Shown piece by piece: positions 1 to 64,000 of a stretch of DNA of 64,000 bases (positions are counted from its first letter, which is position 1; the number at the start of each line of letters is the position of its first letter). The notes beneath the pieces are model-generated. The model worked only from the letters and a program-made list of their open reading frames with translations. It was not told the DNA's origin and ran no database searches. Source of the DNA: Pseudosphingobacterium sp. Its GTDB lineage: Bacteria; Bacteroidota; Bacteroidia; Sphingobacteriales; Sphingobacteriaceae. The DNA is taken from assembly GCA_035565175.1 (NCBI GenBank), contig DATMSZ010000085.1, positions 2,325-66,324 of the forward strand, in the 5' to 3' direction. A program made the translations under genes and the position numbers.

Positions 1-1
1 A

Positions 2-514
2 CTTACGGGAGAGTCTATTCCAATGGTAGTGCTGAAAGATGCAGCGGGAAAAGATTTTGATCTAAATAAAGCGGTGTCACATAAACCAACGATCTTAATT
101 TTTTACAGAGGTGGTTGGTGCCCTTATTGCTCCAAACAACTTTCCGGCTTGCAGGAAATAGCTCCTGAACTTGAAAAGGCGGGCTATCAATTGATTGCCA
201 TTAGTACCGATAAACCGGAAGGGTTAATGGAGTCGGCCAGCAAAGAAGAATTAGGCTACACCTTGCTTTCTGACGCTGATCTGAATGTATCCAAAGGTTT
301 TGGCCTTGCATATAAAGCGCCCAAAGGTTATTGGGAAATGTTGCCAAAAACCACTGGCGGTATGGATGTAGATCTTTTGCTCCCTGTACCTTCGGTGTTT
401 ATTCTGGATAGGAAAGGAGCGATACACTTTGAATACATCAACCCGGATTTTAAACAACGTCTCAATCCTGATTTACTCAAGGTTGTTGCGCAAAAAATCT
501 ATAACGAACTATAA
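2..514 (+). CDS. Peroxiredoxin-like redoxin (AhpC/TSA, thioredoxin fold); 5' end probably cut by the window edge
   Basis: ORF 23..514. The frame stays open back to nt 2. The motif IFYRGGWCPYC is typical of the redoxin/peroxiredoxin-like family. The listed Met aligns with an internal position of such proteins. Confidence 0.7.
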   Translation, partial: LTGESIPMVVLKDAAGKDFDLNKAVSHKPTILIFYRGGWCPYCSKQLSGLQEIAPELEKAGYQLIAISTDKPEGLMESASKEELGYTLLSDADLNVSKGFGLAYKAPKGYWEMLPKTTGGMDVDLLLPVPSVFILDRKGAIHFEYINPDFKQRLNPDLLKVVAQKIYNEL

Positions 515-515
515 T

Positions 516-983
516 ATGAGAGGTTTAATCGGTTCTTTTCAAACGAAAACTGCCTTACTGGTTTTAGCATTGTTACTGGTTTTAGGCGTAGAATATTCGT
601 CCGCACAGAAGAAGGAAAAAGCGATGGGAGAGGAGGGGATTGCCTTTTCAACTGGTAAATGGCAGGACGTGCTTGCCGAGGCAAAAAAAAGCGGTAAGTA
701 TATTTTTGTAGATGCTTATACGTCTTGGTGCGGTCCTTGTAAATTGCTTAAGTCAAAAACCTTTAAAGAGGAGAAAGCGGCAGACTATTTCAATGCACAC
801 TTCGTTAACTACACATTAGATATGGAGAAAGGTGAAGGTATATCGCTCGCCGAGCAGTGGGCTGTAACAGCTTACCCCACCTTGCTTTTCTTCAATCCGA
901 ATGGTAAATTGGTGATGCGGCAGGTGGGCTTTGTGAATGGGGATAAATTAATTGATTTTGGTCAACAGGCAAAATCAAAGTGA
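516..983 (+). CDS. Secreted thioredoxin-fold protein (WCGPC active site)
   Basis: ORF 429..983. The ATG at 516 gives a signal peptide (MRGLIGSFQTKTALLVLALLLVLG...SSAQ). It has the SWCGPCK redox motif. Confidence 0.75.
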   Translation: MRGLIGSFQTKTALLVLALLLVLGVEYSSAQKKEKAMGEEGIAFSTGKWQDVLAEAKKSGKYIFVDAYTSWCGPCKLLKSKTFKEEKAADYFNAHFVNYTLDMEKGEGISLAEQWAVTAYPTLLFFNPNGKLVMRQVGFVNGDKLIDFGQQAKSK

Positions 984-1022
984 TAATGTTAGCAATAAGG
1001 CTCCCTTACAGTGAATTAAAAA

Positions 1023-1874
1023 ATGATTAGCGAATACAATGAGAAAGCAACGCTCGGCCGCTTTGTTATGCATATCAATAACAGGCAGCTAGGAGGTAAA
1101 GGGTTACGTAATCCTGCGCCTTATCCTATCAATACCTTTATCTATAATAAGGGAAAGGCGCAAAAAGTTGTTATAGATGAAATTACTTATACAATGCCTG
1201 GGTTCTGTATACTACCACTGGTCTCTAATCAGCATTTTTCATTTGAACACCCGGAAGCATTGATAGCTTGGCAGTTTAATCGGGAGTTTTACTGTATCCT
1301 TGACCACGATGCGGAGGTAGGTTGTGTGGGCTTTCTGTTCTACGGTATTCAGCACCCGATGTTTATTACCCTAGAGCCTGGAGAAGCGGCGGAGATAGCC
1401 TATCTTGAAAAAGCATTTTCTGATGAGCTGCAGGTGAGGGATAATTTCCAGGGAGAAATGCTACGCACCTTGCTGAAAAGGGTAATTATTAAAACCACGC
1501 GTATAGCGAAGCAGCAGAGCGAAAGCTACCGCTTATTTCCGGACGAGAAGATGGACCTTGTGCGTAAGTTCTCGCTGCTATTGGAAGGAAATTTCAAGCA
1601 AGAACATGAGGTGCGATTTTATGCTGCTGCATTGAACAAGTCGCCTAAGACGTTGAGCAATGTGTTTGCCTTGCTAAAGCAGCCCGCGCCGTCTGTGCTT
1701 ATCCGTGACCGGATCATTTTGGAAGCGAAGCGTTACTTACATTATACTGATAAGTCTGCTAAAGAAATAGCCTATGAGCTGGGTTTTGAAAGCCCTGCCC
1801 ATTTTAGCCGTTATTTCAAACTAAATACGGGTAACAACATTACTGAATTCAGGACAATAGAAGAAAACGATTAA
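1023..1874 (+). CDS. AraC-family transcriptional regulator
   Basis: C-terminal HTH signature (KEIAYELGFESPAHFSRYFK). Confidence 0.8.
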   Translation: MISEYNEKATLGRFVMHINNRQLGGKGLRNPAPYPINTFIYNKGKAQKVVIDEITYTMPGFCILPLVSNQHFSFEHPEALIAWQFNREFYCILDHDAEVGCVGFLFYGIQHPMFITLEPGEAAEIAYLEKAFSDELQVRDNFQGEMLRTLLKRVIIKTTRIAKQQSESYRLFPDEKMDLVRKFSLLLEGNFKQEHEVRFYAAALNKSPKTLSNVFALLKQPAPSVLIRDRIILEAKRYLHYTDKSAKEIAYELGFESPAHFSRYFKLNTGNNITEFRTIEEND

Positions 1875-1884
1875 ATACAAGGTA

Positions 1885-2436
1885 ATGGTACAAATAAAAA
1901 TTCCAGATAGCGCGACGCTAAGTGAAGCAAATAGGAATTACGTTGAATACTTTGGTAAAAGGCTCGGTCATGTTCCAAATCTGTATTTGTATATGATGCA
2001 CTCGGCATCTGCATTTGGCACCTTTTATACCTTTCATAATAGAAAAACATCACTCTCACTAAGGGAGCGGGAAGTGATCAGTTTGGTGATGGCAGAGGTG
2101 AATAAATCGCTTTATTGCTTGAGTGCACATACGATGATTGCTAAGTTGAATGGCTTCGATGAGGAACAGATCATACAGGTTAGACAGGGGAAAGCGGATT
2201 TTGACCCTAAGTTGGATGCTTTGGCAGGCTTGGTGAAACGGCTGGCAGAAAAAACAAATCTGGGTCTCACCACTGAATTAGCGGCTTTTTTCGAAGCTGG
2301 TTATACACGTGAAAATCTCGTGGACGCCTTGCAGGCAATGGGTGAGAATATTATCAGCAATTTAACGGCAAAAACATTAACAGTACCGATAGATTTTCCG
2401 TTGGCTCAAGCGCTCAATGAAGATGAAAATAAATGA
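1885..2436 (+). CDS. Carboxymuconolactone decarboxylase / AhpD-like family protein
   Basis: AhpD-like core (NKSLYCLSAHT). It lies 10 bp downstream of the AraC gene. Confidence 0.6.
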   Translation: MVQIKIPDSATLSEANRNYVEYFGKRLGHVPNLYLYMMHSASAFGTFYTFHNRKTSLSLREREVISLVMAEVNKSLYCLSAHTMIAKLNGFDEEQIIQVRQGKADFDPKLDALAGLVKRLAEKTNLGLTTELAAFFEAGYTRENLVDALQAMGENIISNLTAKTLTVPIDFPLAQALNEDENK

Positions 2437-2451
2437 TGGAGTAGAGAGAGC

Positions 2452-2484
2452 GTCTAAAAGGTCTGCTTACTGACCCTTTTAGAC
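2452..2484. terminator. Hairpin between convergent genes (candidate bidirectional terminator)
   Basis: GTCTAAAAGG (2452-2461) pairs perfectly with CCTTTTAGAC (2475-2484). It can extend by 2 bp with one bulge. It sits between the stops at 2436 (+) and 2500 (-). Confidence 0.55.
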
Positions 2485-2499
2485 ACCCTTAGCTATTTA

Positions 2500-3396
2500 T
2501 TAATTAACCAAATAACCCGCTGTGGCGATGTCTGTAAGCAGATCGGTAGCTTTTGTTTCCCAGCCTAAGGCTTCGCGCGTTTTCTTACTGGAGGCAGCGC
2601 AGTCTAAACCAGCGAAATGGACAAACCAACCAAAGTGTGCAGCAGCATGATCACCGGTTTTGCTAACTACAGGCAGCTTTAGGCCTTCGCCAATCTCCTC
2701 CGCAATTTTCCGGAAAGGAATACCTTCTTCGGCTACTGCATGGAATACTTTGAGTGCCGGGCGTTTTTCTACGATCAACCGATAGAGCACGGCTGCATCC
2801 GAGCGGTGTACCGCTGGCCATTGATTGTTGCCCTCGGCTATATAGGCTGATTCACCTTTTTCGCGAGCAAGGCCAATCACAAGTGGCACAAAGCCATGAT
2901 CGCCCCTATCATGTACGCTTGCTGGTAAACGCACGGTATACACATCAACGCCTTTGGCGGCCACAGCTTGTGCGGCTTCTTCCGAAGCGGCCCTTGGAAT
3001 GACGTCGGAACCGGCCGACAGCGGGTCGTCCTCCGTAAGCAGATGCTCATAGTGCAGAAGACCTATGCCGGAAGTAATGATAAGCGGCTTATCCGAACCG
3101 GAAAGCGCTTCGCCTAGTGTTTCAATTACCTGACGGTCGGCCTCGCAGTTGGCCTTGTATTGCGAAAAGTCATGATTAAAGGCTGTATGGATGACGGCAT
3201 CACAGGTGCTGGCCCCATGTTGGAGGGCAGCCGGATCGTTCACATCTCCTCGATAGCTTGCTGCGCCAGCAATTGTTAGTTGTTCGGCTGCTCGATCTGA
3301 ACGAACTAGGCCGAGCACCTCATGTCCGTTCTGCAAAAGCTCTTGTACAATGGCGGAGCCCACAAATCCTGAGGCTCCAGTTACAAATACACGCAT
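2500..3396 (-). CDS. NAD(P)-binding SDR-superfamily protein (epimerase/NmrA-like, atypical SDR)
   Basis: N-terminal MRVFVTGASGFVGSAIV Rossmann motif; about 298 aa. Confidence 0.8.
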   Translation of the reverse strand: MRVFVTGASGFVGSAIVQELLQNGHEVLGLVRSDRAAEQLTIAGAASYRGDVNDPAALQHGASTCDAVIHTAFNHDFSQYKANCEADRQVIETLGEALSGSDKPLIITSGIGLLHYEHLLTEDDPLSAGSDVIPRAASEEAAQAVAAKGVDVYTVRLPASVHDRGDHGFVPLVIGLAREKGESAYIAEGNNQWPAVHRSDAAVLYRLIVEKRPALKVFHAVAEEGIPFRKIAEEIGEGLKLPVVSKTGDHAAAHFGWFVHFAGLDCAASSKKTREALGWETKATDLLTDIATAGYLVN

Positions 3397-3470
3397 AGAA
3401 TTACATTTTGTTTCTTACAAAATTGAACGATTGCAGATGGCTAAACAAGGTCATTTGACCATACTTTCAT

Positions 3471-4052
3471 TTAGCGTTGAAGCTGCGCGTGACGGATACG
3501 GGTAAGGGTTTTGAGCGATATACCTAGATAAGCTGCGATCATACGTAAAGGCAGTCGCGATCGGAAATTAGGGTGGCTCTGGATAAAGTCTGCGTATTTC
3601 TCTTCTGGTGTGGCACTTAAGATGGTGAGCATGCGTTGCCGACTGCGGTAGACATTTCGTACAATGATCTGGTCGGCTAATTGTTTGAATGCCGGAATTT
3701 CGGCTAATAGTCTGTTGAAATCATTACGATGCCAGAGCAAAATGTTACTCGTTTCTATGGCATCAATACTGAAACGGGAAGGTACCTGCTGGTCATAGCT
3801 TTCCACATCCAGCGTCCATGTCAGCTCGGGTGAAAATTGTAAGATGTGCTCATTGCCCTCTACTGTGGTATTAAAGGTTCGCAGCAAGCCCTTTACGATA
3901 AATATTTTATGCCGGCAAATTTCTCCAGTGCGGAGTATGAACTCGTTACGACGTAGCGTTCTCGGAATAGCTAGGCTACTGATCCGGCGGATCGCCTCGT
4001 TCGTTAGGCAGTCCTGTGCAGCGAGATATTTTTCGAATTCGGTAAGCATCAC
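3471..4052 (-). CDS. Crp/Fnr-family transcriptional regulator
   Basis: cNMP-binding-like N-terminal domain plus a C-terminal HTH (RMIAAYLGISLKTLTRIR). Confidence 0.8.
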   Translation of the reverse strand: MMLTEFEKYLAAQDCLTNEAIRRISSLAIPRTLRRNEFILRTGEICRHKIFIVKGLLRTFNTTVEGNEHILQFSPELTWTLDVESYDQQVPSRFSIDAIETSNILLWHRNDFNRLLAEIPAFKQLADQIIVRNVYRSRQRMLTILSATPEEKYADFIQSHPNFRSRLPLRMIAAYLGISLKTLTRIRHAQLQR

Positions 4053-4070
4053 ACAAAAATAGCAAACATT

Positions 4071-4427
4071 TTATTCAAATTTTTTCAAAATGACAGTCCG
4101 TAAACGCTCTTCGTTTTCGTCTCCCCACCGACCGATAGTAGCGATAACCGGTATCAATGTCTCTCCAAATTTGGTTAGGTTATATTCAACTTTTGGAGGA
4201 ACAACGGGATAGATTTTTTTTGTAATCAATTCGTGGTCTTCCATTTCGTTTAGCTGCATATTTAATACCCTGCGTGATGCGTCCGGAATCTTGCGCTGTA
4301 ATTCGCTCGGACGCCGATACCCTTCATTGATAAACCATAGCAAACGGATTTTCCATTTTCCATAGAGCACTTCGCCAATCAAGTCAAGACCACAGTTTAG
4401 GCTCGGAAGTATTTTTCTTTCGTACAT
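4071..4427 (-). CDS. HxlR-family winged-helix transcriptional regulator
   Basis: LYGKWKIRLLWFI motif; about 118 aa. It is divergent from an SDR gene, a classic HxlR pairing. Confidence 0.8.
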   Translation of the reverse strand: MYERKILPSLNCGLDLIGEVLYGKWKIRLLWFINEGYRRPSELQRKIPDASRRVLNMQLNEMEDHELITKKIYPVVPPKVEYNLTKFGETLIPVIATIGRWGDENEERLRTVILKKFE

Positions 4428-4549
4428 AAGACAAAAATAAACCTATGTTACTAATTGTACAATATGGGAGTAATTTATCCCTATCTGATTCGTAACTCCG
4501 TACTTGCTGGAATTCGCAGTACATCAGAACTTTGCAAAAAAGAAATATA

Positions 4550-5344
4550 ATGAAAAAGAATTTTGATTTCAATAACGAATTGTCGAGTAAGATAGCCTTG
4601 GTAACAGGTGGAACAAAGGGTGCTGGTAGGGCAATAGCCGAACGTCTACTGCTTGGCGGAGCAACAGTTATCGTCACGGCAAGAAATAAGCCGGAAATAA
4701 TAAATGAAAATCTTCATTTCATTTCAGCAGACCTAAGCAAACGGGAAGGTACTCAACATGTGGTGAAAGAGGTCTTATCAGTATTTGGACGGCTAGATGT
4801 GCTTATAAATAATATGGGTGGTTCTGAAACCCCTGGCGGTGGTTTCGCTGCGCTCTCTAATGAAGATTGGGAAGAGGCTATTCAAACCAATTTGTTGGCG
4901 TCCGTAAGGTTAGACAAAGGATTTTTACCCCAGATGATTGAACAAGGGCATGGAGTTGTTATTCATATTGCATCCATCCAGGGCAGACTACCACTTTATG
5001 ATGCAACCTTGCCCTATGCAGCAGCTAAAGCAGCACTGATCAATTATAGCAAAGGTCTTTCGAAAGAAGTATCATCCAAGGGCGTTCGCGTATTGACGGT
5101 TTCTCCAGGTTGGATCATGACATCCGCCTCAGTCAGGATGATGGAACGCATTGCAGAAAGCGCAAATAGCACAATAGAACAAGCTACGCAAAGCGTGATG
5201 GAAGCTTTAGGAGGAATACCCATTGGCAGTCCCGCACAACCGGAGGACATAGCCGAATTAGTGGGTTTCTTAGTATCTCCACGTGCCCGCTACCTTACAG
5301 GAACGGAATTTGTAATTGATGGTGGAACAATCCCAACAATTTAG
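4550..5344 (+). CDS. Short-chain dehydrogenase/reductase (classical SDR)
   Basis: ALVTGGTKGAGRAIA cofactor motif and YAAAK catalytic motif. The track start at 4532 is a TTG, so I prefer the ATG at 4550. Confidence 0.85.
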   Translation: MKKNFDFNNELSSKIALVTGGTKGAGRAIAERLLLGGATVIVTARNKPEIINENLHFISADLSKREGTQHVVKEVLSVFGRLDVLINNMGGSETPGGGFAALSNEDWEEAIQTNLLASVRLDKGFLPQMIEQGHGVVIHIASIQGRLPLYDATLPYAAAKAALINYSKGLSKEVSSKGVRVLTVSPGWIMTSASVRMMERIAESANSTIEQATQSVMEALGGIPIGSPAQPEDIAELVGFLVSPRARYLTGTEFVIDGGTIPTI

Positions 5345-5356
5345 CTTGATACTATA

Positions 5357-5392
5357 TCCATCGTCCTCGGTACTTGCCTTTGGGACGATGGA
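5357..5392. terminator. Hairpin between convergent genes
   Basis: TCCATCGTCC (5357-5366) pairs perfectly with GGACGATGGA (5383-5392), with a 16-nt loop. It lies between the stops at 5344 (+) and 5419 (-). There is no clear U-tract. Confidence 0.5.
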
Positions 5393-5418
5393 AAAATAGC
5401 TGCTATTATGTCTTGCAC

Positions 5419-5937
5419 TCACGACTTGAGCCAAGGTTTCATCAGTTTAGTTAATATCGGCATAACTACCCACGTTAAAAGCACGACCATTAGAGTTGCT
5501 ATAATAAAGAGGCGGGCCATCATTGGTAAATCGTTGATCAAAGGACCTACTGTTAAGGAAAGCAACATGCTGGTAGGAAAAACACCGCACAGTGTAGCAA
5601 TGGCCATTTTCCACCGCGGTGGCGGCACGGGCGAACGAAACCAGGCTTCAAGCCCATTTAGTTCCCGGTAAACAGGTTCTTCTGTAACGGTTGAAGCATA
5701 GGCCTCCCACTTCTTAAATGCTGCCGAATCATAAAAAGCGTCTCGCTCCGCCTTATCTTTAAATGTGCGCAAAATGCCGATCTCCCGACTTTCTGTGCCC
5801 GGTAGGGCTGTGATCATGGAAGCGCCATGCACGCCACCATGAGCGAAAGAATCTCCTAAAAATTGACGAAGTGCTTCTTTAAATTCTTCTTCCTTTCCCG
5901 GTAAAATTTTTCGGGTGATAGCAACGTGTAAAGGCAT
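5419..5937 (-). CDS. ABM (antibiotic-biosynthesis-monooxygenase-like) domain protein with a C-terminal membrane segment
   Basis: ABM-like N-terminus (PLHVAITRKILPGKEEEF...) followed by hydrophobic helices. The track start at 5964 is a TTG, so I prefer the ATG at 5937. Confidence 0.55.
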   Translation of the reverse strand: MPLHVAITRKILPGKEEEFKEALRQFLGDSFAHGGVHGASMITALPGTESREIGILRTFKDKAERDAFYDSAAFKKWEAYASTVTEEPVYRELNGLEAWFRSPVPPPRWKMAIATLCGVFPTSMLLSLTVGPLINDLPMMARLFIIATLMVVLLTWVVMPILTKLMKPWLKS

Positions 5938-6082
5938 ATATTTATTATTTAAATCCTTATCCAAAGATCGTATTTTATGCGAATTTTAATATGACCTTAC
6001 TCACCTAGGTAATTTTTTATATATTCGAAAATATTTTTAAGCTATCTATACGATAGAAAACCCAGTGTAAACCTAATCTTCC

Positions 6083-6673
6083 ATGAACGAAAAAAGAGAT
6101 CGTGCCTTGTTGCAGCGTTTTATTTTGGGCGATGATTCGGCTTTTGCGGAATTATACAACAGTTGTTGGGAAAAGCTTTTTTTATATGCTGTTCGTGTTT
6201 TGGGCGACGATAATGACGCTGAAGATGTGGTGCAGGATGCCTTTGTTTCTTTCTGGAAGTATCGGAAATGTGCAGAAAATATTGAGCATATAGATCATTA
6301 TTTATTGGCGATTGTGCGGAACAATGCGGTGAAAGTTATTCGACGTAACATTGAAACACGAAATTACCTAAGCTCTATTAAATCTTTTTTTGATGAACTG
6401 GCAAGTGCTTCGGATGAAGCTTTCATGGCAAAGGGACTGGAGCAGTTTTTTGATGCGGAAATTGAGAAGCTCCCAAATAAAATGCGAGAAATCTTCATTC
6501 TAAGCCGTAAAGAACAACTTAGCCATAAGCAAATTGCAGAAAGACTCGGTATCTCCAATGAGACGGTAAAAAAGCAAATCTACAATTCACTCAAAACACT
6601 CCGCGCTAAGCTTAATAAAGACCAATATAGCGCGCTGTTCCTCTTGCTAATTATTAAGTTCTATTGCTCGTAA
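6083..6673 (+). CDS. ECF-type RNA polymerase sigma-70 factor (PUL-A)
   Basis: Region 2 (DAEDVVQDAFVSFW) and region 4 HTH (LSHKQIAERLGISNETVKKQIYNSLKTLR). A FecR gene follows. Confidence 0.85.
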   Translation: MNEKRDRALLQRFILGDDSAFAELYNSCWEKLFLYAVRVLGDDNDAEDVVQDAFVSFWKYRKCAENIEHIDHYLLAIVRNNAVKVIRRNIETRNYLSSIKSFFDELASASDEAFMAKGLEQFFDAEIEKLPNKMREIFILSRKEQLSHKQIAERLGISNETVKKQIYNSLKTLRAKLNKDQYSALFLLLIIKFYCS

Positions 6674-6816
6674 TAAAATTTCTTTTTGATTGATTTTGCA
6701 TGTCCTCTCGCAAAAAAATGAAATTTGGGCAAGCGCTAAATTTTTTTTCATTTCATCTACCACTTTCTTCTTTTTTGCTACTCTTCTAAGAAAGACCATT
6801 ATAAAACTAAAAACAG

Positions 6817-7974
6817 ATGACCGAAGAGGAAATCAAATTATTGTTAGAACGTTATGCTAGTGATTTATGCACACCCGATGAAAAAGAGTGGGTGGAGGCA
6901 TGGTTGCGCCACGAAGCAACGCAGTCAGACTGGTCGTGGAGGAATAAAAGTCACCTACAGAAGGTAAAGCAACGTATCGCAACGAAAATTGAGCAAGAGG
7001 TGCCTATTAGCATTCGAAAGCGCGCTACGTTCAATTATTGGCTAGCGGGAATAGCTGCAACCTTTTTGTTGTTGGTAATGAGTGTTGTCTTTTTGCAACG
7101 AAACCGTCATGAACAACTTAATGCTCAAAATATAATTGCATTGCCGGAACAGATAGGCGGACCAAAGCTGACCATGGCCGACGGAACGGTCATTGATTTG
7201 GCGGACTTGAAAGCGGGAACAACGAATAGGCAAGGGCAGGCATCGATAAAAAAACTGGAAGGGAATAGCTTGATCTACGCCTATCAAAATAATATGGAGA
7301 CTGAGCCTATTGAAAAGCAATTTAATACATTACGTATACCAGCCGGCACCTCTTATCAATTGGCGCTGCCCGATGGGAGCAAGGTCTGGCTCAACGCTTG
7401 TTCGGAGCTTTCTTTTCCGACGGTTTTTGATAAGGAAAGTCGGAAGGTGTCGTTAAAAGGTGAAGCCTATTTTGAGGTGGCTCGACAAAGCAAGCAGCCA
7501 TTTATTGTAGAGGCAAATGGGAGCCAGATTTCGGTCATCGGCACGGCATTTAATGTTTCGGCCTATCGGGATGAAGAAAAGGTGATCACTACCTTAACGG
7601 AAGGAGCAGTAGCTGTTTCGTTGAACAATCATGGCCTTATTTTAAAGCCTAATGAACAGGCAACAGCAGACCTCACAAACCGCCGTATTGGAAAAGCGCA
7701 GGTAGATCCGGAAGTTTTTTTAGCTTGGAAAAGCGACTACTTTGTGTTTGACGATTTAGATATTAAATCGATTATGCATCAAATTTCACGTTGGTACAAC
7801 ATAGAAGTGGTCTTTCAAGGAAATATTCCTACTAAGAAATTTGGAGGTACTTTTTCGCGGTCAAAGTCTATTGAAGAGTTATTGGCTTATTTAGAGCAAT
7901 TAGGAAATATACGGTTTAAGTTGAACGATATTTCATTTATACAAAAGGAAAGGAGGATTATTGTTATGCCTTAA
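6817..7974 (+). CDS. FecR-family anti-sigma factor (PUL-A)
   Basis: One central transmembrane helix (YWLAGIAATFLLLVMSVVFL). FecR periplasmic motifs are present (LPDGSKVWLNACSELSFP, GEAYFEV, VIGTAFNVSAY). Confidence 0.85.
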   Translation: MTEEEIKLLLERYASDLCTPDEKEWVEAWLRHEATQSDWSWRNKSHLQKVKQRIATKIEQEVPISIRKRATFNYWLAGIAATFLLLVMSVVFLQRNRHEQLNAQNIIALPEQIGGPKLTMADGTVIDLADLKAGTTNRQGQASIKKLEGNSLIYAYQNNMETEPIEKQFNTLRIPAGTSYQLALPDGSKVWLNACSELSFPTVFDKESRKVSLKGEAYFEVARQSKQPFIVEANGSQISVIGTAFNVSAYRDEEKVITTLTEGAVAVSLNNHGLILKPNEQATADLTNRRIGKAQVDPEVFLAWKSDYFVFDDLDIKSIMHQISRWYNIEVVFQGNIPTKKFGGTFSRSKSIEELLAYLEQLGNIRFKLNDISFIQKERRIIVMP

Positions 7975-8001
7975 TATGTATCATGCAAGAAGGTTATAAA
8001 A

Positions 8002-8035
8002 AACCAGAAGTGTTTGCTCCACTTCCGGTTTATTT
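8002..8035 (+). terminator. Hairpin plus T-rich tail downstream of the anti-sigma gene
   Basis: AACCAGAAGTG (8002-8012) pairs with CACTTCCGGTT (8020-8030) with one A.C mismatch. The loop is 7 nt. An A-run precedes it and TATTT follows. Confidence 0.55.
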
Positions 8036-8085
8036 AGGTAACCAATTTATTGTAAACCACAATTAATTAATTAAAACCTATACAA

Positions 8086-11000
8086 ATGTACAAAAAATAT
8101 ACTGCTAAGAAAGGTGGTACGGGTTTCCCTTGCCTTTTAAAACCTATACGGGTTATGAAATATGCTGTTTTCCTTACAATAATCTTTTACTTTCAAGCGG
8201 AGGCGGCTGTTCGCGCACAAAATGCTAGTTTGTCGGTAGAAAACCTCTCCTTGAAAAGTGTCTTTAGAATGCTGAAAAAGCAAACAGGCTATGATTTTCT
8301 GTATGCAACAGACGATCTATTAGACGCCCGACCAGTAACTATCCATGTGCACAATCAACCTTTAAAACAAATACTAGACAAATGTTTGGAGGGGCAACCA
8401 CTGATGTATAGAATCGATAAGGCCACCGTTCTTGTTGAAAGAAAAAAAATAACCCTGCAGCAGGACAGAGAGGTGCAGGACATAACTGTTAGGGGTAACG
8501 TGATCGATAAAAATGGTGAAGCGGTGCCGGGAGCATCTGTTTACGTGAAAGACCAGCAGACCAGCGGCACGAAGACGAACGCCGCAGGAGATTTCTCTTT
8601 ACGGGTTACTAAAAATGCAGTTTTAGTGATCAGCTCGATTGGCTTTATCAAAAAGGAAATCGTGGTAGGTGGTATAGATAATCAAAAGAAAATGACCATT
8701 CAGCTGGTGGATGAAGAGGCCTTGCTGGATGAAGTGGTGGTGGTGGGATATGGCACTGTAGCAAAAAAGGATTTGACAGGTGCAGTCTCTACTGTGCAGG
8801 GCGATTTAATCACTGCCCGCAAAACAACGCAAATATCACAGGCATTGCAAGGAGCAGTACCTGGTTTGATGGTGACGCGCAATAATAATGCGCCAGGCTC
8901 ATCGGCTACCATACGAGTACGTGGTATTACGACGATTACAGATGGAGGGTTGAATCCGCTGTATATTTTAGATGGCGTACCTATTGATGATATTAATACC
9001 GTAAATCCAAATGATATCGAGAACATTTCGGTGCTGAAAGATGCCGCCTCTGCCTCTATATACGGGTCTCGCGCAGCCTCCGGAGTTATTGTAATCACAA
9101 CGAAAAGGGCTAAAGAAGGACAGATTGGCCTCGACTATTCGGTAGAATATGGTTGGGAAAAAGCTACACAATATCCGGAGTATGTGGATGCCGTTCGCTA
9201 TATGCAACTAACAAATGAGTTGCGGTGGAATGATAACAGTAATAACGATAATGAATACCCCATTTATACCAAAGATTTGGTCGACAACTACCTTCAGTTA
9301 CATCAGGAAAATGCGGATGCGTACCCCATTACCGATTGGCGTGGGTTGATGTTACACGATTATGCACCGAGACAAAGCCATGTGATCGGTATTTATGGCG
9401 CTAATAAATTTGTGAAGACGCGTGCATCCATTGTATATGATAAGAATAACGCGTTTTATGATGAAAGAAGCTACGATCGGATTACTTCGCGAATAAATAA
9501 TGATTTCACAATTGGAAAATACTTAAACGCGAGCGTTGATCTGAGTTACAGACGTACGATTACCAAGAATGCAGTTTTTGATGGTGGCCCGATAACCGAG
9601 AACAACCGCGCAACTACGCCCATGTACAAAATGGGCATTATGCCACCTATTTACGCAGCGTTATGGTCTGACGGCCGGATAGGGGCTGGAAAGGATGGGG
9701 CCAATATTTATGCCTTGATGAAAGAAGGGGGCTTTGAACATTATTGGTATAATCAAGTGGGTGGGAAAGTCAGTTTAGACTTTACACCGCTCGAAGGCTT
9801 GAAGTTATCTGGCGTGTTTTCTCCTTTCCTGAATTTCGACAAGGGAAAAGTATTTAACCGAAAAGTCCCTTATACCACGTTTAATGAGCCCGAATCTATT
9901 GCGGGCTATATTGAACAGGCTACAGAAACCAAACTGCAAGAGAGTAGAAATGATAATCATCGCTATACCGTGCAGTTTTTAGCCAACTATAATAAACAGT
10001 TTGGCGATCATAGCCTGAATGTACTTGCCGGCTATGAGTATTTTTACGCCTTTAATGAGGGATTGGGAGCGTCGAGAGGGCAGTATCTGTTAACAAATTA
10101 TCCTTATCTGGATATTGGCCCGCTGGATTATCGTAATAACAGCGGTGACGCTTATGAGAATGCCTACCGTTCGTGGTTTGGCCGCATTATGTATAATTAC
10201 CAGGATAAATACCTCTTGCAAGCAAATATCCGTTATGATGGTTCTTCCCGTTTTGCTCCTGCGCATCGCTGGGGAGCTTTTCCTTCCGTGTCGGCAGGAT
10301 GGGTATTGTCTAACGAAGGTTTTTTAAAGGATCAATGGGAGCCGCTATCCTTTCTGAAGTTAAGAGCGTCTTACGGTACGTTGGGTAATGAACGTATCGG
10401 AAACTATCCTTATCAAGCGATTCTGTCTTTTGAGAATAAGTCGCTTTTTTACCAGGGTAACACCATTGTCGCTGGTCAGTCGGCCGCGCAATGGCAGTAT
10501 GCCATTCGGGATATTTCTTGGGAAACAACTTCTTCTTTCGATATAGGGCTCGACGTCAATTTCTTTGATAATCGGTTGACTTTTGTGGGCGACTACTACA
10601 AGAAAACTACCAAGGATATGTTGCTTAAGCTGGAAATTCCAGACTATGTAGGGTTCGATAATCCTGATCAGAATACGGGAAAGATGTTCACCAAAGGTTG
10701 GGAAGCACAGATAGGTTGGAGCGATCGTATAGGGGAAGTTCGTTACGGTGCTTCTTTTAATGTTTCCGATTTTATCTCCAGAATGGGCGATCTGGGTGGA
10801 ACGGAGTTCATAGAAGATCAGATAAAAATAGAAGGGAGTGAATTTAATGAGTGGTATGGCTACCTGTCGGACGGACTGTACCAAACGCAAGCGGAGGTGG
10901 ACAATTCGGCGAAGCTGAATGTGAATGTTCGCCCGGGCGATGTTCGCTACAAAGATATCAGTGGGCCGGATGGTGTTCCCGATGGTAAGATTTCACAGGA

Positions 11001-11517
11001 ATACGACCGGGTTTTATTAGGCGGCTCGTTGCCTCGTTACATCTTCGGTGGTAATTTTAATGTAGGTTATAAAAGTTGGGATTTGTCGTTCGTCATTCAA
11101 GGTGTGGGAAAGCAGAATAGTCGATTGAGTGAGGATATTGTACGACCACTACGCGAGAATTATGGGAACTTCCCTGCCATTCTGGATGGGAATACCTGGA
11201 GCAACTACCAAAGCCCGGAGCAGAATTTGAATGCCAAATATCCTCGTTATTCTAATACCTCTGCTGTTAACAACTATGCACTGTCTGATTATTGGTTGAT
11301 TAACGGCGGATACTTTCGTTTAAAAAATGTAACAGTTGGTTATTCTTTTCCTCAGCGTTGGATGGATAAAGTGCATTTAAAAGGACTTCGCCTCTATGGT
11401 ACGGTGAACGACTTATTCTCAATCCATAACTTCCCCAAAGGGTGGGACCCTGAAATGAATACTTTGGGCTATCCCATTACCAAAACTTTTTTAATCGGTG
11501 CTTCAGTGAAATTTTAA
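8086..11517 (+). CDS. SusC/RagA-type TonB-dependent outer-membrane transporter with an N-terminal STN signalling domain (PUL-A)
   Basis: STN-like segment (LKSVFRMLKKQTGYDFLY...). Carboxypeptidase-regulatory-like domain (VRGNVIDKNGEAVPGASVYV). Plug signature (EVVVVGYGTVAKKDLTGAV). Terminal F. The true start could be the ATG at 8155 (MKYAVFL...). Confidence 0.9.
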   Translation: MYKKYTAKKGGTGFPCLLKPIRVMKYAVFLTIIFYFQAEAAVRAQNASLSVENLSLKSVFRMLKKQTGYDFLYATDDLLDARPVTIHVHNQPLKQILDKCLEGQPLMYRIDKATVLVERKKITLQQDREVQDITVRGNVIDKNGEAVPGASVYVKDQQTSGTKTNAAGDFSLRVTKNAVLVISSIGFIKKEIVVGGIDNQKKMTIQLVDEEALLDEVVVVGYGTVAKKDLTGAVSTVQGDLITARKTTQISQALQGAVPGLMVTRNNNAPGSSATIRVRGITTITDGGLNPLYILDGVPIDDINTVNPNDIENISVLKDAASASIYGSRAASGVIVITTKRAKEGQIGLDYSVEYGWEKATQYPEYVDAVRYMQLTNELRWNDNSNNDNEYPIYTKDLVDNYLQLHQENADAYPITDWRGLMLHDYAPRQSHVIGIYGANKFVKTRASIVYDKNNAFYDERSYDRITSRINNDFTIGKYLNASVDLSYRRTITKNAVFDGGPITENNRATTPMYKMGIMPPIYAALWSDGRIGAGKDGANIYALMKEGGFEHYWYNQVGGKVSLDFTPLEGLKLSGVFSPFLNFDKGKVFNRKVPYTTFNEPESIAGYIEQATETKLQESRNDNHRYTVQFLANYNKQFGDHSLNVLAGYEYFYAFNEGLGASRGQYLLTNYPYLDIGPLDYRNNSGDAYENAYRSWFGRIMYNYQDKYLLQANIRYDGSSRFAPAHRWGAFPSVSAGWVLSNEGFLKDQWEPLSFLKLRASYGTLGNERIGNYPYQAILSFENKSLFYQGNTIVAGQSAAQWQYAIRDISWETTSSFDIGLDVNFFDNRLTFVGDYYKKTTKDMLLKLEIPDYVGFDNPDQNTGKMFTKGWEAQIGWSDRIGEVRYGASFNVSDFISRMGDLGGTEFIEDQIKIEGSEFNEWYGYLSDGLYQTQAEVDNSAKLNVNVRPGDVRYKDISGPDGVPDGKISQEYDRVLLGGSLPRYIFGGNFNVGYKSWDLSFVIQGVGKQNSRLSEDIVRPLRENYGNFPAILDGNTWSNYQSPEQNLNAKYPRYSNTSAVNNYALSDYWLINGGYFRLKNVTVGYSFPQRWMDKVHLKGLRLYGTVNDLFSIHNFPKGWDPEMNTLGYPITKTFLIGASVKF

Positions 11518-11527
11518 TAAAACGGAT

Positions 11528-13225
11528 ATGAAATTTTCAGTAAAAATATACATAAGTGTTGGAATAGCTCTTCTCTTCATGGGCTCCTGCGGAAAGCTTG
11601 ATTTAAATCCTTTATCACAGGGATCAAGCGAAACTTGGAATTCCACGCCGGAAGAAATAGAGATGTCTTTAAATGGCTTGTACAAAGTCGACTTTTGGAT
11701 GACGGATCAGGATGATTGGACCGATGATTGGATTTACCGGGATGTGCTATCGGAAGTGGCCAATGCAACCCTCAATGGACAAACCAAAGTAGTAGGTGAT
11801 TGGTGGAAGAATACTTATAAATGTATTGCGCGAGCCAACAGTGTTATAGCGAGCGTAGATCGTGCGGCAAATTTATTATCGCAGGAACAGCGCGATCGGT
11901 ATGTTGCTGAAGCACGTTTTGTGCGTGCGTCCCAGTATGCGCGTCTTCTCTCGCATTATCGCAACATTGTATATACCGAAACCATGTTGGATATTGAGGA
12001 AGCTTTAGCCGCCGACCAAGCGGATCCAGCAATGGTGCTGCAGAAGATCTATGAAGATTATGACTTCGCAGCGAATAACTTGAAGATTAGTTATAGCACT
12101 TCAGAAGTTAAACGGGCCACGGCTGGTGCCGCTTTAGCAATGAAAGCGCGTATTGCACTCCATATGGGGGATTGGGAAACGGCCAAGAATGCAGCAAAGG
12201 CGTGCATGGACTTGGATGTTTATCAATTACATGCAGATTTTGGTAGTCTTTTCTTGTCAAAAACCAAGAACTCCACCGAAATGGTATTCGGATTTCCGCG
12301 TTCCATTGCGCTCAATATTGCGAAGGGCGATTGCCAGAATTACGTGCCTAGGAATGCAGGTGGCTGGGGTGCAAAAGCGCCGTCATGGGATCTTTTTTGT
12401 GCTTTTTTATGCACAGATGGTTTACCGATCGACGAATCGCCCTTGTTTAACCCGCAGGTACCATTCGTAAATCGTGATCCACGTTGTGCTAAAACCATCG
12501 TTGAGTTTCAAACACCGCACTTAGGATACATCTATCAACCACATCCTGATTCTTTAAAGGTGAAGAGTTTAGCAAGCAATGCGCTGGTTGAAAACAGGGA
12601 TACACGCGCGGTAGCACAATATGCATCCTTTAATGGGTTGCTTTGGAAAAAGGGAATTGACGAAGATTGGTTGAAAAATTCCTGGCAAGTGGAACCTGAT
12701 CAAATCATCATTCGGTACGCCGATGTATTGCTCATGTATGCGGAGGCGAAAATTGAATTGGGTGAGTTGGATGAATCGGTAGCGGAGGCAATCAATCAAG
12801 TGCGGGCAAGGGCTTACGGAGTGGAAGCGGGAAACACGCAAGCCTATCCAGCGGTGCGGTTGGAAACACAAGAAGCGATGCGAAAATTAGTACGTACTGA
12901 GCGTAGAATGGAGTTTGCGTTGGAAGGTATTCGCTATATGGATATTATCCGTTGGAAATTAGCAGAAAAGGTACTGAATAAGGTGAATTATGGCATGTTG
13001 GATGTGGATGATCTACGAGCAAAAGTAGTGAAACCGGGATTATGGTTTTTCCCTCAGGTTCCTGTTATTGATGAAGATGGGGCGGCCGATTTTTCTGCGA
13101 TGTATAACGCCGGCCTAGTCAAACAAATTGCCGTTCGTAAATTCGATCCATCAAGGCAATATCTGTGGCCCATACCTACCAATGAAGTATTAACCAGTGG
13201 TTTGAAACAAAACCCCAATTATTAA
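11528..13225 (+). CDS. SusD/RagB-family glycan-binding lipoprotein (PUL-A)
   Basis: Lipobox (LLFMGSC). It lies 10 bp after susC. C-terminal RagB/SusD motifs are present (ERRMEFALEGIRYMDIIRW, QYLWPIP). Confidence 0.9.
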   Translation: MKFSVKIYISVGIALLFMGSCGKLDLNPLSQGSSETWNSTPEEIEMSLNGLYKVDFWMTDQDDWTDDWIYRDVLSEVANATLNGQTKVVGDWWKNTYKCIARANSVIASVDRAANLLSQEQRDRYVAEARFVRASQYARLLSHYRNIVYTETMLDIEEALAADQADPAMVLQKIYEDYDFAANNLKISYSTSEVKRATAGAALAMKARIALHMGDWETAKNAAKACMDLDVYQLHADFGSLFLSKTKNSTEMVFGFPRSIALNIAKGDCQNYVPRNAGGWGAKAPSWDLFCAFLCTDGLPIDESPLFNPQVPFVNRDPRCAKTIVEFQTPHLGYIYQPHPDSLKVKSLASNALVENRDTRAVAQYASFNGLLWKKGIDEDWLKNSWQVEPDQIIIRYADVLLMYAEAKIELGELDESVAEAINQVRARAYGVEAGNTQAYPAVRLETQEAMRKLVRTERRMEFALEGIRYMDIIRWKLAEKVLNKVNYGMLDVDDLRAKVVKPGLWFFPQVPVIDEDGAADFSAMYNAGLVKQIAVRKFDPSRQYLWPIPTNEVLTSGLKQNPNY

Positions 13226-13240
13226 TCGATATTCTTAATT

Positions 13241-15712
13241 ATGGACATGCTACGAAAGAAAAAAATAGGATGGTTGTTTCTTTATTCCCTAATAAGTGCT
13301 TGCGCAGTACAGGAGCAGAAAGAACCGATACAAATGAGTGGTGTTTATCCTCATCTGGCCATGTACAATGAGGAGGGGGAATGTGGCACAGGAGCCGTAG
13401 TGCCTTGGCAAGACCGATTATGGGTAATAACCTATGGACCGCACTTACCCTTTGGTTCCTCTGATAAGTTATACCAAATTAATGATGGGTTGGAAAGAAC
13501 GATTCATCCCGAAAGCATTGGTGGAACACCTGCCAATCGATTGATTCACAGGGAGAGTCAACAGTTGTTTGTTGGGCCTTATGCCATTGATTCAATGCGT
13601 CATGTTCGGGTGATACCTTATCAAAATATGCCGGGACGCTTAACAGGCAATGCACGGCATCTGACCGATCCTGCCCATAAGATATACTACGGGACAATGG
13701 AGGAAGGTTTCTATGAAGTGGATGTAAAAACGCTAAAGCCATACTGGCTCTTTGCTGACGAAAACCTTAAATCTGCACAGCGAAATAAGGTGCCTACGGC
13801 TAATTTAATTGGTTGGCATGGCAAAGGCCTTTATTCCGGTCAGGGGGTATTGGTATACAGTAATAATGGTGAAAGAGGTGACAGTGCTTTGCATCATTTC
13901 GATGCGCCCTCAGGTGGTCTACACGAATGGGATGGTAAACATTGGAAGATGATCCGTAGAAATCAATTTACGGAAATAACCGGTCCGGGCGGGATTTATG
14001 GGAATTCACATCCGGAGACAGATGCGATTTGGACCATTGGCTGGGATCATAAATCCGTGTTGCTAGGTGTTCGCGGCGAAGGGAAATGGGCTTTTTACCG
14101 TTTGCCAAAGGCTAGCCACAGCTATGATGGTGCACATGGGTGGAATACCGAATGGCCGAGAATTCGAGATATCGGAACTGAGGGGAAACCAGATTACCTG
14201 ATGACGATGCATGGACTGTTTTGGCGTTTTCCGGGCGATTTAACACGTACTCATGCCCTTGGAATTCGTCCGCGATCAGCATATCTCAAGGTGATTGGTG
14301 ATTTCGCACGGTGGCACAATCGGCTTGTTTTTGGCTGTGACGATTCGGCCGAACGCGAATTTCTGAATAAGCGAAAAGCAAAGGGCAACATTGAGGGGCC
14401 GGGACAATCAAATTCCAATTTATGGTTTACTTCTTTGGAGCAGCCGGATGAGCTAGGGCCCGCAACGGCCGATGGTGCAGTTTGGCAAGAGGAAAAAATA
14501 GCGGCCGGACAGCTTTCTGACCCCTTTTTATTTGCGGGTTGGCCTATTCGTTCTTGCTGGTTATCAAATGAAGGAACGACCAGTACTACCTTTGTGCTTG
14601 AAGTAGATCTATCGGGAGATGGGCAATGGAAAAACCTCAAAGAGATAAAGGTATTACCTGGAGAAGCTATAAACTTGTCATTGAAAAGGGAAGAGAAAGG
14701 GGAATGGATTCGCGTTAGAACAGTTGAAGCAACAACCGCCAGTGTTCATTTTACCTATGCCCAAGAAGAGAAACGGGGCGGTAATGCGGATAATATCTTT
14801 CGGGGCCTGGCCGAAGCATCAACTTTCGAAGGTGGCCTGCTTTATGGCTTGGGAGACAATAGGAAAGCGTTGGGTTTAGTGGCGCGACGTTATGATGAAG
14901 GTGTTCTCAAAACAACACCAGGCTATTATGAGTTGAATGAGAAAATGGAGCTGTTGCCTAAAAGTGGAGATACCACGGCCCAATTTATGGAGAAGCGTTT
15001 CGCTATTCCAAAAGACGTGGTGAGCTTGGAAGCTTCCTCCGTATTGGTGATAGATGATAAGGGGCGTAGATGGCGGCTTCCTCTAGGGGATAGTGCGTTT
15101 ACCGAACTAACAAATAAATCGGCATTGCGCATCTGTCGGGAAGTGGCTACAGAACGTGATCTATTGAATTGCCATGGTACTTTTTACGAATTGCCTGCAG
15201 AAAATGCAGATGGCTTTGCTAAAATGAGACCTATTGCGTCGCACCCTTTTAAGATTAACGATTATGCATCCTATCGCGGTATGTTGATCATGACGGGCAT
15301 TGATCCAGCGAAATTGAAAACGAATCAAAATGAACATATTATTGTTTCGGAAGACAGAAAAGCCGCTGTTTGGGCGGGCGTTATTGATGATTTGTGGAAA
15401 CTGGGCAGGCCGAGAGGAGAGGGCGGGCCCTGGAAGGGCAGTCAGGTAAGTAAAGGCATTGCTTCGGATCCTTACCTGATAGGTTTCTATGATAAAAGGA
15501 CATTGAAGTTATCGCATCAAGCCGAGGGTGAGGTAACCTTTACGATTGAGGTTGATCCGGGTGGCGATGGAAATTGGATGACTTATAAATCGGTTAAGGT
15601 TCGAAAGGAAGAAATCTTTAAATTTGAATTCCCATCGGCTTTTCAAGCACGGTGGATCCGTTTTAAAACAGATACCGATTGTGAAGCTACTGCTTGGTTA
15701 TCGTATACCTAA
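13241..15712 (+). CDS. Large lipoprotein of unknown family with two repeated C-terminal beta-sandwich-like modules
   Basis: Lipobox (LISAC). The ORF is 823 aa, lies 15 bp after susD, and contains no motif I can assign. An internal repeat links aa ~410-506 and ~727-823. Confidence 0.8.
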   Translation: MDMLRKKKIGWLFLYSLISACAVQEQKEPIQMSGVYPHLAMYNEEGECGTGAVVPWQDRLWVITYGPHLPFGSSDKLYQINDGLERTIHPESIGGTPANRLIHRESQQLFVGPYAIDSMRHVRVIPYQNMPGRLTGNARHLTDPAHKIYYGTMEEGFYEVDVKTLKPYWLFADENLKSAQRNKVPTANLIGWHGKGLYSGQGVLVYSNNGERGDSALHHFDAPSGGLHEWDGKHWKMIRRNQFTEITGPGGIYGNSHPETDAIWTIGWDHKSVLLGVRGEGKWAFYRLPKASHSYDGAHGWNTEWPRIRDIGTEGKPDYLMTMHGLFWRFPGDLTRTHALGIRPRSAYLKVIGDFARWHNRLVFGCDDSAEREFLNKRKAKGNIEGPGQSNSNLWFTSLEQPDELGPATADGAVWQEEKIAAGQLSDPFLFAGWPIRSCWLSNEGTTSTTFVLEVDLSGDGQWKNLKEIKVLPGEAINLSLKREEKGEWIRVRTVEATTASVHFTYAQEEKRGGNADNIFRGLAEASTFEGGLLYGLGDNRKALGLVARRYDEGVLKTTPGYYELNEKMELLPKSGDTTAQFMEKRFAIPKDVVSLEASSVLVIDDKGRRWRLPLGDSAFTELTNKSALRICREVATERDLLNCHGTFYELPAENADGFAKMRPIASHPFKINDYASYRGMLIMTGIDPAKLKTNQNEHIIVSEDRKAAVWAGVIDDLWKLGRPRGEGGPWKGSQVSKGIASDPYLIGFYDKRTLKLSHQAEGEVTFTIEVDPGGDGNWMTYKSVKVRKEEIFKFEFPSAFQARWIRFKTDTDCEATAWLSYT

Positions 15713-15744
15713 TTTATGTATGAAAAGTACTTGATCCAGATTTT

Positions 15745-16836
15745 ATGAAGAAGAAGTTCCGTCAGGTTGCCAGCTTATTTATAGCCTGTTTTTGGCTTGC
15801 TTCTGTGGCAGCACAGGGGAAAGGGGAGACGTATACGGTATCAGAGAGTGGGGAAGCCTATGAACTGGTGCTGGCATATGATCGGCAGCAAGAGCCAGCT
15901 TATTTTGTTCGGAATATTTTTACACCGGTTTGCCTAGACAGTGTCTGCAAACCGGTACGTATCAAATTGTTCTGGGATTTATTGGGAAATTACCTGAAAT
16001 ATGAAGTGCCAGCGGACGAGCCGCTAACCAAATTGGACCATAAGGAGTTTACACCTGAAGATCATGCAAAGCTCCAAGGGATCCTTTCCAATGAAAATTC
16101 CTTATTAAAGGATTTCAGATTGGAAGACCTGGTCGATTCCACCAGCCAGCACTTATCGGACTCGGTGGATGCCGTTACCGGAGCAACAAAGAATACGATT
16201 AAAAATGAGGTGATTGAAGGGGCTTTATATACCTGTTATACCTTATGGCATCTGGCGCATGGGCCAGTGGTAAATGAAATACAAGAAATCTTTAAGACCA
16301 AGTTGGATACCCACATGCTTCATCGCTTTTTGCGGAGTATGAACTTCCACTATGTCTATTTTGCATTAGAGGAAGTCATGAATGCGGAAGGGGTAATCCA
16401 AGATGGCTTTCTACCTGACGTACTAGCTGTTTTGGCAAGTGATAATGTGTTTGCAGCTCGTCATGTTTGGCAACGGATCAATTTACAATATTTTGCGAAG
16501 CGCGAAGAGCAGGAAACCCTTTGGCGTATTTTTGTGCATTCACCCTATACGCTGCAAGTTGCCTTTTTAAAACGAATGAAACAGTTGGATTTGGATCCCG
16601 GGCTCGTTCCACGCATAACAGATTATCTGCCAAAACTAAACAACGCATTATTCAAGCAAACACTAGGTGTACTGGCGACGCAAGACGTGCTTCCTCGGAC
16701 CTCGCAGGAAAAGTTGCTTGCTTACCTGACTTCAGCAGATAAGGAAAAGTCCGAGGCAGTATATGACGCGATGAAAGGACACTCCAAATTAAGTGAAGCT
16801 TTTCATAAACAGTTAAGAATTTATAGTAAACCTTAA
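15745..16836 (+). CDS. Secreted protein with an FMN_bind-like segment (DAVTGAT flavinylation-type motif) and a helical-repeat C-terminus
   Basis: Sec signal peptide (…LASVAAQG). The motif D142-A-V-T-G-A-T148 is encoded at nt 16168-16188. An HKEFTPED stretch upstream resembles the ETPG region of FMN_bind domains. The C-terminal ~190 aa look alpha-helical and HEAT-like. Confidence 0.5.
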   Translation: MKKKFRQVASLFIACFWLASVAAQGKGETYTVSESGEAYELVLAYDRQQEPAYFVRNIFTPVCLDSVCKPVRIKLFWDLLGNYLKYEVPADEPLTKLDHKEFTPEDHAKLQGILSNENSLLKDFRLEDLVDSTSQHLSDSVDAVTGATKNTIKNEVIEGALYTCYTLWHLAHGPVVNEIQEIFKTKLDTHMLHRFLRSMNFHYVYFALEEVMNAEGVIQDGFLPDVLAVLASDNVFAARHVWQRINLQYFAKREEQETLWRIFVHSPYTLQVAFLKRMKQLDLDPGLVPRITDYLPKLNNALFKQTLGVLATQDVLPRTSQEKLLAYLTSADKEKSEAVYDAMKGHSKLSEAFHKQLRIYSKP

Positions 16837-16844
16837 AATAAATT

Positions 16845-18641
16845 ATGATGAACCCTATTTTTAAAACCTACCTACTAATCCTGATCTTTTTTTTCTGTTT
16901 ATTGCGAGTGGCCGCGCAAGAACAGGTTTTGGTGGAGGCCGAGTCTTTTCGTCAAAAGGGGGGATGGGTGGTTGATCAACAGTCCTTTCCGGTATTACAT
17001 TCTTCCTATTTAATGGCACATGGCATGGGACGACCCGTAGCGGATGCCAAAACCCAGGTGAAATTTTCAAAGAAAGGGAGCTACAAGGTTTGGCTTAGAA
17101 CAAAAGATTGGGCACCTTACCCGGTAGGACCCGGTAAGTTTAAGCTGCATGTGGATGGCCAAGCCTTAGCGCCCACTTTTGGAGAAAGCGGCGATGGAGC
17201 CTGGAAGTGGTACAATGGCGGGGAGATAAGAGTCGAAAAGGATTCGGTTGAGCTGGTGCTGCAAGACTTAACAGGCTTTAATGGCCGCATAGATGCTATC
17301 TTGTTCAGCCGTGGAAGCAATACCGAACCTCCAAATGAGCTAGCGGCTTTGGATGGTCTACGTAATAAACTATTGGGCCTACGTGCAGGGTTAAAAGAAA
17401 TGGGCGATTTCGACCTTGTGGTGGTGGGTGGTGGTGTAGCGGGAACGTGTGCGGCGATATCTGCTGCCCGTTTGGGCTTGAAAGTGGCACTCATTCAGGA
17501 TAGGCCATTGCTTGGCGGGAACAATAGCTCGGAAGTACGTGTGCATCTGATGGGCGATCTGGATAAGAGTTACTACCCAAAGTTGGGACGGATTGTTCGC
17601 GAATTGGATAATGGTGACCCAGGTAATGGTAATCCGAATGCTAAAGAATATGGCGATGCGCGTAAGTTTGCCATTGTAAAGGCGGAAAAGAATCTTTCGC
17701 TGTTTGTTAATACCCATGTGTACCAAGCGGAGACAGCGAATAACACCATTAAGGCGGTTATTGGCCGAGATATTGAGACAAATCAGGAAAGAAGATTCAC
17801 AGCTAAATATTTCGCGGATTGCACAGGGGATGGTACCCTCGGTTTTTTGGCTGGTGCAGATTTTCGTATGGGACGGGAAAGTAAACAGGAAACAGGCGAG
17901 TCCCTCGCCGCCGATAAAGCAGACGATTTTACCTTGGGCACCTCCAATTTATGGGCATCTTTACCTGTTGATAGTGTAACGACATTTCCCGAAACACCTT
18001 GGGCACTCACTTTTTCGGAGGAGTACCATATTGATGAAGAACAGTCAGATTGGCAATGGGAAACAGGTTTCGGCAATTTTAATACAATTACCGAAGCCGA
18101 GCAGATAAGAGACCATAATCTTCGGGCGGTATATGGCAACTGGTCATATCTAAAAAATAATAAACCCGAAAAATATGGTAAAAGGGCGTTGGCATGGGTC
18201 GCTTATATTGGTGGAAAACGGGAGTCGAGGCGCTTATTGGGTGATCATATCCTGACCCAGATGGATGTGCAGGAAGGTAAAGTTTATCCGGATGCAACTG
18301 TGACGGCTACATGGACCATCGATCTTCATTTCCCAGACAAGAAAAATAGTCTCTATTTTCCTGACGAAGAATTTTTTGCTGGCACCAAACATATTCGCGT
18401 AGCACCATATACCATCCCTTATAGATGCTTATATTCACGAAACGTGAGTAACCTGTTTATGGCAGGTAGAGATATCAGTACCACGCATGTAGCCTTTGGA
18501 AGTACACGTGTGATGCGTACCTGCGGGATGATGGGCGAGGTGGTGGGGATGGCCGCTTTTGTGGCGAAGCAGCATCAAACTACACCCCGTGGTGTGTATG
18601 AAAAACATTTGCCGGAATTTATGGGCATGATTAAGGATTAA
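16845..18641 (+). CDS. Exported FAD-dependent oxidoreductase (FAD_oxidored/PF12831-like) with an N-terminal beta-sandwich (CBM-like) domain
   Basis: Sec signal peptide (…LLRVAAQE). Dinucleotide-binding motif DLVVVGGGVAGTCAAISAARLGLKVALIQD (nt ~17412-17501). The N-terminal ~130 aa (EAESFRQKGGW...RIDAILFS) precede the Rossmann fold. Confidence 0.7.
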   Translation: MMNPIFKTYLLILIFFFCLLRVAAQEQVLVEAESFRQKGGWVVDQQSFPVLHSSYLMAHGMGRPVADAKTQVKFSKKGSYKVWLRTKDWAPYPVGPGKFKLHVDGQALAPTFGESGDGAWKWYNGGEIRVEKDSVELVLQDLTGFNGRIDAILFSRGSNTEPPNELAALDGLRNKLLGLRAGLKEMGDFDLVVVGGGVAGTCAAISAARLGLKVALIQDRPLLGGNNSSEVRVHLMGDLDKSYYPKLGRIVRELDNGDPGNGNPNAKEYGDARKFAIVKAEKNLSLFVNTHVYQAETANNTIKAVIGRDIETNQERRFTAKYFADCTGDGTLGFLAGADFRMGRESKQETGESLAADKADDFTLGTSNLWASLPVDSVTTFPETPWALTFSEEYHIDEEQSDWQWETGFGNFNTITEAEQIRDHNLRAVYGNWSYLKNNKPEKYGKRALAWVAYIGGKRESRRLLGDHILTQMDVQEGKVYPDATVTATWTIDLHFPDKKNSLYFPDEEFFAGTKHIRVAPYTIPYRCLYSRNVSNLFMAGRDISTTHVAFGSTRVMRTCGMMGEVVGMAAFVAKQHQTTPRGVYEKHLPEFMGMIKD

Positions 18642-18660
18642 AATATTCCTTAATCATGCC
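18624..18660. terminator. Perfect 14-bp inverted repeat spanning two convergent stop codons (bidirectional terminator)
   Basis: GGCATGATTAAGGA (18624-18637) pairs with TCCTTAATCATGCC (18647-18660), with a 9-nt loop. It covers the stop at 18639-18641 (+) and the stop at 18650-18652 (-). Confidence 0.7.
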
Positions 18661-21600
18661 TTTCACCATCAGCCATTTGTGCTATTTCAGCTGAAGATAG
18701 GCTTTCGGCAAAGACCATTACTTTCTTTGCTAATCCCTGGTAGATCCGCTCGCCAGGGAATTCTTCGTTTTGTCCTAACTGCCATCTATTGTTATTGGCT
18801 AGGCTTACATCGGGTGCTACCGCTAAGCGCTCTTTTAATACCCCATCTATGTACAGGTATAGATTTTTGCCATCGCACACACCTGCCACATGGTGCCACT
18901 TACCATACCAATCAGCAGGGAGCTCGGTTGTACATTCTCCTCTTCCCCAGCCGCCTGCAAAAAAGTTCAGCTTCTTGCCATCAACTAGTTGTAACACATG
19001 CTGGTCGCCTTTTGAAAAGATATCTACCAATCCGGCTGCTGGTGCTTGGGCTTTTATCCATAATGTGATGGTCATGCGGGTATCAATAGCGTCTACAATG
19101 CGGTTTTCTTTCCAACTAACATAACGCTGACTATCTAATGTGAATAGCTGGTCTTTAGGTGAAAAGGCTAAACCTTTTACACTTGCTTCGTTAGCAAAGG
19201 GTGTTTTGTCTATTAATAAGCCATTCGACCCTACCTCCAAATTCGGCCCTCCAAACAGCAATGCTTCTAGCGCTTGGTCATAAACCAGGTATTTGCCCTG
19301 CTGATCTGCTATCGTAATTGTTTTTTGTCCTTTTTCATCTGTCTGAAATACCCATACCCGTTGTTGTTCTTCACCGGGTTGAAGGGTTAAGGTATCTATT
19401 CCGATCTCTTGACCACTTAACTGAATCGGTAATTGTATCTTCTTTGGAGCACCATCTAAATTTTTCACTTTGTAGTGTAATCGTTGATCAGCGCCGAGCC
19501 TTACCAAAGGTGCATAGCTTAGCTGACTAACTTCAAGGCGTGTTGCCCGCTGGTGAACAGATGGGGTAACGTGTATCATTAAATGATGATCGTCTAACGT
19601 TAGTTGATGCTCGCCAAAAGGGTATACACGAACAAACAGGGTATCTTGGCGTGTTTCGCCTTCTTCGAGCAGCACATTTTCATAAATAAAGGGTTCACCA
19701 TCTAGCTTGACTTCCAGTTGTTTTGTGCTTCTGGCTCCTTTATTATGCAGTTGCACCATAACGGGGATAGGTTCGTCTGGGTTTACTTTGTTCTTTAAAA
19801 CTTCCACTTTATTTAGGCGCACGGAAGGCTTTCCCGCATCGGCAGTTATTACATCGGCGAGCTGATTCCAGGTGCTATTTGCCTTTTCACCCAGTATGAA
19901 TTTTAACAGCGCTCCACTTATCAATGTTTGGTGGTCTACCTCAAATTTAGAATAAGGTTTTCCATTTAGCTGCACTGCCTGCAGGTAATAACCAGACTCT
20001 TTGATTGCGTCTTTCTGTATGGATATGATCTTTTTGTTGGGCAAATGAATGGTTACCTCGTCAAACAAAGGGGTGCCAAGCGTATAGATCGGTTTGCCGG
20101 GAGCTATTGGATAAAAGCCTAGTGCATTGAATATATACCAGCTAGATAGGGAGCCAAGGTCATCATTTCCCGGTAATCCACCCGGAGTGTCTGAAAAGCG
20201 GTCGGTTAGAATGCGATGCACCCAGTATTGGGTAAGATCGGGCCGCCGGGCATAAAGGAATAAGTAGGGCACATGAAAAGCAGGTTCATTATCGAATACC
20301 AGTTGTTGCCCGGACAAAAAATGGTTTAAGCGACTGGAAAATAGCGAATCGTCGCCCATTAGGTTGATAAGATCTCGAGGGTATTGGGGAACAAAATAAC
20401 TATAGATGTAAGTGTCTCCTTCTTTATAACCAAAAGTACCGGGTTGATTTTTCCATCCCGCCTCATCTTTTGGTATAAAGAAGAGTTCGTCTTGTTTGAA
20501 CAACTGGCGATAAGCTCTACTGTATCTTTTCGTGATAGTTGCCACAGCAGTGTCCTGCATCACTTTTTCTGCAAAGTTGGCAAGGGCCCAGTCATCGTAA
20601 GCATATTCCATTGTTCGGGTCACCGATTCGCCCATGGTTGCGGGTATGAAACCTTTTTCGTGATACACGGCAAGATCCGGTTGCTTAAAGGGCGCTTGGT
20701 AGATACTTCCTTTTAACGCTTCATAGATTTCTTTTGCATTTGCTATCATCGGATTTTTTAGATAGGAATCTACCAAGATGGGCACGGCATGGTTTCCTGT
20801 CATCGACTCGGTGGGAAGAAAACCACTTTGTTTATATACATCTAACATAGAGCCAACCATTTCTGCCTGTCTTTGCGGCCAAAGCAATTGGATTAAAGGG
20901 TGTAAGGTTCGAAAAGTATCCCAAGGAGAAAAGCTACCGTATTGATTGTTCCTATTTGTTTGATGTGTTAACCCGTCTGCACCCTTATAGAAGCCGTCGA
21001 CATCCGAGATCACCCATGGCAATAAACAGGCGTGATACAAGGCTGTATAAAAACTACGTTTGTGATGTACGTTCGCATCGGTTATGGAGATGGTTTGCAT
21101 AAGTGCCGACCATTCCTTGTGGGTCTGCTGGAACACATAAGAAAAAGGAACTTCTTTTGCTTTTCTCGTTTCCTGTAGCAATGCCATGATATTTTTCAAA
21201 GCTGCAGCATAGCCTAGAGGGGAGGCACTTACTAAAACAGTTAAAACAGTCGGAGAAGTCCGGTTTCCGTTGAAATGGAGTGTATTGTTGCCATCTGTTG
21301 GTTCTTGCTTGGTAACAGCCAAACTAAATTGAAAAGCACTGCCATGTTGTGTGCCGTAAGCAGTATTGCCCGATTTAAATTGGAGTGCACCTACATCTGC
21401 TATCCATAGCCTGGGCGCAACGCCGGCAGGAAAGGTAATCTTTATGATGCCTACACGAGCGGTGGCAGTACATTCTACCAAGGTCTTATCATCTTGGAAA
21501 GTTATACGGTAATAGCCTGGCTTGGCTTGTTCGTCGGAATGCCGAAAGGAGCGAAGCCTATTACCCCCTTTACTAATGGGCATCAGTTGTATATTACCTT

Positions 21601-21904
21601 TTGACCCCTCTGGAAAGCCGCTTTTATGCCCTATACACGAAAAATATTGGATGGAGCTGTCTGCATAATGGTATCCTGATTGGCCACCACCTGTTTCGGG
21701 ACTTATTTGTATATAACCCCAGGGCGCCGTGGCGCCCGGGTAGGTGCCTCCTTCCTTACCCCATTTTGTATATGCCTTCGCATCGTCTGTACCAATAAAC
21801 GGATCGACATAGTTGATTTCTTCCTGATCCGGTAAGATAGAAGCAAATGCGGTATATCGATAGCCAATTATTAAAAGTAGTAGAAAGAGTGATTTTTTGT
21901 ACAT
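18650..21904 (-). CDS. GH92 alpha-mannosidase with a C-terminal extension (two Ig/CARDB-like modules plus a LamG/concanavalin-like domain)
   Basis: GH92 N-terminal signature (VDPFIGTDD...GGTYPGATAPWGYIQISPET) and the EYAYDDWALANFA motif. The C-terminal segment KWHHVAGVCDGKNLYLYIDGVLK is typical of LamG. Confidence 0.85.
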   Translation of the reverse strand: MYKKSLFLLLLIIGYRYTAFASILPDQEEINYVDPFIGTDDAKAYTKWGKEGGTYPGATAPWGYIQISPETGGGQSGYHYADSSIQYFSCIGHKSGFPEGSKGNIQLMPISKGGNRLRSFRHSDEQAKPGYYRITFQDDKTLVECTATARVGIIKITFPAGVAPRLWIADVGALQFKSGNTAYGTQHGSAFQFSLAVTKQEPTDGNNTLHFNGNRTSPTVLTVLVSASPLGYAAALKNIMALLQETRKAKEVPFSYVFQQTHKEWSALMQTISITDANVHHKRSFYTALYHACLLPWVISDVDGFYKGADGLTHQTNRNNQYGSFSPWDTFRTLHPLIQLLWPQRQAEMVGSMLDVYKQSGFLPTESMTGNHAVPILVDSYLKNPMIANAKEIYEALKGSIYQAPFKQPDLAVYHEKGFIPATMGESVTRTMEYAYDDWALANFAEKVMQDTAVATITKRYSRAYRQLFKQDELFFIPKDEAGWKNQPGTFGYKEGDTYIYSYFVPQYPRDLINLMGDDSLFSSRLNHFLSGQQLVFDNEPAFHVPYLFLYARRPDLTQYWVHRILTDRFSDTPGGLPGNDDLGSLSSWYIFNALGFYPIAPGKPIYTLGTPLFDEVTIHLPNKKIISIQKDAIKESGYYLQAVQLNGKPYSKFEVDHQTLISGALLKFILGEKANSTWNQLADVITADAGKPSVRLNKVEVLKNKVNPDEPIPVMVQLHNKGARSTKQLEVKLDGEPFIYENVLLEEGETRQDTLFVRVYPFGEHQLTLDDHHLMIHVTPSVHQRATRLEVSQLSYAPLVRLGADQRLHYKVKNLDGAPKKIQLPIQLSGQEIGIDTLTLQPGEEQQRVWVFQTDEKGQKTITIADQQGKYLVYDQALEALLFGGPNLEVGSNGLLIDKTPFANEASVKGLAFSPKDQLFTLDSQRYVSWKENRIVDAIDTRMTITLWIKAQAPAAGLVDIFSKGDQHVLQLVDGKKLNFFAGGWGRGECTTELPADWYGKWHHVAGVCDGKNLYLYIDGVLKERLAVAPDVSLANNNRWQLGQNEEFPGERIYQGLAKKVMVFAESLSSAEIAQMADGERHD

Positions 21905-21985
21905 TTTATGTTCTTTAAGGCGTCTCTCGTTAAGACACTTTTTTGGGCACTAAATCTTAAATGCAAAACAGCATAAAAGCAATAA

Positions 21986-21993
21986 TATTTTTG
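21986..21993 (+). promoter_or_regulatory. Candidate Bacteroidota -7 box (TATTTTTG) upstream of the PUL-B sigma factor
   Basis: Matches TAnnTTTG and lies 97 bp upstream of the ATG at 22090. There is no good -33 TTTG at the expected spacing. The motif is common by chance. Confidence 0.25.
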
Positions 21994-22089
21994 TAAATAA
22001 CAGAAAAATTAGGTTATAATTGCTAAAAGTAGTATAGCCAAGAGCAACATCAGATATCAACCTTTCAAAAGCTTTTGAGATTAAATGTT

Positions 22090-22620
22090 ATGCAAGAATT
22101 ATTGCGGAAGATAAAGGAAGATGACGAATCGGCATTTAATGAATTGTATTTTCGTTATTTTAATCCACTTATTCATTTTTCCTATTCCTTCATCAATGAT
22201 AGGGGGATAGCGGAAGAAATTGTAAATGACGTTTTTCTTAAATTATGGTTAAAAAGGAAAAATTTACCTGATATCTCAAACGAAAAGGTCTTTCTTTATA
22301 CAGCTGCTCGCAACGCCTCTTTAAACCATCTGCGTACGCTTTCTACCAAGCGCGTTAAAAATATGGAAAGCTTTTTAACATCTAACCATCACATCTTTGT
22401 CGAATTTAGTCCGGAACAATATTACATCAGTGCCGAAACAAAAAACAGGATAGTTAAAGCCGTCAATAGCTTGCCTCCAAAATGCCAGATTATTTATAAA
22501 ATGGTAAAGGAAGACGGATTATCTATTGGAGAAGCAGCGGAGATATTGTTGCTTTCTTATAAAACTGTATTTGCCCAATTACAGATTGCGTTAAAGAAAA
22601 TTGCCGGAGTGATAGAATAA
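22090..22620 (+). CDS. ECF-type RNA polymerase sigma-70 factor (PUL-B)
   Basis: Region 2 (AEEIVNDVFLKLW) and region 4 HTH (LSIGEAAEILLLSYKTVFAQLQIALKKI). The track start at 22075 is a TTG, so I prefer the ATG at 22090. Confidence 0.85.
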   Translation: MQELLRKIKEDDESAFNELYFRYFNPLIHFSYSFINDRGIAEEIVNDVFLKLWLKRKNLPDISNEKVFLYTAARNASLNHLRTLSTKRVKNMESFLTSNHHIFVEFSPEQYYISAETKNRIVKAVNSLPPKCQIIYKMVKEDGLSIGEAAEILLLSYKTVFAQLQIALKKIAGVIE

Positions 22621-22683
22621 AAAAATAAATGTCTGCAACGTTTTAAGAACTTCTATAAGAAAACGTGTCATATACGTAACAAC

Positions 22684-23736
22684 ATGGTAGATAAAGACGA
22701 AATTATTAGGTTAATGGCGAAAAGGCTGGGGAAAACTGCTACACCGGATGAAAATTTACGGTTGGATGAGTACTTGCAGGATTACCCGGAAGAAAAGACA
22801 TGGTGCGAACTAGCATCTGCCATTCGATTGAAAACAGCTGACCAACCCGACAATTTTACTCCTGAAGAGCTGAAGGAAAAAAACACACAGCTTTGGGAAA
22901 ACATTCATCGCACAGGTGCGCTGGATGAAACGCTTGATGGTACACGAAATAGCGGCCGTATGGGCCGTTTTAGGAAAATTTACTGGGCAGCAGCCTGTAT
23001 CTGTTTTTTATTGGTAGGCATAGTCACCTTTTATATTTTTCAGCAACCTAAAGACCAATTGATTGCCCAAACAGCCTTCGGTGATACCCAAAGTGTTGAA
23101 TTGCCTGATGGTACGAAGGTAAAACTGAATGCTGGAAGTAGGTTATATATTGACCATCAATTTAATACCGATGCAAGAAAAGTGATACTGATAGGAGAGG
23201 CTTATTTTGAGGTTGTTAGCCGGCCTAATGTTCCGTTTCTAGTAGAAGCGGGCGATATTAACATAGAAGTGTTGGGTACTGCGTTTAATGTGAAGGCCTA
23301 CCCCCATGAGAACATCGAAACAACGCTTATTCAAGGTAAAGTTGCCGTAAACGTTAAAAAAGGAGACCGTATTCTCTTAAAACCTGCCGAAAAACTGACG
23401 GTAGAAACCGGCAATTCATCGGGCGCAGATGCGCAAAGTAAAAAGATAAAAGTGAGCAAGGTTACTTCTGACGGATCGGATGATCGAACGCAAATTGCGT
23501 GGCTTTCAAATCGATTTGTTTTTTCAGACGACCGCTTTGGAACTGTTGCAAATCAATTAGAACGAAAATATAATGTTCATTTTAAGTTTCAGGACAGTAC
23601 GTTACAAAATGAAAAGATTAATGGCGTACTGGAGCATGAAGATTTAATACAATCATTAAGGCTGTTGAAACGAATAGTAGCTTTTGATTTTGAACAAAAA
23701 CGAGATACAATAATCATCCATAACTCAAAAAACTAG
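22684..23736 (+). CDS. FecR-family anti-sigma factor (PUL-B)
   Basis: Single transmembrane helix (IYWAAACICFLLVGIVTFYIF). FecR motifs are present (LPDGTKVKLNAGSRLY, GEAYFEV, VLGTAFNVKAY). Confidence 0.85.
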   Translation: MVDKDEIIRLMAKRLGKTATPDENLRLDEYLQDYPEEKTWCELASAIRLKTADQPDNFTPEELKEKNTQLWENIHRTGALDETLDGTRNSGRMGRFRKIYWAAACICFLLVGIVTFYIFQQPKDQLIAQTAFGDTQSVELPDGTKVKLNAGSRLYIDHQFNTDARKVILIGEAYFEVVSRPNVPFLVEAGDINIEVLGTAFNVKAYPHENIETTLIQGKVAVNVKKGDRILLKPAEKLTVETGNSSGADAQSKKIKVSKVTSDGSDDRTQIAWLSNRFVFSDDRFGTVANQLERKYNVHFKFQDSTLQNEKINGVLEHEDLIQSLRLLKRIVAFDFEQKRDTIIIHNSKN

Positions 23737-23778
23737 CTGTAAATTATGAAAAAATGAAGACAGGACCAGAAAAATAAA

Positions 23779-23829
23779 TTAAGGGCGAGCGGCAACTCAC
23801 CCTTAAAGCGATAAGGAGCTAAGCTCCTT
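23779..23829 (+). terminator. Two tandem hairpins downstream of the anti-sigma gene
   Basis: TTAAGGGCGAG (23779-23789) pairs with CTCACCCTTAA (23796-23806) with one mismatch. AAGGAGC (23813-23819) pairs with GCTCCTT (23823-23829), followed by TCTTC. Confidence 0.5.
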
Positions 23830-23924
23830 TCTTCTAGTAATTATTAACCACACAAAGATAAAAAACCTTTTGATGTATTTCACCTTAAGGAGTAAGCTGT
23901 TCTTTGTGAAATCGACTTAAATGA

Positions 23925-26900
23925 ATGAAAACAAGATTTGTTAATGCTGTTATCTTCCATCACCCTCTTTACCGTAAATTTAGCATGATTATGAAAGCTG
24001 GAATTTTGCTAACACTTGTAGGTGTAACACAGTTATTTGCTACTGGGCATTCTCAAGAGAAATTAACTATCAATGTAAAACAGTCAACGGTGAGCTATGT
24101 GCTCAATAAACTTCAACAGGAATCCAATTATCGTTTTTTCTATAATTCAGCTGCTTTAGACCATCTTGGAAGAGTGGATCTTGCAGTGAAAAATAAGGAG
24201 GTTACCCAAGTGTTAGATGAGCTTTTGGGGAATGCCGTGCCTTATGAGATTTTAGACAAGAATGTTGTTCTTATTGGCGATCAGGAAGACCGCCAGCAAG
24301 TGATAAACGGGCGCGTGTTAGATGAGAGCGGTGCTCCCTTATCAGGAGTAAGCGTTCGGATCCAAGGGAATAAGCAGGGGACTTCCACCGATAATAAGGG
24401 GGCGTTTTCGCTATCGGTCGCCGTTGGCGCGCAGCTAGAATTCAGTTATATGGGTTATGAAAAGCGAATTGTTCAAATAGGTAATCAAACAAGCCTAAGT
24501 GTGACCTTAAAGATGGCGGCAGAAGGACTTAATGAGGTGGTGGTTGTGGGCTATAGTACGCAAAGAAAAACCGATCTCACTGGAGCTGTTTCCTCCATGA
24601 ATATGGAGAGTGTAAAGAATACCGCCGTTACAGGTGTTGAACATGCACTTGAGGGAAAAATGGCGGGTGTAACGGTGTTGCAAAACTCGGGAGCTCCGGG
24701 GGCTTCTGCCTCGGTAAGAATTCGTGGTATTGGAACTTTGGGGAATAATAACCCTTTGTATATTCTGGATGGTGTTCCGGTAAATAGTATGAACGATGTT
24801 GATCCGAGCAGTATCGAGAAAATAGATGTATTAAAAGATGCAGCTTCGGCCGCTATTTATGGTTCGCGAGCTGCCAATGGGGTGGTTATTATTACTACTA
24901 AAAAGGGTGTATCTTCCGACAAGGTGAATATTTCTTTTAATACACAGCAGGGTTTTCAAAGCCCTACAGGCAAAATAGATATGCTGAATGCAGCAGAGCG
25001 TAATCAGGTACATACGCAGGCCTATCGTAATTCAGGCTTAAATGTGCCCGCCTACTATAGCACACCTGAATCGCAGGTAACAGCAACCGATTGGCAGGAT
25101 GAAATTTTTAGTAATGCTTATACGGCCAGTTATGATATTGGTTTCAGCGGTGGTAGTAATACTGCAAAATACAATATCATGGCAAGTCATTTTGACAACA
25201 ATGGTTTTTTGAAAAACACCAATTTTAAGCGTACATCGTTCCGTGTAAATACTGAGCTAAACCTTGCTAAAAACCTAAAAATAGGGGAGAACCTCATGTT
25301 GAGTATCAACGATAATAAGGTCATTAATACTACCAGCGACTATTCCGGCGCCCTTTATTCGGCTCTTCTTTATCAGCCTGATATTCCTGTTTATACAGCA
25401 ACAGGTGAGCTGAGTGGGGTAGGCGCTTTGGGAGGGGATGTGGAAAATCCTATTGGGATAATCAATCGGGCAGATGATAAAACCGACCGGAAGCGGGTGA
25501 TTGGGAATGTATATGCCGAATGGAATGTGCTTGACCATCTTACGTTCCGATCTGATTTCGGATATGATTATACGAATGCAGTGAATAAGGTTTTTAGTCC
25601 ACGTATCCCAGAGGCAGGTAGGAAAAACGATGTGAACACTTTGTATCAAATTACGGAACAGACTACTCATTGGATTTCTACCAATACCCTAAAGTATGAT
25701 AATGTGTTCGGTAAGCATCATTTAATGGCATTGGGAGGCATGGCCGTAGAATCCAATAATTACCTCAACGATAATCAAAGGGCTAGCGGTTTTATTTCTG
25801 AAGACGAGCGATCGCGTTATTTCTCTAATGCCACCACTATTATTTCAATGTATAGCGGAAGAGAGGAATGGGGATTGATTTCCTATTTTGGTCGTTTAGA
25901 TTATTCCTTCAACGATCGCTATCTATTGGCAGCGAATTTAAGAGCGGATGGTTCTTCCAAGTTTGCTAAAAATAATCGCTGGGGAGTGTTTCCTTCTGTT
26001 TCAGGAGGCTGGCGTATTTCAGAGGAAGCTTTTTTTGAAGGAGTAAAGCATACGGTTAACAACTTAAAGTTAAGAGGTAGCTGGGGGCAGCTTGGAAATC
26101 AGAATATTTATGATAATTATCCTACCTACAGTATTATCAGGAATAATACAGACAATGACGGTTATTACAGTGTGTTCGGTGAAGGAGAAACCCCAACGCT
26201 TGGGCGTTTTGAATCTAACATTCCTAACCCAGATATTAAATGGGAAGTGACAACGCAGTGGAACGTGGGTGTTGATATGGGTTTCTTGAACAATAGCTTG
26301 GAAGTGGTAATGGATTATTATAATAAAACGACTTCTGATATTTTATTACAGGTGCCTATTACGTCCTTAGCGGGTGTAAGCACGGCACCTTGGGTGAACG
26401 CTGGAAAGGTGGAGAACAAAGGCTTCGAAGCGGCAGTAACCTATCATAAACAAAACGGCGATTTTAAATATGATATTGCAGCCAATTTTGCTACGTTGAC
26501 CAATAAGGTGTTGGAGTTGGGTGCTTCGCAAGCAATCTATGGTTCTACGTTTAGAGGTAACACCTTAGTGCGTACCACTACCGGTCTGCCAATTGGTTAT
26601 TTCTATGGATATAAAACGGATGGCTTGTTCCAATCTGATGCGGAAGCCGGTGCCTATGTAAATGCAAATGGACAAGCGTATCAAGCTTCGGCAGTAGCTG
26701 GTGATGTGAAATTTGTAGACATAGATGGAAACGGCGTAATTGACGCAGACGATCGAACCAATTTAGGTAGTGGTTTTCCTAAATTAACGTACGGACTGAA
26801 TTTTAATGCCAGCTATAAGCATTTTGATGTGTCGATGGCCTGGTACGGTGTTGGGGGTAATAAAATTTTAAATGCTACTAAGTGGACGGGTATATTCGTC

Positions 26901-27287
26901 GACCCACATTATAACCAATATGCCGATATCTTAAATGCCTGGAGCCCTGAAAACACAGATACAGCAATTCCTCGCCTGTCAATCACTGATCCAAATGGTA
27001 ACCAACAGATTTCCGATATCTATGTGGAAAGTGGTAATTACCTCCGCTTGCGTAATCTTACTATAGGTTATACGTTGCCGAAATTTTCTATCCGTAAGGT
27101 CGCTGTTAATAATCTCCGGATATACCTAACAGGGCAAAATTTACTCACATTTACAAAATATTCTGGTATTGATCCGGAAATTGGTGAAACTTTTCCGGCA
27201 TCTTATGGAAATAATGAGATTGGAGTAAACCGTGGGCAGTATCCGCAGGCTAAAACATTCATCTTGGGCATTAACTTAAGCTTATAA
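23925..27287 (+). CDS. SusC/RagA-type TonB-dependent transporter with an N-terminal STN domain (PUL-B)
   Basis: STN-like segment (VSYVLNKLQQESNYRFFY). Plug signature (EVVVVGYSTQRKTDLTGAV). SusC-type C-terminus. An alternative start exists at 23985. Confidence 0.9.
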   Translation: MKTRFVNAVIFHHPLYRKFSMIMKAGILLTLVGVTQLFATGHSQEKLTINVKQSTVSYVLNKLQQESNYRFFYNSAALDHLGRVDLAVKNKEVTQVLDELLGNAVPYEILDKNVVLIGDQEDRQQVINGRVLDESGAPLSGVSVRIQGNKQGTSTDNKGAFSLSVAVGAQLEFSYMGYEKRIVQIGNQTSLSVTLKMAAEGLNEVVVVGYSTQRKTDLTGAVSSMNMESVKNTAVTGVEHALEGKMAGVTVLQNSGAPGASASVRIRGIGTLGNNNPLYILDGVPVNSMNDVDPSSIEKIDVLKDAASAAIYGSRAANGVVIITTKKGVSSDKVNISFNTQQGFQSPTGKIDMLNAAERNQVHTQAYRNSGLNVPAYYSTPESQVTATDWQDEIFSNAYTASYDIGFSGGSNTAKYNIMASHFDNNGFLKNTNFKRTSFRVNTELNLAKNLKIGENLMLSINDNKVINTTSDYSGALYSALLYQPDIPVYTATGELSGVGALGGDVENPIGIINRADDKTDRKRVIGNVYAEWNVLDHLTFRSDFGYDYTNAVNKVFSPRIPEAGRKNDVNTLYQITEQTTHWISTNTLKYDNVFGKHHLMALGGMAVESNNYLNDNQRASGFISEDERSRYFSNATTIISMYSGREEWGLISYFGRLDYSFNDRYLLAANLRADGSSKFAKNNRWGVFPSVSGGWRISEEAFFEGVKHTVNNLKLRGSWGQLGNQNIYDNYPTYSIIRNNTDNDGYYSVFGEGETPTLGRFESNIPNPDIKWEVTTQWNVGVDMGFLNNSLEVVMDYYNKTTSDILLQVPITSLAGVSTAPWVNAGKVENKGFEAAVTYHKQNGDFKYDIAANFATLTNKVLELGASQAIYGSTFRGNTLVRTTTGLPIGYFYGYKTDGLFQSDAEAGAYVNANGQAYQASAVAGDVKFVDIDGNGVIDADDRTNLGSGFPKLTYGLNFNASYKHFDVSMAWYGVGGNKILNATKWTGIFVDPHYNQYADILNAWSPENTDTAIPRLSITDPNGNQQISDIYVESGNYLRLRNLTIGYTLPKFSIRKVAVNNLRIYLTGQNLLTFTKYSGIDPEIGETFPASYGNNEIGVNRGQYPQAKTFILGINLSL

Positions 27288-27293
27288 TTTATT

Positions 27294-28814
27294 ATGAAAA
27301 CTAATAAAAAAATTCGATATACTTTTCTAGTCCTTTTCACCATCGTGTTAAGCGCCTGCACGAAAGATCTATTAGATAAAGAACCTAATGGATTGAACTC
27401 TTTTTGGAATACAGGTGCAGACGCAGAACTTGGTATCAACGCAGCATATACACCTTTATATGAAGAGGAGGGTTTTGGAGAAGGTCAGTTCTGGTACCAA
27501 GCTGCCGGTGATGATTTTACCATTAATAATGCAGGTGAACGCAGCGATATTAACCTAACGAATTTTGCGACCACAACGAACGCTTCAGGATACGCCTATG
27601 CTCGTTGGCAGATTTTTTACAGGGTGATCCGCAGGGCCAATGATGTGCTTAGAAATGTGCCCGATATTGATATGGATGAGGCTATGAAAAACCGCATTTT
27701 AGGTGAAGCGAACTTTATGCTGGGTTTTGCCTACTTCGAATTGGCAAAATGGTATGGCGGTTTACCTTTTTATGATATCAATGATCCGGATAATATCAAT
27801 CAACCTCGACAAACCAAAACCGAAACCTTTAATCGCATTGAGCAATATTTGTTAACAGCCACCACGCAGTTACCCGATTGGATTTATACGGGAGACAATG
27901 TGGGTCGTGCACATTTAGGAGCGGCATGGGGATACCTAGCTAAACTTTATGCCTACTGGGGAAAATGGGAAGAATCTAAGGCGGCATCTGATCGCGTGAT
28001 TAATAGTGGCGCCTATGCGCTTCAAGAAGAGTATGCCAACCTTTTTTCGCTCGATCACGAGAAATCTAGCGAAGTGCTATTTGGATTGGTATGTGCTCCG
28101 GTGCGGCATCAAACAACGATTACACCTATTATCTGTTTATCCAAAACCTTGACGGGAGGCGCCGGCTGGGCTTATTTTGCTCCAACAAAAAGCCTGGCCG
28201 ATGCTTTTGAGGAAAATGATAGTCGTAGGAAGGCTACTTTGGCCGGTATAGGTGAAACGGTGCGTTTATTAGGACAAGATATTGTACTCAGCGCCGATAA
28301 TATCAATGACATGGAAACGGGTTATATGTGTGTAAAGTTTATGCAACCCTATTGGAATTCTAATGCTTACCCTTGGGATGCGGGCTTAGATAATGCTATT
28401 TTACGTCTTTCTGATATTTACCTGTTAAATGCCGAAGCTATCATGATGTTGAATGGCGGTGGGCCACAACAAGCGGAAGTACCGATTGCAGCGGCCGCTA
28501 ATTCTTTGAATATGGTGCGGTTAAGGGCTTTTAATGGAGATCAGAGCAAACGCATTGACGCACCTACTTTCAATGATCTGATGCGTGAAAGACGTTGTGA
28601 ACTGGCTTATGAAGGCGATAGGCATTTGGATCTAAAACGTTGGAACCTCGCGCAGAATACTTATCGCCAAGCAACGACCGCCACCGATCCGAGGGGGCCG
28701 CGTCAGTTCGATCCGGTAGTCAATGCTTCTTTTCCACTTCCGCAAACGGAATTGGACAATAGTAATGGCATATTAAAAAATAATCCTTTACCGACGTATT
28801 CGGATTTCGAATAA
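27294..28814 (+). CDS. SusD/RagB-family lipoprotein (PUL-B)
   Basis: Lipobox (IVLSAC). It lies 6 bp after susC. C-terminal motifs are present (ERRCELAYEGDRHLDLKRW, FPLPQTE). Confidence 0.9.
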   Translation: MKTNKKIRYTFLVLFTIVLSACTKDLLDKEPNGLNSFWNTGADAELGINAAYTPLYEEEGFGEGQFWYQAAGDDFTINNAGERSDINLTNFATTTNASGYAYARWQIFYRVIRRANDVLRNVPDIDMDEAMKNRILGEANFMLGFAYFELAKWYGGLPFYDINDPDNINQPRQTKTETFNRIEQYLLTATTQLPDWIYTGDNVGRAHLGAAWGYLAKLYAYWGKWEESKAASDRVINSGAYALQEEYANLFSLDHEKSSEVLFGLVCAPVRHQTTITPIICLSKTLTGGAGWAYFAPTKSLADAFEENDSRRKATLAGIGETVRLLGQDIVLSADNINDMETGYMCVKFMQPYWNSNAYPWDAGLDNAILRLSDIYLLNAEAIMMLNGGGPQQAEVPIAAAANSLNMVRLRAFNGDQSKRIDAPTFNDLMRERRCELAYEGDRHLDLKRWNLAQNTYRQATTATDPRGPRQFDPVVNASFPLPQTELDNSNGILKNNPLPTYSDFE

Positions 28815-28840
28815 TGTTGGTAGGCAATGATTAACATATT

Positions 28841-28897
28841 GCGAACAGACGCGAAGAAGAGATGTACGTAAAGGCGTGAAGCAACGCGTCCGTTCGC
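28841..28897 (+). terminator. Possible long-loop hairpin after susD
   Basis: GCGAACAGACGCG (28841-28853) pairs with CGCGTCCGTTCGC (28885-28897) with one mismatch. The loop is 31 nt and there is no U-tract. Confidence 0.25.
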
Positions 28898-29228
28898 AAA
28901 ATGAAAGACCTTATCTGAGACAATCGATTAAAAAATCGCTTTGCGGTTCACGATGTCTTCAAAAAGAAAATGAACGAGCTAATTACATATCGATGAAACC
29001 TTACGAACACAATGTCTTTCAATTTCTGCAGGGAAAACTATGGCTGTATAATTTCAACCAAAAGTCATCTAAAGTCTTTTGCTATTACTTATCTGTACGC
29101 AAGAGCAAAACAGACTGGAAGGCTTAAGGTCTGCAAATAAATTGGCCGTAATAGTTGCGTATCGGCCGAATTAAACATTTTTACCCTAAGTTTAGACAAA
29201 TACAGCAGCCCGCTTGTGTTTGCTTGGC

Positions 29229-29236
29229 TATCTTTG
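29229..29236 (+). promoter_or_regulatory. Candidate -7 box (TATCTTTG) upstream of the GH115 gene
   Basis: Matches TAnnTTTG and lies 51 bp upstream of the ATG at 29287, inside a 472-bp non-coding gap. There is no well-spaced -33 element. Confidence 0.3.
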
Positions 29237-29286
29237 ACACGTCTTCAAGGCAGCAATTTCCATTTATAAACAAAACAAATGAAGTG

Positions 29287-31794
29287 ATGGTGAGATGTAC
29301 GCTACTTATACTGGCTTGTCTATTAGGTATTGTAAAAACGTCTTTTGGTACGGATACCTATATTACAGTCGATAAGAAAGGGAGTGGGATGACGCTGACC
29401 GAAAATGGTCAGACCGCCATGATAGTACGAGGCGCTGCTGAAGAGGAGGGAGTGCTATTAGCATTGGAACAACTGCAGCAGGATTTTTTGCGGGTAACGA
29501 AGTTGAAGCCCATCATCAGCACCGAACAAGTACCTAAACAAAAAAACTTGGTTCTGATTGGCACTCTGGGGAAAAATCCGATCATCTCGTCCTTGATTAA
29601 ACAAAAAAAAATAAATGTTACAGCCCTTGAGGGGCAGTGGGAAGCGTCATTGACACAACTGGTAGAAAACCCAATGCCGGGCGTTGAGAAAGCATTGGTT
29701 ATTGTGGGCAGCGATAAGCGGGGAACTATCTACGGTATCTATGAGCTTTCGAAGCAGATAGGCGTTTCACCTTGGTACTGGTGGGCAGATGTGCCGGTGG
29801 AGCAACAGGAAAAGTTATATGTCAAAGCTGTTAAATCGGTGAATAAACCAACGGTTAAATACCGTGGAATTTTTATCAATGATGAGGCTCCCGCTTTATC
29901 AGGCTGGGCAAAAGAGCAATTTGGAGGCTTTAATCATCATTTTTATGAGCGGGTGTTTGAACTGATATTGCGCTTGAAGGGAAACTATCTGTGGCCGGCA
30001 ATGTGGGGAAATGCCTTTTACGATGACGATGCAGAGAACGGTGTTTTGGCCGATAAAATGGGGATAGTAATGGGTACCTCACATCACGAACCGCTCTTAC
30101 GAGCTCATGATGAATGGCGGCGTTACGGCAAAGGACCTTGGGATTATCAGCGGAATGCAGAAAATCTGCGTGACTTTTGGAGAGAAGGTGCACGTCGAAT
30201 GAGTACAAAAGAGAGTGTCGTGACGATAGGCATGCGAGGAGACGGTGATGAGCCGATGAGTGAAGAAAGCAATATTCAATTACTGGAACAAATTGTGCAA
30301 GATCAACGGAAAATCATTGTAGATGTTACGGGAAAGAAAGCGGCAAAGACTCCCCAGCTGTGGGCCTTGTACAAGGAAGTGCAAGATTATTATGATAAGG
30401 GAATGCGTGTGCCGGATGATGTTACTTTACTTCTCTGTGATGACAATTGGGGGAATATCAGAAAGCTGCCGAATCTTACGGAAAAGAAGCGAAGTGGCGG
30501 GTATGGTATTTATTACCATTTTGATTATGTGGGTGGTCCGCGCAATTCGAAGTGGGTTAATGTGAGTCAGATACAAAGGGTGTGGGAACAGATGAATCTA
30601 GCTTATCAGCATGGGGTTGACCGCTTATGGGTGGTGAATGTGGGTGACCTCAAACCGATGGAATATCCTATTTCTTTCTTTTTAGATATGGCTTGGAATA
30701 CAGACCAGTTTAATGCCTCGAATTTGTTGGAACATACGGAAGCTTGGAGTGCACAACAATTTGGTGACAAGCATGCGCAGGAGGTGGCTAGGTTGATCAA
30801 CACCTATACGAAATACAATCATCGGGTGACACCCGAACTGTTGGATGAAAATACCTACAGTTTGGAAAATTATAACGAGTTTGAAACGGTCGTGAACGAT
30901 TATCGTGATCTGCTTATAGAAGCCATGCGTTTATATTATGTCCTTCCCGATACGTGCAAAGATGCATTTGATGAACTGGTGTTGTTTCCCATCAATGCCT
31001 GTGCTAATCTTTATGAAATGTACTTTGCTGTTGCAAAAAATAAGTATTTTGCCAATAGAAATGACGAGCAGGCCAACTACTGGGCAGATAAAGTGAAAAG
31101 ATGTTTCGAGCGTGATTCTATATTAACGGCACATTATAATTTCGATATAGCGAATGGAAAATGGCCTCATATGATGGACCAGGTGCGGATAGGTTATAAA
31201 AGCTGGAACGAACCCCCAAAAAGTGTAATGCCTGCACTGAGCTACGTTGCCCTGGGCGAAAAAATGGAGAAGAAAGTTTATGAAGAGACGAATGGGGTTG
31301 TGTCCATTGAAGCGGAGAACTACGATAAGGCGAGGGGGAACGGTAAGGTGTCTTGGACAGTGATTCCAGATTTAGGCAAAACAGTGTCTGGATTGACGAC
31401 GATGCCTACAACGGAAGCTCCGAATGAGGCGGTATACCTGGAATATTTGGTTGACCTACACAGCACGGGTACAGCTAAGCTGATTGTACTGACCTCACCT
31501 ACGCTCAATTTTAACGCAAATAAGGGTTTGCGCTATGCGGTGTCGATGGATGGGTCTAAAGAGCAAATAGTGAACATCAATGGAGCTTATAAAGGTGAAT
31601 TGGGTGAATGGCAGGCCAAGCGCATTATAGAGACTTCTACGCTGCATTCGGTTGACTCCGGAGGGGTTCACACGATCCGTATTCGCCCGTTGGAGCCAGG
31701 TATTGTTTTTCAGAAACTCATGCTGGATCTGGGGGGCTTAAAGCCTTCCTATTTAGGACCTCCGCAAAGTGAACTGAAAAAAATGGTTGAATAG
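29287..31794 (+). CDS. GH115 alpha-glucuronidase
   Basis: Strong GH115 signature (YRGIFINDEAPALSGWAKEQFGGFNHHFYERVFELILRLKGNYLWPAMWGNAFYDDD). The signal peptide begins at MVRCTLLILACLL. The track start at 29155 is a TTG extension. Confidence 0.85.
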   Translation: MVRCTLLILACLLGIVKTSFGTDTYITVDKKGSGMTLTENGQTAMIVRGAAEEEGVLLALEQLQQDFLRVTKLKPIISTEQVPKQKNLVLIGTLGKNPIISSLIKQKKINVTALEGQWEASLTQLVENPMPGVEKALVIVGSDKRGTIYGIYELSKQIGVSPWYWWADVPVEQQEKLYVKAVKSVNKPTVKYRGIFINDEAPALSGWAKEQFGGFNHHFYERVFELILRLKGNYLWPAMWGNAFYDDDAENGVLADKMGIVMGTSHHEPLLRAHDEWRRYGKGPWDYQRNAENLRDFWREGARRMSTKESVVTIGMRGDGDEPMSEESNIQLLEQIVQDQRKIIVDVTGKKAAKTPQLWALYKEVQDYYDKGMRVPDDVTLLLCDDNWGNIRKLPNLTEKKRSGGYGIYYHFDYVGGPRNSKWVNVSQIQRVWEQMNLAYQHGVDRLWVVNVGDLKPMEYPISFFLDMAWNTDQFNASNLLEHTEAWSAQQFGDKHAQEVARLINTYTKYNHRVTPELLDENTYSLENYNEFETVVNDYRDLLIEAMRLYYVLPDTCKDAFDELVLFPINACANLYEMYFAVAKNKYFANRNDEQANYWADKVKRCFERDSILTAHYNFDIANGKWPHMMDQVRIGYKSWNEPPKSVMPALSYVALGEKMEKKVYEETNGVVSIEAENYDKARGNGKVSWTVIPDLGKTVSGLTTMPTTEAPNEAVYLEYLVDLHSTGTAKLIVLTSPTLNFNANKGLRYAVSMDGSKEQIVNINGAYKGELGEWQAKRIIETSTLHSVDSGGVHTIRIRPLEPGIVFQKLMLDLGGLKPSYLGPPQSELKKMVE

Positions 31795-31895
31795 ACATCC
31801 GTCTGTTTTTATATAGATATAAGCCCGATTAAAATTGGTAGAATACACGAAATGAAACAATATAGCCGAATGATTTTTTAATAAAGAAGTACCTT

Positions 31896-33650
31896 ATGAT
31901 GAATAGCCATTACAGATTTTCGCTTTGGAGGAGCGATAAAATTTCCCTTTTCTTGTTAATGACCTTATTACCCTGTTTATGCGCAATGAAAAAACCGTTG
32001 ATGCCACAAGACATCGATAAAAGCGTTCCTGTTTTTACCGATTTTGTGTATAAAGGTGATGATCAGGTTTATAAAGATTATCCTTTACAATCGGACGAGT
32101 ATTATACACCTATTTTACAGGGTTGTTATCCAGATCCAAGTATTACACGCAAGGGAGAAGATTATTATCTGGTAAATTCCTCCTTTGCATTTTTTCCCGG
32201 TGTTCCCATCTTTCAGTCACGTGATCTGGTAAATTGGAAACAGATCGGCCACGTCCTGGATAGGCCATCACAGTTAAAAGTGAGCGAGGCAGGCATGAGC
32301 GCCGGTATTTATGCGCCTGATATTGCGTATAATCCAGCGAATGATATGTTTTATATGATTACGACACAAATTGCCGGTGGAATCGGTAATATGGTAGTAA
32401 AAACAAAGAACCCTGCCAAGGGATGGAGTGATCCCATTAAGCTTCAATTTGATGGTATAGATCCTGCCTTGTTTTTTGATGATAACGGAAAAGCATATAT
32501 CGTTCATAATGATGCGCCAGACAAAGGAAAACAATTATATGAAGGTCATCGCGTCATTAAAATTTGGGAATATGATATTGAACAGGATAAGGTGATACCG
32601 GGTTCTGATCAAATTATTGTAGATGGAGGAGTGGATATAAGTCAGCAACCTATCTGGATTGAAGGGCCACATCTCTACAAAAGAAAAGGGCTGTATTACC
32701 TAATGTGTGCTGAAGGAGGTACGGGAGATCGGCATAGCGAGGTCATTTTTGTTAGCAATAGTCCAAGGGGTCCGTTTAAACCAGCTCCTAAAAATCCAAT
32801 TCTCACGCAAAGAGATTTGCCAAAAAATAGGGAAAATATGGTGGATTGGGCAGGTCATGCGGATTTGGTGGAAGGTCCGGATGGGAATTACTATGGCGTA
32901 TTCTTAGGTGTTCGACCGAATGAAAAGGGCCGGGTGAATACCGGACGTGAAACGTTTATCCTTCCAGTTGACTGGAGCGGTGATTTTCCTGTTTTTGAGG
33001 GTGGATTGGAACCTATGCCTGCTAAGATCAAAATGCCAGCAGGTGTGGCTAATAAAGCAGGGAAGGAAGATTTCTTTCCAAATGGGAACTTTACCTTTAC
33101 CGATGATTTTAAAAGCGGAAAGCTAGATGATAGGTGGATTGGCGTTAGAGGACCCCGCGAAAACTTTATCCAACTAACAGATAAAGGCCTGCGGATAATG
33201 CCTTTTGAAACAAATATCAATGAGGTAAAACCTACTTCTACACTTTTTCATAGACAACAACATAAAAATTTCTCTGCTACCGTACGAATGGACTATGTGC
33301 CAAAGTCGGAGAAAGAGCTGGCAGGTATCGTCTGCTTGCAAAAAGAAACATTTCATTATATTTTTGGTGTAACCAAGCAGGGGAATGAGGATTATCTGAT
33401 ACTACAACGAACAAGCAATGGTAAATCGACGATCGTAGCACGCGAAAAGCTCGATTTGAGCAAGGGGATTCAATTGCAAGTTTCTGCGCAAGGTGATAAT
33501 TACCGATTTAATTACGCAGTGGATGGTGAAACGTTTAAAAATTTGGGAGAAACCGTTTCAGGAGATATTCTTTCAACGGACGTTGCGGGGGGATTTACTG
33601 GAGCGCTAATAGGGTTATACGCCACAACAGGTAATAGGAATGCAAGCTAA
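31896..33650 (+). CDS. GH43 glycoside hydrolase (beta-xylosidase/alpha-L-arabinofuranosidase type) with a C-terminal concanavalin-like domain
   Basis: GCYPDPSITRKGEDYYLVNSSFAFFPGVPIFQSRDLVNWKQIGHVLDR is typical of five-bladed-propeller GH43 enzymes. A beta-sandwich domain follows at the C-terminus. Confidence 0.85.
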   Translation: MMNSHYRFSLWRSDKISLFLLMTLLPCLCAMKKPLMPQDIDKSVPVFTDFVYKGDDQVYKDYPLQSDEYYTPILQGCYPDPSITRKGEDYYLVNSSFAFFPGVPIFQSRDLVNWKQIGHVLDRPSQLKVSEAGMSAGIYAPDIAYNPANDMFYMITTQIAGGIGNMVVKTKNPAKGWSDPIKLQFDGIDPALFFDDNGKAYIVHNDAPDKGKQLYEGHRVIKIWEYDIEQDKVIPGSDQIIVDGGVDISQQPIWIEGPHLYKRKGLYYLMCAEGGTGDRHSEVIFVSNSPRGPFKPAPKNPILTQRDLPKNRENMVDWAGHADLVEGPDGNYYGVFLGVRPNEKGRVNTGRETFILPVDWSGDFPVFEGGLEPMPAKIKMPAGVANKAGKEDFFPNGNFTFTDDFKSGKLDDRWIGVRGPRENFIQLTDKGLRIMPFETNINEVKPTSTLFHRQQHKNFSATVRMDYVPKSEKELAGIVCLQKETFHYIFGVTKQGNEDYLILQRTSNGKSTIVAREKLDLSKGIQLQVSAQGDNYRFNYAVDGETFKNLGETVSGDILSTDVAGGFTGALIGLYATTGNRNAS

Positions 33651-33660
33651 ATACAAAAAG

Positions 33661-35232
33661 ATGAAACGAGTTATTTTTGTGGTTGTTTTAATAATTATCC
33701 CATTCCTTTCAAATCAGTTGTGTGCACAACAGCAACCGCCACCACAACAGGCAAAAAATCCCATTATTTTTGCTGATGTGCCTGATATGGCCATGATTCG
33801 GGTGGGAGATACTTATTACATGAGCAGCACAACCATGCACATGAGCCCAGGCTTACCTATTATGAAATCTAAAGACCTGGTAAACTGGCAACTTGTAGGC
33901 TATGCTTATGATACACTCACCACAAATGATGAAATCAATCTTAACAAGGGTAAAAATGCCTACGGTAAGGGTTCGTGGGCTAGTAGTTTACGTTACCACA
34001 ACGGTACCTTTTATGTAACTACCTTTTCTGCCACTTCGGGGAAAACGCATATCTATACTACGAAGGATATAGAGAAGGGGCCATGGAAAGCTATAGATTT
34101 TAAACCAAGCCTACATGATCATTCTTTATTTTTTGATGACGACGGACGTGTTTATTTGATTTATGGTAGCGGAAAAATAAAAATGCTTGAATTGAATGCG
34201 GATGTTTCGGGTATAAAATCGGGTACTACCGAACAGATAATTATTGAAAACGCCAACGCACCGTCTGGCAATGGGGGCTTAAACGCAGAGGGATCCCAGC
34301 TATTTAAGATAAAGGATAAATATTATTTGTTCAACATTACGTGGCCACAAGGTGGTATGCGCACGGTAGTGATACACCGCGCAAATAAAATTACAGGGCC
34401 TTATGAGGGGAGGGTTGCCTTGCAGGATTTAGGCGTAGCGCAAGGAGGACTTATTGATATGCCTAATGGTAACTGGTATGCCTATCTTTTTCGCGATTAT
34501 GGCGCTGTTGGTAGGATTCCTTACTTAGTTCCGGTAGAATGGCAGGATGGATGGCCTATATTGAGTGTAAATAACAAAGTGCCGGAAACACTTAACTTAC
34601 CGGCGAACGAGGGCTTGATACCAGGTGTTGTGGCGTCAGATGAATTTACTCGTAAAAAGGGTAAGTCTACTTTGCCACTAGTTTGGCAATGGAACCATAA
34701 TCCGGATAATAAATTGTGGTCGCTGAACGCTAGAAAGGGTTATTTGCGCCTCACTACAGGGCGAATTGATACAAGTTTCCTGCAGGCACGAAACACATTA
34801 ACGCAACGCACTATTGGACCGGCTTGTGTTGGATCGACCCTGCTGGATGTATCACGTATGAAGGATGGAGATTTTGCCGGTCTGGGTCTGTTACAAAAAA
34901 ACTATGGCTTAGTGGGTATTAAAGTCGTTGGCAATAGCAAATCCATAGTGATGATAAATGCGGAGAAAGGAAGTCCGATGGTCGTGCAGCAGATACCGTT
35001 GACAGAACAAAAGGTGTACCTGAAAGCCGAGTGCAACTTTACCAACCGGAAAGACGTGGCTAATTTCTTTTACAGTTTAGACGGCGAAAAATGGTTGGCA
35101 ATAGGTTCATCCCTTAAGATGACCTACACCTTGCCCCATTTTATGGGGTATCGTTTTGGTTTGTTTAATTATGCTACAAAAGAGATTGGAGGACATGTCG
35201 ACTTTGACTATTTCCATATCAATGGTAAATAA
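33661..35232 (+). CDS. GH43 glycoside hydrolase (second, distinct subfamily) with a C-terminal beta-sandwich domain
   Basis: NPIIFADVPDMAMIRVGDTYYMSSTTMHMSPGLPIMKSKDLVNWQLVGYAY. The signal peptide starts at MKRVIFVVVL. An ATG at 33640 is also possible and would overlap the upstream stop. Confidence 0.85.
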   Translation: MKRVIFVVVLIIIPFLSNQLCAQQQPPPQQAKNPIIFADVPDMAMIRVGDTYYMSSTTMHMSPGLPIMKSKDLVNWQLVGYAYDTLTTNDEINLNKGKNAYGKGSWASSLRYHNGTFYVTTFSATSGKTHIYTTKDIEKGPWKAIDFKPSLHDHSLFFDDDGRVYLIYGSGKIKMLELNADVSGIKSGTTEQIIIENANAPSGNGGLNAEGSQLFKIKDKYYLFNITWPQGGMRTVVIHRANKITGPYEGRVALQDLGVAQGGLIDMPNGNWYAYLFRDYGAVGRIPYLVPVEWQDGWPILSVNNKVPETLNLPANEGLIPGVVASDEFTRKKGKSTLPLVWQWNHNPDNKLWSLNARKGYLRLTTGRIDTSFLQARNTLTQRTIGPACVGSTLLDVSRMKDGDFAGLGLLQKNYGLVGIKVVGNSKSIVMINAEKGSPMVVQQIPLTEQKVYLKAECNFTNRKDVANFFYSLDGEKWLAIGSSLKMTYTLPHFMGYRFGLFNYATKEIGGHVDFDYFHINGK

Positions 35233-35260
35233 CGTATGTATTAGCCCTGTTTTTAACTAT

Positions 35261-36670
35261 TTACATCATCTTTGCCAGATTGCCCAGTTGCTTGAGCTTA
35301 AAGTTTAGTGCTGGCGACCAAGGTAAGCCAATACAGAGCCGCATACAGTTTTCAAATTGATTTTGTAGGGTAAACATTCGTCCTGGTGCCACACTGATTT
35401 GTTGCTTAATGGCCAACTCATATAGTTGTACGGTATCAATCCCTTTGTTAAACTCTACCCACAAGGCAAGTCCGCCTTGTGGCCTGCTCGTCTTAGTCCC
35501 GATCGGAAAATAATCAGCTATCGCTTGAATATAATGTTGACAATTATCCTGTAAAGTACGGCGGAGATGCCGGAGATGGCTTTCGTACCTACCGCTCTTT
35601 AAAAAGTTGGCAACGGCCTCCTGAACGATAGACGTAGATGAGATGGAATGAACCAATTTTAATTTGAGGATCTGCTCTTTGTATTTCCCCGGAGCAATCC
35701 AACCGACACGATAGCCCGGTGCAAGCGTTTTAGAAGCGGAACTGCACCATAAAACATTTCCTTCTTTATCGAATGATTTACAACATTTCGGACGCTGTGA
35801 GCCAAAATAAAGGTCGCCATACACATCATCCTCAATGAGAGGAATACCATGTTCTGCCAAAAGTGTTACGATCTCTTTCTTATGTTCATCAGGCATATAG
35901 CTGCCTAAAGGGGTGTTGAAGTTGGGGACCAACAAGCAAAGATTGATTTTTGGAATAGCTTCCTTTAAGGCGTTTATCTCTATTCCAGTCGTAGGATGCG
36001 TAGGCAGTTCCAATACTTTAAATCCTAGACTGATGGCCAGTTGTAAAATGCCCGGATAGCAAGGGCTTTCCATGGCGATGGTATCGCCGGGCTTTCCAAG
36101 TGCCATTAGGCAAAAAGATAAGGCGTTCATACCACCGTTAGTGGTTATCAGGTCGCTTTCGTTTAAGTTTCCTCCCCATGCGAAGGAGCGGGCGGCGACC
36201 ATTCTACGCAAGCTTATATTACCCTGCAAGGATTCATATTCTGTACCTCCTTCCCGAAGACTTCGTGTTGCCGCTACAATTTCTTTTTTCAATTTTGCCA
36301 AAGGCAATAGATCCCCGGAAGGAATTCCAATGGAGAAAAGCGTAAGGTCATCATTTCCCATATTGGCATAAACCTTACTGATGAGTTCGGTGGGTTCACT
36401 GTCATTGGCCACAGATAAGGGCCTGCTTATTTCTGGAAGGGGAAGTTTTAGATAAGATAGGCGACTTACAAAGTAGCCAGATTGTGGTTTTGAATCGATT
36501 AACGACTGTGCTTCTAGTTCCAGAAATACCCTTTTCGCGGTATTCATACTAATGCCATGTGTTTGGCATAATATCCTTACGGAGGGCAACCGCTCGCCGG
36601 CTTTTAGAACACCGTTCCTGATCTGAAAAGCAATACCGTTTGCTATTTCCTTATATAAATAATCCTTCAT
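35261..36670 (-). CDS. MocR-type regulator (GntR HTH fused to a PLP-dependent aminotransferase-fold domain)
   Basis: GntR HTH (LPSVRILCQTHGISMNTAKRVFLELEAQSLI). Aminotransferase-fold Lys motif (SSASKTLAPGYRVGW). I prefer the ATG at 36670 (MKDYLYKEI). Confidence 0.85.
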   Translation of the reverse strand: MKDYLYKEIANGIAFQIRNGVLKAGERLPSVRILCQTHGISMNTAKRVFLELEAQSLIDSKPQSGYFVSRLSYLKLPLPEISRPLSVANDSEPTELISKVYANMGNDDLTLFSIGIPSGDLLPLAKLKKEIVAATRSLREGGTEYESLQGNISLRRMVAARSFAWGGNLNESDLITTNGGMNALSFCLMALGKPGDTIAMESPCYPGILQLAISLGFKVLELPTHPTTGIEINALKEAIPKINLCLLVPNFNTPLGSYMPDEHKKEIVTLLAEHGIPLIEDDVYGDLYFGSQRPKCCKSFDKEGNVLWCSSASKTLAPGYRVGWIAPGKYKEQILKLKLVHSISSTSIVQEAVANFLKSGRYESHLRHLRRTLQDNCQHYIQAIADYFPIGTKTSRPQGGLALWVEFNKGIDTVQLYELAIKQQISVAPGRMFTLQNQFENCMRLCIGLPWSPALNFKLKQLGNLAKMM

Positions 36671-36716
36671 GATAAATACAACTGTGTCCTTGCGAATATA
36701 CAAAACTGAGACTGTG

Positions 36717-36743
36717 TTTGTTGGTTATTCCTGTCTATTTTTG
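36717..36743 (+). promoter_or_regulatory. Candidate promoter of the EamA transporter gene (TTTG-N15-TATTTTTG)
   Basis: TTTG at 36717-36720 and a TAnnTTTG match at 36736-36743, 18 bp before the ATG at 36761. The spacer is on the short side. Confidence 0.4.
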
Positions 36744-36760
36744 CTTAGAAATTAATTATT

Positions 36761-37669
36761 ATGGATACAGTAACTACTACTACTACTACTACTAAATTAA
36801 CGGAAAATGCTTCAAGCGGTTGGGTGAACGGTTTTCTTGGTGTACTCATATTCAGTGGCTCATTACCCGCAACAAGGGTAGCGGTCTTAGATTTTGATCC
36901 CATATTTTTAACGGTTGCCCGTGCAACGATTGCAGGTATTATTGCTCTTTTTATCCTTCAAATTTTCAAGGAAAGGCGTCCAACAAAAGCGCAGCTTTTC
37001 CCCTTGGCCGTTGTGGCAATAGGTGTGGTGCTTGGATTTCCATTGCTGAGCGCGCTGGCCTTACAGTATGTTACTTCGGCACATTCTATCGTTTTTATTG
37101 GTTTATTGCCGCTTAGCACGGCTATATTCGGTGTCATGCGGGGCGGCGAACGCCCACAACCTACATTTTGGTTCTTTTCGGTGATGGGAAGTTTGCTGGT
37201 TATTGGTTTTGCCGTAGTTCAAGGCCTGTCGGCATCACCTGTAGGAGATATCCTGATGTTGCTGGCGGTTCTCCTATGTGGACTTGGCTATGCAGAAGGA
37301 GCAAAATTATCCAAAACATTGGGTGGTTGGCAAGTGATCTCTTGGGCTTTGGTGTTGTCGTTGCCTTTCATGCTTCCCTTGACGTTTTTCCTGTTGCCTT
37401 CATCATTCGTAGAAATAGGAGTGAATGCCTGGATTGGTCTCGTTTATGTATCCTTGTTCAGCATGTTTATTGGCTTTGTGTTCTGGTATCGCGGATTAGC
37501 GCAGGGAGGAATTGCTGCAGTTGGCCAACTCCAGCTGTTACAGCCTTTTTTTGGATTGGCTCTCGCCGCTACTCTACTGCACGAAAAGGTCAGTATTGGC
37601 ATGCTGGGAGTAACAGTCGGCGTTATTCTTTGTGTTGCTGGATCAAAGAGATTTGCAGCTAGGTCATAA
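36761..37669 (+). CDS. DMT-superfamily (EamA-like) transporter
   Basis: About ten hydrophobic helices in a duplicated EamA-like arrangement. It is divergent from the MocR regulator, a frequent pairing. Confidence 0.8.
   Translation: MDTVTTTTTTTKLTENASSGWVNGFLGVLIFSGSLPATRVAVLDFDPIFLTVARATIAGIIALFILQIFKERRPTKAQLFPLAVVAIGVVLGFPLLSALALQYVTSAHSIVFIGLLPLSTAIFGVMRGGERPQPTFWFFSVMGSLLVIGFAVVQGLSASPVGDILMLLAVLLCGLGYAEGAKLSKTLGGWQVISWALVLSLPFMLPLTFFLLPSSFVEIGVNAWIGLVYVSLFSMFIGFVFWYRGLAQGGIAAVGQLQLLQPFFGLALAATLLHEKVSIGMLGVTVGVILCVAGSKRFAARS
36773..36793 (+). repeat. (ACT)7 trinucleotide microsatellite encoding poly-Thr
   Basis: Seven perfect ACT units, in frame, at codons 5-11 of the transporter (MDTVTTTTTTTK). 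Confidence 0.95.
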
Positions 37670-37785
37670 GTTCCCCGCCAGACTCAACAACATTATTTAT
37701 ATGAGAATAATTAAGTGTTAATAATATTTAATTTTATATTTATCAGCGGATCGTTTTTTAGGTACTTAAGTTATCAGCAAGAAAA

Positions 37786-38214
37786 ATGAAAATGACTGAT
37801 TTGATTATTGGAGGATTGCTGCTATTAGGAATTGGATTATTGGTAATGGCAATTTGGCAATACACTAAGACAAAAACATTGTTGCATACAGGTATTAGAA
37901 CGGAAGCTACTGTAGTGGGGAATGTCTTGGTAGAATCTGTATCTGACCAAGGAACATCAATGATGTACCAGCCGATAATGGAATACGTTGTTAATGGAAT
38001 TCGACAAAAATATGTGGCTACGATGAAGTCTAATCCGCCCTCATATGCCATTGGTGAAAAGGTTGCGATTATTTATACGGAAACTGATCCGCAAGATGTT
38101 CGCATCGTTTCGTATTGGGGTCTACACCTGGCAAGTATCATTTTACTGGCATTTGCCATGCCTATATTAACAATTTGTGGCGGATATTTTTTATTTAAAA
38201 TAGGGCTTATTTAG
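37786..38214 (+). CDS. DUF3592-like small membrane protein
   Basis: Architecture is transmembrane helix, beta-rich middle, then C-terminal transmembrane helices. An AT-rich region lies upstream. Confidence 0.55.
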   Translation: MKMTDLIIGGLLLLGIGLLVMAIWQYTKTKTLLHTGIRTEATVVGNVLVESVSDQGTSMMYQPIMEYVVNGIRQKYVATMKSNPPSYAIGEKVAIIYTETDPQDVRIVSYWGLHLASIILLAFAMPILTICGGYFLFKIGLI

Positions 38215-38227
38215 CGTATGTAATATT

Positions 38228-38776
38228 ATGTCAGAACAATGTTCACTTTATGTGCAAATTAAGATTAAAAAAGAGAAACTAACGGCATTCTTTGAAGATA
38301 AACCCACACCAACGTTAATTGATGATAATTGGTTGGCATGGTGGGACAGTAGGAAGATGTATTCAAAACCATCATTAACAGATGTTCCCATCTACCCGAT
38401 TCCTACTAATGGAGCGATTATTCAAGAATTTATGAAAGATACCCGAATGGGGTGCTCCGAAAATTATGATGACGAAAGCGGTATATGGTATTTAGGTGTC
38501 GTTTTCTTTAGTGAGAATTACACGGAGATCTTACCCATGCTTGCTTGGTTAAAAAGTTTGGCAAACTATCAGGAAGAAGAAGAAAGAGGTGTAGCGATAA
38601 TTTACGACTTCTATTGGGGAGATAATTCAGTAATGGCATATATGGAGTTTTCTGAAAAAAAAGCACTATTGATGCGTCAATCCGAGACCTCAGAAATTCG
38701 TTCTAATATATTATCACAAGCTACTCAAAAATTGGAAAGCATTGTGGAGGAGTTTCAGAAACGATATGAAGAGTGA
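38228..38776 (+). CDS. Hypothetical cytoplasmic protein (no recognisable family)
   Basis: A 182-aa ORF lying 13 bp after the DUF3592 gene, acidic, with no signal peptide. A hairpin follows it. Confidence 0.5.
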   Translation: MSEQCSLYVQIKIKKEKLTAFFEDKPTPTLIDDNWLAWWDSRKMYSKPSLTDVPIYPIPTNGAIIQEFMKDTRMGCSENYDDESGIWYLGVVFFSENYTEILPMLAWLKSLANYQEEEERGVAIIYDFYWGDNSVMAYMEFSEKKALLMRQSETSEIRSNILSQATQKLESIVEEFQKRYEE

Positions 38777-38781
38777 TTATA

Positions 38782-38816
38782 AAGCCAAGGTTGCGTAGAT
38801 AAGGCCGCCTTGGCTT
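38782..38816. terminator. Hairpin between convergent genes
   Basis: AAGCCAAGG (38782-38790) pairs perfectly with CCTTGGCTT (38808-38816), with a 17-nt loop. It lies between the stops at 38776 (+) and 38826 (-). Confidence 0.45.
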
Positions 38817-38825
38817 ATATGGAAA

Positions 38826-39389
38826 TTAACCGTTGATATAGGTGTCTAAAATAATTCCGTTCTTATAAGAAGTTGATTTTTTGAGCTTTAACGGCTTTCT
38901 GTCTTTAAAAATTTTTAGTCCATCGCCTATGGCAATTGGATTAATAAATAAATGGTACTCATCAATTAAATCATATGCTATCAAAGTGCTAACGAATTGG
39001 GCGCCACCATATACGATAATATCCTTACCCGGTTTGTTTTTGAGGGCCTCTACAGCAGCTCTGAGATCACCATTTTCAACTTCAACATTTCTACCCTTTA
39101 TAACCGATTGCTGTTTGCTGAAAGCGATCTTACGCATTTGTACCAACTTTTTGGCTACAGGATATTCCGGACTATCGGGCTGGTTATCGGCTACGTTTTC
39201 CCAATAATTGACAATCTCGTTGGTTGTTTTGCGGCCCAATATAATGGTATCACTACTGTCTAGGAGGGCGTTTATCAAGTCATTCAGCGCTTGATCCGAG
39301 CCGAAGCTCCCGATCCAGTCCAGTTGTCCTTCGGGGCCGGCTACAAAGCCGTCCAAGCTCATGTGCATCTGCAATTTTAATTTTCTCAT
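38826..39389 (-). CDS. Dihydrofolate-reductase-like (RibD C-terminal domain) family protein
   Basis: MSLDGFVAGPEGQLDWI, DTIILGRKT and IIVYGGAQFV motifs. Confidence 0.8.
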   Translation of the reverse strand: MRKLKLQMHMSLDGFVAGPEGQLDWIGSFGSDQALNDLINALLDSSDTIILGRKTTNEIVNYWENVADNQPDSPEYPVAKKLVQMRKIAFSKQQSVIKGRNVEVENGDLRAAVEALKNKPGKDIIVYGGAQFVSTLIAYDLIDEYHLFINPIAIGDGLKIFKDRKPLKLKKSTSYKNGIILDTYING

Positions 39390-39417
39390 GTTTATTAGTT
39401 TTATTAAATTGGTAATT

Positions 39418-39446
39418 CAAAGATACGTGATTGGTAATCACGCAAA
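39418..39446 (-). promoter_or_regulatory. Candidate promoter (TTTG-N17-TATCTTTG) whose 17-bp spacer is exactly a perfect inverted repeat (operator)
   Basis: On the minus strand, TTTG is at 39446-39443 and TATCTTTG at 39425-39418, with 28 nt to the ATG at 39389. The spacer at 39426-39442 is CGTGATTggtAATCACG. Confidence 0.5.
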
Positions 39447-39633
39447 GGGGTATGGTTACGACATTCTAGCGGTATGATTACGCCCCAGGATTGTGTTAAC
39501 GTGTTATAAATCAATAGCAAATGACTTGTGCTTTTTGATAAGGATTCTTTTAAATAAATGAAGGGAAGCTGACATAGGGTTGTCACTAGATAACGTAGCT
39601 TTGTACCTATGTTATACGGAAAAGACCTTTATT

Positions 39634-40500
39634 ATGCATGCTGCTATTGATACCTTGTTCGAGTCTGATTTCTATCGTATCCTGAATTTTAAATGTCGTT
39701 GTACAGATTGCCATATTTCCAAGCCCGAATACAGTGACGCTTTCAGCATCAGTTTTATCCGAAAAGGGAATTTTATATTTAACATATTCCGTAATGCGCT
39801 GGATTGCTATACGGGGGGTGTCCTGGTAACGAAACCACTTTTTGAGCGTACTGTAACACATGCGCATACGGTACCGGATGAATGTACCATCTTTGAATTT
39901 AAGCAGTCGTTTTATCCGATATTACTGGAGCGGTACGGGCAGAAAGGTTTTTTTCGGAATAATGATATTCATTCTACACTTATAAGAGGTTGTGTGGAGG
40001 CAGAGGTCATCCACCATCACGTTTTTCAGCTACTAAACGAAAATGCTTCGGTTGATAAGCTGCAGCTGGATCAGCTGGTGATTGAGATGATGACCTATGT
40101 TTTTGAAAGAGTTACCGTTTATTTGCCTAACGAGCGTATTCATCAACGGTTGAAGCAGCATCACTTAAGTACCATTGAAACAGCTAAATATTTCATTGGG
40201 GAGAACTTTAAAGAAGATATTTCGCTGAAGCAAGTCGCCGATCATTGTAATGTTAGTGTTTTTCACTTTAGCAGGTTATTTAAACTTTTTACTACGCTTT
40301 CTCCTTATCAATTTCTGTTGGCCCTGCGCCTTCAACATGCCAAGCAATTGCTTCGGCAGACGGACTTAACGATAGCTACCGTAGCTTTCTCCTCGGGATT
40401 TAATAATGTGGAACATTTTACGGCTGCCTTCAGTAAAAGGTATGTTGATCCTCCGGGTAGATTCAGAGAAAGTGCGGCACGGTTGCAGCTATTAAAATGA
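39634..40500 (+). CDS. AraC-family transcriptional regulator
   Basis: C-terminal HTH (LKQVADHCNVSVFHFSRLFK ... VAFSSGFNNVEHFTAAFSKRY). The track start at 39580 is a TTG, so I prefer the ATG at 39634. Confidence 0.8.
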   Translation: MHAAIDTLFESDFYRILNFKCRCTDCHISKPEYSDAFSISFIRKGNFIFNIFRNALDCYTGGVLVTKPLFERTVTHAHTVPDECTIFEFKQSFYPILLERYGQKGFFRNNDIHSTLIRGCVEAEVIHHHVFQLLNENASVDKLQLDQLVIEMMTYVFERVTVYLPNERIHQRLKQHHLSTIETAKYFIGENFKEDISLKQVADHCNVSVFHFSRLFKLFTTLSPYQFLLALRLQHAKQLLRQTDLTIATVAFSSGFNNVEHFTAAFSKRYVDPPGRFRESAARLQLLK

Positions 40501-40565
40501 GCAAGAATTCGTAAGTCGTTGCTGCAATTGCTGGGTACTTTTGCTTCATATCAATAACAGATAAG

Positions 40566-40973
40566 ATGAAGGAAAATTTATTGAAAGCGATTGCAAATTC
40601 TAGGAATTACACGCTGCGCACGGCAGAGCTCATGCCACTAGAAACCTATAACACAAAATTAACAGACCAAAACTGGAACTTTGGTGAATTGCTGAGCCAT
40701 GTGGCTTATAGTATCGGTTGGTGGACAGATAATTATGTGTTGGTTAAAGAGACAGGTTGGAATCCTCCCACTCCAAACGTAGATAAATTAACCATCATTG
40801 TTAAACTGAAAGAGGCTTTTGATCAATTCGAGCAGAAAATTCAAGAGATCTCTCTTAATCCTCAATCCTTACACGGTGCCTATGCCACACTTGATCATGT
40901 GACCCATCATCGAGGTCAGTGTGTGCTGTTTTTACGCCAACAAGGGATTGAACCACCAGAATATATTTATTAA
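40566..40973 (+). CDS. DinB-family (four-helix-bundle metalloprotein) protein
   Basis: LSHVAYSIGWW and LDHVTHHRGQCVLFLRQQG motifs. Confidence 0.75.
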   Translation: MKENLLKAIANSRNYTLRTAELMPLETYNTKLTDQNWNFGELLSHVAYSIGWWTDNYVLVKETGWNPPTPNVDKLTIIVKLKEAFDQFEQKIQEISLNPQSLHGAYATLDHVTHHRGQCVLFLRQQGIEPPEYIY

Positions 40974-40989
40974 GTTTAAAAGGACAACA

Positions 40990-41280
40990 ATGGTTTATTA
41001 TATAAATAGTTACGATATACACGATTGGGATGTCTACCAGCATTATTCACCTAGCGTGCTTCCCATTTTGGAACGATATGGAGCAGAAGTGCTGGCGGCC
41101 GATACGAAAGCTTTGGCTGTGGAGGGCAAAGCGAGTTCAATGCACGCCGTTATTCGTTTCCCATCGCGCGAAGCAGCCTTAGCTTGTTATCAAGATCCGG
41201 AATATGAAGAGGCAAAAGCCATTAGGCACCGCTCGTGTAACAGTTGCACCATGGTAGTGGTGGAGGAAATAGTAGATTAA
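40990..41280 (+). CDS. DUF1330-family protein
   Basis: MVYYINSYDIHDWDVYQHY...VIRFPSREAALACYQDPEYEEAKAIR. I prefer the ATG at 40990 over the overlapping track start at 40921. Confidence 0.7.
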   Translation: MVYYINSYDIHDWDVYQHYSPSVLPILERYGAEVLAADTKALAVEGKASSMHAVIRFPSREAALACYQDPEYEEAKAIRHRSCNSCTMVVVEEIVD

Positions 41281-41308
41281 TGATTTTTCCACGAATAGAA
41301 GAACTCAT

Positions 41309-41348
41309 AGAGAGAAGGATCTTGCATTGTCTTAGATCCTTTCTCTCT
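41309..41348 (+). terminator. Strong hairpin downstream of the DUF1330 gene
   Basis: AGAGAGAAGGATC (41309-41321) pairs with GATCCTTTCTCTCT (41335-41348): 13 bp with one bulged T and a 13-nt loop. Confidence 0.5.
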
Positions 41349-41421
41349 TGGGATTAACTAAAAGGTTAGTAGATCCGATAATTTTCTCATATTTGATTAC
41401 TGTTGTGAATGTATATTCAAT

Positions 41422-42576
41422 ATGAAAAAATTACTTTCTCCTATGATTAAAGAATTTGAAGTAAAGATAGCTGATGAGGTTCTCATCGACTTGAAAATGC
41501 GATTGGAAAATAGTCGTTGGATTGCCGATAATGTGGCGATGGCTTGGCAGTATGGTACCAATAAGTCGTACTTAAAGGACTTGGTAGATTATTGGCAAAA
41601 CACCTTTAGTTGGAGGGAAGTAGAAGATAAGATTAACCGCTTTCCAAATTACATAGCAGCTATCGACGGTTTCCAGATTCATTTTGTCTATATCCGGTCG
41701 AAAGCAGAACGATCAATCCCACTCATCATTACACATGGTTGGCCGGGATCTTTTTTAGAAATGCTGCACCTTATTCCGCTGCTTACAGAAGATACGGTTT
41801 TTTCTTTTGATCTTGTTATTCCATCCTTGCCGGGCTTCGGTTTTTCTTCTTTGCCAACACCACATGGGTGTTCTTCTCGCACGGTGGCAACCTTATGGCA
41901 GAAATTGATGAAGGAGTTGGGCTATGAACGATTTGCTGTACAAGGGGGAGATATTGGCGCTGGCGTATCATCGTATATAGGGTTGTTATACCCCGAGAAC
42001 GTTATTGGGATGCATCTAAATTATATTCCGGGTTCTTATAAACCATTTATTGAGCCCGATGAAATCGATTCGGACGAAATAATTGCATATAAAAAAAAGG
42101 CAACCGAATGGTATAACAGGGAAGGGGCTTACAGTTTTTTGCAAAGTACAAAGCCTGCGACACCAGCTTATGGACTGAATGATTCGCCACTAGGCCTATG
42201 CGCATGGATTTTGGAAAAATTTATGTCCTGGAGTGATCATGACGGTGATATGGAGCATGTTTTTTCAAAGGATGAATTGCTAGCAAATATTACTTTGTAT
42301 TGGGTCACACAGTCGATTTATAGTTCTTTCTGCATTTATAATGAAAATAGTAAACAATCGCTTCAATTAAAAAAGGGCGAGTTCATATCCCCGCCATTAT
42401 GTTTTGCCAAATTTCCGAGGGAGTTACCAACACCCCCACGTGTGCTAGTTAGTAAAGGGTATCATATTAAAGAATGGATTGAAATGCCACGAGGTGGCCA
42501 TTTTGCCGCTTTAGAACAGCCACAATTGTTGGCAGAAAGTATCAAGAACTTCTTTATGCAACTGACTTTGGCGTAA
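41422..42576 (+). CDS. Epoxide hydrolase (microsomal EH-like, alpha/beta hydrolase with an N-terminal EHN domain)
   Basis: EHN-like N-terminus followed by IITHGWPGSFLEM and the alpha/beta-hydrolase core. Confidence 0.8.
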   Translation: MKKLLSPMIKEFEVKIADEVLIDLKMRLENSRWIADNVAMAWQYGTNKSYLKDLVDYWQNTFSWREVEDKINRFPNYIAAIDGFQIHFVYIRSKAERSIPLIITHGWPGSFLEMLHLIPLLTEDTVFSFDLVIPSLPGFGFSSLPTPHGCSSRTVATLWQKLMKELGYERFAVQGGDIGAGVSSYIGLLYPENVIGMHLNYIPGSYKPFIEPDEIDSDEIIAYKKKATEWYNREGAYSFLQSTKPATPAYGLNDSPLGLCAWILEKFMSWSDHDGDMEHVFSKDELLANITLYWVTQSIYSSFCIYNENSKQSLQLKKGEFISPPLCFAKFPRELPTPPRVLVSKGYHIKEWIEMPRGGHFAALEQPQLLAESIKNFFMQLTLA

Positions 42577-42647
42577 TACTTTAATGATTTATTTGTTGCC
42601 TATCATCTTTAGCAGATTAAAATGCTATGGATTAAGGAAAGAATCTA

Positions 42648-42655
42648 TATATTTG
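42648..42655 (+). promoter_or_regulatory. Candidate -7 box (TATATTTG) upstream of the TonB-dependent receptor
   Basis: Matches TAnnTTTG and lies 25 bp before the ATG at 42680, flanked by AATCTATA repeats. There is no clear -33 element. Confidence 0.3.
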
Positions 42656-42679
42656 TCTACTTAATCTATAGATTTTATT

Positions 42680-45247
42680 ATGAATCAACAAAATCAACTT
42701 CTTATTCTTTTGTTAACGTTCATCTCACAACTCGTATATGCGCAGCAAAGCATCACGGGAACGGTTAAAGACGGTAATGATGTGGCTATTCTTGGTGCTA
42801 CAATTGTAATTAAGGGCACCGCAATCAAAGCTGTGAGCGATGCCGACGGAGCATTCACATTGCCGACTGAAGGTCAGCGGCCCTATACACTTTCAGTTAG
42901 TTCAGTAGGCTATCGAACAAGGGAGGTTCAGGTACCGCCAAATCGTACTTCGCCTATCGAGGTGGTATTGTTTGCTGATGACTTTCAGCTTTCAGAAGTT
43001 TCGGTAACCGCCAGAAGACGTACAGAACGGGTACAGAATGTTCCTATTTCGATTTCGGTGGTTGGAGGGGCACGCGTTGAAAATGCTGGCGCTTTTAATG
43101 TTAACCGCCTTAAAGAGCTAGTGCCATCGGTACAGCTTTATTCTTCCAACCCTCGTAATACAACCTTGAATATCCGAGGACTTGGTTCGACCTTCGGTTT
43201 AACGAATGATGGCATTGACCCTGGTGTTGGTTTTTATGTTGACGGCGTTTACTTTGCCCGCCCGGCAGCAACTACACTCGATTTTATTGATGTAGAACGG
43301 ATCGAAGTGTTGAGAGGACCTCAAGGAACGTTATTTGGTAAAAACACAACGGCAGGGGCTTTTAATATTACAACGCGTAAACCAAGTTTTACACCAGAAG
43401 TCAATTTTGAAGCAAGTTATGGAAATTATGGGTACATTCAGGCAAAGACCTCTATAACTGGACCGCTTGGGAAAAAACTGGCCGGTCGTATCTCGTTTTC
43501 AGGTACGCAGCGAGATGGTTTGCTTTATAATGTTGCTACTGAAAAGCGTGTAAATGATCTGAATAACTTAGGTGTTCGTGGGCAATTATTGTATGCACCT
43601 TCTGATAATGTGAGTATCATTCTGGCAGGCGACGCGTCTAGACAACGGCCAGATGGTTATGCGCAGGTAGTTGCCGGTGTGGCACCGACGCAACGGGCGG
43701 CGTACAGACAGTTCGAGCAGATCATTGCAGATCTTGGTTATGATCTCCCGAGTCGAAATCCTTTTGATAGAAAGATTGATCATGATACACCGTGGCGATC
43801 AGGAAATGATTTAGGAGGTGTTTCCCTGAATGCCGATATTAAACTTGGATCAGGAACACTTACATCCACAACTGCCTGGCGTTATTGGAATTGGGATCCT
43901 TCTAATGACCGTGATTTTACAGGTCTTCCTGTTCTGTCCCTTTCACAGGCGACATCTAAACATCAGCAATGGTCGCAGGAAGTTCGTTATGCGGGTGAGT
44001 TTTCTTCCCGTTTAAGTGGAGTTTTTGGTGTTTATGCGATCGGACAACGACTAAAGACAGATCCCTATCACATAGAGGAGTCCGGAGCGGCGCAATGGCG
44101 CTTTTCGCAAAATTCCACTAGTCCACTTTGGGCTACACCTGGCTTATTAGAGGGTTATGGTATCCGTACTTATTCGAAGCTCACTTCTTTTAGCGGTGCA
44201 GTATTTGGTCAGTTGGACTGGGCGATCTCAGATCGTCTACATGTGTTGCCCGGACTACGATTTAATTACGATGATAAGAAGGTCGATTTTAACCGCCAAA
44301 CTTATGGAGGGCTTCAAACCGATGACCCCGATCTTTTAGCAATTAAGAGAGCTGTCTATACGGATCAAGTTTTTAATGCAAATACAGATAATACCAATCT
44401 ATCAGGACAAATAACCGTAGCATACAAGGGCAGTGAGCGGGTTAATACCTATGCTACTTTCTCCACAAACTATAAACCAGTGGGACTTAATTTGGGCGGT
44501 TTGCCAACCAGCAATGGAGAGCCAATGCTAGAACTCGCCGAGATTAAGCCTGAACATGTAAAACACTATGAAGTAGGAATAAAAACAACACCTTCTGAAA
44601 ATTCTACGCTGAATTTAGCAGTGTATAACACTGATATTAAAGATTTTCAAACGCAGGTACAAACTGCTGAGGTTGGGGTTAATAGAGGTTATTTAGCGAA
44701 CGCTGAGAAAGTGAGGGTACGTGGTGCTGAGTTAGATGGTAATTTATTCATTGGCCATACTCTTTCATTGTATGGTGCACTTTCTTATACGGATGGTAAA
44801 TACATTTCCTTTAAAAATGCACCAGTACCGTTAGAGGAGACAGGTGCTGAATCAGCGTTTAAGGATATCTCAGGAGGCAAACTCCCAGGTATTTCAAAAT
44901 GGGCAGGCTCTCTAGGGGGCCAAATCGATCTTCCAAGTAAGTTCCTTACGCTGGGTGGAAACTATTTTCTCGCACTCGATTCTTACTTCCGTTCGTCTTT
45001 TTCATCAAGCCCCTCGCCGTCGAAATACTTAAATGTTGATGGATATATTTTGCTGAACGCTCGTCTTGGGTTTCAAGCAAGTCAGGGTATTTCCTTCTTC
45101 GTGTGGAGCAGGAACTTGTTAGATAAAGATTATTTTGAACAATTGTTACCGGCGGCCGGTAATGCGGGCCATTATGCTGCTGTCCTTGGCGATCAACGTA
45201 CTTTTGGTGCGACCATTCGTTATAGCTTTGGGCGTTCGTACCGATAG
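42680..45247 (+). CDS. TonB-dependent receptor (non-SusC type) with an N-terminal carboxypeptidase-regulatory-like domain
   Basis: Signal peptide, then ITGTVKDGNDVAILGATIVIKGT. Plug motifs are present (IEVLRGPQGTLFGKNTTAGAFNI). The beta-barrel ends in ...RYSFGRSYR. Confidence 0.85.
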   Translation: MNQQNQLLILLLTFISQLVYAQQSITGTVKDGNDVAILGATIVIKGTAIKAVSDADGAFTLPTEGQRPYTLSVSSVGYRTREVQVPPNRTSPIEVVLFADDFQLSEVSVTARRRTERVQNVPISISVVGGARVENAGAFNVNRLKELVPSVQLYSSNPRNTTLNIRGLGSTFGLTNDGIDPGVGFYVDGVYFARPAATTLDFIDVERIEVLRGPQGTLFGKNTTAGAFNITTRKPSFTPEVNFEASYGNYGYIQAKTSITGPLGKKLAGRISFSGTQRDGLLYNVATEKRVNDLNNLGVRGQLLYAPSDNVSIILAGDASRQRPDGYAQVVAGVAPTQRAAYRQFEQIIADLGYDLPSRNPFDRKIDHDTPWRSGNDLGGVSLNADIKLGSGTLTSTTAWRYWNWDPSNDRDFTGLPVLSLSQATSKHQQWSQEVRYAGEFSSRLSGVFGVYAIGQRLKTDPYHIEESGAAQWRFSQNSTSPLWATPGLLEGYGIRTYSKLTSFSGAVFGQLDWAISDRLHVLPGLRFNYDDKKVDFNRQTYGGLQTDDPDLLAIKRAVYTDQVFNANTDNTNLSGQITVAYKGSERVNTYATFSTNYKPVGLNLGGLPTSNGEPMLELAEIKPEHVKHYEVGIKTTPSENSTLNLAVYNTDIKDFQTQVQTAEVGVNRGYLANAEKVRVRGAELDGNLFIGHTLSLYGALSYTDGKYISFKNAPVPLEETGAESAFKDISGGKLPGISKWAGSLGGQIDLPSKFLTLGGNYFLALDSYFRSSFSSSPSPSKYLNVDGYILLNARLGFQASQGISFFVWSRNLLDKDYFEQLLPAAGNAGHYAAVLGDQRTFGATIRYSFGRSYR

Positions 45248-45265
45248 ACGACATTGTCGCAAACT

Positions 45266-45293
45266 CTTGGCTTTACGGGAAGATTGAGCCAAG
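45266..45293 (+). terminator. Hairpin plus T-rich tail after the TonB-dependent receptor
   Basis: CTTGGCT (45266-45272) pairs with AGCCAAG (45287-45293), followed by CGTTTTGCCTTTGTT. Confidence 0.4.
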
Positions 45294-45409
45294 CGTTTTG
45301 CCTTTGTTAAAAGCTTAATAATAGAGACAAACAGGCTACTAACTTCCAACCAATTACCAGCATAATCTGTGTGCTTCCTGACTACTGTTTGACCGCTGTC
45401 TGTCCTTTT

Positions 45410-45438
45410 CTCAGACGATCCTCAGACAAAGCTCAGAT
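45410..45438 (+). promoter_or_regulatory. Three CTCAGA(C/T) direct repeats at exact 11-bp phasing
   Basis: CTCAGAC at 45410, CTCAGAC at 45421 and CTCAGAT at 45432, about 150-175 bp upstream of the sulfatase ATG. Confidence 0.4.
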
Positions 45439-45586
45439 GGGCGTAAGATACAGGTAGAAGAAGGCTGGAAGCAAAGGTGAAGAAAGGGGAATGTTGTTTA
45501 GAGAAGATAAAGAAGAGCGAAGCGATACCTTATATTTACTGGTTAAGTAAATTAACCATATAGATTTAATATGTAAATAAAATGAC

Positions 45587-46993
45587 ATGGAGAATTTAAA
45601 TAAATCCAAACGATATGCTGCAACGAGTCTTTTAATCCTGTTATTGCCGCTGCTAAGTTTAGCGCAGGAAGACACACGACCGAATATTTTATTTATTGCT
45701 GCAGACGATTTGAATAATCATGAAGGGACTTATGGTCAACATTATGTGCAAACACCTCATTTTGACCGCCTGGCTAAAAGTGGCGTGCAGTTTAATAAGG
45801 CTTATAATCAGTTTCCTTTATGTAGCCCTAGTAGAAGTTCTTTGATGACAGGACGTACACCAGATGTTACACGAGTCTATGACCTACAAACGCATTTCCG
45901 GGAAATATTGCCAGGTGTGGTTACGCTACCACAGCTCTTTAAGCAACAGGGGTATTTTACTGCGCGTGTGGGGAAGATCTATCACTACGGCGTGCCTTCA
46001 CAGATAGGTACAAATGGTTTGGATGACTCGATTTCCTGGCAATTGCGCATAAATCCCAAAGGACGAGATAAAACAGAAGAATCGCTGGTGAAAAATTTAA
46101 CACCTGATAGGCATTTGGGGTCTGCTTTGGCTTATCTGAATGCGGCCGGTACGGATGAAGAGCAAACTGATGGATTGATTGCCACCGAAGCGATTAAGCT
46201 TTTAGAACAGCGTAAAAATGAACAGGAACCATTTTTTCTTGCCGTAGGTTTTTTTAGACCACATACGCCCTACATAGCTCCTAAGAAGTACTTTGATCTA
46301 TATCCACAGGAGACCGTGCCACTTCCTAAGCAGCTTCCAAATGATTTAGATGACATCCCGGAAGATGCACTCTTTACAAAGCCTGCACATTGGGGTTTAG
46401 ACGAACAGCAGCAAAAAGAAGCATTACGTGCTTATTACGCTTCTATTTCTTTTATGGATGCGCAATTGGGTAGAGTACTAGACGCTTTGGACAGGTTGGG
46501 TCTGGCAGAAAATACGATTGTGGTCTTTTGGAGTGATCATGGCTACAACGTTGGGCAACACGGCCAGTGGATGAAACAAAGTCTGTTTGAAACATCCGCG
46601 CGGGTACCATTGATTTTTCGGGTACCAAAGATAGGGGGAGGAAAAAAATCGAATAGGACAGTGGAGCTATTGGATATTTACCCGACTTTGGCTGAATTGG
46701 CAAATTTGCCGGCTCCGGCCGACTTGGATGGAAAGAGTTTGGTGCCCTTGTTGAAAGATCCTGTCGCCATCTGGGAGAAAGCAGCCTATACCCAGGTAAA
46801 AAGGCCGAATGGGGTAGTGGGAAGAAGCGTGCGCACCGAACGTTGGCGTTATACGGAATGGAATGAAGGAAAGGCAGGTGCCGAGCTTTATGATCATGAT
46901 AAAGACCCGGATGAATTTACTAATCTTGCTGCCGACGCCCATTATCAGGCGGTAAGAACTACCTTAAAAGGAGAACTGAAGAAAAGATTCTGA
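45587..46993 (+). CDS. Formylglycine-dependent (S1) sulfatase, iduronate-2-sulfatase-like
   Basis: Signal peptide. Sulfatase signature (PLCSPSRSSLMTGR). N-terminal IAADDL metal-binding motif. Confidence 0.85.
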   Translation: MENLNKSKRYAATSLLILLLPLLSLAQEDTRPNILFIAADDLNNHEGTYGQHYVQTPHFDRLAKSGVQFNKAYNQFPLCSPSRSSLMTGRTPDVTRVYDLQTHFREILPGVVTLPQLFKQQGYFTARVGKIYHYGVPSQIGTNGLDDSISWQLRINPKGRDKTEESLVKNLTPDRHLGSALAYLNAAGTDEEQTDGLIATEAIKLLEQRKNEQEPFFLAVGFFRPHTPYIAPKKYFDLYPQETVPLPKQLPNDLDDIPEDALFTKPAHWGLDEQQQKEALRAYYASISFMDAQLGRVLDALDRLGLAENTIVVFWSDHGYNVGQHGQWMKQSLFETSARVPLIFRVPKIGGGKKSNRTVELLDIYPTLAELANLPAPADLDGKSLVPLLKDPVAIWEKAAYTQVKRPNGVVGRSVRTERWRYTEWNEGKAGAELYDHDKDPDEFTNLAADAHYQAVRTTLKGELKKRF

Positions 46994-47120
46994 TGCTTAA
47001 TGGAGCGATTGTAACCAAGCGGTCACGGCCCGATGGATGTGGTCATGAATAGGTAGCTATTATTCCAATTATTTATGCATATTTGAGCGGTCGCTATGCT
47101 TTCGGGCGGCCGCCACTTAT

Positions 47121-48554
47121 ATGGAACCAACAAAAACCGTTAAACTGCTTCTCGTTAGTTTTTTTTTATTTTCAACTTCCTCCTATGGGCAAGTTAAATG
47201 CGATTGTCTTGCTAACCTCGATAAAACCGTTCGAGAAGTGGAGGAAAATTATGCTGGATTTCCAGTTAAGGTAACAGAGAACAACAAGACTACCTACCAA
47301 CGTCTGAAGGCAGATCTTCGCACGCGCGCTTCGGTGTCTGATGAACCGGCTTCCTGTTATAGTGTTCTGGCTGACTACGTAAATTATTTTTATGATAAGC
47401 ACTTCAGAATTGAATACAACGCTCCGATAGACAGCTCCGTATTAAAAATAGACGCAACGCAGATCAGACGAGTCTACAGCAAATCAAAACCAGATTCAGT
47501 GACGGGCATTTGGGTAAACCCTGAAGGGACGGAAATAGCCATTATGAAGCAGAAGGATGGAAGTTTTAAGGCAATTAAGTTAACGTCTACTACAGATACT
47601 TACCCGGAGGGCTTTGTTTATTTTACGTTATGGCCAAAGAATAATGGCTATATCGTAAAACTCTATAATCGAAAAATCAATCTGGAAATTCCGGCAAAAC
47701 TAGTAGGTAATCTCTTAAAAATATGGAGTTTTCAGTTATGGGCTAAAGCAAATGATACGCCTTTAACAGAATCCGAGCTAGAAGAATTAGCAAGCTGGAA
47801 AGAAAATAACCGTGGTTTGCTATTTAAAAAATTAAATAATGATTTCAGCTATCTGAAAATTCCAACATTTGAGAATAATGAAGGGAACATCCAATCTATT
47901 GTCGCTAAAAATGATTCAATCATTAGAAATACTAAATATTTGATGATCGACTTAACGGGTAACGGGGGAGGAGGTGTAGGCTGGGTGAGTTTGATGCCCT
48001 ATTTAATGACCAATCAAATAAATCAAGAGCCCTCATTTCTGCGGGTCTCGAAAATTAATGTTGAGAAAAAGCTGCGCGACATCGAACCGTTTGCTAAACA
48101 CCCTATTCCCGATGAATACAAAAAGTATTTTCCTGAAGCAGTAGTGGCTCAATATAAAGAGGCTTATGATCAATTGCCCAAAACAACTAGTACTTTTTAT
48201 CCTACGCCCGCTGTTAATTTTCCGCTCGACACTGTTTTAAAGTTTCCTTCAAAGGTTGCCGTAATAGTGGATAATTTTGGAGGAAGTTCGACGGAGTATT
48301 TTTTCTACTTAACGAAGCAAAGCAAAAAAGTAATTACTTATGGACAGCCAACCGTAGGTATGATGGATTATGCGGGGATGTCTATCCCAACGGAGCTACC
48401 TTATCCGGCTTTTAAATTGTATGTACCTATCGAGAAATCGAGTTGGACGGACCTCCACCCAATTGATCGAACCGGATTTATCCCACAAATACCGATTAAC
48501 GAAAAAGAGGAAAAATGGATTACTTATATTATGCGAGATTTGAAAAAAAGATAG
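47121..48554 (+). CDS. Peptidase S41-like (tail-specific protease family) secreted protein
   Basis: Signal peptide. LMIDLTGNGGGGVGW and DNFGGSSTEYFF resemble the S41 catalytic-domain motifs. Confidence 0.6.
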   Translation: MEPTKTVKLLLVSFFLFSTSSYGQVKCDCLANLDKTVREVEENYAGFPVKVTENNKTTYQRLKADLRTRASVSDEPASCYSVLADYVNYFYDKHFRIEYNAPIDSSVLKIDATQIRRVYSKSKPDSVTGIWVNPEGTEIAIMKQKDGSFKAIKLTSTTDTYPEGFVYFTLWPKNNGYIVKLYNRKINLEIPAKLVGNLLKIWSFQLWAKANDTPLTESELEELASWKENNRGLLFKKLNNDFSYLKIPTFENNEGNIQSIVAKNDSIIRNTKYLMIDLTGNGGGGVGWVSLMPYLMTNQINQEPSFLRVSKINVEKKLRDIEPFAKHPIPDEYKKYFPEAVVAQYKEAYDQLPKTTSTFYPTPAVNFPLDTVLKFPSKVAVIVDNFGGSSTEYFFYLTKQSKKVITYGQPTVGMMDYAGMSIPTELPYPAFKLYVPIEKSSWTDLHPIDRTGFIPQIPINEKEEKWITYIMRDLKKR

Positions 48555-48714
48555 GCTATATTTTTAATGGATAGCTGTAAAAATTAAAATAAATTTGCGA
48601 AGGCGCAACGCTGCGTATGAAGAGTGGGAAAGAAATATCTTTTGGGCTAACGCGACCCTCAAAAAGATAGTGATGCTGACTATTTTAACAATATCATATC
48701 TAAAATATATTACC

Positions 48715-49080
48715 ATGGCAAAAACGGATTACAAGACAATAGATGAGTACCATCATGTTTTTCCCGCCGAACTGCAAAACCGGATGCAATCCATCCGAGA
48801 GGCTATTCATGAAATTGTGCCCAAAGTGGAAGAAGTTATAAGTTATCAAATACCTTGTTTTAAGTATAAAGGATATCTTGTTTATTATTCTGCCTATGCT
48901 AAACATATTTCGCTGTCCTATCCATTCAGTGAAGCACTGCTTGAAACATTTGAAAAGGAATTGAAGCAGTACAAAGTAAGTAAATCTGCCATTCAATTTC
49001 CAAATAAGGAAGCCTTGCCATTAGACCTGATTAAACGAATAGTCCAGTTCAGGAAGAAGGAAAACGAGCAGGCAAAGTAG
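48715..49080 (+). CDS. DUF1801 (YdhG-like) domain protein
   Basis: MAKTDYKTIDEYHHVFPAELQNRMQSIREAI...ISYQIPCFKYKGYLVYYSAYAKHISL. I prefer the ATG at 48715 over the track start at 48595. Confidence 0.7.
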   Translation: MAKTDYKTIDEYHHVFPAELQNRMQSIREAIHEIVPKVEEVISYQIPCFKYKGYLVYYSAYAKHISLSYPFSEALLETFEKELKQYKVSKSAIQFPNKEALPLDLIKRIVQFRKKENEQAK

Positions 49081-49238
49081 GGATTTATGCGCTCGCTCGC
49101 ACCATATTACTAAAGGGGAAGTGGTGGCCTAAATAGAAGACATGGAGCAATAGAATTTTTTCACAGGTAGGAATCAGAATAAAACTATTGCTAAATCGTT
49201 TTTTATTTCTAATTTAGCCTTGTATAAACCTAATACAA

Positions 49239-49838
49239 GTGGCATTGATTTCTCTTGAAAAGGAAGCCGATCTATTGATCATGATAGCGAATGGCAATGA
49301 AAAAGCATTCGAGCAGCTCTTTTATGCTTATTATGATCAGTTGGGTGCTTTTGTATATCAGCTTACTTCTTCCAGTACCTTAGCTGAGGAAGTGGTGCAG
49401 GAAGCGTTTATCGAAGTTTGGTTGCGGCGCGAATCTTTAAAGGAAGTTAGATCTTTCAAAGGCTTTATATTTATCCTCACGAAGCATAGAATGCTGAATG
49501 CATTAAGGAAAATTGCCAGCGAAAAACTCAGAGACTATGCTTGGCAGGAAAGCTTTGAACCCTATCAACCGGCAGAATTTACGGATGATCCTGTTGATCG
49601 CTATAAATTAATGCTTGAAGAGGCTATCCAAAAATTACCTCCGCAACAGCAAAAGGTCTTTAAGCTAAGTAAAATAGAACGCTTAAAGCAGGAAGAAATC
49701 GCGCACTTACTGAACCTCTCGCCGGAGACGGTAAAAAAACATATGAAATTGGCCTTGAAATTCCTGCGTAATTACTTCGCAGATGCACGTATCGATATGC
49801 CTTTGCTCATCGTGCTATTGAGTCGCTTTTTTCGATAA
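49239..49838 (+). CDS. ECF-type RNA polymerase sigma-70 factor (PUL-C)
   Basis: Region 2 (AEEVVQEAFIEVW) and region 4 HTH (LKQEEIAHLLNLSPETVKKHMKLALKFLR). The start is a GTG. By alignment to the two paralogues, the first in-frame ATG (49281) would truncate the conserved N-terminus. Confidence 0.8.
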   Translation: MALISLEKEADLLIMIANGNEKAFEQLFYAYYDQLGAFVYQLTSSSTLAEEVVQEAFIEVWLRRESLKEVRSFKGFIFILTKHRMLNALRKIASEKLRDYAWQESFEPYQPAEFTDDPVDRYKLMLEEAIQKLPPQQQKVFKLSKIERLKQEEIAHLLNLSPETVKKHMKLALKFLRNYFADARIDMPLLIVLLSRFFR

Positions 49839-49916
49839 TTTTTTTCATTGTATTACCCCTTTTTCTTTTTGACTGTGTCTTTACAGCAAATAAACCAATT
49901 GGCTAATTAATTATAA

Positions 49917-51095
49917 ATGGAAACCAGGTTGCACATCTTGTTCGAAAAGTATTTCAAAAAAACAGCTTCACCAGAAGAAGAGCTGGAGTTGTTTACTTTG
50001 CTACAAAAGCAGGAAGAAGAAAACTCCCTGGAAATTCTATTAGAAAAGGCCTACCTGGATTATGAACAAAAAGCGCGCTTTTTTGATACCGAGCAAACAA
50101 GCAGGATGATGAACCGGGTAAAACAAGAAACTGCCATGAAAGCTAGCGTCTGGCATTCTCCCATATGGCGGTATGCGGCCGCTATCTTACTTAGTTTGTG
50201 TGCTGGGCTTTTTGTTTATTACTATACTACAGAACCGATAAATGATGGATCGGTTGCAAAGCAAAAAACGGTGGTAGAACGAGATGTAGCACCGGGAAAT
50301 GAAACAGCTACCATTACCCTAGCTGATGGTCGTACGATCACGGTGGAAGAGATGGCAGATGGTTTATTTAACGATCAGGGAAACATCTTTTTGAAGGAAC
50401 AGAAGGGCCTATTGAATTATACTGCTAATGGAGCGGGTGCGAAAGACGGTGCATTTCATACCATGCACGTGCCGAAAGGTGGACAATATCGACTAGTACT
50501 GGCAGACGGGACAAAAGTTTGGTTGAACGCGGCTTCCTCTTTACGCTATCCAACTCGTTTCGGAGATAAAATAAGGGAGGTTAGCATTAGCGGTGAAGCT
50601 TATTTTGAAGTGGCCCATGATGCCAACAAGCCTTTCTTTGTTAAATGCGAAGGGCAACGTATTCAGGTTTTGGGTACCCATTTTAACGTACGTGCCTATC
50701 CCGATGAGCAACTGGTTAGAACTACTTTATTAGAAGGGAGCGTAGCCTTAACAAAAGAGGGTGTAACCGACCATATCACCCGCTTACAGCCAGGAGAAGA
50801 GGCTAGCCTCTTTATGGGAGGAGATATAAGGGTTAACCGCTTAAGTGATGTTACGGTCCGTATAGGTTGGACGAAAGGTTATTTTGCCTTTAATCGGGCC
50901 GATCTTGGAACAGTGCTACGCGAATTATCGAGGTGGTACGACGTGGAATTTAAAGTGAAGGCTTCCACTACAAAAACCTATACAGGTAAAATTAACCGTA
51001 AACTAACCTTATCCGAACTGATGAATGGTTTGGCTCTTTCCGGCATTCCTATTCAGATAGAGGATAAGGAACATATTATAGAATTACCAAAATGA
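49917..51095 (+). CDS. FecR-family anti-sigma factor (PUL-C)
   Basis: Single transmembrane helix (IWRYAAAILLSLCAGLFVYYY). FecR motifs are present (LADGTKVWLNAASSLRYP, GEAYFEV, VLGTHFNVRAY). Confidence 0.85.
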   Translation: METRLHILFEKYFKKTASPEEELELFTLLQKQEEENSLEILLEKAYLDYEQKARFFDTEQTSRMMNRVKQETAMKASVWHSPIWRYAAAILLSLCAGLFVYYYTTEPINDGSVAKQKTVVERDVAPGNETATITLADGRTITVEEMADGLFNDQGNIFLKEQKGLLNYTANGAGAKDGAFHTMHVPKGGQYRLVLADGTKVWLNAASSLRYPTRFGDKIREVSISGEAYFEVAHDANKPFFVKCEGQRIQVLGTHFNVRAYPDEQLVRTTLLEGSVALTKEGVTDHITRLQPGEEASLFMGGDIRVNRLSDVTVRIGWTKGYFAFNRADLGTVLRELSRWYDVEFKVKASTTKTYTGKINRKLTLSELMNGLALSGIPIQIEDKEHIIELPK

Positions 51096-51208
51096 CTTAT
51101 AAAATGATGAAGCGTATGAAAGGAAATGGAACCTAATTATGGCTCAACATAATTGATTAAGGGAGCAATTATAGATTTAAATTAAACAAACCTAACATTA
51201 AGATTTAT

Positions 51209-54200
51209 ATGATCGCAATCAAGAACAAGGCGAAAGGGAATACTATTGGCCTTTATTTAAGAAAAAAAATACATAAGCAGATGTCGGCATGGATGCTGAT
51301 GGCCGCTTTGTTATTGAGTGCCTCGGCGCTTGCTGCTCAGGGTATTAGCCTTCACATGAAAGGCGCTTTGCTGGCAGAAGTTTTTGCTTCAATTGAAAAG
51401 CAATCGGACTACACCTTTTTTTATAACGACCAACTACTCGATAAGACACGTAAAGTGGACCTAACAGTAGAAAACGCTTCGGTGGAAGATGCCCTGAAAG
51501 CGGCTTTAACCACCTTCCACTTAGTTTACGAGATTAAGGGAAAGACTGTTTTTATTAGCGAAAAGCGTGTATCAACTCCTGCACCAATGGCAAAGCAATT
51601 GACGCTGCGCGGAAAGGTACTGGATGAAGGAGGTTTACCTCTTGCGGGGGCTTCCGTACGGGTAAAAGGGTCTACAACGGGGTCATTGACGGATGGGGAT
51701 GGTGCTTTCACCATACGTGCTGCCTCGGGTGTCATTTTGGTTATTTCGTATGTGGGTTATTCGGAAAAAGAAGTGTCTGCGATCGATACGAATATGCTCA
51801 CCATTACATTGGCCGCTACCAGCAATAGTCTCGAACAAATTGTGGTGGTGGGCTATGGTACTTCGCGTAAAGGAAACCTAAGCACCGCTGTAGGCTCAGT
51901 AAAAGGGGAGGAACTATTGGAGCGCCCCTCCGCGCAGAACTTATTACAGGGAATGGCGGGCAAGATTGCAGGGGTAAACATTAACCTAAATTCTGGTAAA
52001 CCGGGTGGTAATCCGGCTATTAAAATTCGGGGCACAGGTTCCATTAATGGTTTGAATACACCGCTTTATGTAATTGATGGAATTGTGGGCGCAGATCCTA
52101 CCACTATTGATCCCAATATTATTCAATCTGTGGACGTGTTGAAGGATGCCTCATCTGCAGCGATCTATGGATCGAGGGGTGCAAATGGAGTAGTAGTCAT
52201 TACCACAAAAAATGGTGATCCGAACAGCTCGCAGATTGCCTTTGATAATACCTTAAGCTTGGCATCACTGCCCCGTGAGCTAGATCTGCTGGATGCTAAT
52301 GGAAGTTTGGAAATGTTTAAGCGACAATATGAATATGTTCCCGGTAGAACGGCACCGCACCTGGATCCTGATAATTTTTTTGCACACAAGGAGGATCTGT
52401 TTAACAGCGATGGAACTCCCAAATATAATGTGAACTGGCAACGTGAAGCAACACGCCTAGCGGTATCGCACCAACATGCCTTGACCTTTTCTGGCGGTAA
52501 GGATAATATCAAAGTGCTGGCCAATGTGTCGTACCGAAACAATGAAGGTATCATGTTGAATAGTTACTACAAACAACTGAATGGTTTTTTGAACCTCGAT
52601 TGGGACGTGAAACCTTGGTTAAACATCAAAGCTAACCTCAATACGGGCGGTTACCAAAGCAATAATATCGATAACAATACCTTGGGACTGAATGCTTTAA
52701 GGCAAAGCTTGGAATATTTGCCTTTCTTGCCTATTACTTATCCTGACGGTACCTATTCTAGAAAGGGGGATTATCCAGGCGCGGAGAACTCAGAAAATCC
52801 TATTAAATTACTTAACGAGGTGAAGAACGTGACGGGGAGGACACAGTCCTTAGGAAACTTGATGGCGACTTTCCGCCTGTCGGATAAATTGGATTACCAT
52901 GCCTCGGTAAGTGGGCAGTTATCCTCTAGCTACAATTTGTACTATGGTGGCAGAACAGTATACGATGTAGCGGAGAACCAGCAAGGGGTTGCCGAGCGTG
53001 GGCATACAGATTTTGGTTCATGGACGACCGAGCATTATTTTTCTTATAATAACAGTTGGAATAAGCATCACCTAAATGCGGTAGCTGGCGCAAGCTGGTA
53101 CTATTACGTTACGTCTAACGACCGCGCTGGGGCCGAGGGTTTCTTTGATGATTTTTTCCAATACAATAACTTAGGGACAGGTACCACACCACGAATACCG
53201 ACCTCCGGAAAAACGGAGAATCAGTTGAATTCTTATTTTACGAGGGCTAATTATAATTTCGACGATCGTTATCTCTTTGGAGCCTCTTTCCGGGTAGATG
53301 GCAGCTCGCGTTTTGGCGACAACAATAAATATGGTTATTTCCCTTCTTTCTCTGCAGCATGGCGTATTTCGCAGGAGTCTTTCTTTAAAAATATGAATAC
53401 GCGCATTGACGATCTAAAGCTGAGGGCTAGCTATGGCATTGTGGGCAATGCGGAAATTGGCGATTATGTTACCTTAAACCGGTACAATAATGGTCAGGCG
53501 GTTTTTAATAATAATTATGAATCGGCAGTCACCTTAGCAGCCTTGGGAAATCCGGATCTACGCTGGGAGAAGGCAAAACAATTGGATATTGGCCTGGATA
53601 TCATGCTCTTTAACGGTCGCTTATCATTAACGACCGATATCTACAATAAGCGCAATGATGACCTGCTTTACCTTCGAAAGCTTCCGCTGACAACGGGTTA
53701 TGCCAATGTGTTCGATAACATTGGAAGTATCCGGAATAAGGGTATCGAGCTTGGCATCAATACCATCAATGTAAAAAAGGATGATTTTACCTGGACTACT
53801 GGCTATAACTTCTCTATCAATCGTTCAGAGGTAATCGATATCAATAACGACGTGATTTACCCTTGGTTCGGTCGTATTATCGCTGGTGGTCCGTTAAACG
53901 AATTCTTCGGCTATGAGCGCTTGGGGGTATGGGGTACGGATGAACTGGAGCAGGCTGCGCAGTATGGTAAAAAGCCCGGTGATATCAAATATCGCGACAC
54001 CAACGGAAATGGTGTAAAGGACGCGGATGATCGCGTTAACTTGGGCAACGCTATGCCGAAATGGGAAATGAACATGACGAATACGATAAGCTATAAAGGT
54101 TTTTCCTTGTTTATCGATTTACAAGGGGTTTATGGAAGTCATGTTATCAGTTTAGCAAAGGTACTTATGCTTAATCCAGGACCAAATGTAAACAGCTTTA

Positions 54201-54556
54201 CATCAATTCTGAATGCTTGGACACCTCAAAATCAGGAAACGATGCTTGGACAGTTAAGGGTTAATTCGGATGGTTTTGACAATGAGGGAGGCGACTCTTT
54301 TAATGTGGAGGATGCCTCTTTCCTGCGTGTACGTAACGTAGGTTTGTCTTATCGATTCAACAAAAATTGCTTACAAAAAATAAAATTGAATACATTGGTA
54401 TTGGGCGTTAACGTAGAGAATGCGCTACTTTTCACTGGATACACCGGTTACGATCCAGAAGTGACCTCTTTCGACGCTGCCTTAAATCAGGGAGTGGATG
54501 TTTATCAATATCCTAAACCCAGAACAATCTCTTTTTCGCTTAAAACTAGCTTTTAA
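51209..54556 (+). CDS. SusC/RagA-type TonB-dependent transporter with an N-terminal STN domain (PUL-C)
   Basis: STN-like segment (LAEVFASIEKQSDYTFFY). Plug signature (QIVVVGYGTSRKGNLSTAV). Terminal F. An alternative start exists at 51281. Confidence 0.9.
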   Translation: MIAIKNKAKGNTIGLYLRKKIHKQMSAWMLMAALLLSASALAAQGISLHMKGALLAEVFASIEKQSDYTFFYNDQLLDKTRKVDLTVENASVEDALKAALTTFHLVYEIKGKTVFISEKRVSTPAPMAKQLTLRGKVLDEGGLPLAGASVRVKGSTTGSLTDGDGAFTIRAASGVILVISYVGYSEKEVSAIDTNMLTITLAATSNSLEQIVVVGYGTSRKGNLSTAVGSVKGEELLERPSAQNLLQGMAGKIAGVNINLNSGKPGGNPAIKIRGTGSINGLNTPLYVIDGIVGADPTTIDPNIIQSVDVLKDASSAAIYGSRGANGVVVITTKNGDPNSSQIAFDNTLSLASLPRELDLLDANGSLEMFKRQYEYVPGRTAPHLDPDNFFAHKEDLFNSDGTPKYNVNWQREATRLAVSHQHALTFSGGKDNIKVLANVSYRNNEGIMLNSYYKQLNGFLNLDWDVKPWLNIKANLNTGGYQSNNIDNNTLGLNALRQSLEYLPFLPITYPDGTYSRKGDYPGAENSENPIKLLNEVKNVTGRTQSLGNLMATFRLSDKLDYHASVSGQLSSSYNLYYGGRTVYDVAENQQGVAERGHTDFGSWTTEHYFSYNNSWNKHHLNAVAGASWYYYVTSNDRAGAEGFFDDFFQYNNLGTGTTPRIPTSGKTENQLNSYFTRANYNFDDRYLFGASFRVDGSSRFGDNNKYGYFPSFSAAWRISQESFFKNMNTRIDDLKLRASYGIVGNAEIGDYVTLNRYNNGQAVFNNNYESAVTLAALGNPDLRWEKAKQLDIGLDIMLFNGRLSLTTDIYNKRNDDLLYLRKLPLTTGYANVFDNIGSIRNKGIELGINTINVKKDDFTWTTGYNFSINRSEVIDINNDVIYPWFGRIIAGGPLNEFFGYERLGVWGTDELEQAAQYGKKPGDIKYRDTNGNGVKDADDRVNLGNAMPKWEMNMTNTISYKGFSLFIDLQGVYGSHVISLAKVLMLNPGPNVNSFTSILNAWTPQNQETMLGQLRVNSDGFDNEGGDSFNVEDASFLRVRNVGLSYRFNKNCLQKIKLNTLVLGVNVENALLFTGYTGYDPEVTSFDAALNQGVDVYQYPKPRTISFSLKTSF

Positions 54557-56043
54557 TGATTATGAACAACATCTTCAAAATATCCTTAATGATCTTAGTG
54601 TTCTTTAGTTCCTGCAGTAAATTCTTGGAAGAAGAACCGGCCAGCTTCTTGACTACCGATCAATATTATAAAACGGAAGACCAGATTCAGGCAGCGGCAA
54701 ATGGCACTTATGCGGGTTTGAACATGCCTTTTTCAAGCGAAATTACCGTGGCCGCTAGCCCGGTATATGCGTTGGAATATATAACCGGATACAGTCGACG
54801 CCCACGGCCCTCGGGTGGCGCAGATGATCAATTCTTACTCTTGCAGAACATCGAGAATTCAAACGGTCGATTTGAAACCTGGTGGAGCTCCACCTATATA
54901 CCCATCGAGAACTGTAATAGCTTTATTGCCAATGTATCACAGACAACCGTAGTGAACGAGGAGAAGAAGAATCGGTTTTTGGGTGAGGTGTATTTTCTAC
55001 GTGCTTACTACTATTTCCGCGCCGTGCGATTATTTGGAAGCATCCCGTTGAAAACCGAACCTACGCAGAACCTGGATAACATTTTGATAGGAAAAGCATC
55101 TATAGATGATATTTATGCTCAAATTGTAGGTGACTTACAGTTTGCGGAAAATGCGGGTTTGCCATGGACCGATAAGAGTGGCCGCATTAATCTGGCAGCG
55201 GTGAAAGGGCTATTGGCGGAGGTATACATGACAATGGCGGGTTATCCTTTGCAAAAGGGAGCTTCTTATTATCAAATGGCTTACGATAAAGCAATAGAGG
55301 TGATCAACAGTGGTGAGTATAGCTTGTTTACGCGTTATGCTGATTTACGTGACGCTGCTAAGAATAATGCCGGTGAGCATATTTTGATGAATCAGCGGGA
55401 CCAGCGTAATGCTAACAGTATTATCCATTTCAATTTCGTACCCTACCCGGAACCGCCAGAGCCAGTATCAGTCATTCCGAACTTTGGTGGGGCCATGGCA
55501 CCTACCTTGGCCTTTTATAATTCTTTCGCGAGCGATGATCTGCGCAAACAGGAGAAACAGTTTTTTTATAATGTAAAATACGTTGGTGATGCTCCCGGGA
55601 AAGTAAATCCTTTCATTTATAAATTTTGGGATGATGCTGCCGAAGAGACGTCCCGATCGGGCGCTAATTTTCCGCTGATGCGATACGCAGATCTTTTGTT
55701 ACTTTGTTCGGAAGCAAAAACTAGGATAGATGGCGGTTCAACAGGCGATGCGGCAGCTGTTGATGCCTATTATGCGGTACGTTCGCGGGCATTTCCGGGT
55801 TTGCCAAGGCTAGCCAGCATTAGTACAGATGAGGTGCTAAAGGAACGGTATTGGGAATTGTGTTTTGAATTCCATACCTGGTTTGATATGCAACGAACAA
55901 GAAAGGCGTTCGATGTAGAGCATAATCGGATTGTCGATCTGATTGGTTTTAAAGCACCGAACCATGTGAATGCTTTCCGAGAAGCAGATCTGCTATGGCC
56001 GATACCGCTTTCGGAAATACAGGCTAACCCCAATTTAAAGTAG
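54556..56043 (+). CDS. SusD/RagB-family lipoprotein (PUL-C)
   Basis: Lipobox (VFFSSC). The ATG overlaps the susC stop (TAATG). C-terminal motifs are present (ERYWELCFEFHTWFDMQR, LLWPIP). Confidence 0.9.
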   Translation: MIMNNIFKISLMILVFFSSCSKFLEEEPASFLTTDQYYKTEDQIQAAANGTYAGLNMPFSSEITVAASPVYALEYITGYSRRPRPSGGADDQFLLLQNIENSNGRFETWWSSTYIPIENCNSFIANVSQTTVVNEEKKNRFLGEVYFLRAYYYFRAVRLFGSIPLKTEPTQNLDNILIGKASIDDIYAQIVGDLQFAENAGLPWTDKSGRINLAAVKGLLAEVYMTMAGYPLQKGASYYQMAYDKAIEVINSGEYSLFTRYADLRDAAKNNAGEHILMNQRDQRNANSIIHFNFVPYPEPPEPVSVIPNFGGAMAPTLAFYNSFASDDLRKQEKQFFYNVKYVGDAPGKVNPFIYKFWDDAAEETSRSGANFPLMRYADLLLLCSEAKTRIDGGSTGDAAAVDAYYAVRSRAFPGLPRLASISTDEVLKERYWELCFEFHTWFDMQRTRKAFDVEHNRIVDLIGFKAPNHVNAFREADLLWPIPLSEIQANPNLK

Positions 56044-56054
56044 TTTATTGACCA

Positions 56055-58604
56055 ATGAGAAAAGGGTTCATAAAATCGGTTTATTGTTTATGCTTATGTT
56101 TGTTTGGCGCTTCTTTTTTGAAGGCACAAACGGCCTACTTTGTGGATGGTTATCACGGTGGAAAATGGGGACATTATCCACCCCAATATACCAGCTTTAT
56201 AGTGGAGCAGCTGCAACGCCATCCAGATTGGAAAATCAATTTGGAAATTGAGCCTGAAACTTGGGAATGGGTGAAAGCGGTAGACCACGATGGTTATAAA
56301 GAGTTGGTCTCGCTAATGGCCAACCAGTCGCCCTCCAGTCGCATAGAATACGTAAATCCGAGCTATGGACAGCCGTATATGTACAATATCTCGGGCGAAA
56401 GTATCATTCGACAATTTGCCTACGGTATGGAGCTTTTGCGGTATCACTTTCCGAACATTCTCTTTGAAACGTATTCATCGGAAGAGCCCTGTTTTACGAG
56501 TGCATTACCGCAAATCTTAAAAGGCTTCGGTTTTAAATACGCGTCTTTAAAAAATCCGAATACCTGTTGGGGAGGTTATGTACGAGCCTATGGCAAGGAA
56601 ATGGTGGATTGGATTGGTCCTGATGGTACGGGCATTCCCGCCGTACCGCGTTATGAGATGGAAAGCTTAAAACCTGGTTCTACCTGGGAGACGATTGCCA
56701 GCTATAACAGCCGTTCGTTTATTACCAAGGCCTTGGATGATGGTATTGAACACCCGCTGGGAATGTGTCTGCAGGATGCCGGTTGGAAAAATGGCCCTTG
56801 GCTAGGTGTAGGCAAGGGAGACTATCATCCCACTCAATATGTTACTTGGCGGAACTATTTTGAAAATATTAGTACCCGTCGGGATTTAGAAAAATGGCGA
56901 CTTTCACAGGAGGATATTCAGGTGAGCCTTGTTTGGGGTGCGCAGGTGTTACAACGGATTGCCCAGCAGGTGCGCAAGGCCGAAAATAAGTTGTTAATGG
57001 CCGAAAAGTGGGCGGCAATGGATCGTGCTTTTTACGGGACAATGTGGCCGAATGCTGCTTTTAAGAGTGCTTGGCATTCACTTTTATTGGCACAACATCA
57101 TGATTGTTGGATTGTTCCTTACAATAAGGTGGATAGCCTAAACTGGGCAGGAAAAGTACGGCAATGGACAAACACTACCCAAGAAGTGGCGGATAAGGTG
57201 ATGTCAGCAAATACAACCCATAGTAATTCGATACCATCTACTTTGAAAGTGCGAAATGTGTTGCCTTACGAACGAAATGAACTCGTGGATTATGACTTTA
57301 CTGGATCGGATCCAGATACCACCTTAGCGGTGCTGGATGCACAAGGATATCCGGTGCCTACGCAATGGAGCCTAGAAGATGGCGGACGACACCTCCTTTT
57401 TAAGGCGCGGGTGCCGGCAATGGGAGAAGCGATGTATCGACTGGGAAAAAGAACGGCTACACGAAAACCTTTTGCACAGGTGAAAAGGGAAGGAGACAAA
57501 TTGATAATAGAAACTGACCAACATTTGATGCATTTGGATGTGCGTTTAGGAGGGGTGATTAGTAGTCTGAAATGGAAGGATCGGCCTGATAAGGAATGGG
57601 TAGACACTTCTTTGAATAAGGGATTTAACGAATTGAGAGGCTTTTTTTATGAGGAGAACCGTTTTCTTTCGAGTGCAGAAAATAGGGCGGAAGTAACGAT
57701 ATTGGAACAAGGAGAAGTCCGTTTGAAGATCAAGGTAAAGGGAGAGATTGCAGGTCATTCATTTATGCAATATATATGTTTAACAAAAGGAGATCCACGT
57801 ATTGATTTTCAGTTAGTTATTGACTGGGAAGGGCAAGCCCAGATTGGTCAATTTAACGATGAGCAAGTTCGCTTGGAAAATAGGAAAAAAGCTTTTTATA
57901 ATGATTACTATAAATTGTTACTGCTATTCCCCGCTAAGCTGGACAAACAGCGTATTGCAAAGAATGCCCCCTTTGATGTGACGGAAAGCACGTTGGGAAG
58001 TACTTTTTTTGACAGTTGGGACAGCATCAAAAATAACGTAGTGCTCGATTGGGTGGATGCGACGGATGGAGCAAAACAGCAAGGACTCGCTTTGTTCAGC
58101 GATCACACTACCTCTTATGCGCATAGCAAACAACATCCCTTGGCATTGAACGTACAATATATTGGCAAGGGCTTATGGGGACGAAACTACGACGTGGATG
58201 GACCTACGCATGTGCGTTATAGTTTATTGCTGCACGAAGGGGATTGGGCCAAAGCGCAGCTTTGGTATGCGAATGACATGATCGTAAATCCGCTAACAGC
58301 GCTGGCTTGGGATGAGAAACCGCTTCCTAAAGAAGGGTCTTTAGTAGCGTTCAGCAAACCCGGTTATGAGCTCAGCGCGCTGCAATATGATGGGGAAGAC
58401 TTATTGTTGCGTGTGTTCAATGCGGCAAGTGATGAAAAACCGCTTGAAATAAATCTTGGCTTGCCCGTAGTGAATGCTCAAATGGAAGGTTTAAATAAGA
58501 ATGTCATTGAAGAACTAAAAGTAGGGCGAGAAGGGAGCTCAGCAAAACTGACAGTAGGGATGCCCCGCTTTGGCTTTCGTACATTACGGATTAAAATAAA
58601 ATAA
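56055..58604 (+). CDS. GH38-like (alpha-mannosidase-fold) protein with non-canonical active-site motifs
   Basis: SGESIIRQFAYGMELL, ALPQILKGFGFKYASL and LLLAQHHDCW resemble conserved GH38 blocks. A signal peptide is present. The gene lies in a locus with two GH92 genes. Confidence 0.55.
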   Translation: MRKGFIKSVYCLCLCLFGASFLKAQTAYFVDGYHGGKWGHYPPQYTSFIVEQLQRHPDWKINLEIEPETWEWVKAVDHDGYKELVSLMANQSPSSRIEYVNPSYGQPYMYNISGESIIRQFAYGMELLRYHFPNILFETYSSEEPCFTSALPQILKGFGFKYASLKNPNTCWGGYVRAYGKEMVDWIGPDGTGIPAVPRYEMESLKPGSTWETIASYNSRSFITKALDDGIEHPLGMCLQDAGWKNGPWLGVGKGDYHPTQYVTWRNYFENISTRRDLEKWRLSQEDIQVSLVWGAQVLQRIAQQVRKAENKLLMAEKWAAMDRAFYGTMWPNAAFKSAWHSLLLAQHHDCWIVPYNKVDSLNWAGKVRQWTNTTQEVADKVMSANTTHSNSIPSTLKVRNVLPYERNELVDYDFTGSDPDTTLAVLDAQGYPVPTQWSLEDGGRHLLFKARVPAMGEAMYRLGKRTATRKPFAQVKREGDKLIIETDQHLMHLDVRLGGVISSLKWKDRPDKEWVDTSLNKGFNELRGFFYEENRFLSSAENRAEVTILEQGEVRLKIKVKGEIAGHSFMQYICLTKGDPRIDFQLVIDWEGQAQIGQFNDEQVRLENRKKAFYNDYYKLLLLFPAKLDKQRIAKNAPFDVTESTLGSTFFDSWDSIKNNVVLDWVDATDGAKQQGLALFSDHTTSYAHSKQHPLALNVQYIGKGLWGRNYDVDGPTHVRYSLLLHEGDWAKAQLWYANDMIVNPLTALAWDEKPLPKEGSLVAFSKPGYELSALQYDGEDLLLRVFNAASDEKPLEINLGLPVVNAQMEGLNKNVIEELKVGREGSSAKLTVGMPRFGFRTLRIKIK

Positions 58605-58613
58605 CGTTATAAG

Positions 58614-59996
58614 ATGAAGATGAAATACTTTTTACTAAGCTTACTGATCGTTTGCAAATTAGGTTATGGGCAATCGGTCAAACCTTTCAAAGATGGCGAT
58701 AGAGTTGTGTTTGCGGGAAACAGCATTACCGAGGCGGGCCTCTACGAGAATTACATCTGGTTATATTATATGACGCATTTTCCGGAAATGAATCTGCAAA
58801 TTTTTAATGGTGGAATTGGAGGGGATGTTTCAGGACAGATTTATGACCGGCTAGCTAAAGATATTTTGGGAAAGAACCCTTCGGCGTTGGTCGTTACTTT
58901 TGGAATGAACGATAGTAAATATTTTGAATACCAAGACACCACGCAAACGGAAAAAATACGTAAAGAGGCGGTTGACACCTCTTATGCCAGCTTCTTGAAA
59001 ATAGAAACCTTGTTGAAAGGTCGTCCTGCTATCCGGAAAATCATCATGTCGTCTTCACCTTATGATGAGACAATGCTGAATAAGAACAATTATTTCAAAG
59101 GTAAAAGTGCTACCATAGCGCTAATTGCCCGTTTTCAAAAGCAGGTGGCAGCTCAAAATAATTGGGAGTACGTGGATTTGTTAGGTCCAATGTTGTCAAT
59201 TACGCGGCGAGAACAAATAAAAAAACCTGATTTTACGCTGACAGGACCAGATCGCATCCATCCGGGAAGTGCCGGTCATTTCGTAATGGCTTATCTTTTT
59301 CTGAAAACACAGGGCTTGGCAGGAAAAGCTGTCGCGGATGTGTCTATTGATGCAATTGGGCAAAAGCTTGTGAAAAGCGACAACGCGGATATCAACTCTT
59401 TAAAGATCGATCGATCGGGCTTAAGTTTCAATTATTTGGCAAAGTCACTTCCTTTTCCTATTGATACTTTGCCAAGGGTATGGGAAAATAAACAGGTGCA
59501 AAAGGATGCGTTGGCGGTCATTCCTTTTACCAGGGAATTTAATCAGGAACGCCTTGTGGTAAATGGCCTGAAAGCTGGTAATTATGTGTTGAAAATTGAC
59601 GGACAAGTGATGGGAACCTTCAGTGCTGCGGCGTGGATGAAGGGGGTGAACCTGGCCGAAATAACGCATACACCGCAGTATAAACAGGCGCTTGAACTGA
59701 TGGAGCTTAATCGAAAACATCGTGAACTAGAACTAAAGTTTAGAAACTACTATTGGGTGAATTATAACTTTTTAAAGGCAAAGAATCTGTTGTTCGACGA
59801 TTCTGATGTTGCTCGAGACACGATCATGAAGCATCAGGAGGATAATGGTTGGCTAAAAGCGAAAACGGCAGATTATGAACAAGTACGGTTGCCTGATTCA
59901 CGTAAACAATTAGAACAGGGGATGCAGGCACTGCGTGATAAAATGTATCGCCTAAATAAACCAACAAAACATCAGATCACTATAACAGCTCTATAA
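58614..59996 (+). CDS. SGNH/GDSL-type esterase with a ~220-aa C-terminal extension
   Basis: All four SGNH blocks are present: FAGNSITE (I), NGGIGGD (II), TFGMNDS (III), PDRIHPGSAGH (V). A signal peptide is present. Confidence 0.8.
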   Translation: MKMKYFLLSLLIVCKLGYGQSVKPFKDGDRVVFAGNSITEAGLYENYIWLYYMTHFPEMNLQIFNGGIGGDVSGQIYDRLAKDILGKNPSALVVTFGMNDSKYFEYQDTTQTEKIRKEAVDTSYASFLKIETLLKGRPAIRKIIMSSSPYDETMLNKNNYFKGKSATIALIARFQKQVAAQNNWEYVDLLGPMLSITRREQIKKPDFTLTGPDRIHPGSAGHFVMAYLFLKTQGLAGKAVADVSIDAIGQKLVKSDNADINSLKIDRSGLSFNYLAKSLPFPIDTLPRVWENKQVQKDALAVIPFTREFNQERLVVNGLKAGNYVLKIDGQVMGTFSAAAWMKGVNLAEITHTPQYKQALELMELNRKHRELELKFRNYYWVNYNFLKAKNLLFDDSDVARDTIMKHQEDNGWLKAKTADYEQVRLPDSRKQLEQGMQALRDKMYRLNKPTKHQITITAL

Positions 59997-60000
59997 TCAT

Positions 60001-62343
60001 ATGCGTAAAATATTAAATGTGGCCCTAGTTAATGCATCCATGCTGATGTTGCTGAACTGTTTATCTTGTGCAGCACCCGGAAAAAGAACGCAGCCTGAAT
60101 TGGCCGACTATGTGAACCCTTTTATCGGGGCAAGCACCAGCGTGGGCGCGGCAGGGGTATATCATGGTCTAGGAAAAACCATTCCAGGGGCTACCACCCC
60201 TTTTGGGATGGTTCAACTAGGGCCCAATACAATTACGGGGGGTGATAATGGTTCTGGCTACAGTTATGAACATAAAACGATCGAAGGTTTTGCTTTTACA
60301 CAAATGAGCGGTATTGGCTGGTTTGGCGATTTGGGAAACCTGTTGGTAATGCCTTCAATTGGGCCATTAAAAACAAATGCAGGCGTGGAGGGACGAACGG
60401 ATGGTTATAGGAGCCATTATAAAAAGGAATCAGAAAAAGCTTCGGCGGGATACTATGGGGTAGAGTTAACGGATCATCATATTAAGACTGAGATGACTGC
60501 AGCAGCGCATAGTGGTATGCTGCGGTTTACCTTTCCGAAAAGTGAACAGGCACATATTCAGATTGACTTAGCTAGGAGGGTAGGCGGTACGGCGACTGCT
60601 CAACAAGTACGGGTACTGGATGAGCACCATATTTCAGGATGGATGCGTTGTACGCCCGACGGTGGTGGCTGGGGAAATGGTGATGGTCAGGCTGATTATA
60701 CGGTTTATTTCTATGCTGAGTTTAGTAAGCCGCTAAAGCATGTCGGTGTTTGGAAGGCGCATATACCGGACACTGCCAAACGAAAAAGGGAACAGGTGGA
60801 AGCCGATTATTATCAGCAATGGATTGCAAATGCGGAGGTATTGCAGGATGTAAAAGCAGCGGAAGGTAAGCACATTGGCTTTTACACAACTTTTGCCACA
60901 GAGGATCAAGAGGAGGTATTGATGAAAGCGGGTATTTCCTTTGTAGATGAAGCCGGTGCAAAAATAAACCTCAAAGCAGAAATAAAAGACTGGGATTTCG
61001 ATGCGTTACACCATGCGGCACGGAAAAGTTGGTCGGACGCTTTAGGAAAAATTCAACTTACAGGAGGCAGTGAGGATGAAAAAACAGTATTCTATACCGC
61101 GCTGTACCGTACAATGCTCGATCCACGCAGTATGCAGGATGTGGATGGCCGCTACCCGGGCGGCGATAGGAAAGCCCATCAGGCCCGTGATGGGCATGTG
61201 CGGCGAACAATCTTTAGCGGCTGGGACGTCTTTAGAAGCCAAATGCCTTTACAAAGTTTAATCAACCCGCAGGTGGTGGGCGATCTGATACAGTCGCTCA
61301 CCGATTTGGCACAGGAAAAAAACAAATCTTATTTTGAGCGGTGGGAGCTACTGAATGCCTATTCGGGCTGTATGATTGGTAATCCGGCCGTGAATGTGCT
61401 GGCCGAGGCTTATGCGAAGGGAATCCGCAATTATGATGTGGAACGTGCCTATCAGTTGGCTGTGGGATCTTTGGAGAAATTTGGCAATGGGAATCAGCTC
61501 TATACGTCGGGCAATCAGGGGATATCGCTTACTTTAGAATATGCCTATAACGACTGGTGCCTTGGTAAACTGGCAGAGAAGCTGGGTAAGCAGGCAGAGG
61601 CCGATAAGTTCTTGAAGCGGTCTTTGGCCTACCAGAATTTATTTGATAAGGAAAAAGGTTGGTTCAGACCGAAGGATGAGCAGGGGAATTGGCTGCCCTG
61701 GCCGGTTAAGGGGAGAGAAGAACAATGGTACGGAACGATCGAATGTAACCCTTATCAGCAGGGATGGTTTGTACCTCACGATATCGATGGCTTGGCGGAC
61801 TTGATAGGGGGAAAGAAAAGAATGTTAGCCGATTTAGAATCTTTTTTTGAACGTACACCTGCTGATTTTAGCTGGAATGACTTTTATAATCACGCTAATG
61901 AACCGGTGCATCATGTGCCTTTCTTATTCAATAAGTTGGGAAAACCCTCCTTAACGCAAAAATGGACAAGGCAAATATGCGAACAAGCTTATCACAATGC
62001 AGTAGAGAAGGGGTTGGTAGGAAATGAAGATGTTGGCCAGATGTCGGCTTGGTACGTATTGGCGTCGAGTGGTATACACCCGATTGCAGCAGCCGACGGC
62101 ACTTATGAAATTACTAGTCCGGTATTTGATAGCATCCGCATTCGTGTTGATAATAGGAGTGGTAAGGGCGGGGAAAAGCATTTTACGATTGTTGCTCATC
62201 ATAACTCTCCGAGAAATCGCTATATCCAGTCGATTCAGTTAAATGGTAAACCCTATCATCGGTCTTATATTTCACATGAGGAAATCATGAATGGGGGTGA
62301 CCTTGTGCTTGAAATGGGGGATACACCACAAGATAATATTTAA
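60001..62343 (+). CDS. GH92 alpha-mannosidase
   Basis: VNPFIGAST...GKTIPGATTPFGMVQLGPNT, FYTALYRTMLDP and LEYAYNDWCLGKLAEKLG motifs. Confidence 0.9.
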   Translation: MRKILNVALVNASMLMLLNCLSCAAPGKRTQPELADYVNPFIGASTSVGAAGVYHGLGKTIPGATTPFGMVQLGPNTITGGDNGSGYSYEHKTIEGFAFTQMSGIGWFGDLGNLLVMPSIGPLKTNAGVEGRTDGYRSHYKKESEKASAGYYGVELTDHHIKTEMTAAAHSGMLRFTFPKSEQAHIQIDLARRVGGTATAQQVRVLDEHHISGWMRCTPDGGGWGNGDGQADYTVYFYAEFSKPLKHVGVWKAHIPDTAKRKREQVEADYYQQWIANAEVLQDVKAAEGKHIGFYTTFATEDQEEVLMKAGISFVDEAGAKINLKAEIKDWDFDALHHAARKSWSDALGKIQLTGGSEDEKTVFYTALYRTMLDPRSMQDVDGRYPGGDRKAHQARDGHVRRTIFSGWDVFRSQMPLQSLINPQVVGDLIQSLTDLAQEKNKSYFERWELLNAYSGCMIGNPAVNVLAEAYAKGIRNYDVERAYQLAVGSLEKFGNGNQLYTSGNQGISLTLEYAYNDWCLGKLAEKLGKQAEADKFLKRSLAYQNLFDKEKGWFRPKDEQGNWLPWPVKGREEQWYGTIECNPYQQGWFVPHDIDGLADLIGGKKRMLADLESFFERTPADFSWNDFYNHANEPVHHVPFLFNKLGKPSLTQKWTRQICEQAYHNAVEKGLVGNEDVGQMSAWYVLASSGIHPIAAADGTYEITSPVFDSIRIRVDNRSGKGGEKHFTIVAHHNSPRNRYIQSIQLNGKPYHRSYISHEEIMNGGDLVLEMGDTPQDNI

Positions 62344-62392
62344 TGAATGATGACACAGCAAGTTAACTTACAGACAAAATAACATATATCAG

Positions 62393-64000
62393 ATGAGAAA
62401 ATCGCTCTTTTTACTACTTACTTTTTGGGTTCATTTTGCTGTTGCACAGGAGGCTGATTTACTCAGGTATGTAAATACCTTACAGGGAACCGACTCGGAA
62501 CCGAAACTATCTTATGGGAATACCTATCCCACCATCGCACTGCCTTTTGCGCAGCATTTCTTTTCGGCACAAACCGGGAAAAACGGTGATGGATGGAAGT
62601 ATAAGTATACGGATAACAGTATTCGGGGTTTTCAGCAAGTGCATCAATGTAGCCCGTGGATGAACGATTATGCGGTGTTTTCATTGATGCCAGTATCGGG
62701 CACTCTGAAAGTGAAGGAAGACGATCGGGCTAGTACATTTAAACATGAAAATGAGTTGGGGAAGCCTAATTACTACAAGGTAACGTTCGACAATGGGGTA
62801 AAAACAGAGATCTCGCCCACGGAAAGAGGTGCGCATATGCGTTTCAGCTTTCCAAAAAAAGACGAAGCACATTTGGTGCTGGATGGTTTCCTGAAAAAGG
62901 CTGCGATCAAAATTATGCCGAAAGAAAAGAAAATTATCGGTTATGTTAAGAATGGCTTGTTTACGCAGGAGAATTTTAAAAATTACTTCGTGATGGAATT
63001 TGACCAACCTTTTAGCGCTTTTGGTACTTGGACGGTAAAAGGAGAAGGTGTAAATGCGGGAGAAGTTACCATTGACGGTGAACAAGTAGGGGCCTATCTG
63101 ACATTTAAAAAAGGAGCAAAGGTGCAGGTAAAAATGGCTTCTTCGTATGTTAGTGAAGAGCAAGCGGTATTGAATTTACACCGCGAGTTGGGAGATCATA
63201 AAAACTTGGAAGAAACAAAGCAAGAAGGGGCTGTTATTTGGAATAAACTGCTAGGTAGAGTGTTGGTAGAAGGTGGTACGGAGGAGGAAATGGCGACCTT
63301 CTACTCTTGTTTGTTTCGGGCAAACCTCTTTTCGAGGAAATTTTACGAGTTGGATGAAACAAATAAACCCATTTATTTCAGTCCGTATGACGGAAAGATC
63401 CACAAGGGATACATGTACACGGATAACGGCTTTTGGGATACCTTTCGCGCTCAATTTCCTTTGAATAATATCTTGCATAGAGAAATGCAGGGGCGCTACA
63501 TGCAGTCGCTTTTGGACGCATACGATCAGTCGGGATGGCTGCCCACTTGGTCAAATCCGGGTATGTCGGGTGTAATGCTCGGTAACCACGCCATCTCATT
63601 ATTGGCAGATGCTTGGGTAAAGGGGGTGCGTACTTTCGATCCGGAAAAAGCATTAGAGGCTTACTTACATGAAGCAACAAACCGGGGGCCTTTTGGCGGA
63701 TCTAATGGTAGAGAGGGATGGGAAAGTTATTTTATTAAAGGCTATATTCCTTATGGGAAGATCCATGAAACAACAGCCAAAACACTGGAGTATGCGTACG
63801 ACGACTTTTGTGCCTACCAACTCGCCAAGGCTATTGGTAACGACTATTATGCTGGAATATTTGAGCGACAGATGTACAACTACCGTCATGTATGGGATCC
63901 GAAAGTTGGATTTATGAGGGGGAAATTGGAAGATGGTAGTTGGATGCCGAATTTTGACCCCATAGAATGGGGGGGCGCTTTTACCGAAGGAAATTCTTGG
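62393..64000 (+). CDS. GH92 alpha-mannosidase; 3' end runs off the window; absent from the supplied ORF track
   Basis: My own translation from the ATG at 62393 gives MRKSLFLLLTFWVHFAVAQE..VNTLQGTDSEPKLSYGNTYPTIALPFA..., and later FYSCLFRANLFSRKFYELDE..MYTDNGFWDTFRAQFPL and LEYAYDDFCAYQLAKAIG. The frame appears open to nt 64000 (536 codons): I translated the segments quoted here, and no closed + strand ORF is listed in this frame. Confidence 0.85.
   Translation, partial: MRKSLFLLLTFWVHFAVAQEADLLRYVNTLQGTDSEPKLSYGNTYPTIALPFAQHFFSAQTGKNGDGWKYKYTDNSIRGFQQVHQCSPWMNDYAVFSLMPVSGTLKVKEDDRASTFKHENELGKPNYYKVTFDNGVKTEISPTERGAHMRFSFPKKDEAHLVLDGFLKKAAIKIMPKEKKIIGYVKNGLFTQENFKNYFVMEFDQPFSAFGTWTVKGEGVNAGEVTIDGEQVGAYLTFKKGAKVQVKMASSYVSEEQAVLNLHRELGDHKNLEETKQEGAVIWNKLLGRVLVEGGTEEEMATFYSCLFRANLFSRKFYELDETNKPIYFSPYDGKIHKGYMYTDNGFWDTFRAQFPLNNILHREMQGRYMQSLLDAYDQSGWLPTWSNPGMSGVMLGNHAISLLADAWVKGVRTFDPEKALEAYLHEATNRGPFGGSNGREGWESYFIKGYIPYGKIHETTAKTLEYAYDDFCAYQLAKAIGNDYYAGIFERQMYNYRHVWDPKVGFMRGKLEDGSWMPNFDPIEWGGAFTEGNSW

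Follow-up and report, generated by a model that had tools for sequence, protein, structure and literature searches.

The region between positions 6083 and 18641 of the window (the whole 64-kb stretch of DNA that was analysed) is interpreted here as a SusC/SusD uptake locus controlled by an ECF sigma factor and its anti-sigma factor, whose cargo is a periplasmic two-flavin redox module together with an accessory protein. Taken jointly with the full mechanism proposed below, we give this interpretation an even chance of being right. The module would consist of an exported carrier protein of 363 residues (p363) and an exported FAD enzyme of 598 residues (p598), and the accessory is an exported protein of 823 residues (p823). 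A sequence-only reading of the same DNA had proposed that glycan import is coupled to a periplasmic redox step through an FMN relay, and comparative genomics, i.e., the pairing of p363 with p598, the motif of p363 and the apbE genes of related loci, supports such a coupling. This suggests that glycan breakdown at the locus is wired to electron transfer. We found no published description of such a flavin module in a PUL.

PULs are understood as import-plus-hydrolysis machines. If true, an ApbE-serviced flavin relay in PULs would mean that glycan processing in the periplasm includes a redox step, and that abundant soil Bacteroidota connect their foraging for carbohydrates with the electron-transport chain; it would also provide a first functional context for part of PF12831, a large family. 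In addition, p363 would define a new ApbE substrate family, and two large unclassified families, those of p823 (more than 1500 clusters at 50% identity) and of an 856-aa (alpha/alpha)6-like protein, would be flagged as candidate carbohydrate-active enzymes.

The locus comprises seven same-strand ORFs (Table 1), placed exactly as the sequence-only reading had them, with gaps of 15, 32 and 8 bp among the last four. By Pfam assignment, the adjacent susC-like and susD-like genes on one strand meet the criterion for a PUL, and the ECF sigma factor, FecR and the STN domain of the transporter meet those for a PUL with trans-envelope signalling. The position of the sigma gene is kept in type-A relatives, in whose loci the SusC orthologues show 60–88% identity. 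As in canonical ECF-sigma PULs, sigma, FecR, STN-SusC and SusD follow one another in the standard order and precede same-strand exported cargo. However, the cargo here is two flavin-linked proteins and an unclassified propeller protein, and no recognised GH, PL or CE was found among the three with Pfam or NCBIfam.

Table 1. Coordinates of the genes and other features of the locus within the window
Feature	Position	Strand	Basis or remark
ECF-type sigma factor, first gene of the locus	6083..6673	+	Pfam Sigma70_r2, Sigma70_r4_2, Sigma70_ECF
FecR-type anti-sigma factor	6817..7974	+	Pfam FecR, FecR_C; synteny conserved
SusC-like TonB-dependent transporter with N-terminal STN signalling domain	8086..11517	+	Pfam STN, CarboxypepD_reg, Plug
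SusD-like lipoprotein	11528..13225	+	Pfam SusD_RagB, SusD-like_3
p823, 823 aa, exported (lipobox), all-beta, unclassified family	13241..15712	+	no Pfam/NCBIfam family
p363, 363 aa, exported, two-domain	15745..16836	+	Sec-type signal peptide, family alignment A1
DAVTGAT loop, p363 residues 142–148; T148 predicted FMN attachment site	16168..16188	+	motif conservation
p598, 598 aa, exported FAD enzyme, extra N-terminal domain of ~160 aa	16845..18641	+	PF12831, Sec-type signal peptide
Hairpin across both convergent stop codons (p598 end, GH92 end)	18623..18661	.	15-bp stem

The p363 protein, previously described as a secreted protein with a DAVTGAT motif and confirmed as such here, carries a flavinylation-type loop in its N-terminal alpha/beta domain and a HEAT/ARM repeat as its C-terminal domain, and its family is confined to Bacteroidota. 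In family alignment A1, G146 and T148 are invariant, and D142 and A147 are at least 90% conserved; the loop variants observed across related loci (DAKAGAT, DAKTGAT, DAVTGAT and others) all end in G-A-T. The ApbE flavinylation motif, D-x-x-(T/S/A)-G-A-T, occurs in 81 of the 82 members of the family and in no member of nine conserved neighbour families (p598, ApbE, c4, SSF, GH2, p823, SusC, SusD and LacI), showing that it is not a chance match and leaving p363 as the sole candidate ApbE substrate among the conserved proteins of the locus. A motif not conserved in orthologues would have refuted the original proposal, and this is not what is seen.

The earlier suggestion that p363 is of the FMN_bind type stands only in part, as the ApbE motif is present, whereas the Pfam threshold for FMN_bind (PF04205) is not reached and no Pfam match was obtained with either the whole protein or the N-domain alone. 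PF04205 matches were obtained for 3 of 28 family members, the best of them (E 0.034) still below the Pfam threshold. Searched against the PDB, the family profile matched best, though weakly, to 8p2b (E 0.044 and 0.085), an FMN-binding domain that is flavinylated, with the alignment falling on the motif. With hhalign, the family matched RsxG alone weakly (E 0.12), and it matched a set of 13 RnfG/NqrC sequences over 99 collinear columns ending at TGAT (E 5.4e-4, at a probability of only 30%); the p363 loop lines up without offset with the TGAT/SGAT that is flavinylated in RsxG and 8p2b. A fold search with the whole protein returned armadillo-repeat structures only, and the AF2 model, with a pLDDT of 88, falls below 50 at residues 135–147 of the motif loop. 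This remote likeness, seen in profile alignments, is only suggestive, and membership of Pfam FMN_bind is unproven. Nevertheless, p363 meets the motif criterion for ApbE-flavinylated proteins, i.e., export, a conserved motif and an invariant acceptor Thr, and is a probable covalent-FMN carrier, the flavinylation itself being inferred.

The description of p598 as a secreted FAD-Rossmann protein is borne out by its match to PF12831 (FAD_oxidored), with an E value of 4.5e-76 over residues 190–587 and profile positions 1–410 of 416. Its dinucleotide-binding motif GGGVAG (GxGxxG) is intact, and GGGxxG and downstream motifs are invariant, along with many other residues. Orthologues of p598 show 70–92% identity. 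The N-terminal ~160 residues are assumed by us to form a glycan-binding beta-sandwich. PDB sequence matches are confined to the Rossmann segment, where they span ~45 residues of dinucleotide fold and are uninformative on function; the best of them include UDP-galactopyranose mutases. Assignment to the fumarate-reductase-like family PF00890 was rejected, as only profile positions 1–36 of 414 match and the flavocytochrome c3 structure in the PDB aligns over only ~50 residues. Assignment as a GMC glycoside 3-dehydrogenase or oxidase was likewise rejected, the GMC family being absent from the Pfam matches of p598. The literature searched yielded no PF12831 member proven to act on a sugar, which counts against the glycan-oxidising reading. 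Paralogous pairs, p363′–p598′, also exist, in which p598′ has a twin-arginine signal, as expected of a cofactor-loaded periplasmic enzyme. As a point against the proposed module, the p598 orthologues carry Sec rather than Tat signals, so that FAD would need loading in the periplasm. Further p598 paralogues, which lack signal peptides and have no adjoining p363, close the type-B loci.

Across 79 related loci from different species, a p598 orthologue lies directly after p363 in 76, with a median gap of 1 bp and many 4-bp overlaps, and reverse look-ups from p598 orthologues found a motif-bearing p363 directly upstream in 4/4. The two genes form a near-obligate pair. The full trio with p823 was also observed, in three gene orders, in Olivibacter, Parapedobacter, Chitinophaga, Dyadobacter tibetensis, Negadavirga, Aquipluma and Mariniphaga, the last two having it in two orders other than that of the window; the absence of co-conservation that would have spoken against the sequence-only reading is thus not encountered. 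An apbE gene directly follows p598 in 52 of the 79 loci, and the encoded ApbE proteins match PF02424 (E 2.8e-70) and have signal peptides. In 13 Chitinophaga-type loci, apbE accompanies the exact order of the window, sigma-FecR-SusC-SusD-p823-p363-p598. This adjacency fulfils the gene-neighbourhood criterion for ApbE-flavinylated proteins and is the strongest new support for the flavin-relay reading. However, an adjoining apbE is missing in the other 27 loci and in the window, where none was found within the 64 kb. Neither the window nor any related locus contains a membrane redox partner, and no conserved CxxCH protein was found in them.

For p823, the N-terminal sequence is MDMLRKKKIGWLFLYSLISAC, with the lipobox inside, and the only Pfam signal is a sub-threshold F5/8-type-C match at the C-terminus. 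The AF2 model (pLDDT 93.5, pTM 0.92) shows a strand pattern that we read as a putative N-terminal beta-propeller (~30–400), a beta-sandwich (~410–510), a second beta domain (~525–715) and a C-terminal F5/8-C-like sandwich (~725–822). The family is very large, with more than 7500 matches at 63–78% identity from several classes, and it comprises 1578 clusters at 50% identity. The family profile found no PDB sequence relative at E<=10, and Foldseek returned only generic propellers (TMq 0.12–0.26, high rmsd) and no fold relative in the PDB. By the Pfam, NCBIfam and PDB searches, membership of a known GH or PL family, which would have counted against the original proposal, is rejected, and the protein remains, as first described, a lipoprotein without a placeable motif. 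Fusions of p823 to sulfatases occur (P0223, P0225 and P0254), and in D. fermentans p823 is the only cargo of one SusC/D pair. In most relatives the 856-aa (alpha/alpha)6-like protein replaces it. We consider p823 to be an optional, interchangeable accessory rather than a fixed component of the module, and probably a glycan-active one.

The wider setting of the module is that of a PUL, with SusC/SusD observed in 77 of 80 loci. Relatives also carry GH2, GH88, GH76/88-like proteins, a SASA esterase, sulfatases and an SSF symporter. The GH92 gene convergent to p598 is a separate unit that accompanies the module in no relative, and the earlier hint at mannans drawn from it is not supported. CstA-type transporters flank the module in Aquipluma and Mariniphaga. 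In two loci (L001 and L036), the module has very different neighbours.

In the mechanism that we propose, p363 would be exported by Sec, and ApbE, encoded elsewhere in the genome, would link FMN to Thr148 in the periplasm. An oligosaccharide imported by SusC/SusD would be the substrate of p598, which in the preferred version would dehydrogenate a sugar hydroxyl. The covalent FMN on p363 would re-oxidise the FADH2 of p598 one electron at a time, with the HEAT/ARM domain as a possible docking surface, and p363 would then deliver these electrons to a component of the respiratory chain whose gene lies outside the locus, while p823 would act as a swappable glycan-active partner. Flavinylation, electron transfer between p363 and p598, the glycan substrate and the oxidative direction are all inferred in silico, with nothing biochemical behind them. 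The oxidative direction, in particular, is argued from the PUL setting and from the hosts living aerobically, not from data, because all characterised enzymes that pass electrons from ApbE-attached FMN to FAD are reductases. A broader reading, in which p363 is an unrecognised family of ApbE-flavinylated carriers, missed by FMN_bind surveys, that links PF12831 enzymes of PULs to the respiratory chain, would imply direct electron harvest from periplasmic glycan oxidation and oxidation-assisted cleavage in soil Bacteroidota, where the oxidised products would be handled by p823 and the (alpha/alpha)6 protein, as two new families of glycan-active enzymes. We put this forward only tentatively and regard it as rather doubtful.

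The same two flavins could also pass electrons the opposite way, drawn from membrane quinols and relayed by p363-FMN to FAD, making p598 a periplasmic reductase of a C=C or C=O bond in a compound derived from an imported glycan (an unsaturated uronate, a keto-sugar or an aglycone, for instance). Proteins of the GH88 and GH88/GH127-like kinds, which act on unsaturated uronates, are found repeatedly close to the module and would fit this direction, whereas the hosts (Dyadobacter, Chitinophaga, Spirosoma and Olivibacter) are, we presume, mainly aerobic soil heterotrophs. Every characterised pair of ApbE-FMN and FAD proteins, i.e., the fumarate, urocanate and methacrylate reductases, runs this way (PMC8238504). 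However, p598 belongs to PF12831 and matches just the first 36 residues of the PF00890 profile, and a quinol-dehydrogenase partner is absent nearby, leading us to consider reduction unlikely. It is more improbable that p598 is redox-neutral, a mutase- or lyase-like enzyme using reduced FAD as its catalyst, with p363-FMN merely supplying an electron now and then so that the flavin stays reduced, the periplasm having no NAD(P)H. A relay would be a sensible means of reductive activation without a nicotinamide cofactor, and both the mutases among the Rossmann-segment matches and the type-B paralogues without a neighbouring p363 are compatible with such chemistry. However, these structural matches are functionally uninformative, and the obligate, tightly coupled partner gene and its dedicated apbE point to electron transfer that is stoichiometric, not just occasional.

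That p363 is not a flavoprotein at all, but a HEAT-repeat adaptor or chaperone for p598 whose loop has another role while ApbE serves another target, would be consistent with the sub-threshold FMN_bind result, the poorly modelled loop, and the loci, including the window, without an adjoining apbE. We see only a slim chance of this, as the loop fits the ApbE consensus with an invariant acceptor Thr, the pattern is absent from every other conserved protein of the locus, apbE directly follows the pair in the majority of loci, and both the top PDB match and the RnfG/NqrC profile align exactly at the flavinylation site. Very little credence is given to the possibility that SusC/SusD imports something other than a polysaccharide (a glycosylated aromatic, a peptide or a cofactor, for example) for the flavoenzyme to oxidise or reduce. 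The lack of a recognised CAZyme in the window operon, the module's varied neighbours and the CstA-type transporters beside it could be read in this way, whereas in most related loci there are genes for a sugar-type SSF symporter and for GH2, GH88-like proteins, esterases or sulfatases, p823 and neighbours at related loci show or hint at F5/8-type-C domains, and p823 is fused to glycan sulfatases.

Among the closest known systems are the extracytosolic flavin reductases that combine FMN_bind with a fumarate-reductase-like (PF00890) enzyme, e.g., Listeria FrdA and Shewanella UrdA (Meheust et al. 2021, PMC8238504). There, too, an exported FMN carrier with an ApbE-type [S/T]GA[S/T] site works with an exported FAD enzyme to which it is fused or gene-adjacent, with the membrane partner elsewhere, and the cluster often includes apbE. 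This precedent for fused or adjacent FMN_bind and FAD enzymes concerns PF00890 (PMC8238504), whereas the window enzyme belongs to PF12831, and its carrier, a protein of its own with 363 aa and a HEAT/ARM domain, goes unrecognised by PF04205. The context also differs, being a SusC/SusD locus in mostly aerobic Bacteroidota. NqrC and RnfG (RsxG) share with p363 the D-x-x-(s/t)-G-A-T acceptor-Thr loop and give the remote collinear profile match, which is only suggestive, the likeness lying under the Pfam and HMMER significance thresholds; unlike them, p363 does not belong to an ion pump in the membrane, and apart from its signal peptide it lacks a membrane anchor. DUF2271 and DUF3570, which were recognised as ApbE substrates from their gene neighbourhoods (PMC8238504), follow the same discovery logic, as each is an unannotated exported [S/T]GA[S/T] protein beside an otherwise orphan apbE. 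However, they differ in fold, family and partner genes, and are linked to iron, DsbD or thioredoxin-like functions rather than to PULs. Periplasmic FAD glycoside 3-dehydrogenases, GMC glycoside 3-oxidases (PMC10646112 for the oxidases) and FAD-dehydrogenase/cytochrome c complexes offer a functional analogy only: an exported flavoenzyme oxidises a glycoside for later cleavage, and electrons leave via a dedicated one-electron carrier subunit. In contrast, p598 has no GMC match, electrons are proposed to leave on covalent FMN instead of haem c or O2, and keto-sugar chemistry has not been shown.

The hairpin that had been reported to close the gene string is present, its 17-nt arms (18624–18640 and 18644–18660) being 94% complementary. 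As it lacks a T tract and reaches into the final codons of the two convergent genes, it is not a canonical intrinsic terminator. Its predicted fold has a stability of −23.3 kcal/mol (z = −6.5), which none of 200 shuffled sequences matched.

The locus comprises seven same-strand genes running from 6083 to 18641, and the coordinates that had been read from the sequence alone agree exactly with the ORF map, including the gaps of 15, 32 and 8 bp among the last four genes. Pfam upheld the identities given to the first four genes, i.e., an ECF sigma factor, a FecR anti-sigma factor, SusC (with STN, CarboxypepD_reg and Plug domains) and SusD, and the description of the cargo as three exported proteins, p823 (823 aa), p363 (363 aa) and p598 (598 aa), also held. 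The hairpin noted at the 3′ end is real, with arms at 18624-18640 and 18644-18660 and a 15-bp stem (−23.3 kcal/mol, z = −6.5). It lacks a T tract and reaches into the coding ends of the two convergent genes, covering their last codons; on these two grounds a classical terminator was ruled out. The gene that converges on p598 and shares this hairpin (18650-21904, minus strand) encodes a GH92 protein with a C-terminal Laminin_G_3 domain, from which mannans had been suggested as the target of the locus. However, at the thresholds used, GH92 adjoins p598 in none of the 80 related loci; the proposed link to GH92 and mannans is thus unsupported and was rejected.

A scan for relatives with one genome per species returned 203 loci, the best 80 of which were analysed; 77 of these 80 contain SusC. 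A p598 orthologue (70-92% identity) directly follows p363 in 76 of 79 loci, and two of the three exceptions stop at a contig edge. The intergenic gap has a median of 1 bp, and many pairs overlap by 4 bp. In the reverse look-up, a motif-bearing p363 was located directly upstream of all four p598 orthologues picked from a p598 search, so that, of the cargo genes singled out in the sequence-only reading, this pair is co-conserved when approached from either member. Some genomes possess a diverged second pair, p363′-p598′, whose FAD enzyme bears a twin-arginine signal (MKTQRRDFI…), as one would predict of a periplasmic protein loaded with its cofactor. At loci L021, L059 and L062, a C-terminal extension of p598′ replaces the N-terminal domain, and the p363′ of L059 has no match to the motif pattern used.

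When every ORF from the 80 related loci was clustered into neighbour families, the gene right after p598 in 52 of 79 loci fell into a 330-aa family identified as ApbE (PF02424, E 2.8e-70), the members of which bear signal peptides. The order sigma-FecR-SusC-SusD-p823-p363-p598-ApbE was observed in 13 of the 17 loci with the window's layout; no apbE is present anywhere in the window. Of 82 p363 members, 81 match the extended ApbE target pattern, D-x-x-[STA]-G-[AS]-[ST], and no member of the p598, ApbE, c4, SSF, GH2, p823, SusC, SusD or LacI families does, which leaves p363 as the only plausible substrate of the adjacent flavin transferase; p598 and the other neighbours, none of which has the motif, were excluded. 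The logic is the same guilt-by-association by which DUF2271 and DUF3570 were recognised as ApbE substrates (PMC8238504).

p363 has a Sec signal peptide and carries the motif, DAVTGAT, at residues 142-148. Its family is small and here restricted to Bacteroidota (about 100 clusters at 90% identity), and every member goes under the name 'hypothetical' or 'HEAT repeat'. Across 28 aligned sequences, G146 and T148 never vary and conservation reaches at least 90% at D142 and A147, confirming, together with the pattern counts, that the motif first picked out from the sequence is conserved across orthologues. The variants include DAKAGAT (41), DAKTGAT (13), DAVTGAT (7) and others, always keeping the final G-A-T, and the flavinylated position is the final S/T of the motif (PMC8238504). 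Also invariant are C63, C68, a TK-x-DH motif and a TLW motif. The two cysteines sit in a TPVC-x4-C-KPV hairpin of the N-domain, where a periplasmic disulfide or a redox function is possible.

Neither whole nor split into domains did p363 give anything usable against Pfam and NCBIfam, and its single-sequence PDB search returned only noise. It does not reach the threshold of Pfam FMN_bind, which is matched by 3 of 28 family members (best E 0.034). Searched against 177,635 PDB sequences, the family profile has as its top match the flavinylated FMN-binding domain 8p2b (E 0.044; E 0.085 with the N-domain profile), with the alignment centred on the motif (DSVDAvTGAT vs. TDVDVHSGAT). Using hhalign, p363 aligned to E. 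coli RsxG alone over the motif and next helix only (E 0.12), and to a 13-sequence RnfG/NqrC alignment, built from annotated records, over 99 collinear columns (E 5.4e-4, probability 30%), which pair p363 residues 15-126 with RsxG residues 77-177 and end on TGAT. In the AF2 model (pLDDT 88), the N-terminal part is a five-strand sheet with helices, and the motif lies in a low-confidence loop right before a helix; in a Foldseek search with the full model, the C-terminal HEAT/ARM solenoid dominates and the N-terminal domain is masked by armadillo repeats. Judging from profile similarity, p363 may represent a highly diverged FMN_bind domain or else a novel type of ApbE-substrate domain, with FMN_bind membership unproven.

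p598 has a Sec signal peptide and a ~160-aa N-terminal domain without an assigned family. The full-length Pfam match to PF12831 (FAD_oxidored, E 4.5e-76) and the GGGxxG that is invariant in the family alignment substantiate its earlier reading as an FAD-Rossmann protein. NCBIfam recognised the Rossmann segment and nothing further, the PF00890 match is confined to profile positions 1-36, and the Pfam matches include no GMC family. Against the PDB, single-sequence and profile searches matched only a ~50-residue dinucleotide-binding segment, with flavocytochrome c3 fumarate reductase as the best match (1.2e-8). Many polar residues are invariant, including GKRESRR, D493/H495, R527, R542 and H548, and all sources name the family members 'FAD-dependent oxidoreductase' or 'hypothetical'. 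Many relatives' loci end with a signal-less paralogue of 756-763 aa, which has a C-terminal extension in place of the N-terminal domain and possibly represents an equivalent of p598 in the cytoplasm. In the LacI-regulated loci described below, these paralogues adjoin GH2 or the SSF symporter.

p823 has an N-terminal lipobox (…LISAC) and, at its C-terminus, only a sub-threshold Pfam match to F5/8-type-C; whole or split, it gave nothing usable against Pfam and NCBIfam. The family is very large and unusually conserved, with more than 7500 matches, the best 120 of which have 63-95% identity and are drawn from several Bacteroidota classes, and it forms 1578 clusters at 50% identity, all of unnamed members. 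From the strand pattern of the confident, all-beta AF2 model (pLDDT 93.5, pTM 0.92), we read a predicted architecture of a propeller, two sandwiches and one more beta domain. The single-sequence PDB search gave noise, the family profile found no PDB sequence at E<=10, and Foldseek returned only generic propellers (TMq 0.12-0.26), including the BT4663 sensor, GH43, GH32, the endo-arabinanase EndoMA1, YncE and WD40 proteins. Thus, by these searches, p823 falls in no known GH/PL family, consistent with the initial failure to place it. The alignment contains 42 invariant columns, many of them charged, which would fit an enzyme better than a binding protein, activity being inferred. Fusions of p823-like domains to sulfatases point to sulfated glycans as the target for part of the family; in another representative, P0224, the p823-like domain is fused to a WD40 propeller.

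Because p823 is the sole cargo of a SusC-SusD locus in Dyadobacter fermentans, the family is able to work without the flavin pair. It occurs in 17 of 79 p363 loci and is an optional component of the module; an 856-aa exported protein with weak GH88/GH127 similarity, encoded in 53 of 79, is nearly mutually exclusive with p823 and is itself a further candidate for an unclassified glycan enzyme. Two locus types are found, i.e., sigma/FecR-regulated loci with p823 (type A, to which the window belongs) and LacI-regulated loci with the 856-aa protein, an SSF symporter and GH2 (type B). p823 and the flavin pair recur together whatever the gene order: Parapedobacter has the order of the window, the p823 PUL of Dyadobacter sp. 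CECT 9275 adjoins a flavin locus, Aquipluma has …SusD-p823-p598-like-p363-like-PF12831-CstA-GH88 (p598-like, 40% identity; p363-like, hhalign E 1.6e-49, VDAVTGAT retained) and Mariniphaga has SusD-p823-AAA-GH2-p598-like-GH76/88-like-p363-like-CstA.

Features in related loci (L, numbered locus) and representatives of p823-like proteins (P)
Feature	Position or representative	Remark
Second p363′-p598′ pair	L021:13884-16750, L059:13885-16863, L062:13758-16673	directly downstream of first pair and apbE
p823-like protein with N-terminal sulfatase (PF00884 + SGSH_C)	P0223, P0225, P0254	homologues of window 13241-15712
Minimal SusC-SusD-p823 locus	L081:5205-12493	Dyadobacter fermentans; p823 sole cargo
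~856-aa exported protein after flavin pair	e.g. L050:14128-16698, L098:11959-14538	
CstA-family transporter beside trio	L082:17125-18576, L084:13052-14430	Aquipluma and Mariniphaga
Xylose-isomerase-like TIM-barrel protein	e.g. L075:2784-3740, L041:2811-3782	
Signal-less PF12831 paralogues	L049:14982-17258, L078:17359-19647, L098:20533-21803, L100:20473-21803, L101:18917-21196	ends of type-B loci

The reading that the data support best is that of a two-flavin module in the periplasm, in which flavinylation, electron transfer and the glycan substrate are inferred. ApbE would load FMN onto T148 of p363, the FAD of p598 would perform two-electron chemistry on the imported glycan, and the covalent FMN of p363 would carry single electrons between this FAD and a respiratory partner encoded elsewhere. 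A locally encoded cytochrome c or membrane partner was rejected, as no conserved CxxCH protein or membrane redox protein was found in any of the related loci. The oxidative direction, with p598 as a sugar dehydrogenase, is preferred on three grounds: the module forms part of a PUL's cargo, aerobic lifestyles predominate among the hosts, and there are known FAD glycoside dehydrogenases in the periplasm that deliver electrons to the respiratory chain. However, the opposite, reductive direction of the same module remains a substantial alternative, since the precedent set by characterised ApbE-FMN/FAD enzymes is reductive (PMC8238504). Weaker explanations are that p598 is redox-neutral and requires reductive activation, that p363 is a non-flavin adaptor, or that the substrate of the module is not a glycan.

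The principle of an ApbE-loaded FMN carrier beside an FAD enzyme is already known. New here are the families to which carrier and enzyme belong, the HEAT domain, the location in a PUL and the partner proteins that lack a classification. In the literature searched, we found no description of this module or of ApbE/flavinylation in PULs, in line with the sequence-only reading, which knew of no PUL with this combination, and no function for the PF12831 subfamily of p598. The flavin module is directly testable and hence of high interest.

We also note some features of neighbouring loci. In 16 related loci (the checked examples being Dyadobacter), the cargo of an upstream neighbouring SusC/SusD pair consists solely of a xylose-isomerase-like TIM-barrel protein exported by the twin-arginine route; keto-glycoside lyases use this fold. 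The window contains two more sigma-FecR-SusC-SusD-type loci (22075-35232 and 49239-62343), their sigma and FecR genes being assigned from ORF size and position only; the cargo of one is GH115 and two GH43 proteins, and that of the other a GH38-like protein, a GDSL esterase and GH92. At 42680-48554, a SusD-less TonB-dependent receptor is followed by a sulfatase and an S41 peptidase; PF00884 + SGSH_C, the Pfam domains of this sulfatase, also make up the sulfatase part of the p823 fusions found elsewhere.

Follow-up and report, generated by a model that had tools for sequence, protein, structure and literature searches.

ApbE-dependent flavinylation is the main known bacterial route to flavin redox centers outside the cytoplasm, and the accepted classes of ApbE substrates are few: FMN_bind, NqrB/RnfD, DUF2271, DUF3570, Flavodoxin_4, and FMN reductase. 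FMN_bind substrates (PF04205) include NqrC, RnfG/RsxG, NosR, PplA, and the single-domain proteins of PDB entries 3O6U and 8P2B; they are extracytosolic, and they carry D-x-x-[S/T]-G-A-T on a loop that leads into a helix, and FMN is attached to the terminal Thr of this motif. In urocanate reductase (UrdA), Listeria FrdA, and Klebsiella fumarate reductase, all of which are extracytosolic, an FMN_bind domain is fused to FAD_binding_2, and the ApbE-attached FMN relays electrons to or from the non-covalent FAD of a Rossmann-type extracytoplasmic flavoenzyme. Periplasmic FAD sugar dehydrogenases such as glucoside 3-dehydrogenase and gluconate 2-dehydrogenase (cytochrome c and small subunits) work with a separate electron-transfer subunit. 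The ApbE motif has been defined as D-x-x-[S/T]-G-A-[S/T], some substitutions within it permit roughly 50% or near-normal flavinylation, and the Klebsiella fumarate reductase depends on ApbE (PMC12052999). The DUF2271 and DUF3570 substrates were found by guilt-by-association and then confirmed experimentally, and the authors of that work state that more ApbE substrates are still unidentified (PMC8238504).

Here we compare these systems with a locus from Pseudosphingobacterium sp. The DNA that we analyzed, referred to as the window, is a stretch of 64,000 nucleotides, and the gene of interest, referred to as the target, encodes an exported protein of a family without annotation. Judging from sequence, we consider it probable (roughly 65%) that the target is the subunit that carries FMN in a periplasmic flavoprotein module of two genes, the other of which encodes an FAD enzyme. 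The features of the window on which this reading draws are as follows.

6083-6673, plus strand: ECF sigma factor (Pfam), a likely regulator of the locus
6817-7974, plus strand: FecR-type anti-sigma factor (Pfam), a likely regulator of the locus
8086-11517, plus strand: SusC-like TonB-dependent transporter with an STN domain (Pfam)
11528-13225, plus strand: SusD-like protein (Pfam)
13241-15712, plus strand: predicted lipoprotein of 823 aa with a lipobox-like LISAC, from a family without a name, between SusD and the target
15745-16836, plus strand: target gene, encoding a predicted covalent-FMN carrier, exported, of a family without annotation
15745-15813, plus strand: predicted Sec (type I) signal peptide of the target, residues 1-23, by inspection, with cleavage between VAA and Q
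15814-16275, plus strand: N-terminal domain, residues 24-177 (AlphaFold2 models)
15931-15948, plus strand: invariant Cys pair C63 and C68 (PVCxxxxC), beside a beta-hairpin turn
16168-16188, plus strand: ApbE-type motif D142-A-V-T-G-A-T148, with the codon of T148, the predicted FMN-phosphoester attachment residue, at 16186-16188
16276-16833, plus strand: C-terminal armadillo/HEAT-like helical-repeat domain, residues 178-363 (AlphaFold2 and Foldseek)
16845-18641, plus strand: exported FAD-dependent oxidoreductase of 598 aa (PF12831; Pfam FAD_oxidored, E 4.5e-76, residues 190-587)

The target lies in a Bacteroidota polysaccharide utilization locus (PUL), co-oriented with the SusC and SusD genes. 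A preliminary description of this DNA had proposed such a setting, and the ECF sigma factor, FecR, SusC, and SusD genes are indeed found upstream on the same strand. The gaps between genes from SusC through the FAD enzyme measure 8-32 nt. SusC and SusD genes are present in 78 of 80 related species loci, and the families conserved among these 80 loci are LacI, SusC, SusD, a GH88/127-like protein, an SSF symporter, GH2, the unnamed lipoprotein, and sigma/FecR. Clustering of all open reading frames in the same 80 loci revealed no conserved membrane electron-transfer gene, and we count this against reading the target as a flavin carrier. The 823-aa lipoprotein has no match in Pfam, NCBIfam, or the PDB, and because its ortholog occurs in just 26 of the 80 species loci, we place it outside the core pair formed by the target and the FAD enzyme.

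The open reading frame at 15745-16836 begins with ATG and encodes 363 amino acids. Its translation opens with MKKKFRQ, a hydrophobic stretch of 15 residues, and VAA followed by Q, which by inspection looks like a type-I Sec signal, with basic residues (K2, K3, K4, and R6) in the n-region, a hydrophobic core spanning residues 8-22, and small side chains at positions -3 and -1. With n-, h-, and c-regions all present by eye, the protein is predicted to be extracytosolic, in keeping with the export that had been proposed for it. The sequence VAAQ also closes the signal peptide of the adjoining FAD enzyme.

The AlphaFold2 model of the full-length target has a mean pLDDT of 90.4 and contains 14 helices between residues 161 and 361, and the helices of the C-terminal domain have pLDDT values above 95. 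Using Foldseek, the best PDB matches of the C-terminal half are designed armadillo-repeat proteins (E 2e-3, probability 1.0), and armadillo-repeat proteins fill at least the top 30 matches of the full-length model. The family profile also matches a PDB "HEAT repeat domain-containing protein" weakly (E 0.14). The confident, all-helical model and these armadillo-repeat matches agree with the earlier impression that the C-terminal region is helical. No HEAT or Arm repeat is matched by Pfam in the target, and the repeat assignment is a structural one. This domain presumably serves for docking.

Since the full-length matches were swamped by the repeat domain, the N-terminal domain was modeled separately, which gave a pLDDT of 82.5. 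The order of its elements is a five-strand beta-meander, helices, the motif loop, and a helix. Its invariant residues are V62, C63, C68, W77, G81, L94, T95, K96, H99, F102, L129, T148, A160, T166, L167, and W168. The two Cys residues sit on a hairpin formed by strands 51-64 and 67-77 of the model, and they are unchanged in homolog alignments of 39 and of 86 sequences.

The target is a perfect match to the ApbE motif. Residue counting places D142 to T148 at nucleotides 16168-16188, where the preliminary description had put them, and the residues right after DAVTGAT are KNTIKNEVIEGAL, again as described; HKEFTPED, which had been placed immediately before the motif, is actually found at residues 99-106, about 36 residues upstream. 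DAVTGAT is no chance feature of the target, because the pattern D..[ST]GA[ST] occurs once, in the target, among the 21,356 residues of the long stop-free segments of the window, and because all 86 homologs keep the final Thr. Among these homologs the other defining positions are nearly as constant (A in 85, G in 84, and D in 78, the other eight having N), and in 147 divergent representatives, all 24 variant motifs likewise end in Thr. The family variants G to A, A to V, and D to N include substitutions reported as tolerated in flavinylation. The commonest variant, DAKAGAT, is found in 31 of the 80 species loci and has Ala rather than Ser or Thr at position 4, and a few distant members have a Pro or a charged residue within the motif (e.g., DAVTRPT and DAVTKPT). 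We count the Ala at position 4 and the Pro and charged variants against the flavin-carrier reading, together with one distant member flanked by TerC and HAD genes instead of an FAD enzyme gene; the contigs of two distant representatives were too short to inform on context.

A relaxed form of the motif is found in 79 of the 80 target proteins of the species loci, in none of 93 FAD enzyme sequences, and in at most two members of any one other conserved family, which makes the target the only candidate ApbE substrate in these loci. In the AlphaFold2 model, the motif lies in a low-confidence loop (residues 131-150, pLDDT about 55), which is compatible with access by ApbE. As in FMN_bind substrates, this loop is followed by a helix in a protein that is predicted to be extracytosolic, and the terminal Thr is the predicted FMN residue.

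To which family does the N-terminal domain belong? Its profile matches 833 representatives at 50% identity, and every one of 102 homolog clusters is named either "hypothetical" or "HEAT repeat." A scan of the target against Pfam and NCBIfam returned no family match; hits to RPAP3_C (E 0.046) and to an RNA-polymerase subunit F model (E 0.093) were treated as noise. The preliminary description had assigned an FMN_bind domain, and this assignment did not hold: PF04205 (gathering score 22 bits) is absent from the target at E values up to 1, matches in homologs are sub-threshold, and the N-terminal domain model has no PDB match at an E value of 0.001 or better using Foldseek. The lack of a recognized flavin-binding fold in this domain is counted against the flavin-carrier reading. 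The same description had named a missing FMN_bind match combined with a variable motif as an outcome that would refute its proposal; the match is missing, but the motif is conserved.

The N-terminal domain could instead be a very divergent FMN_bind domain of the NqrC/RnfG type that the profile fails to detect, which we consider unlikely. This possibility bears on classification and does not conflict with the functional model. Among the weak Pfam matches of family members, FMN_bind comes second in frequency, with sub-threshold hits in 5 of the 86 homologs (best E 0.034), and the top PDB match of the family profile is the FMN_bind domain 8p2b_A (E 0.11, 43 residues). Using Foldseek, NqrC (4xhf) ranks second and fourth for the N-terminal domain (TM 0.33-0.41), and hhalign pairs T148 with the Thr of GAT in E. 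coli RsxG. The order of sheet, helix, motif loop, and helix also resembles that of FMN_bind. However, none of these weak, local similarities is significant. In the two homologs that were checked, the Pfam match scores 13-15 bits and covers profile positions 46-65 of 77, which amounts to about 20 residues of the motif. The NqrC matches have E values of 0.3-0.45, probabilities of 0.21-0.33, and an rmsd of 9.6-12 Å. The hhalign comparison, which used a single E. coli RsxG sequence because the RsxG homologs listed were enterobacterial, with 82% identity or more, and thus too narrow for an FMN_bind profile, aligned 24 columns with a probability of 0.4%. In addition, the family has invariants of its own, including the Cys and His residues of PVCxxxxC, LTKxDH, and CYTLWH, which are not known as features of FMN_bind. 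The target family also departs from FMN_bind substrates in its fusion to an armadillo/HEAT-like domain and in its genomic setting, which is that of SusC/SusD loci and not of NQR, RNF, or Nos genes.

Other families fared no better. DUF2271 (PF10029) and DUF3570 (PF12094) have no Pfam match in the target and are missing from the top 25, by frequency, among the 70 families weakly matched by the 86 homologs. DUF5662, matched below threshold in 7 of the 86 homologs (best E 1.8e-4) within the helical region, was judged spurious.

The FAD enzyme is encoded by a separate open reading frame that starts 8 nt downstream of that of the target. By inspection it has a Sec-type signal peptide, and its catalogued domain is preceded by an N-terminal extension of some 165 unannotated residues. 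A PF00890 (FAD_binding_2) match in Pfam is limited to the first 36 residues of that domain (190-225), and PDB sequence matches span only the dinucleotide-binding motif. The FAD enzyme was rejected as an ApbE target, the motif being present in none of its 93 sequences. No characterization of PF12831 was found in the searched literature or the PDB, and searches on PF12831, on ApbE together with PULs, and on flavinylated FAD oxidoreductases in Bacteroidetes returned nothing relevant.

A PF12831 gene adjoins the target homolog, in the same orientation, in 77 of 77 species loci and in 75 of 80 metagenome loci, the other five genes lying at or near a contig end; both gene orders are represented. The pairing is, in these genomes, an obligate one, and the partnership with the adjacent FAD enzyme that had been suggested from the single window appears sound. 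The arrangement proposed here resembles UrdA and FrdA in that an ApbE-attached FMN would exchange electrons with a non-covalent FAD in an extracytoplasmic flavoenzyme. It differs from them in that the two putative flavin sites lie on two polypeptides, the products of neighboring genes, the FAD enzyme belongs to PF12831, the carrier domain falls outside FMN_bind, a helical-repeat domain presumably takes the place of the covalent tether, and the setting is glycan utilization rather than anaerobic respiration.

So strict a one-to-one adjacency would also suit a dedicated chaperone. Instead of carrying electrons, the target could help the Sec-exported FAD enzyme to mature or act as its scaffold, with the repeat domain holding the unfolded or apo enzyme in the periplasm and the motif loop, flavinylated or not, helping to deliver or retain flavin; we regard this as quite improbable. 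The FAD enzymes mostly lack a twin-arginine signal (a crude N-terminal pattern check found no RR pattern in 62 of 64 scorable metagenome copies, and the copy in the window is of the Sec type), so FAD would be acquired after export, and the loci encode no terminal redox partner. Nevertheless, one FAD enzyme paralog that bears a twin-arginine signal (RRDFIRS), and would be exported folded with its cofactor, still keeps a motif-bearing partner. An invariant Thr and a dedicated apbE exceed the needs of a chaperone, and all characterized ApbE substrates known to us use the attached FMN as a redox center (PMC8238504, PMC11334425).

We return to the target as a flavin carrier and to the genomic association with apbE. 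An apbE gene, identified by Pfam with an E value of 3.4e-78, directly follows the pair in 53 of the 74 species loci that have room for one at that position. These loci span Chitinophaga, Dyadobacter, Spirosoma, Runella, Arsenicibacter, and Rudanella, and in Dyadobacter bucti a single apbE lies between two target/FAD enzyme pairs. In 12 metagenome loci, a match to the ApbE model comes immediately after the pair or overlaps with its end. The trio of target, FAD enzyme, and apbE moves between differing PUL backgrounds: in Chitinophaga it is accompanied by an ECF sigma factor and the unnamed lipoprotein, and in the Cytophagales by LacI, a GH88/127-like protein, an SSF symporter, and GH2. Together with the conservation of the motif and its restriction to the target, this association favors T148 as the putative flavinylation residue, as had been proposed. 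No apbE is adjacent in the remaining 21 of the 74 loci or in any locus in which the FAD enzyme gene precedes the target, none was found across the 64-kb window by tblastn and HMM searches, and the four other Olivibacter genomes also lack one at this locus. Members of this clade would therefore need an ApbE from elsewhere in the genome. We count the 21 loci and the window without apbE against the flavin-carrier reading.

The lack of a local apbE in the window and its clade would also fit a reading in which the motif is a conserved structural or ligand-binding loop with no relation to flavin and the target a non-redox PUL accessory, such as a glycan-binding protein or an adaptor, with apbE serving another target or role. 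Pfam, NCBIfam, and Foldseek detect no flavin-binding domain, helical-repeat domains are generic interaction modules, and position 4 of the motif is often Ala. We consider this explanation very improbable, since apbE not only adjoins the pair in most loci but travels with it across PUL backgrounds, no other protein in those loci bears a motif, and the conserved G, A, and terminal T are the residues that count for ApbE.

In the mechanism that we favor, Sec would export the target, and cleavage of the signal peptide would leave Q24 as the N-terminus. A periplasmic ApbE, encoded outside the window in the host genome, would then take FAD and attach FMN to T148 through a phosphoester bond in the exposed, flexible loop. 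The C-terminal repeat domain would dock the carrier onto the exported PF12831 enzyme, so that the covalent FMN and the enzyme's FAD could form a short electron relay. This relay would join a reaction on a glycan-derived substrate, imported by SusC/SusD, to a general periplasmic or membrane redox carrier. The conserved motif, the obligate FAD enzyme neighbor, the frequent apbE neighbor, and the domain anatomy are observed, whereas flavin attachment, docking, and the relay are inferred, as are its substrate, its terminal partner, and the direction in which electrons would flow. For that direction, we lean toward sugar oxidation feeding the respiratory chain, given that the host genera are presumably aerobes.

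Sugar oxidation by the PF12831 enzyme is a hypothesis for which periplasmic sugar dehydrogenases offer a precedent. Candidate substrates include alpha-mannans, in view of a GH92 gene next to the locus, and glycans containing uronate, in view of the GH88/127-like proteins encoded nearby in relatives. In both cases, an exported FAD enzyme acting on sugars would be encoded alongside a dedicated electron-transfer protein. The known dehydrogenase complexes, however, are of the GMC family and pass electrons to heme c, whereas here the enzyme is of PF12831 and its partner would carry a covalent FMN.

Our best reading of the family is that it represents a new putative class of ApbE substrate, in which a covalent-FMN carrier is joined to an armadillo/HEAT-like domain, in SusC/SusD loci of the Bacteroidota. 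More tentatively, and at somewhat less than even odds, the N-terminal domain may be an unrecognized ApbE-substrate fold and the carrier and PF12831 enzyme a widespread flavin relay for glycans in PULs that is wired to electron transport. Like DUF2271 and DUF3570, the target family has no assigned function, has a conserved [S/T]GA[S/T], and is recognized through clustering with apbE (PMC8238504). It has no sequence relationship to either of them, differs in taxa and context, and is partnered with a PF12831 enzyme rather than with PepSY-like and DsbD systems; and whereas flavinylation of DUF2271 and DUF3570 is experimentally confirmed, that of the target family is predicted.

If this reading is correct, it would add to the ApbE substrates a class with a new architecture, a carrier domain combined with an armadillo/HEAT docking domain, and would extend flavinylation to a new setting, the SusC/SusD glycan-utilization loci of soil and marine Bacteroidota. 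Redox chemistry would then sit inside a sugar-harvesting gene cluster, a new link between flavinylation and polysaccharide utilization. It would also provide the first functional handle on the PF12831 "FAD-dependent oxidoreductases," implying that they are genuine redox enzymes that require a dedicated electron partner.

Polysaccharide utilisation loci (PULs) are densely packed along the window, and one of them encodes both the protein carrying the motif DAVTGAT (the target) and, directly downstream, a PF12831 oxidoreductase (the FAD enzyme).

Features of the window (strand where assigned)
6083-6673, ECF sigma factor
6817-7974, FecR anti-sigma factor
8086-11517, SusC with STN domain
11528-13225, SusD
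13241-15712, plus strand, predicted lipoprotein of no assigned family, 823 aa, lipobox-like LISAC
15745-16836, plus strand, target gene (ORF and translation, 363 residues)
16845-18641, FAD enzyme (PF12831)
18650-21904, minus strand, GH92 alpha-mannosidase-family protein, 1084 aa, C-terminal Laminin_G_3 (concanavalin-like) domain
22684-35232, plus strand, FecR-controlled locus with SusC/SusD (23925-28814), GH115 and two GH43
49917-62343, plus strand, FecR-controlled locus with SusC/SusD (51209-56043), GH38-like protein, GDSL esterase and GH92 (60001-62343)

The target reading frame is real, and by residue count D142-A-V-T-G-A-T148 falls at nt 16168-16188, exactly where the preliminary description had put it. 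The motif is directly followed by KNTIKNEVIEGAL; HKEFTPED, described as preceding it, occupies residues 99-106 and so ends some 36 residues before the motif. Judged by eye, the N-terminus is shaped like a type-I Sec signal, in which a basic n-region is followed by a hydrophobic core of 15 residues and a VAA/Q junction. Signal cleavage before Gln is common among Bacteroidota, and on inspection VAAQ also closes the signal of the neighbouring FAD enzyme. Within the 21,356 residues of the window's long stop-free segments, the target site is the single match to the strict pattern D..[ST]GA[ST].

The target matches no Pfam or NCBIfam family. Its homologues, grouped at 90% identity, form 102 clusters, all named "hypothetical" or "HEAT repeat"; their sources include Olivibacter, Chitinophaga, Spirosoma, Larkinella, Cyclobacterium and Flexithrix. 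The motif is conserved in the family: in an 86-sequence alignment the terminal Thr is T in 86/86, the Ala is A in 85/86, the Gly is G in 84/86, position 4 is T in 75, A in 7 and S in 4, and the Asp is D in 78 and N in 8. A profile of the N-terminal domain retrieves 833 representatives (50% identity) at E <=0.001 and 443 at E <=1e-30, mostly of 320-400 residues with the domain N-terminal. Among the best 150 matches listed, 147 are new representatives, and 123 of these keep [DNES]xx[STA]GA[TS]; in the other 24 the Gly or Ala position varies and the terminal Thr is always kept. The ApbE motif is D-x-x-[S/T]-G-A-[S/T], and seven residues suffice for flavinylation; modification is lost upon Thr-to-Ala substitution, Asp-to-Ala effects are minor, and Gly-to-Ala or Ala-to-Val changes retain about 50% (PMC12052999). 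Given these tolerances, most variants in the target family fall within tolerated limits.

The AlphaFold2 model of the target is confident (39 sequences; mean pLDDT 90.4, pTM 0.81) and contains a five-stranded beta-meander at residues 27-87, then helices, and a helical solenoid reaching residue 361. The motif of this exported protein lies on an exposed loop of low confidence (residues 131-150, pLDDT ~55), after which comes a helix at 161-172. A Foldseek search with the whole model returned armadillo-repeat proteins (best E 2e-3, probability 1.0), so that the C-terminal domain earlier called HEAT-like is confirmed as a helical-repeat domain at the structural level.

The FMN_bind domain that had been assigned to the N-terminal part did not emerge from the tests run, a Pfam scan of the target giving no FMN_bind match at E up to 1. 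Scanned singly, 5 of 86 homologues gave sub-threshold FMN_bind matches (best E 0.034); in two members checked, these scored 13-15 bits against a 22-bit cut-off and were confined to profile positions 46-65 of 77, the stretch that corresponds to the motif. The best PDB sequence match of the family profile is an FMN_bind domain, 8p2b_A, with E 0.11 and 43 residues aligned about the motif, and hhalign aligned 24 columns of the family with E. coli RsxG, whose homologue set was poorly diverse. Modelled alone (pLDDT 82.5), the N-terminal domain had no Foldseek match in the PDB at E <=0.001, with NqrC (4xhf) at ranks 2 and 4 (E 0.3-0.45, TM 0.33-0.41). Three weak pointers toward FMN_bind proteins thus allow very distant homology, and the domain may be a very divergent FMN_bind, a question of classification that is compatible with the functional model below.

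The decisive evidence is genomic context. We examined 80 species-representative loci, of 235 species matched. Counts over these loci are phylogenetically non-independent, even though two orders and two PUL backgrounds share the module. In 77/77 loci with room, the next gene downstream of the target, in the same orientation, is a PF12831 gene, and apbE directly follows that gene in 53 of the 74 with room. The identity of ApbE is confirmed by Pfam (E 3.4e-78; precomputed annotation PF02424). In Chitinophaga, genes for an ECF sigma factor, FecR, SusC, SusD and an 820-aa lipoprotein of no named family precede the trio of target, FAD enzyme and apbE; in Cytophagales (Dyadobacter, Spirosoma, Runella and relatives) the order is LacI, SusC, SusD, trio, GH88/127-like, SSF symporter and GH2. 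Since it occurs in two different PUL backgrounds, the trio acts like a mobile module. When all ORFs of the 80 species loci are considered, 79/80 target proteins contain the relaxed motif [DN]xx[STA]GA[ST], compared with 0/93 FAD enzymes and at most two members of any other conserved family, which leaves the target as the sole candidate substrate of ApbE there.

Among 80 metagenome loci that include far more distant members (34-60% identity in the N-terminal domain), 75 have an FAD enzyme gene next to the target in the same orientation, downstream of it in 34 and upstream in 41, and the motif is kept in both orders; the remaining five genes lie at or near contig ends. Twelve of the 80 have an ApbE-model match, all with the target first. 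Gene pairing of the target with an exported PF12831 flavoenzyme is obligate, and linkage of apbE to the target is frequent and independent of context. A motif unrelated to flavin is strongly argued against by this linkage and by the conservation pattern.

In Dyadobacter bucti a single apbE lies between two pairs (9866-16753 of that locus), in the order carrier 1, FAD enzyme 1, apbE, carrier 2, FAD enzyme 2. FAD enzyme 1 has a Sec signal and an N-terminal extension, carrier 2 has the motif DAVSGAT, and FAD enzyme 2 has a twin-arginine (Tat) signal, RRDFIRS, and a C-terminal DUF7402 domain. A second pair of this kind is also present in two other loci, L075 and L078. A distant member on a metagenome contig (SRR8382459_4120, 799-1938; 28% identity, motif DAVSSAT) lies between genes for a TerC membrane protein and a HAD hydrolase, with no FAD oxidoreductase alongside, so partners of another kind may exist in the wider family.

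No apbE was found in the 64-kb window by tblastn or an unfiltered family HMM, and a local apbE is also missing at the four other Olivibacter loci, so this clade would need ApbE encoded elsewhere in the genome. Bacteroidota usually carry an apbE for NQR. Searches of Pfam, NCBIfam and PDB sequences with the 823-aa predicted lipoprotein gave nothing beyond a weak C-terminal F5/8 type C match. Olivibacter, Chitinophaga and Cyclobacterium loci have orthologues (59-78% identity) in the corresponding place, yet just 26 of 80 related loci contain one; the protein may be a glycan-binding protein or a glycoside hydrolase of an unclassified kind. In the FAD enzyme, a Sec-type signal and an extension of ~165 aa come ahead of the FAD-binding GxGxxG (16845-17400, residues 1-185). 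No Pfam family covers this N-terminal extension, the only match being Big_15 at E 0.094; its sequence suggests a possible carbohydrate-binding beta-sandwich. The GH92 gene, convergent with that of the FAD enzyme (stop codons 8 nt apart) and not found in related loci, hints at a mannose-containing substrate.

We propose that ApbE would attach FMN to T148, that the repeat domain may dock this carrier onto the FAD enzyme, and that carrier FMN and enzyme FAD would form an electron relay. An analogous relay exists in FMN_bind plus FAD_binding_2 reductases of the UrdA/FrdA type, whereas here it would be split over two genes. A rival reading would make the carrier a maturation factor for FAD enzymes: by a crude N-terminal check, most of these carry no twin-arginine signal, which means that they must take up FAD once exported. 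Outside the motif, C63 and C68 (PVCxxxxC), W77, G81, L94-T95-K96, H99, F102 and T166-L167-W168 are also invariant, and C164 and H169 nearly so. The flavinylation model does not account for C63, C68, H99 and C164-Y-T-L-W-H169 (15931-15948 and 16234-16251, plus strand), which could serve in a disulfide, in tuning the flavin environment or in metal binding.

The classes of ApbE substrate already recognised comprise FMN_bind types 1 and 2, NqrB/RnfD, DUF2271, DUF3570, Flavodoxin_4 and FMN reductase (PMC8238504, PMC11334425). Neither paper mentions PF12831, SusD, polysaccharides or Bacteroidota/Bacteroidetes, and the former states that less prevalent substrates remain unidentified (PMC8238504). Our literature search found nothing on the target family or on ApbE in PULs. 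Thus, the flavinylation chemistry and relay logic are already known, and we judge the predicted carrier family, the split architecture with its putative docking domain and the PUL setting to be new. The genes conserved in the 80 species loci include no cytochrome, PepSY-like, NapH-like or DsbD-type gene. Because the host genera are aerobic soil bacteria, we lean toward oxidation, and conjecture that the FAD enzyme oxidises a glycan-derived substrate and passes the electrons to the respiratory chain.
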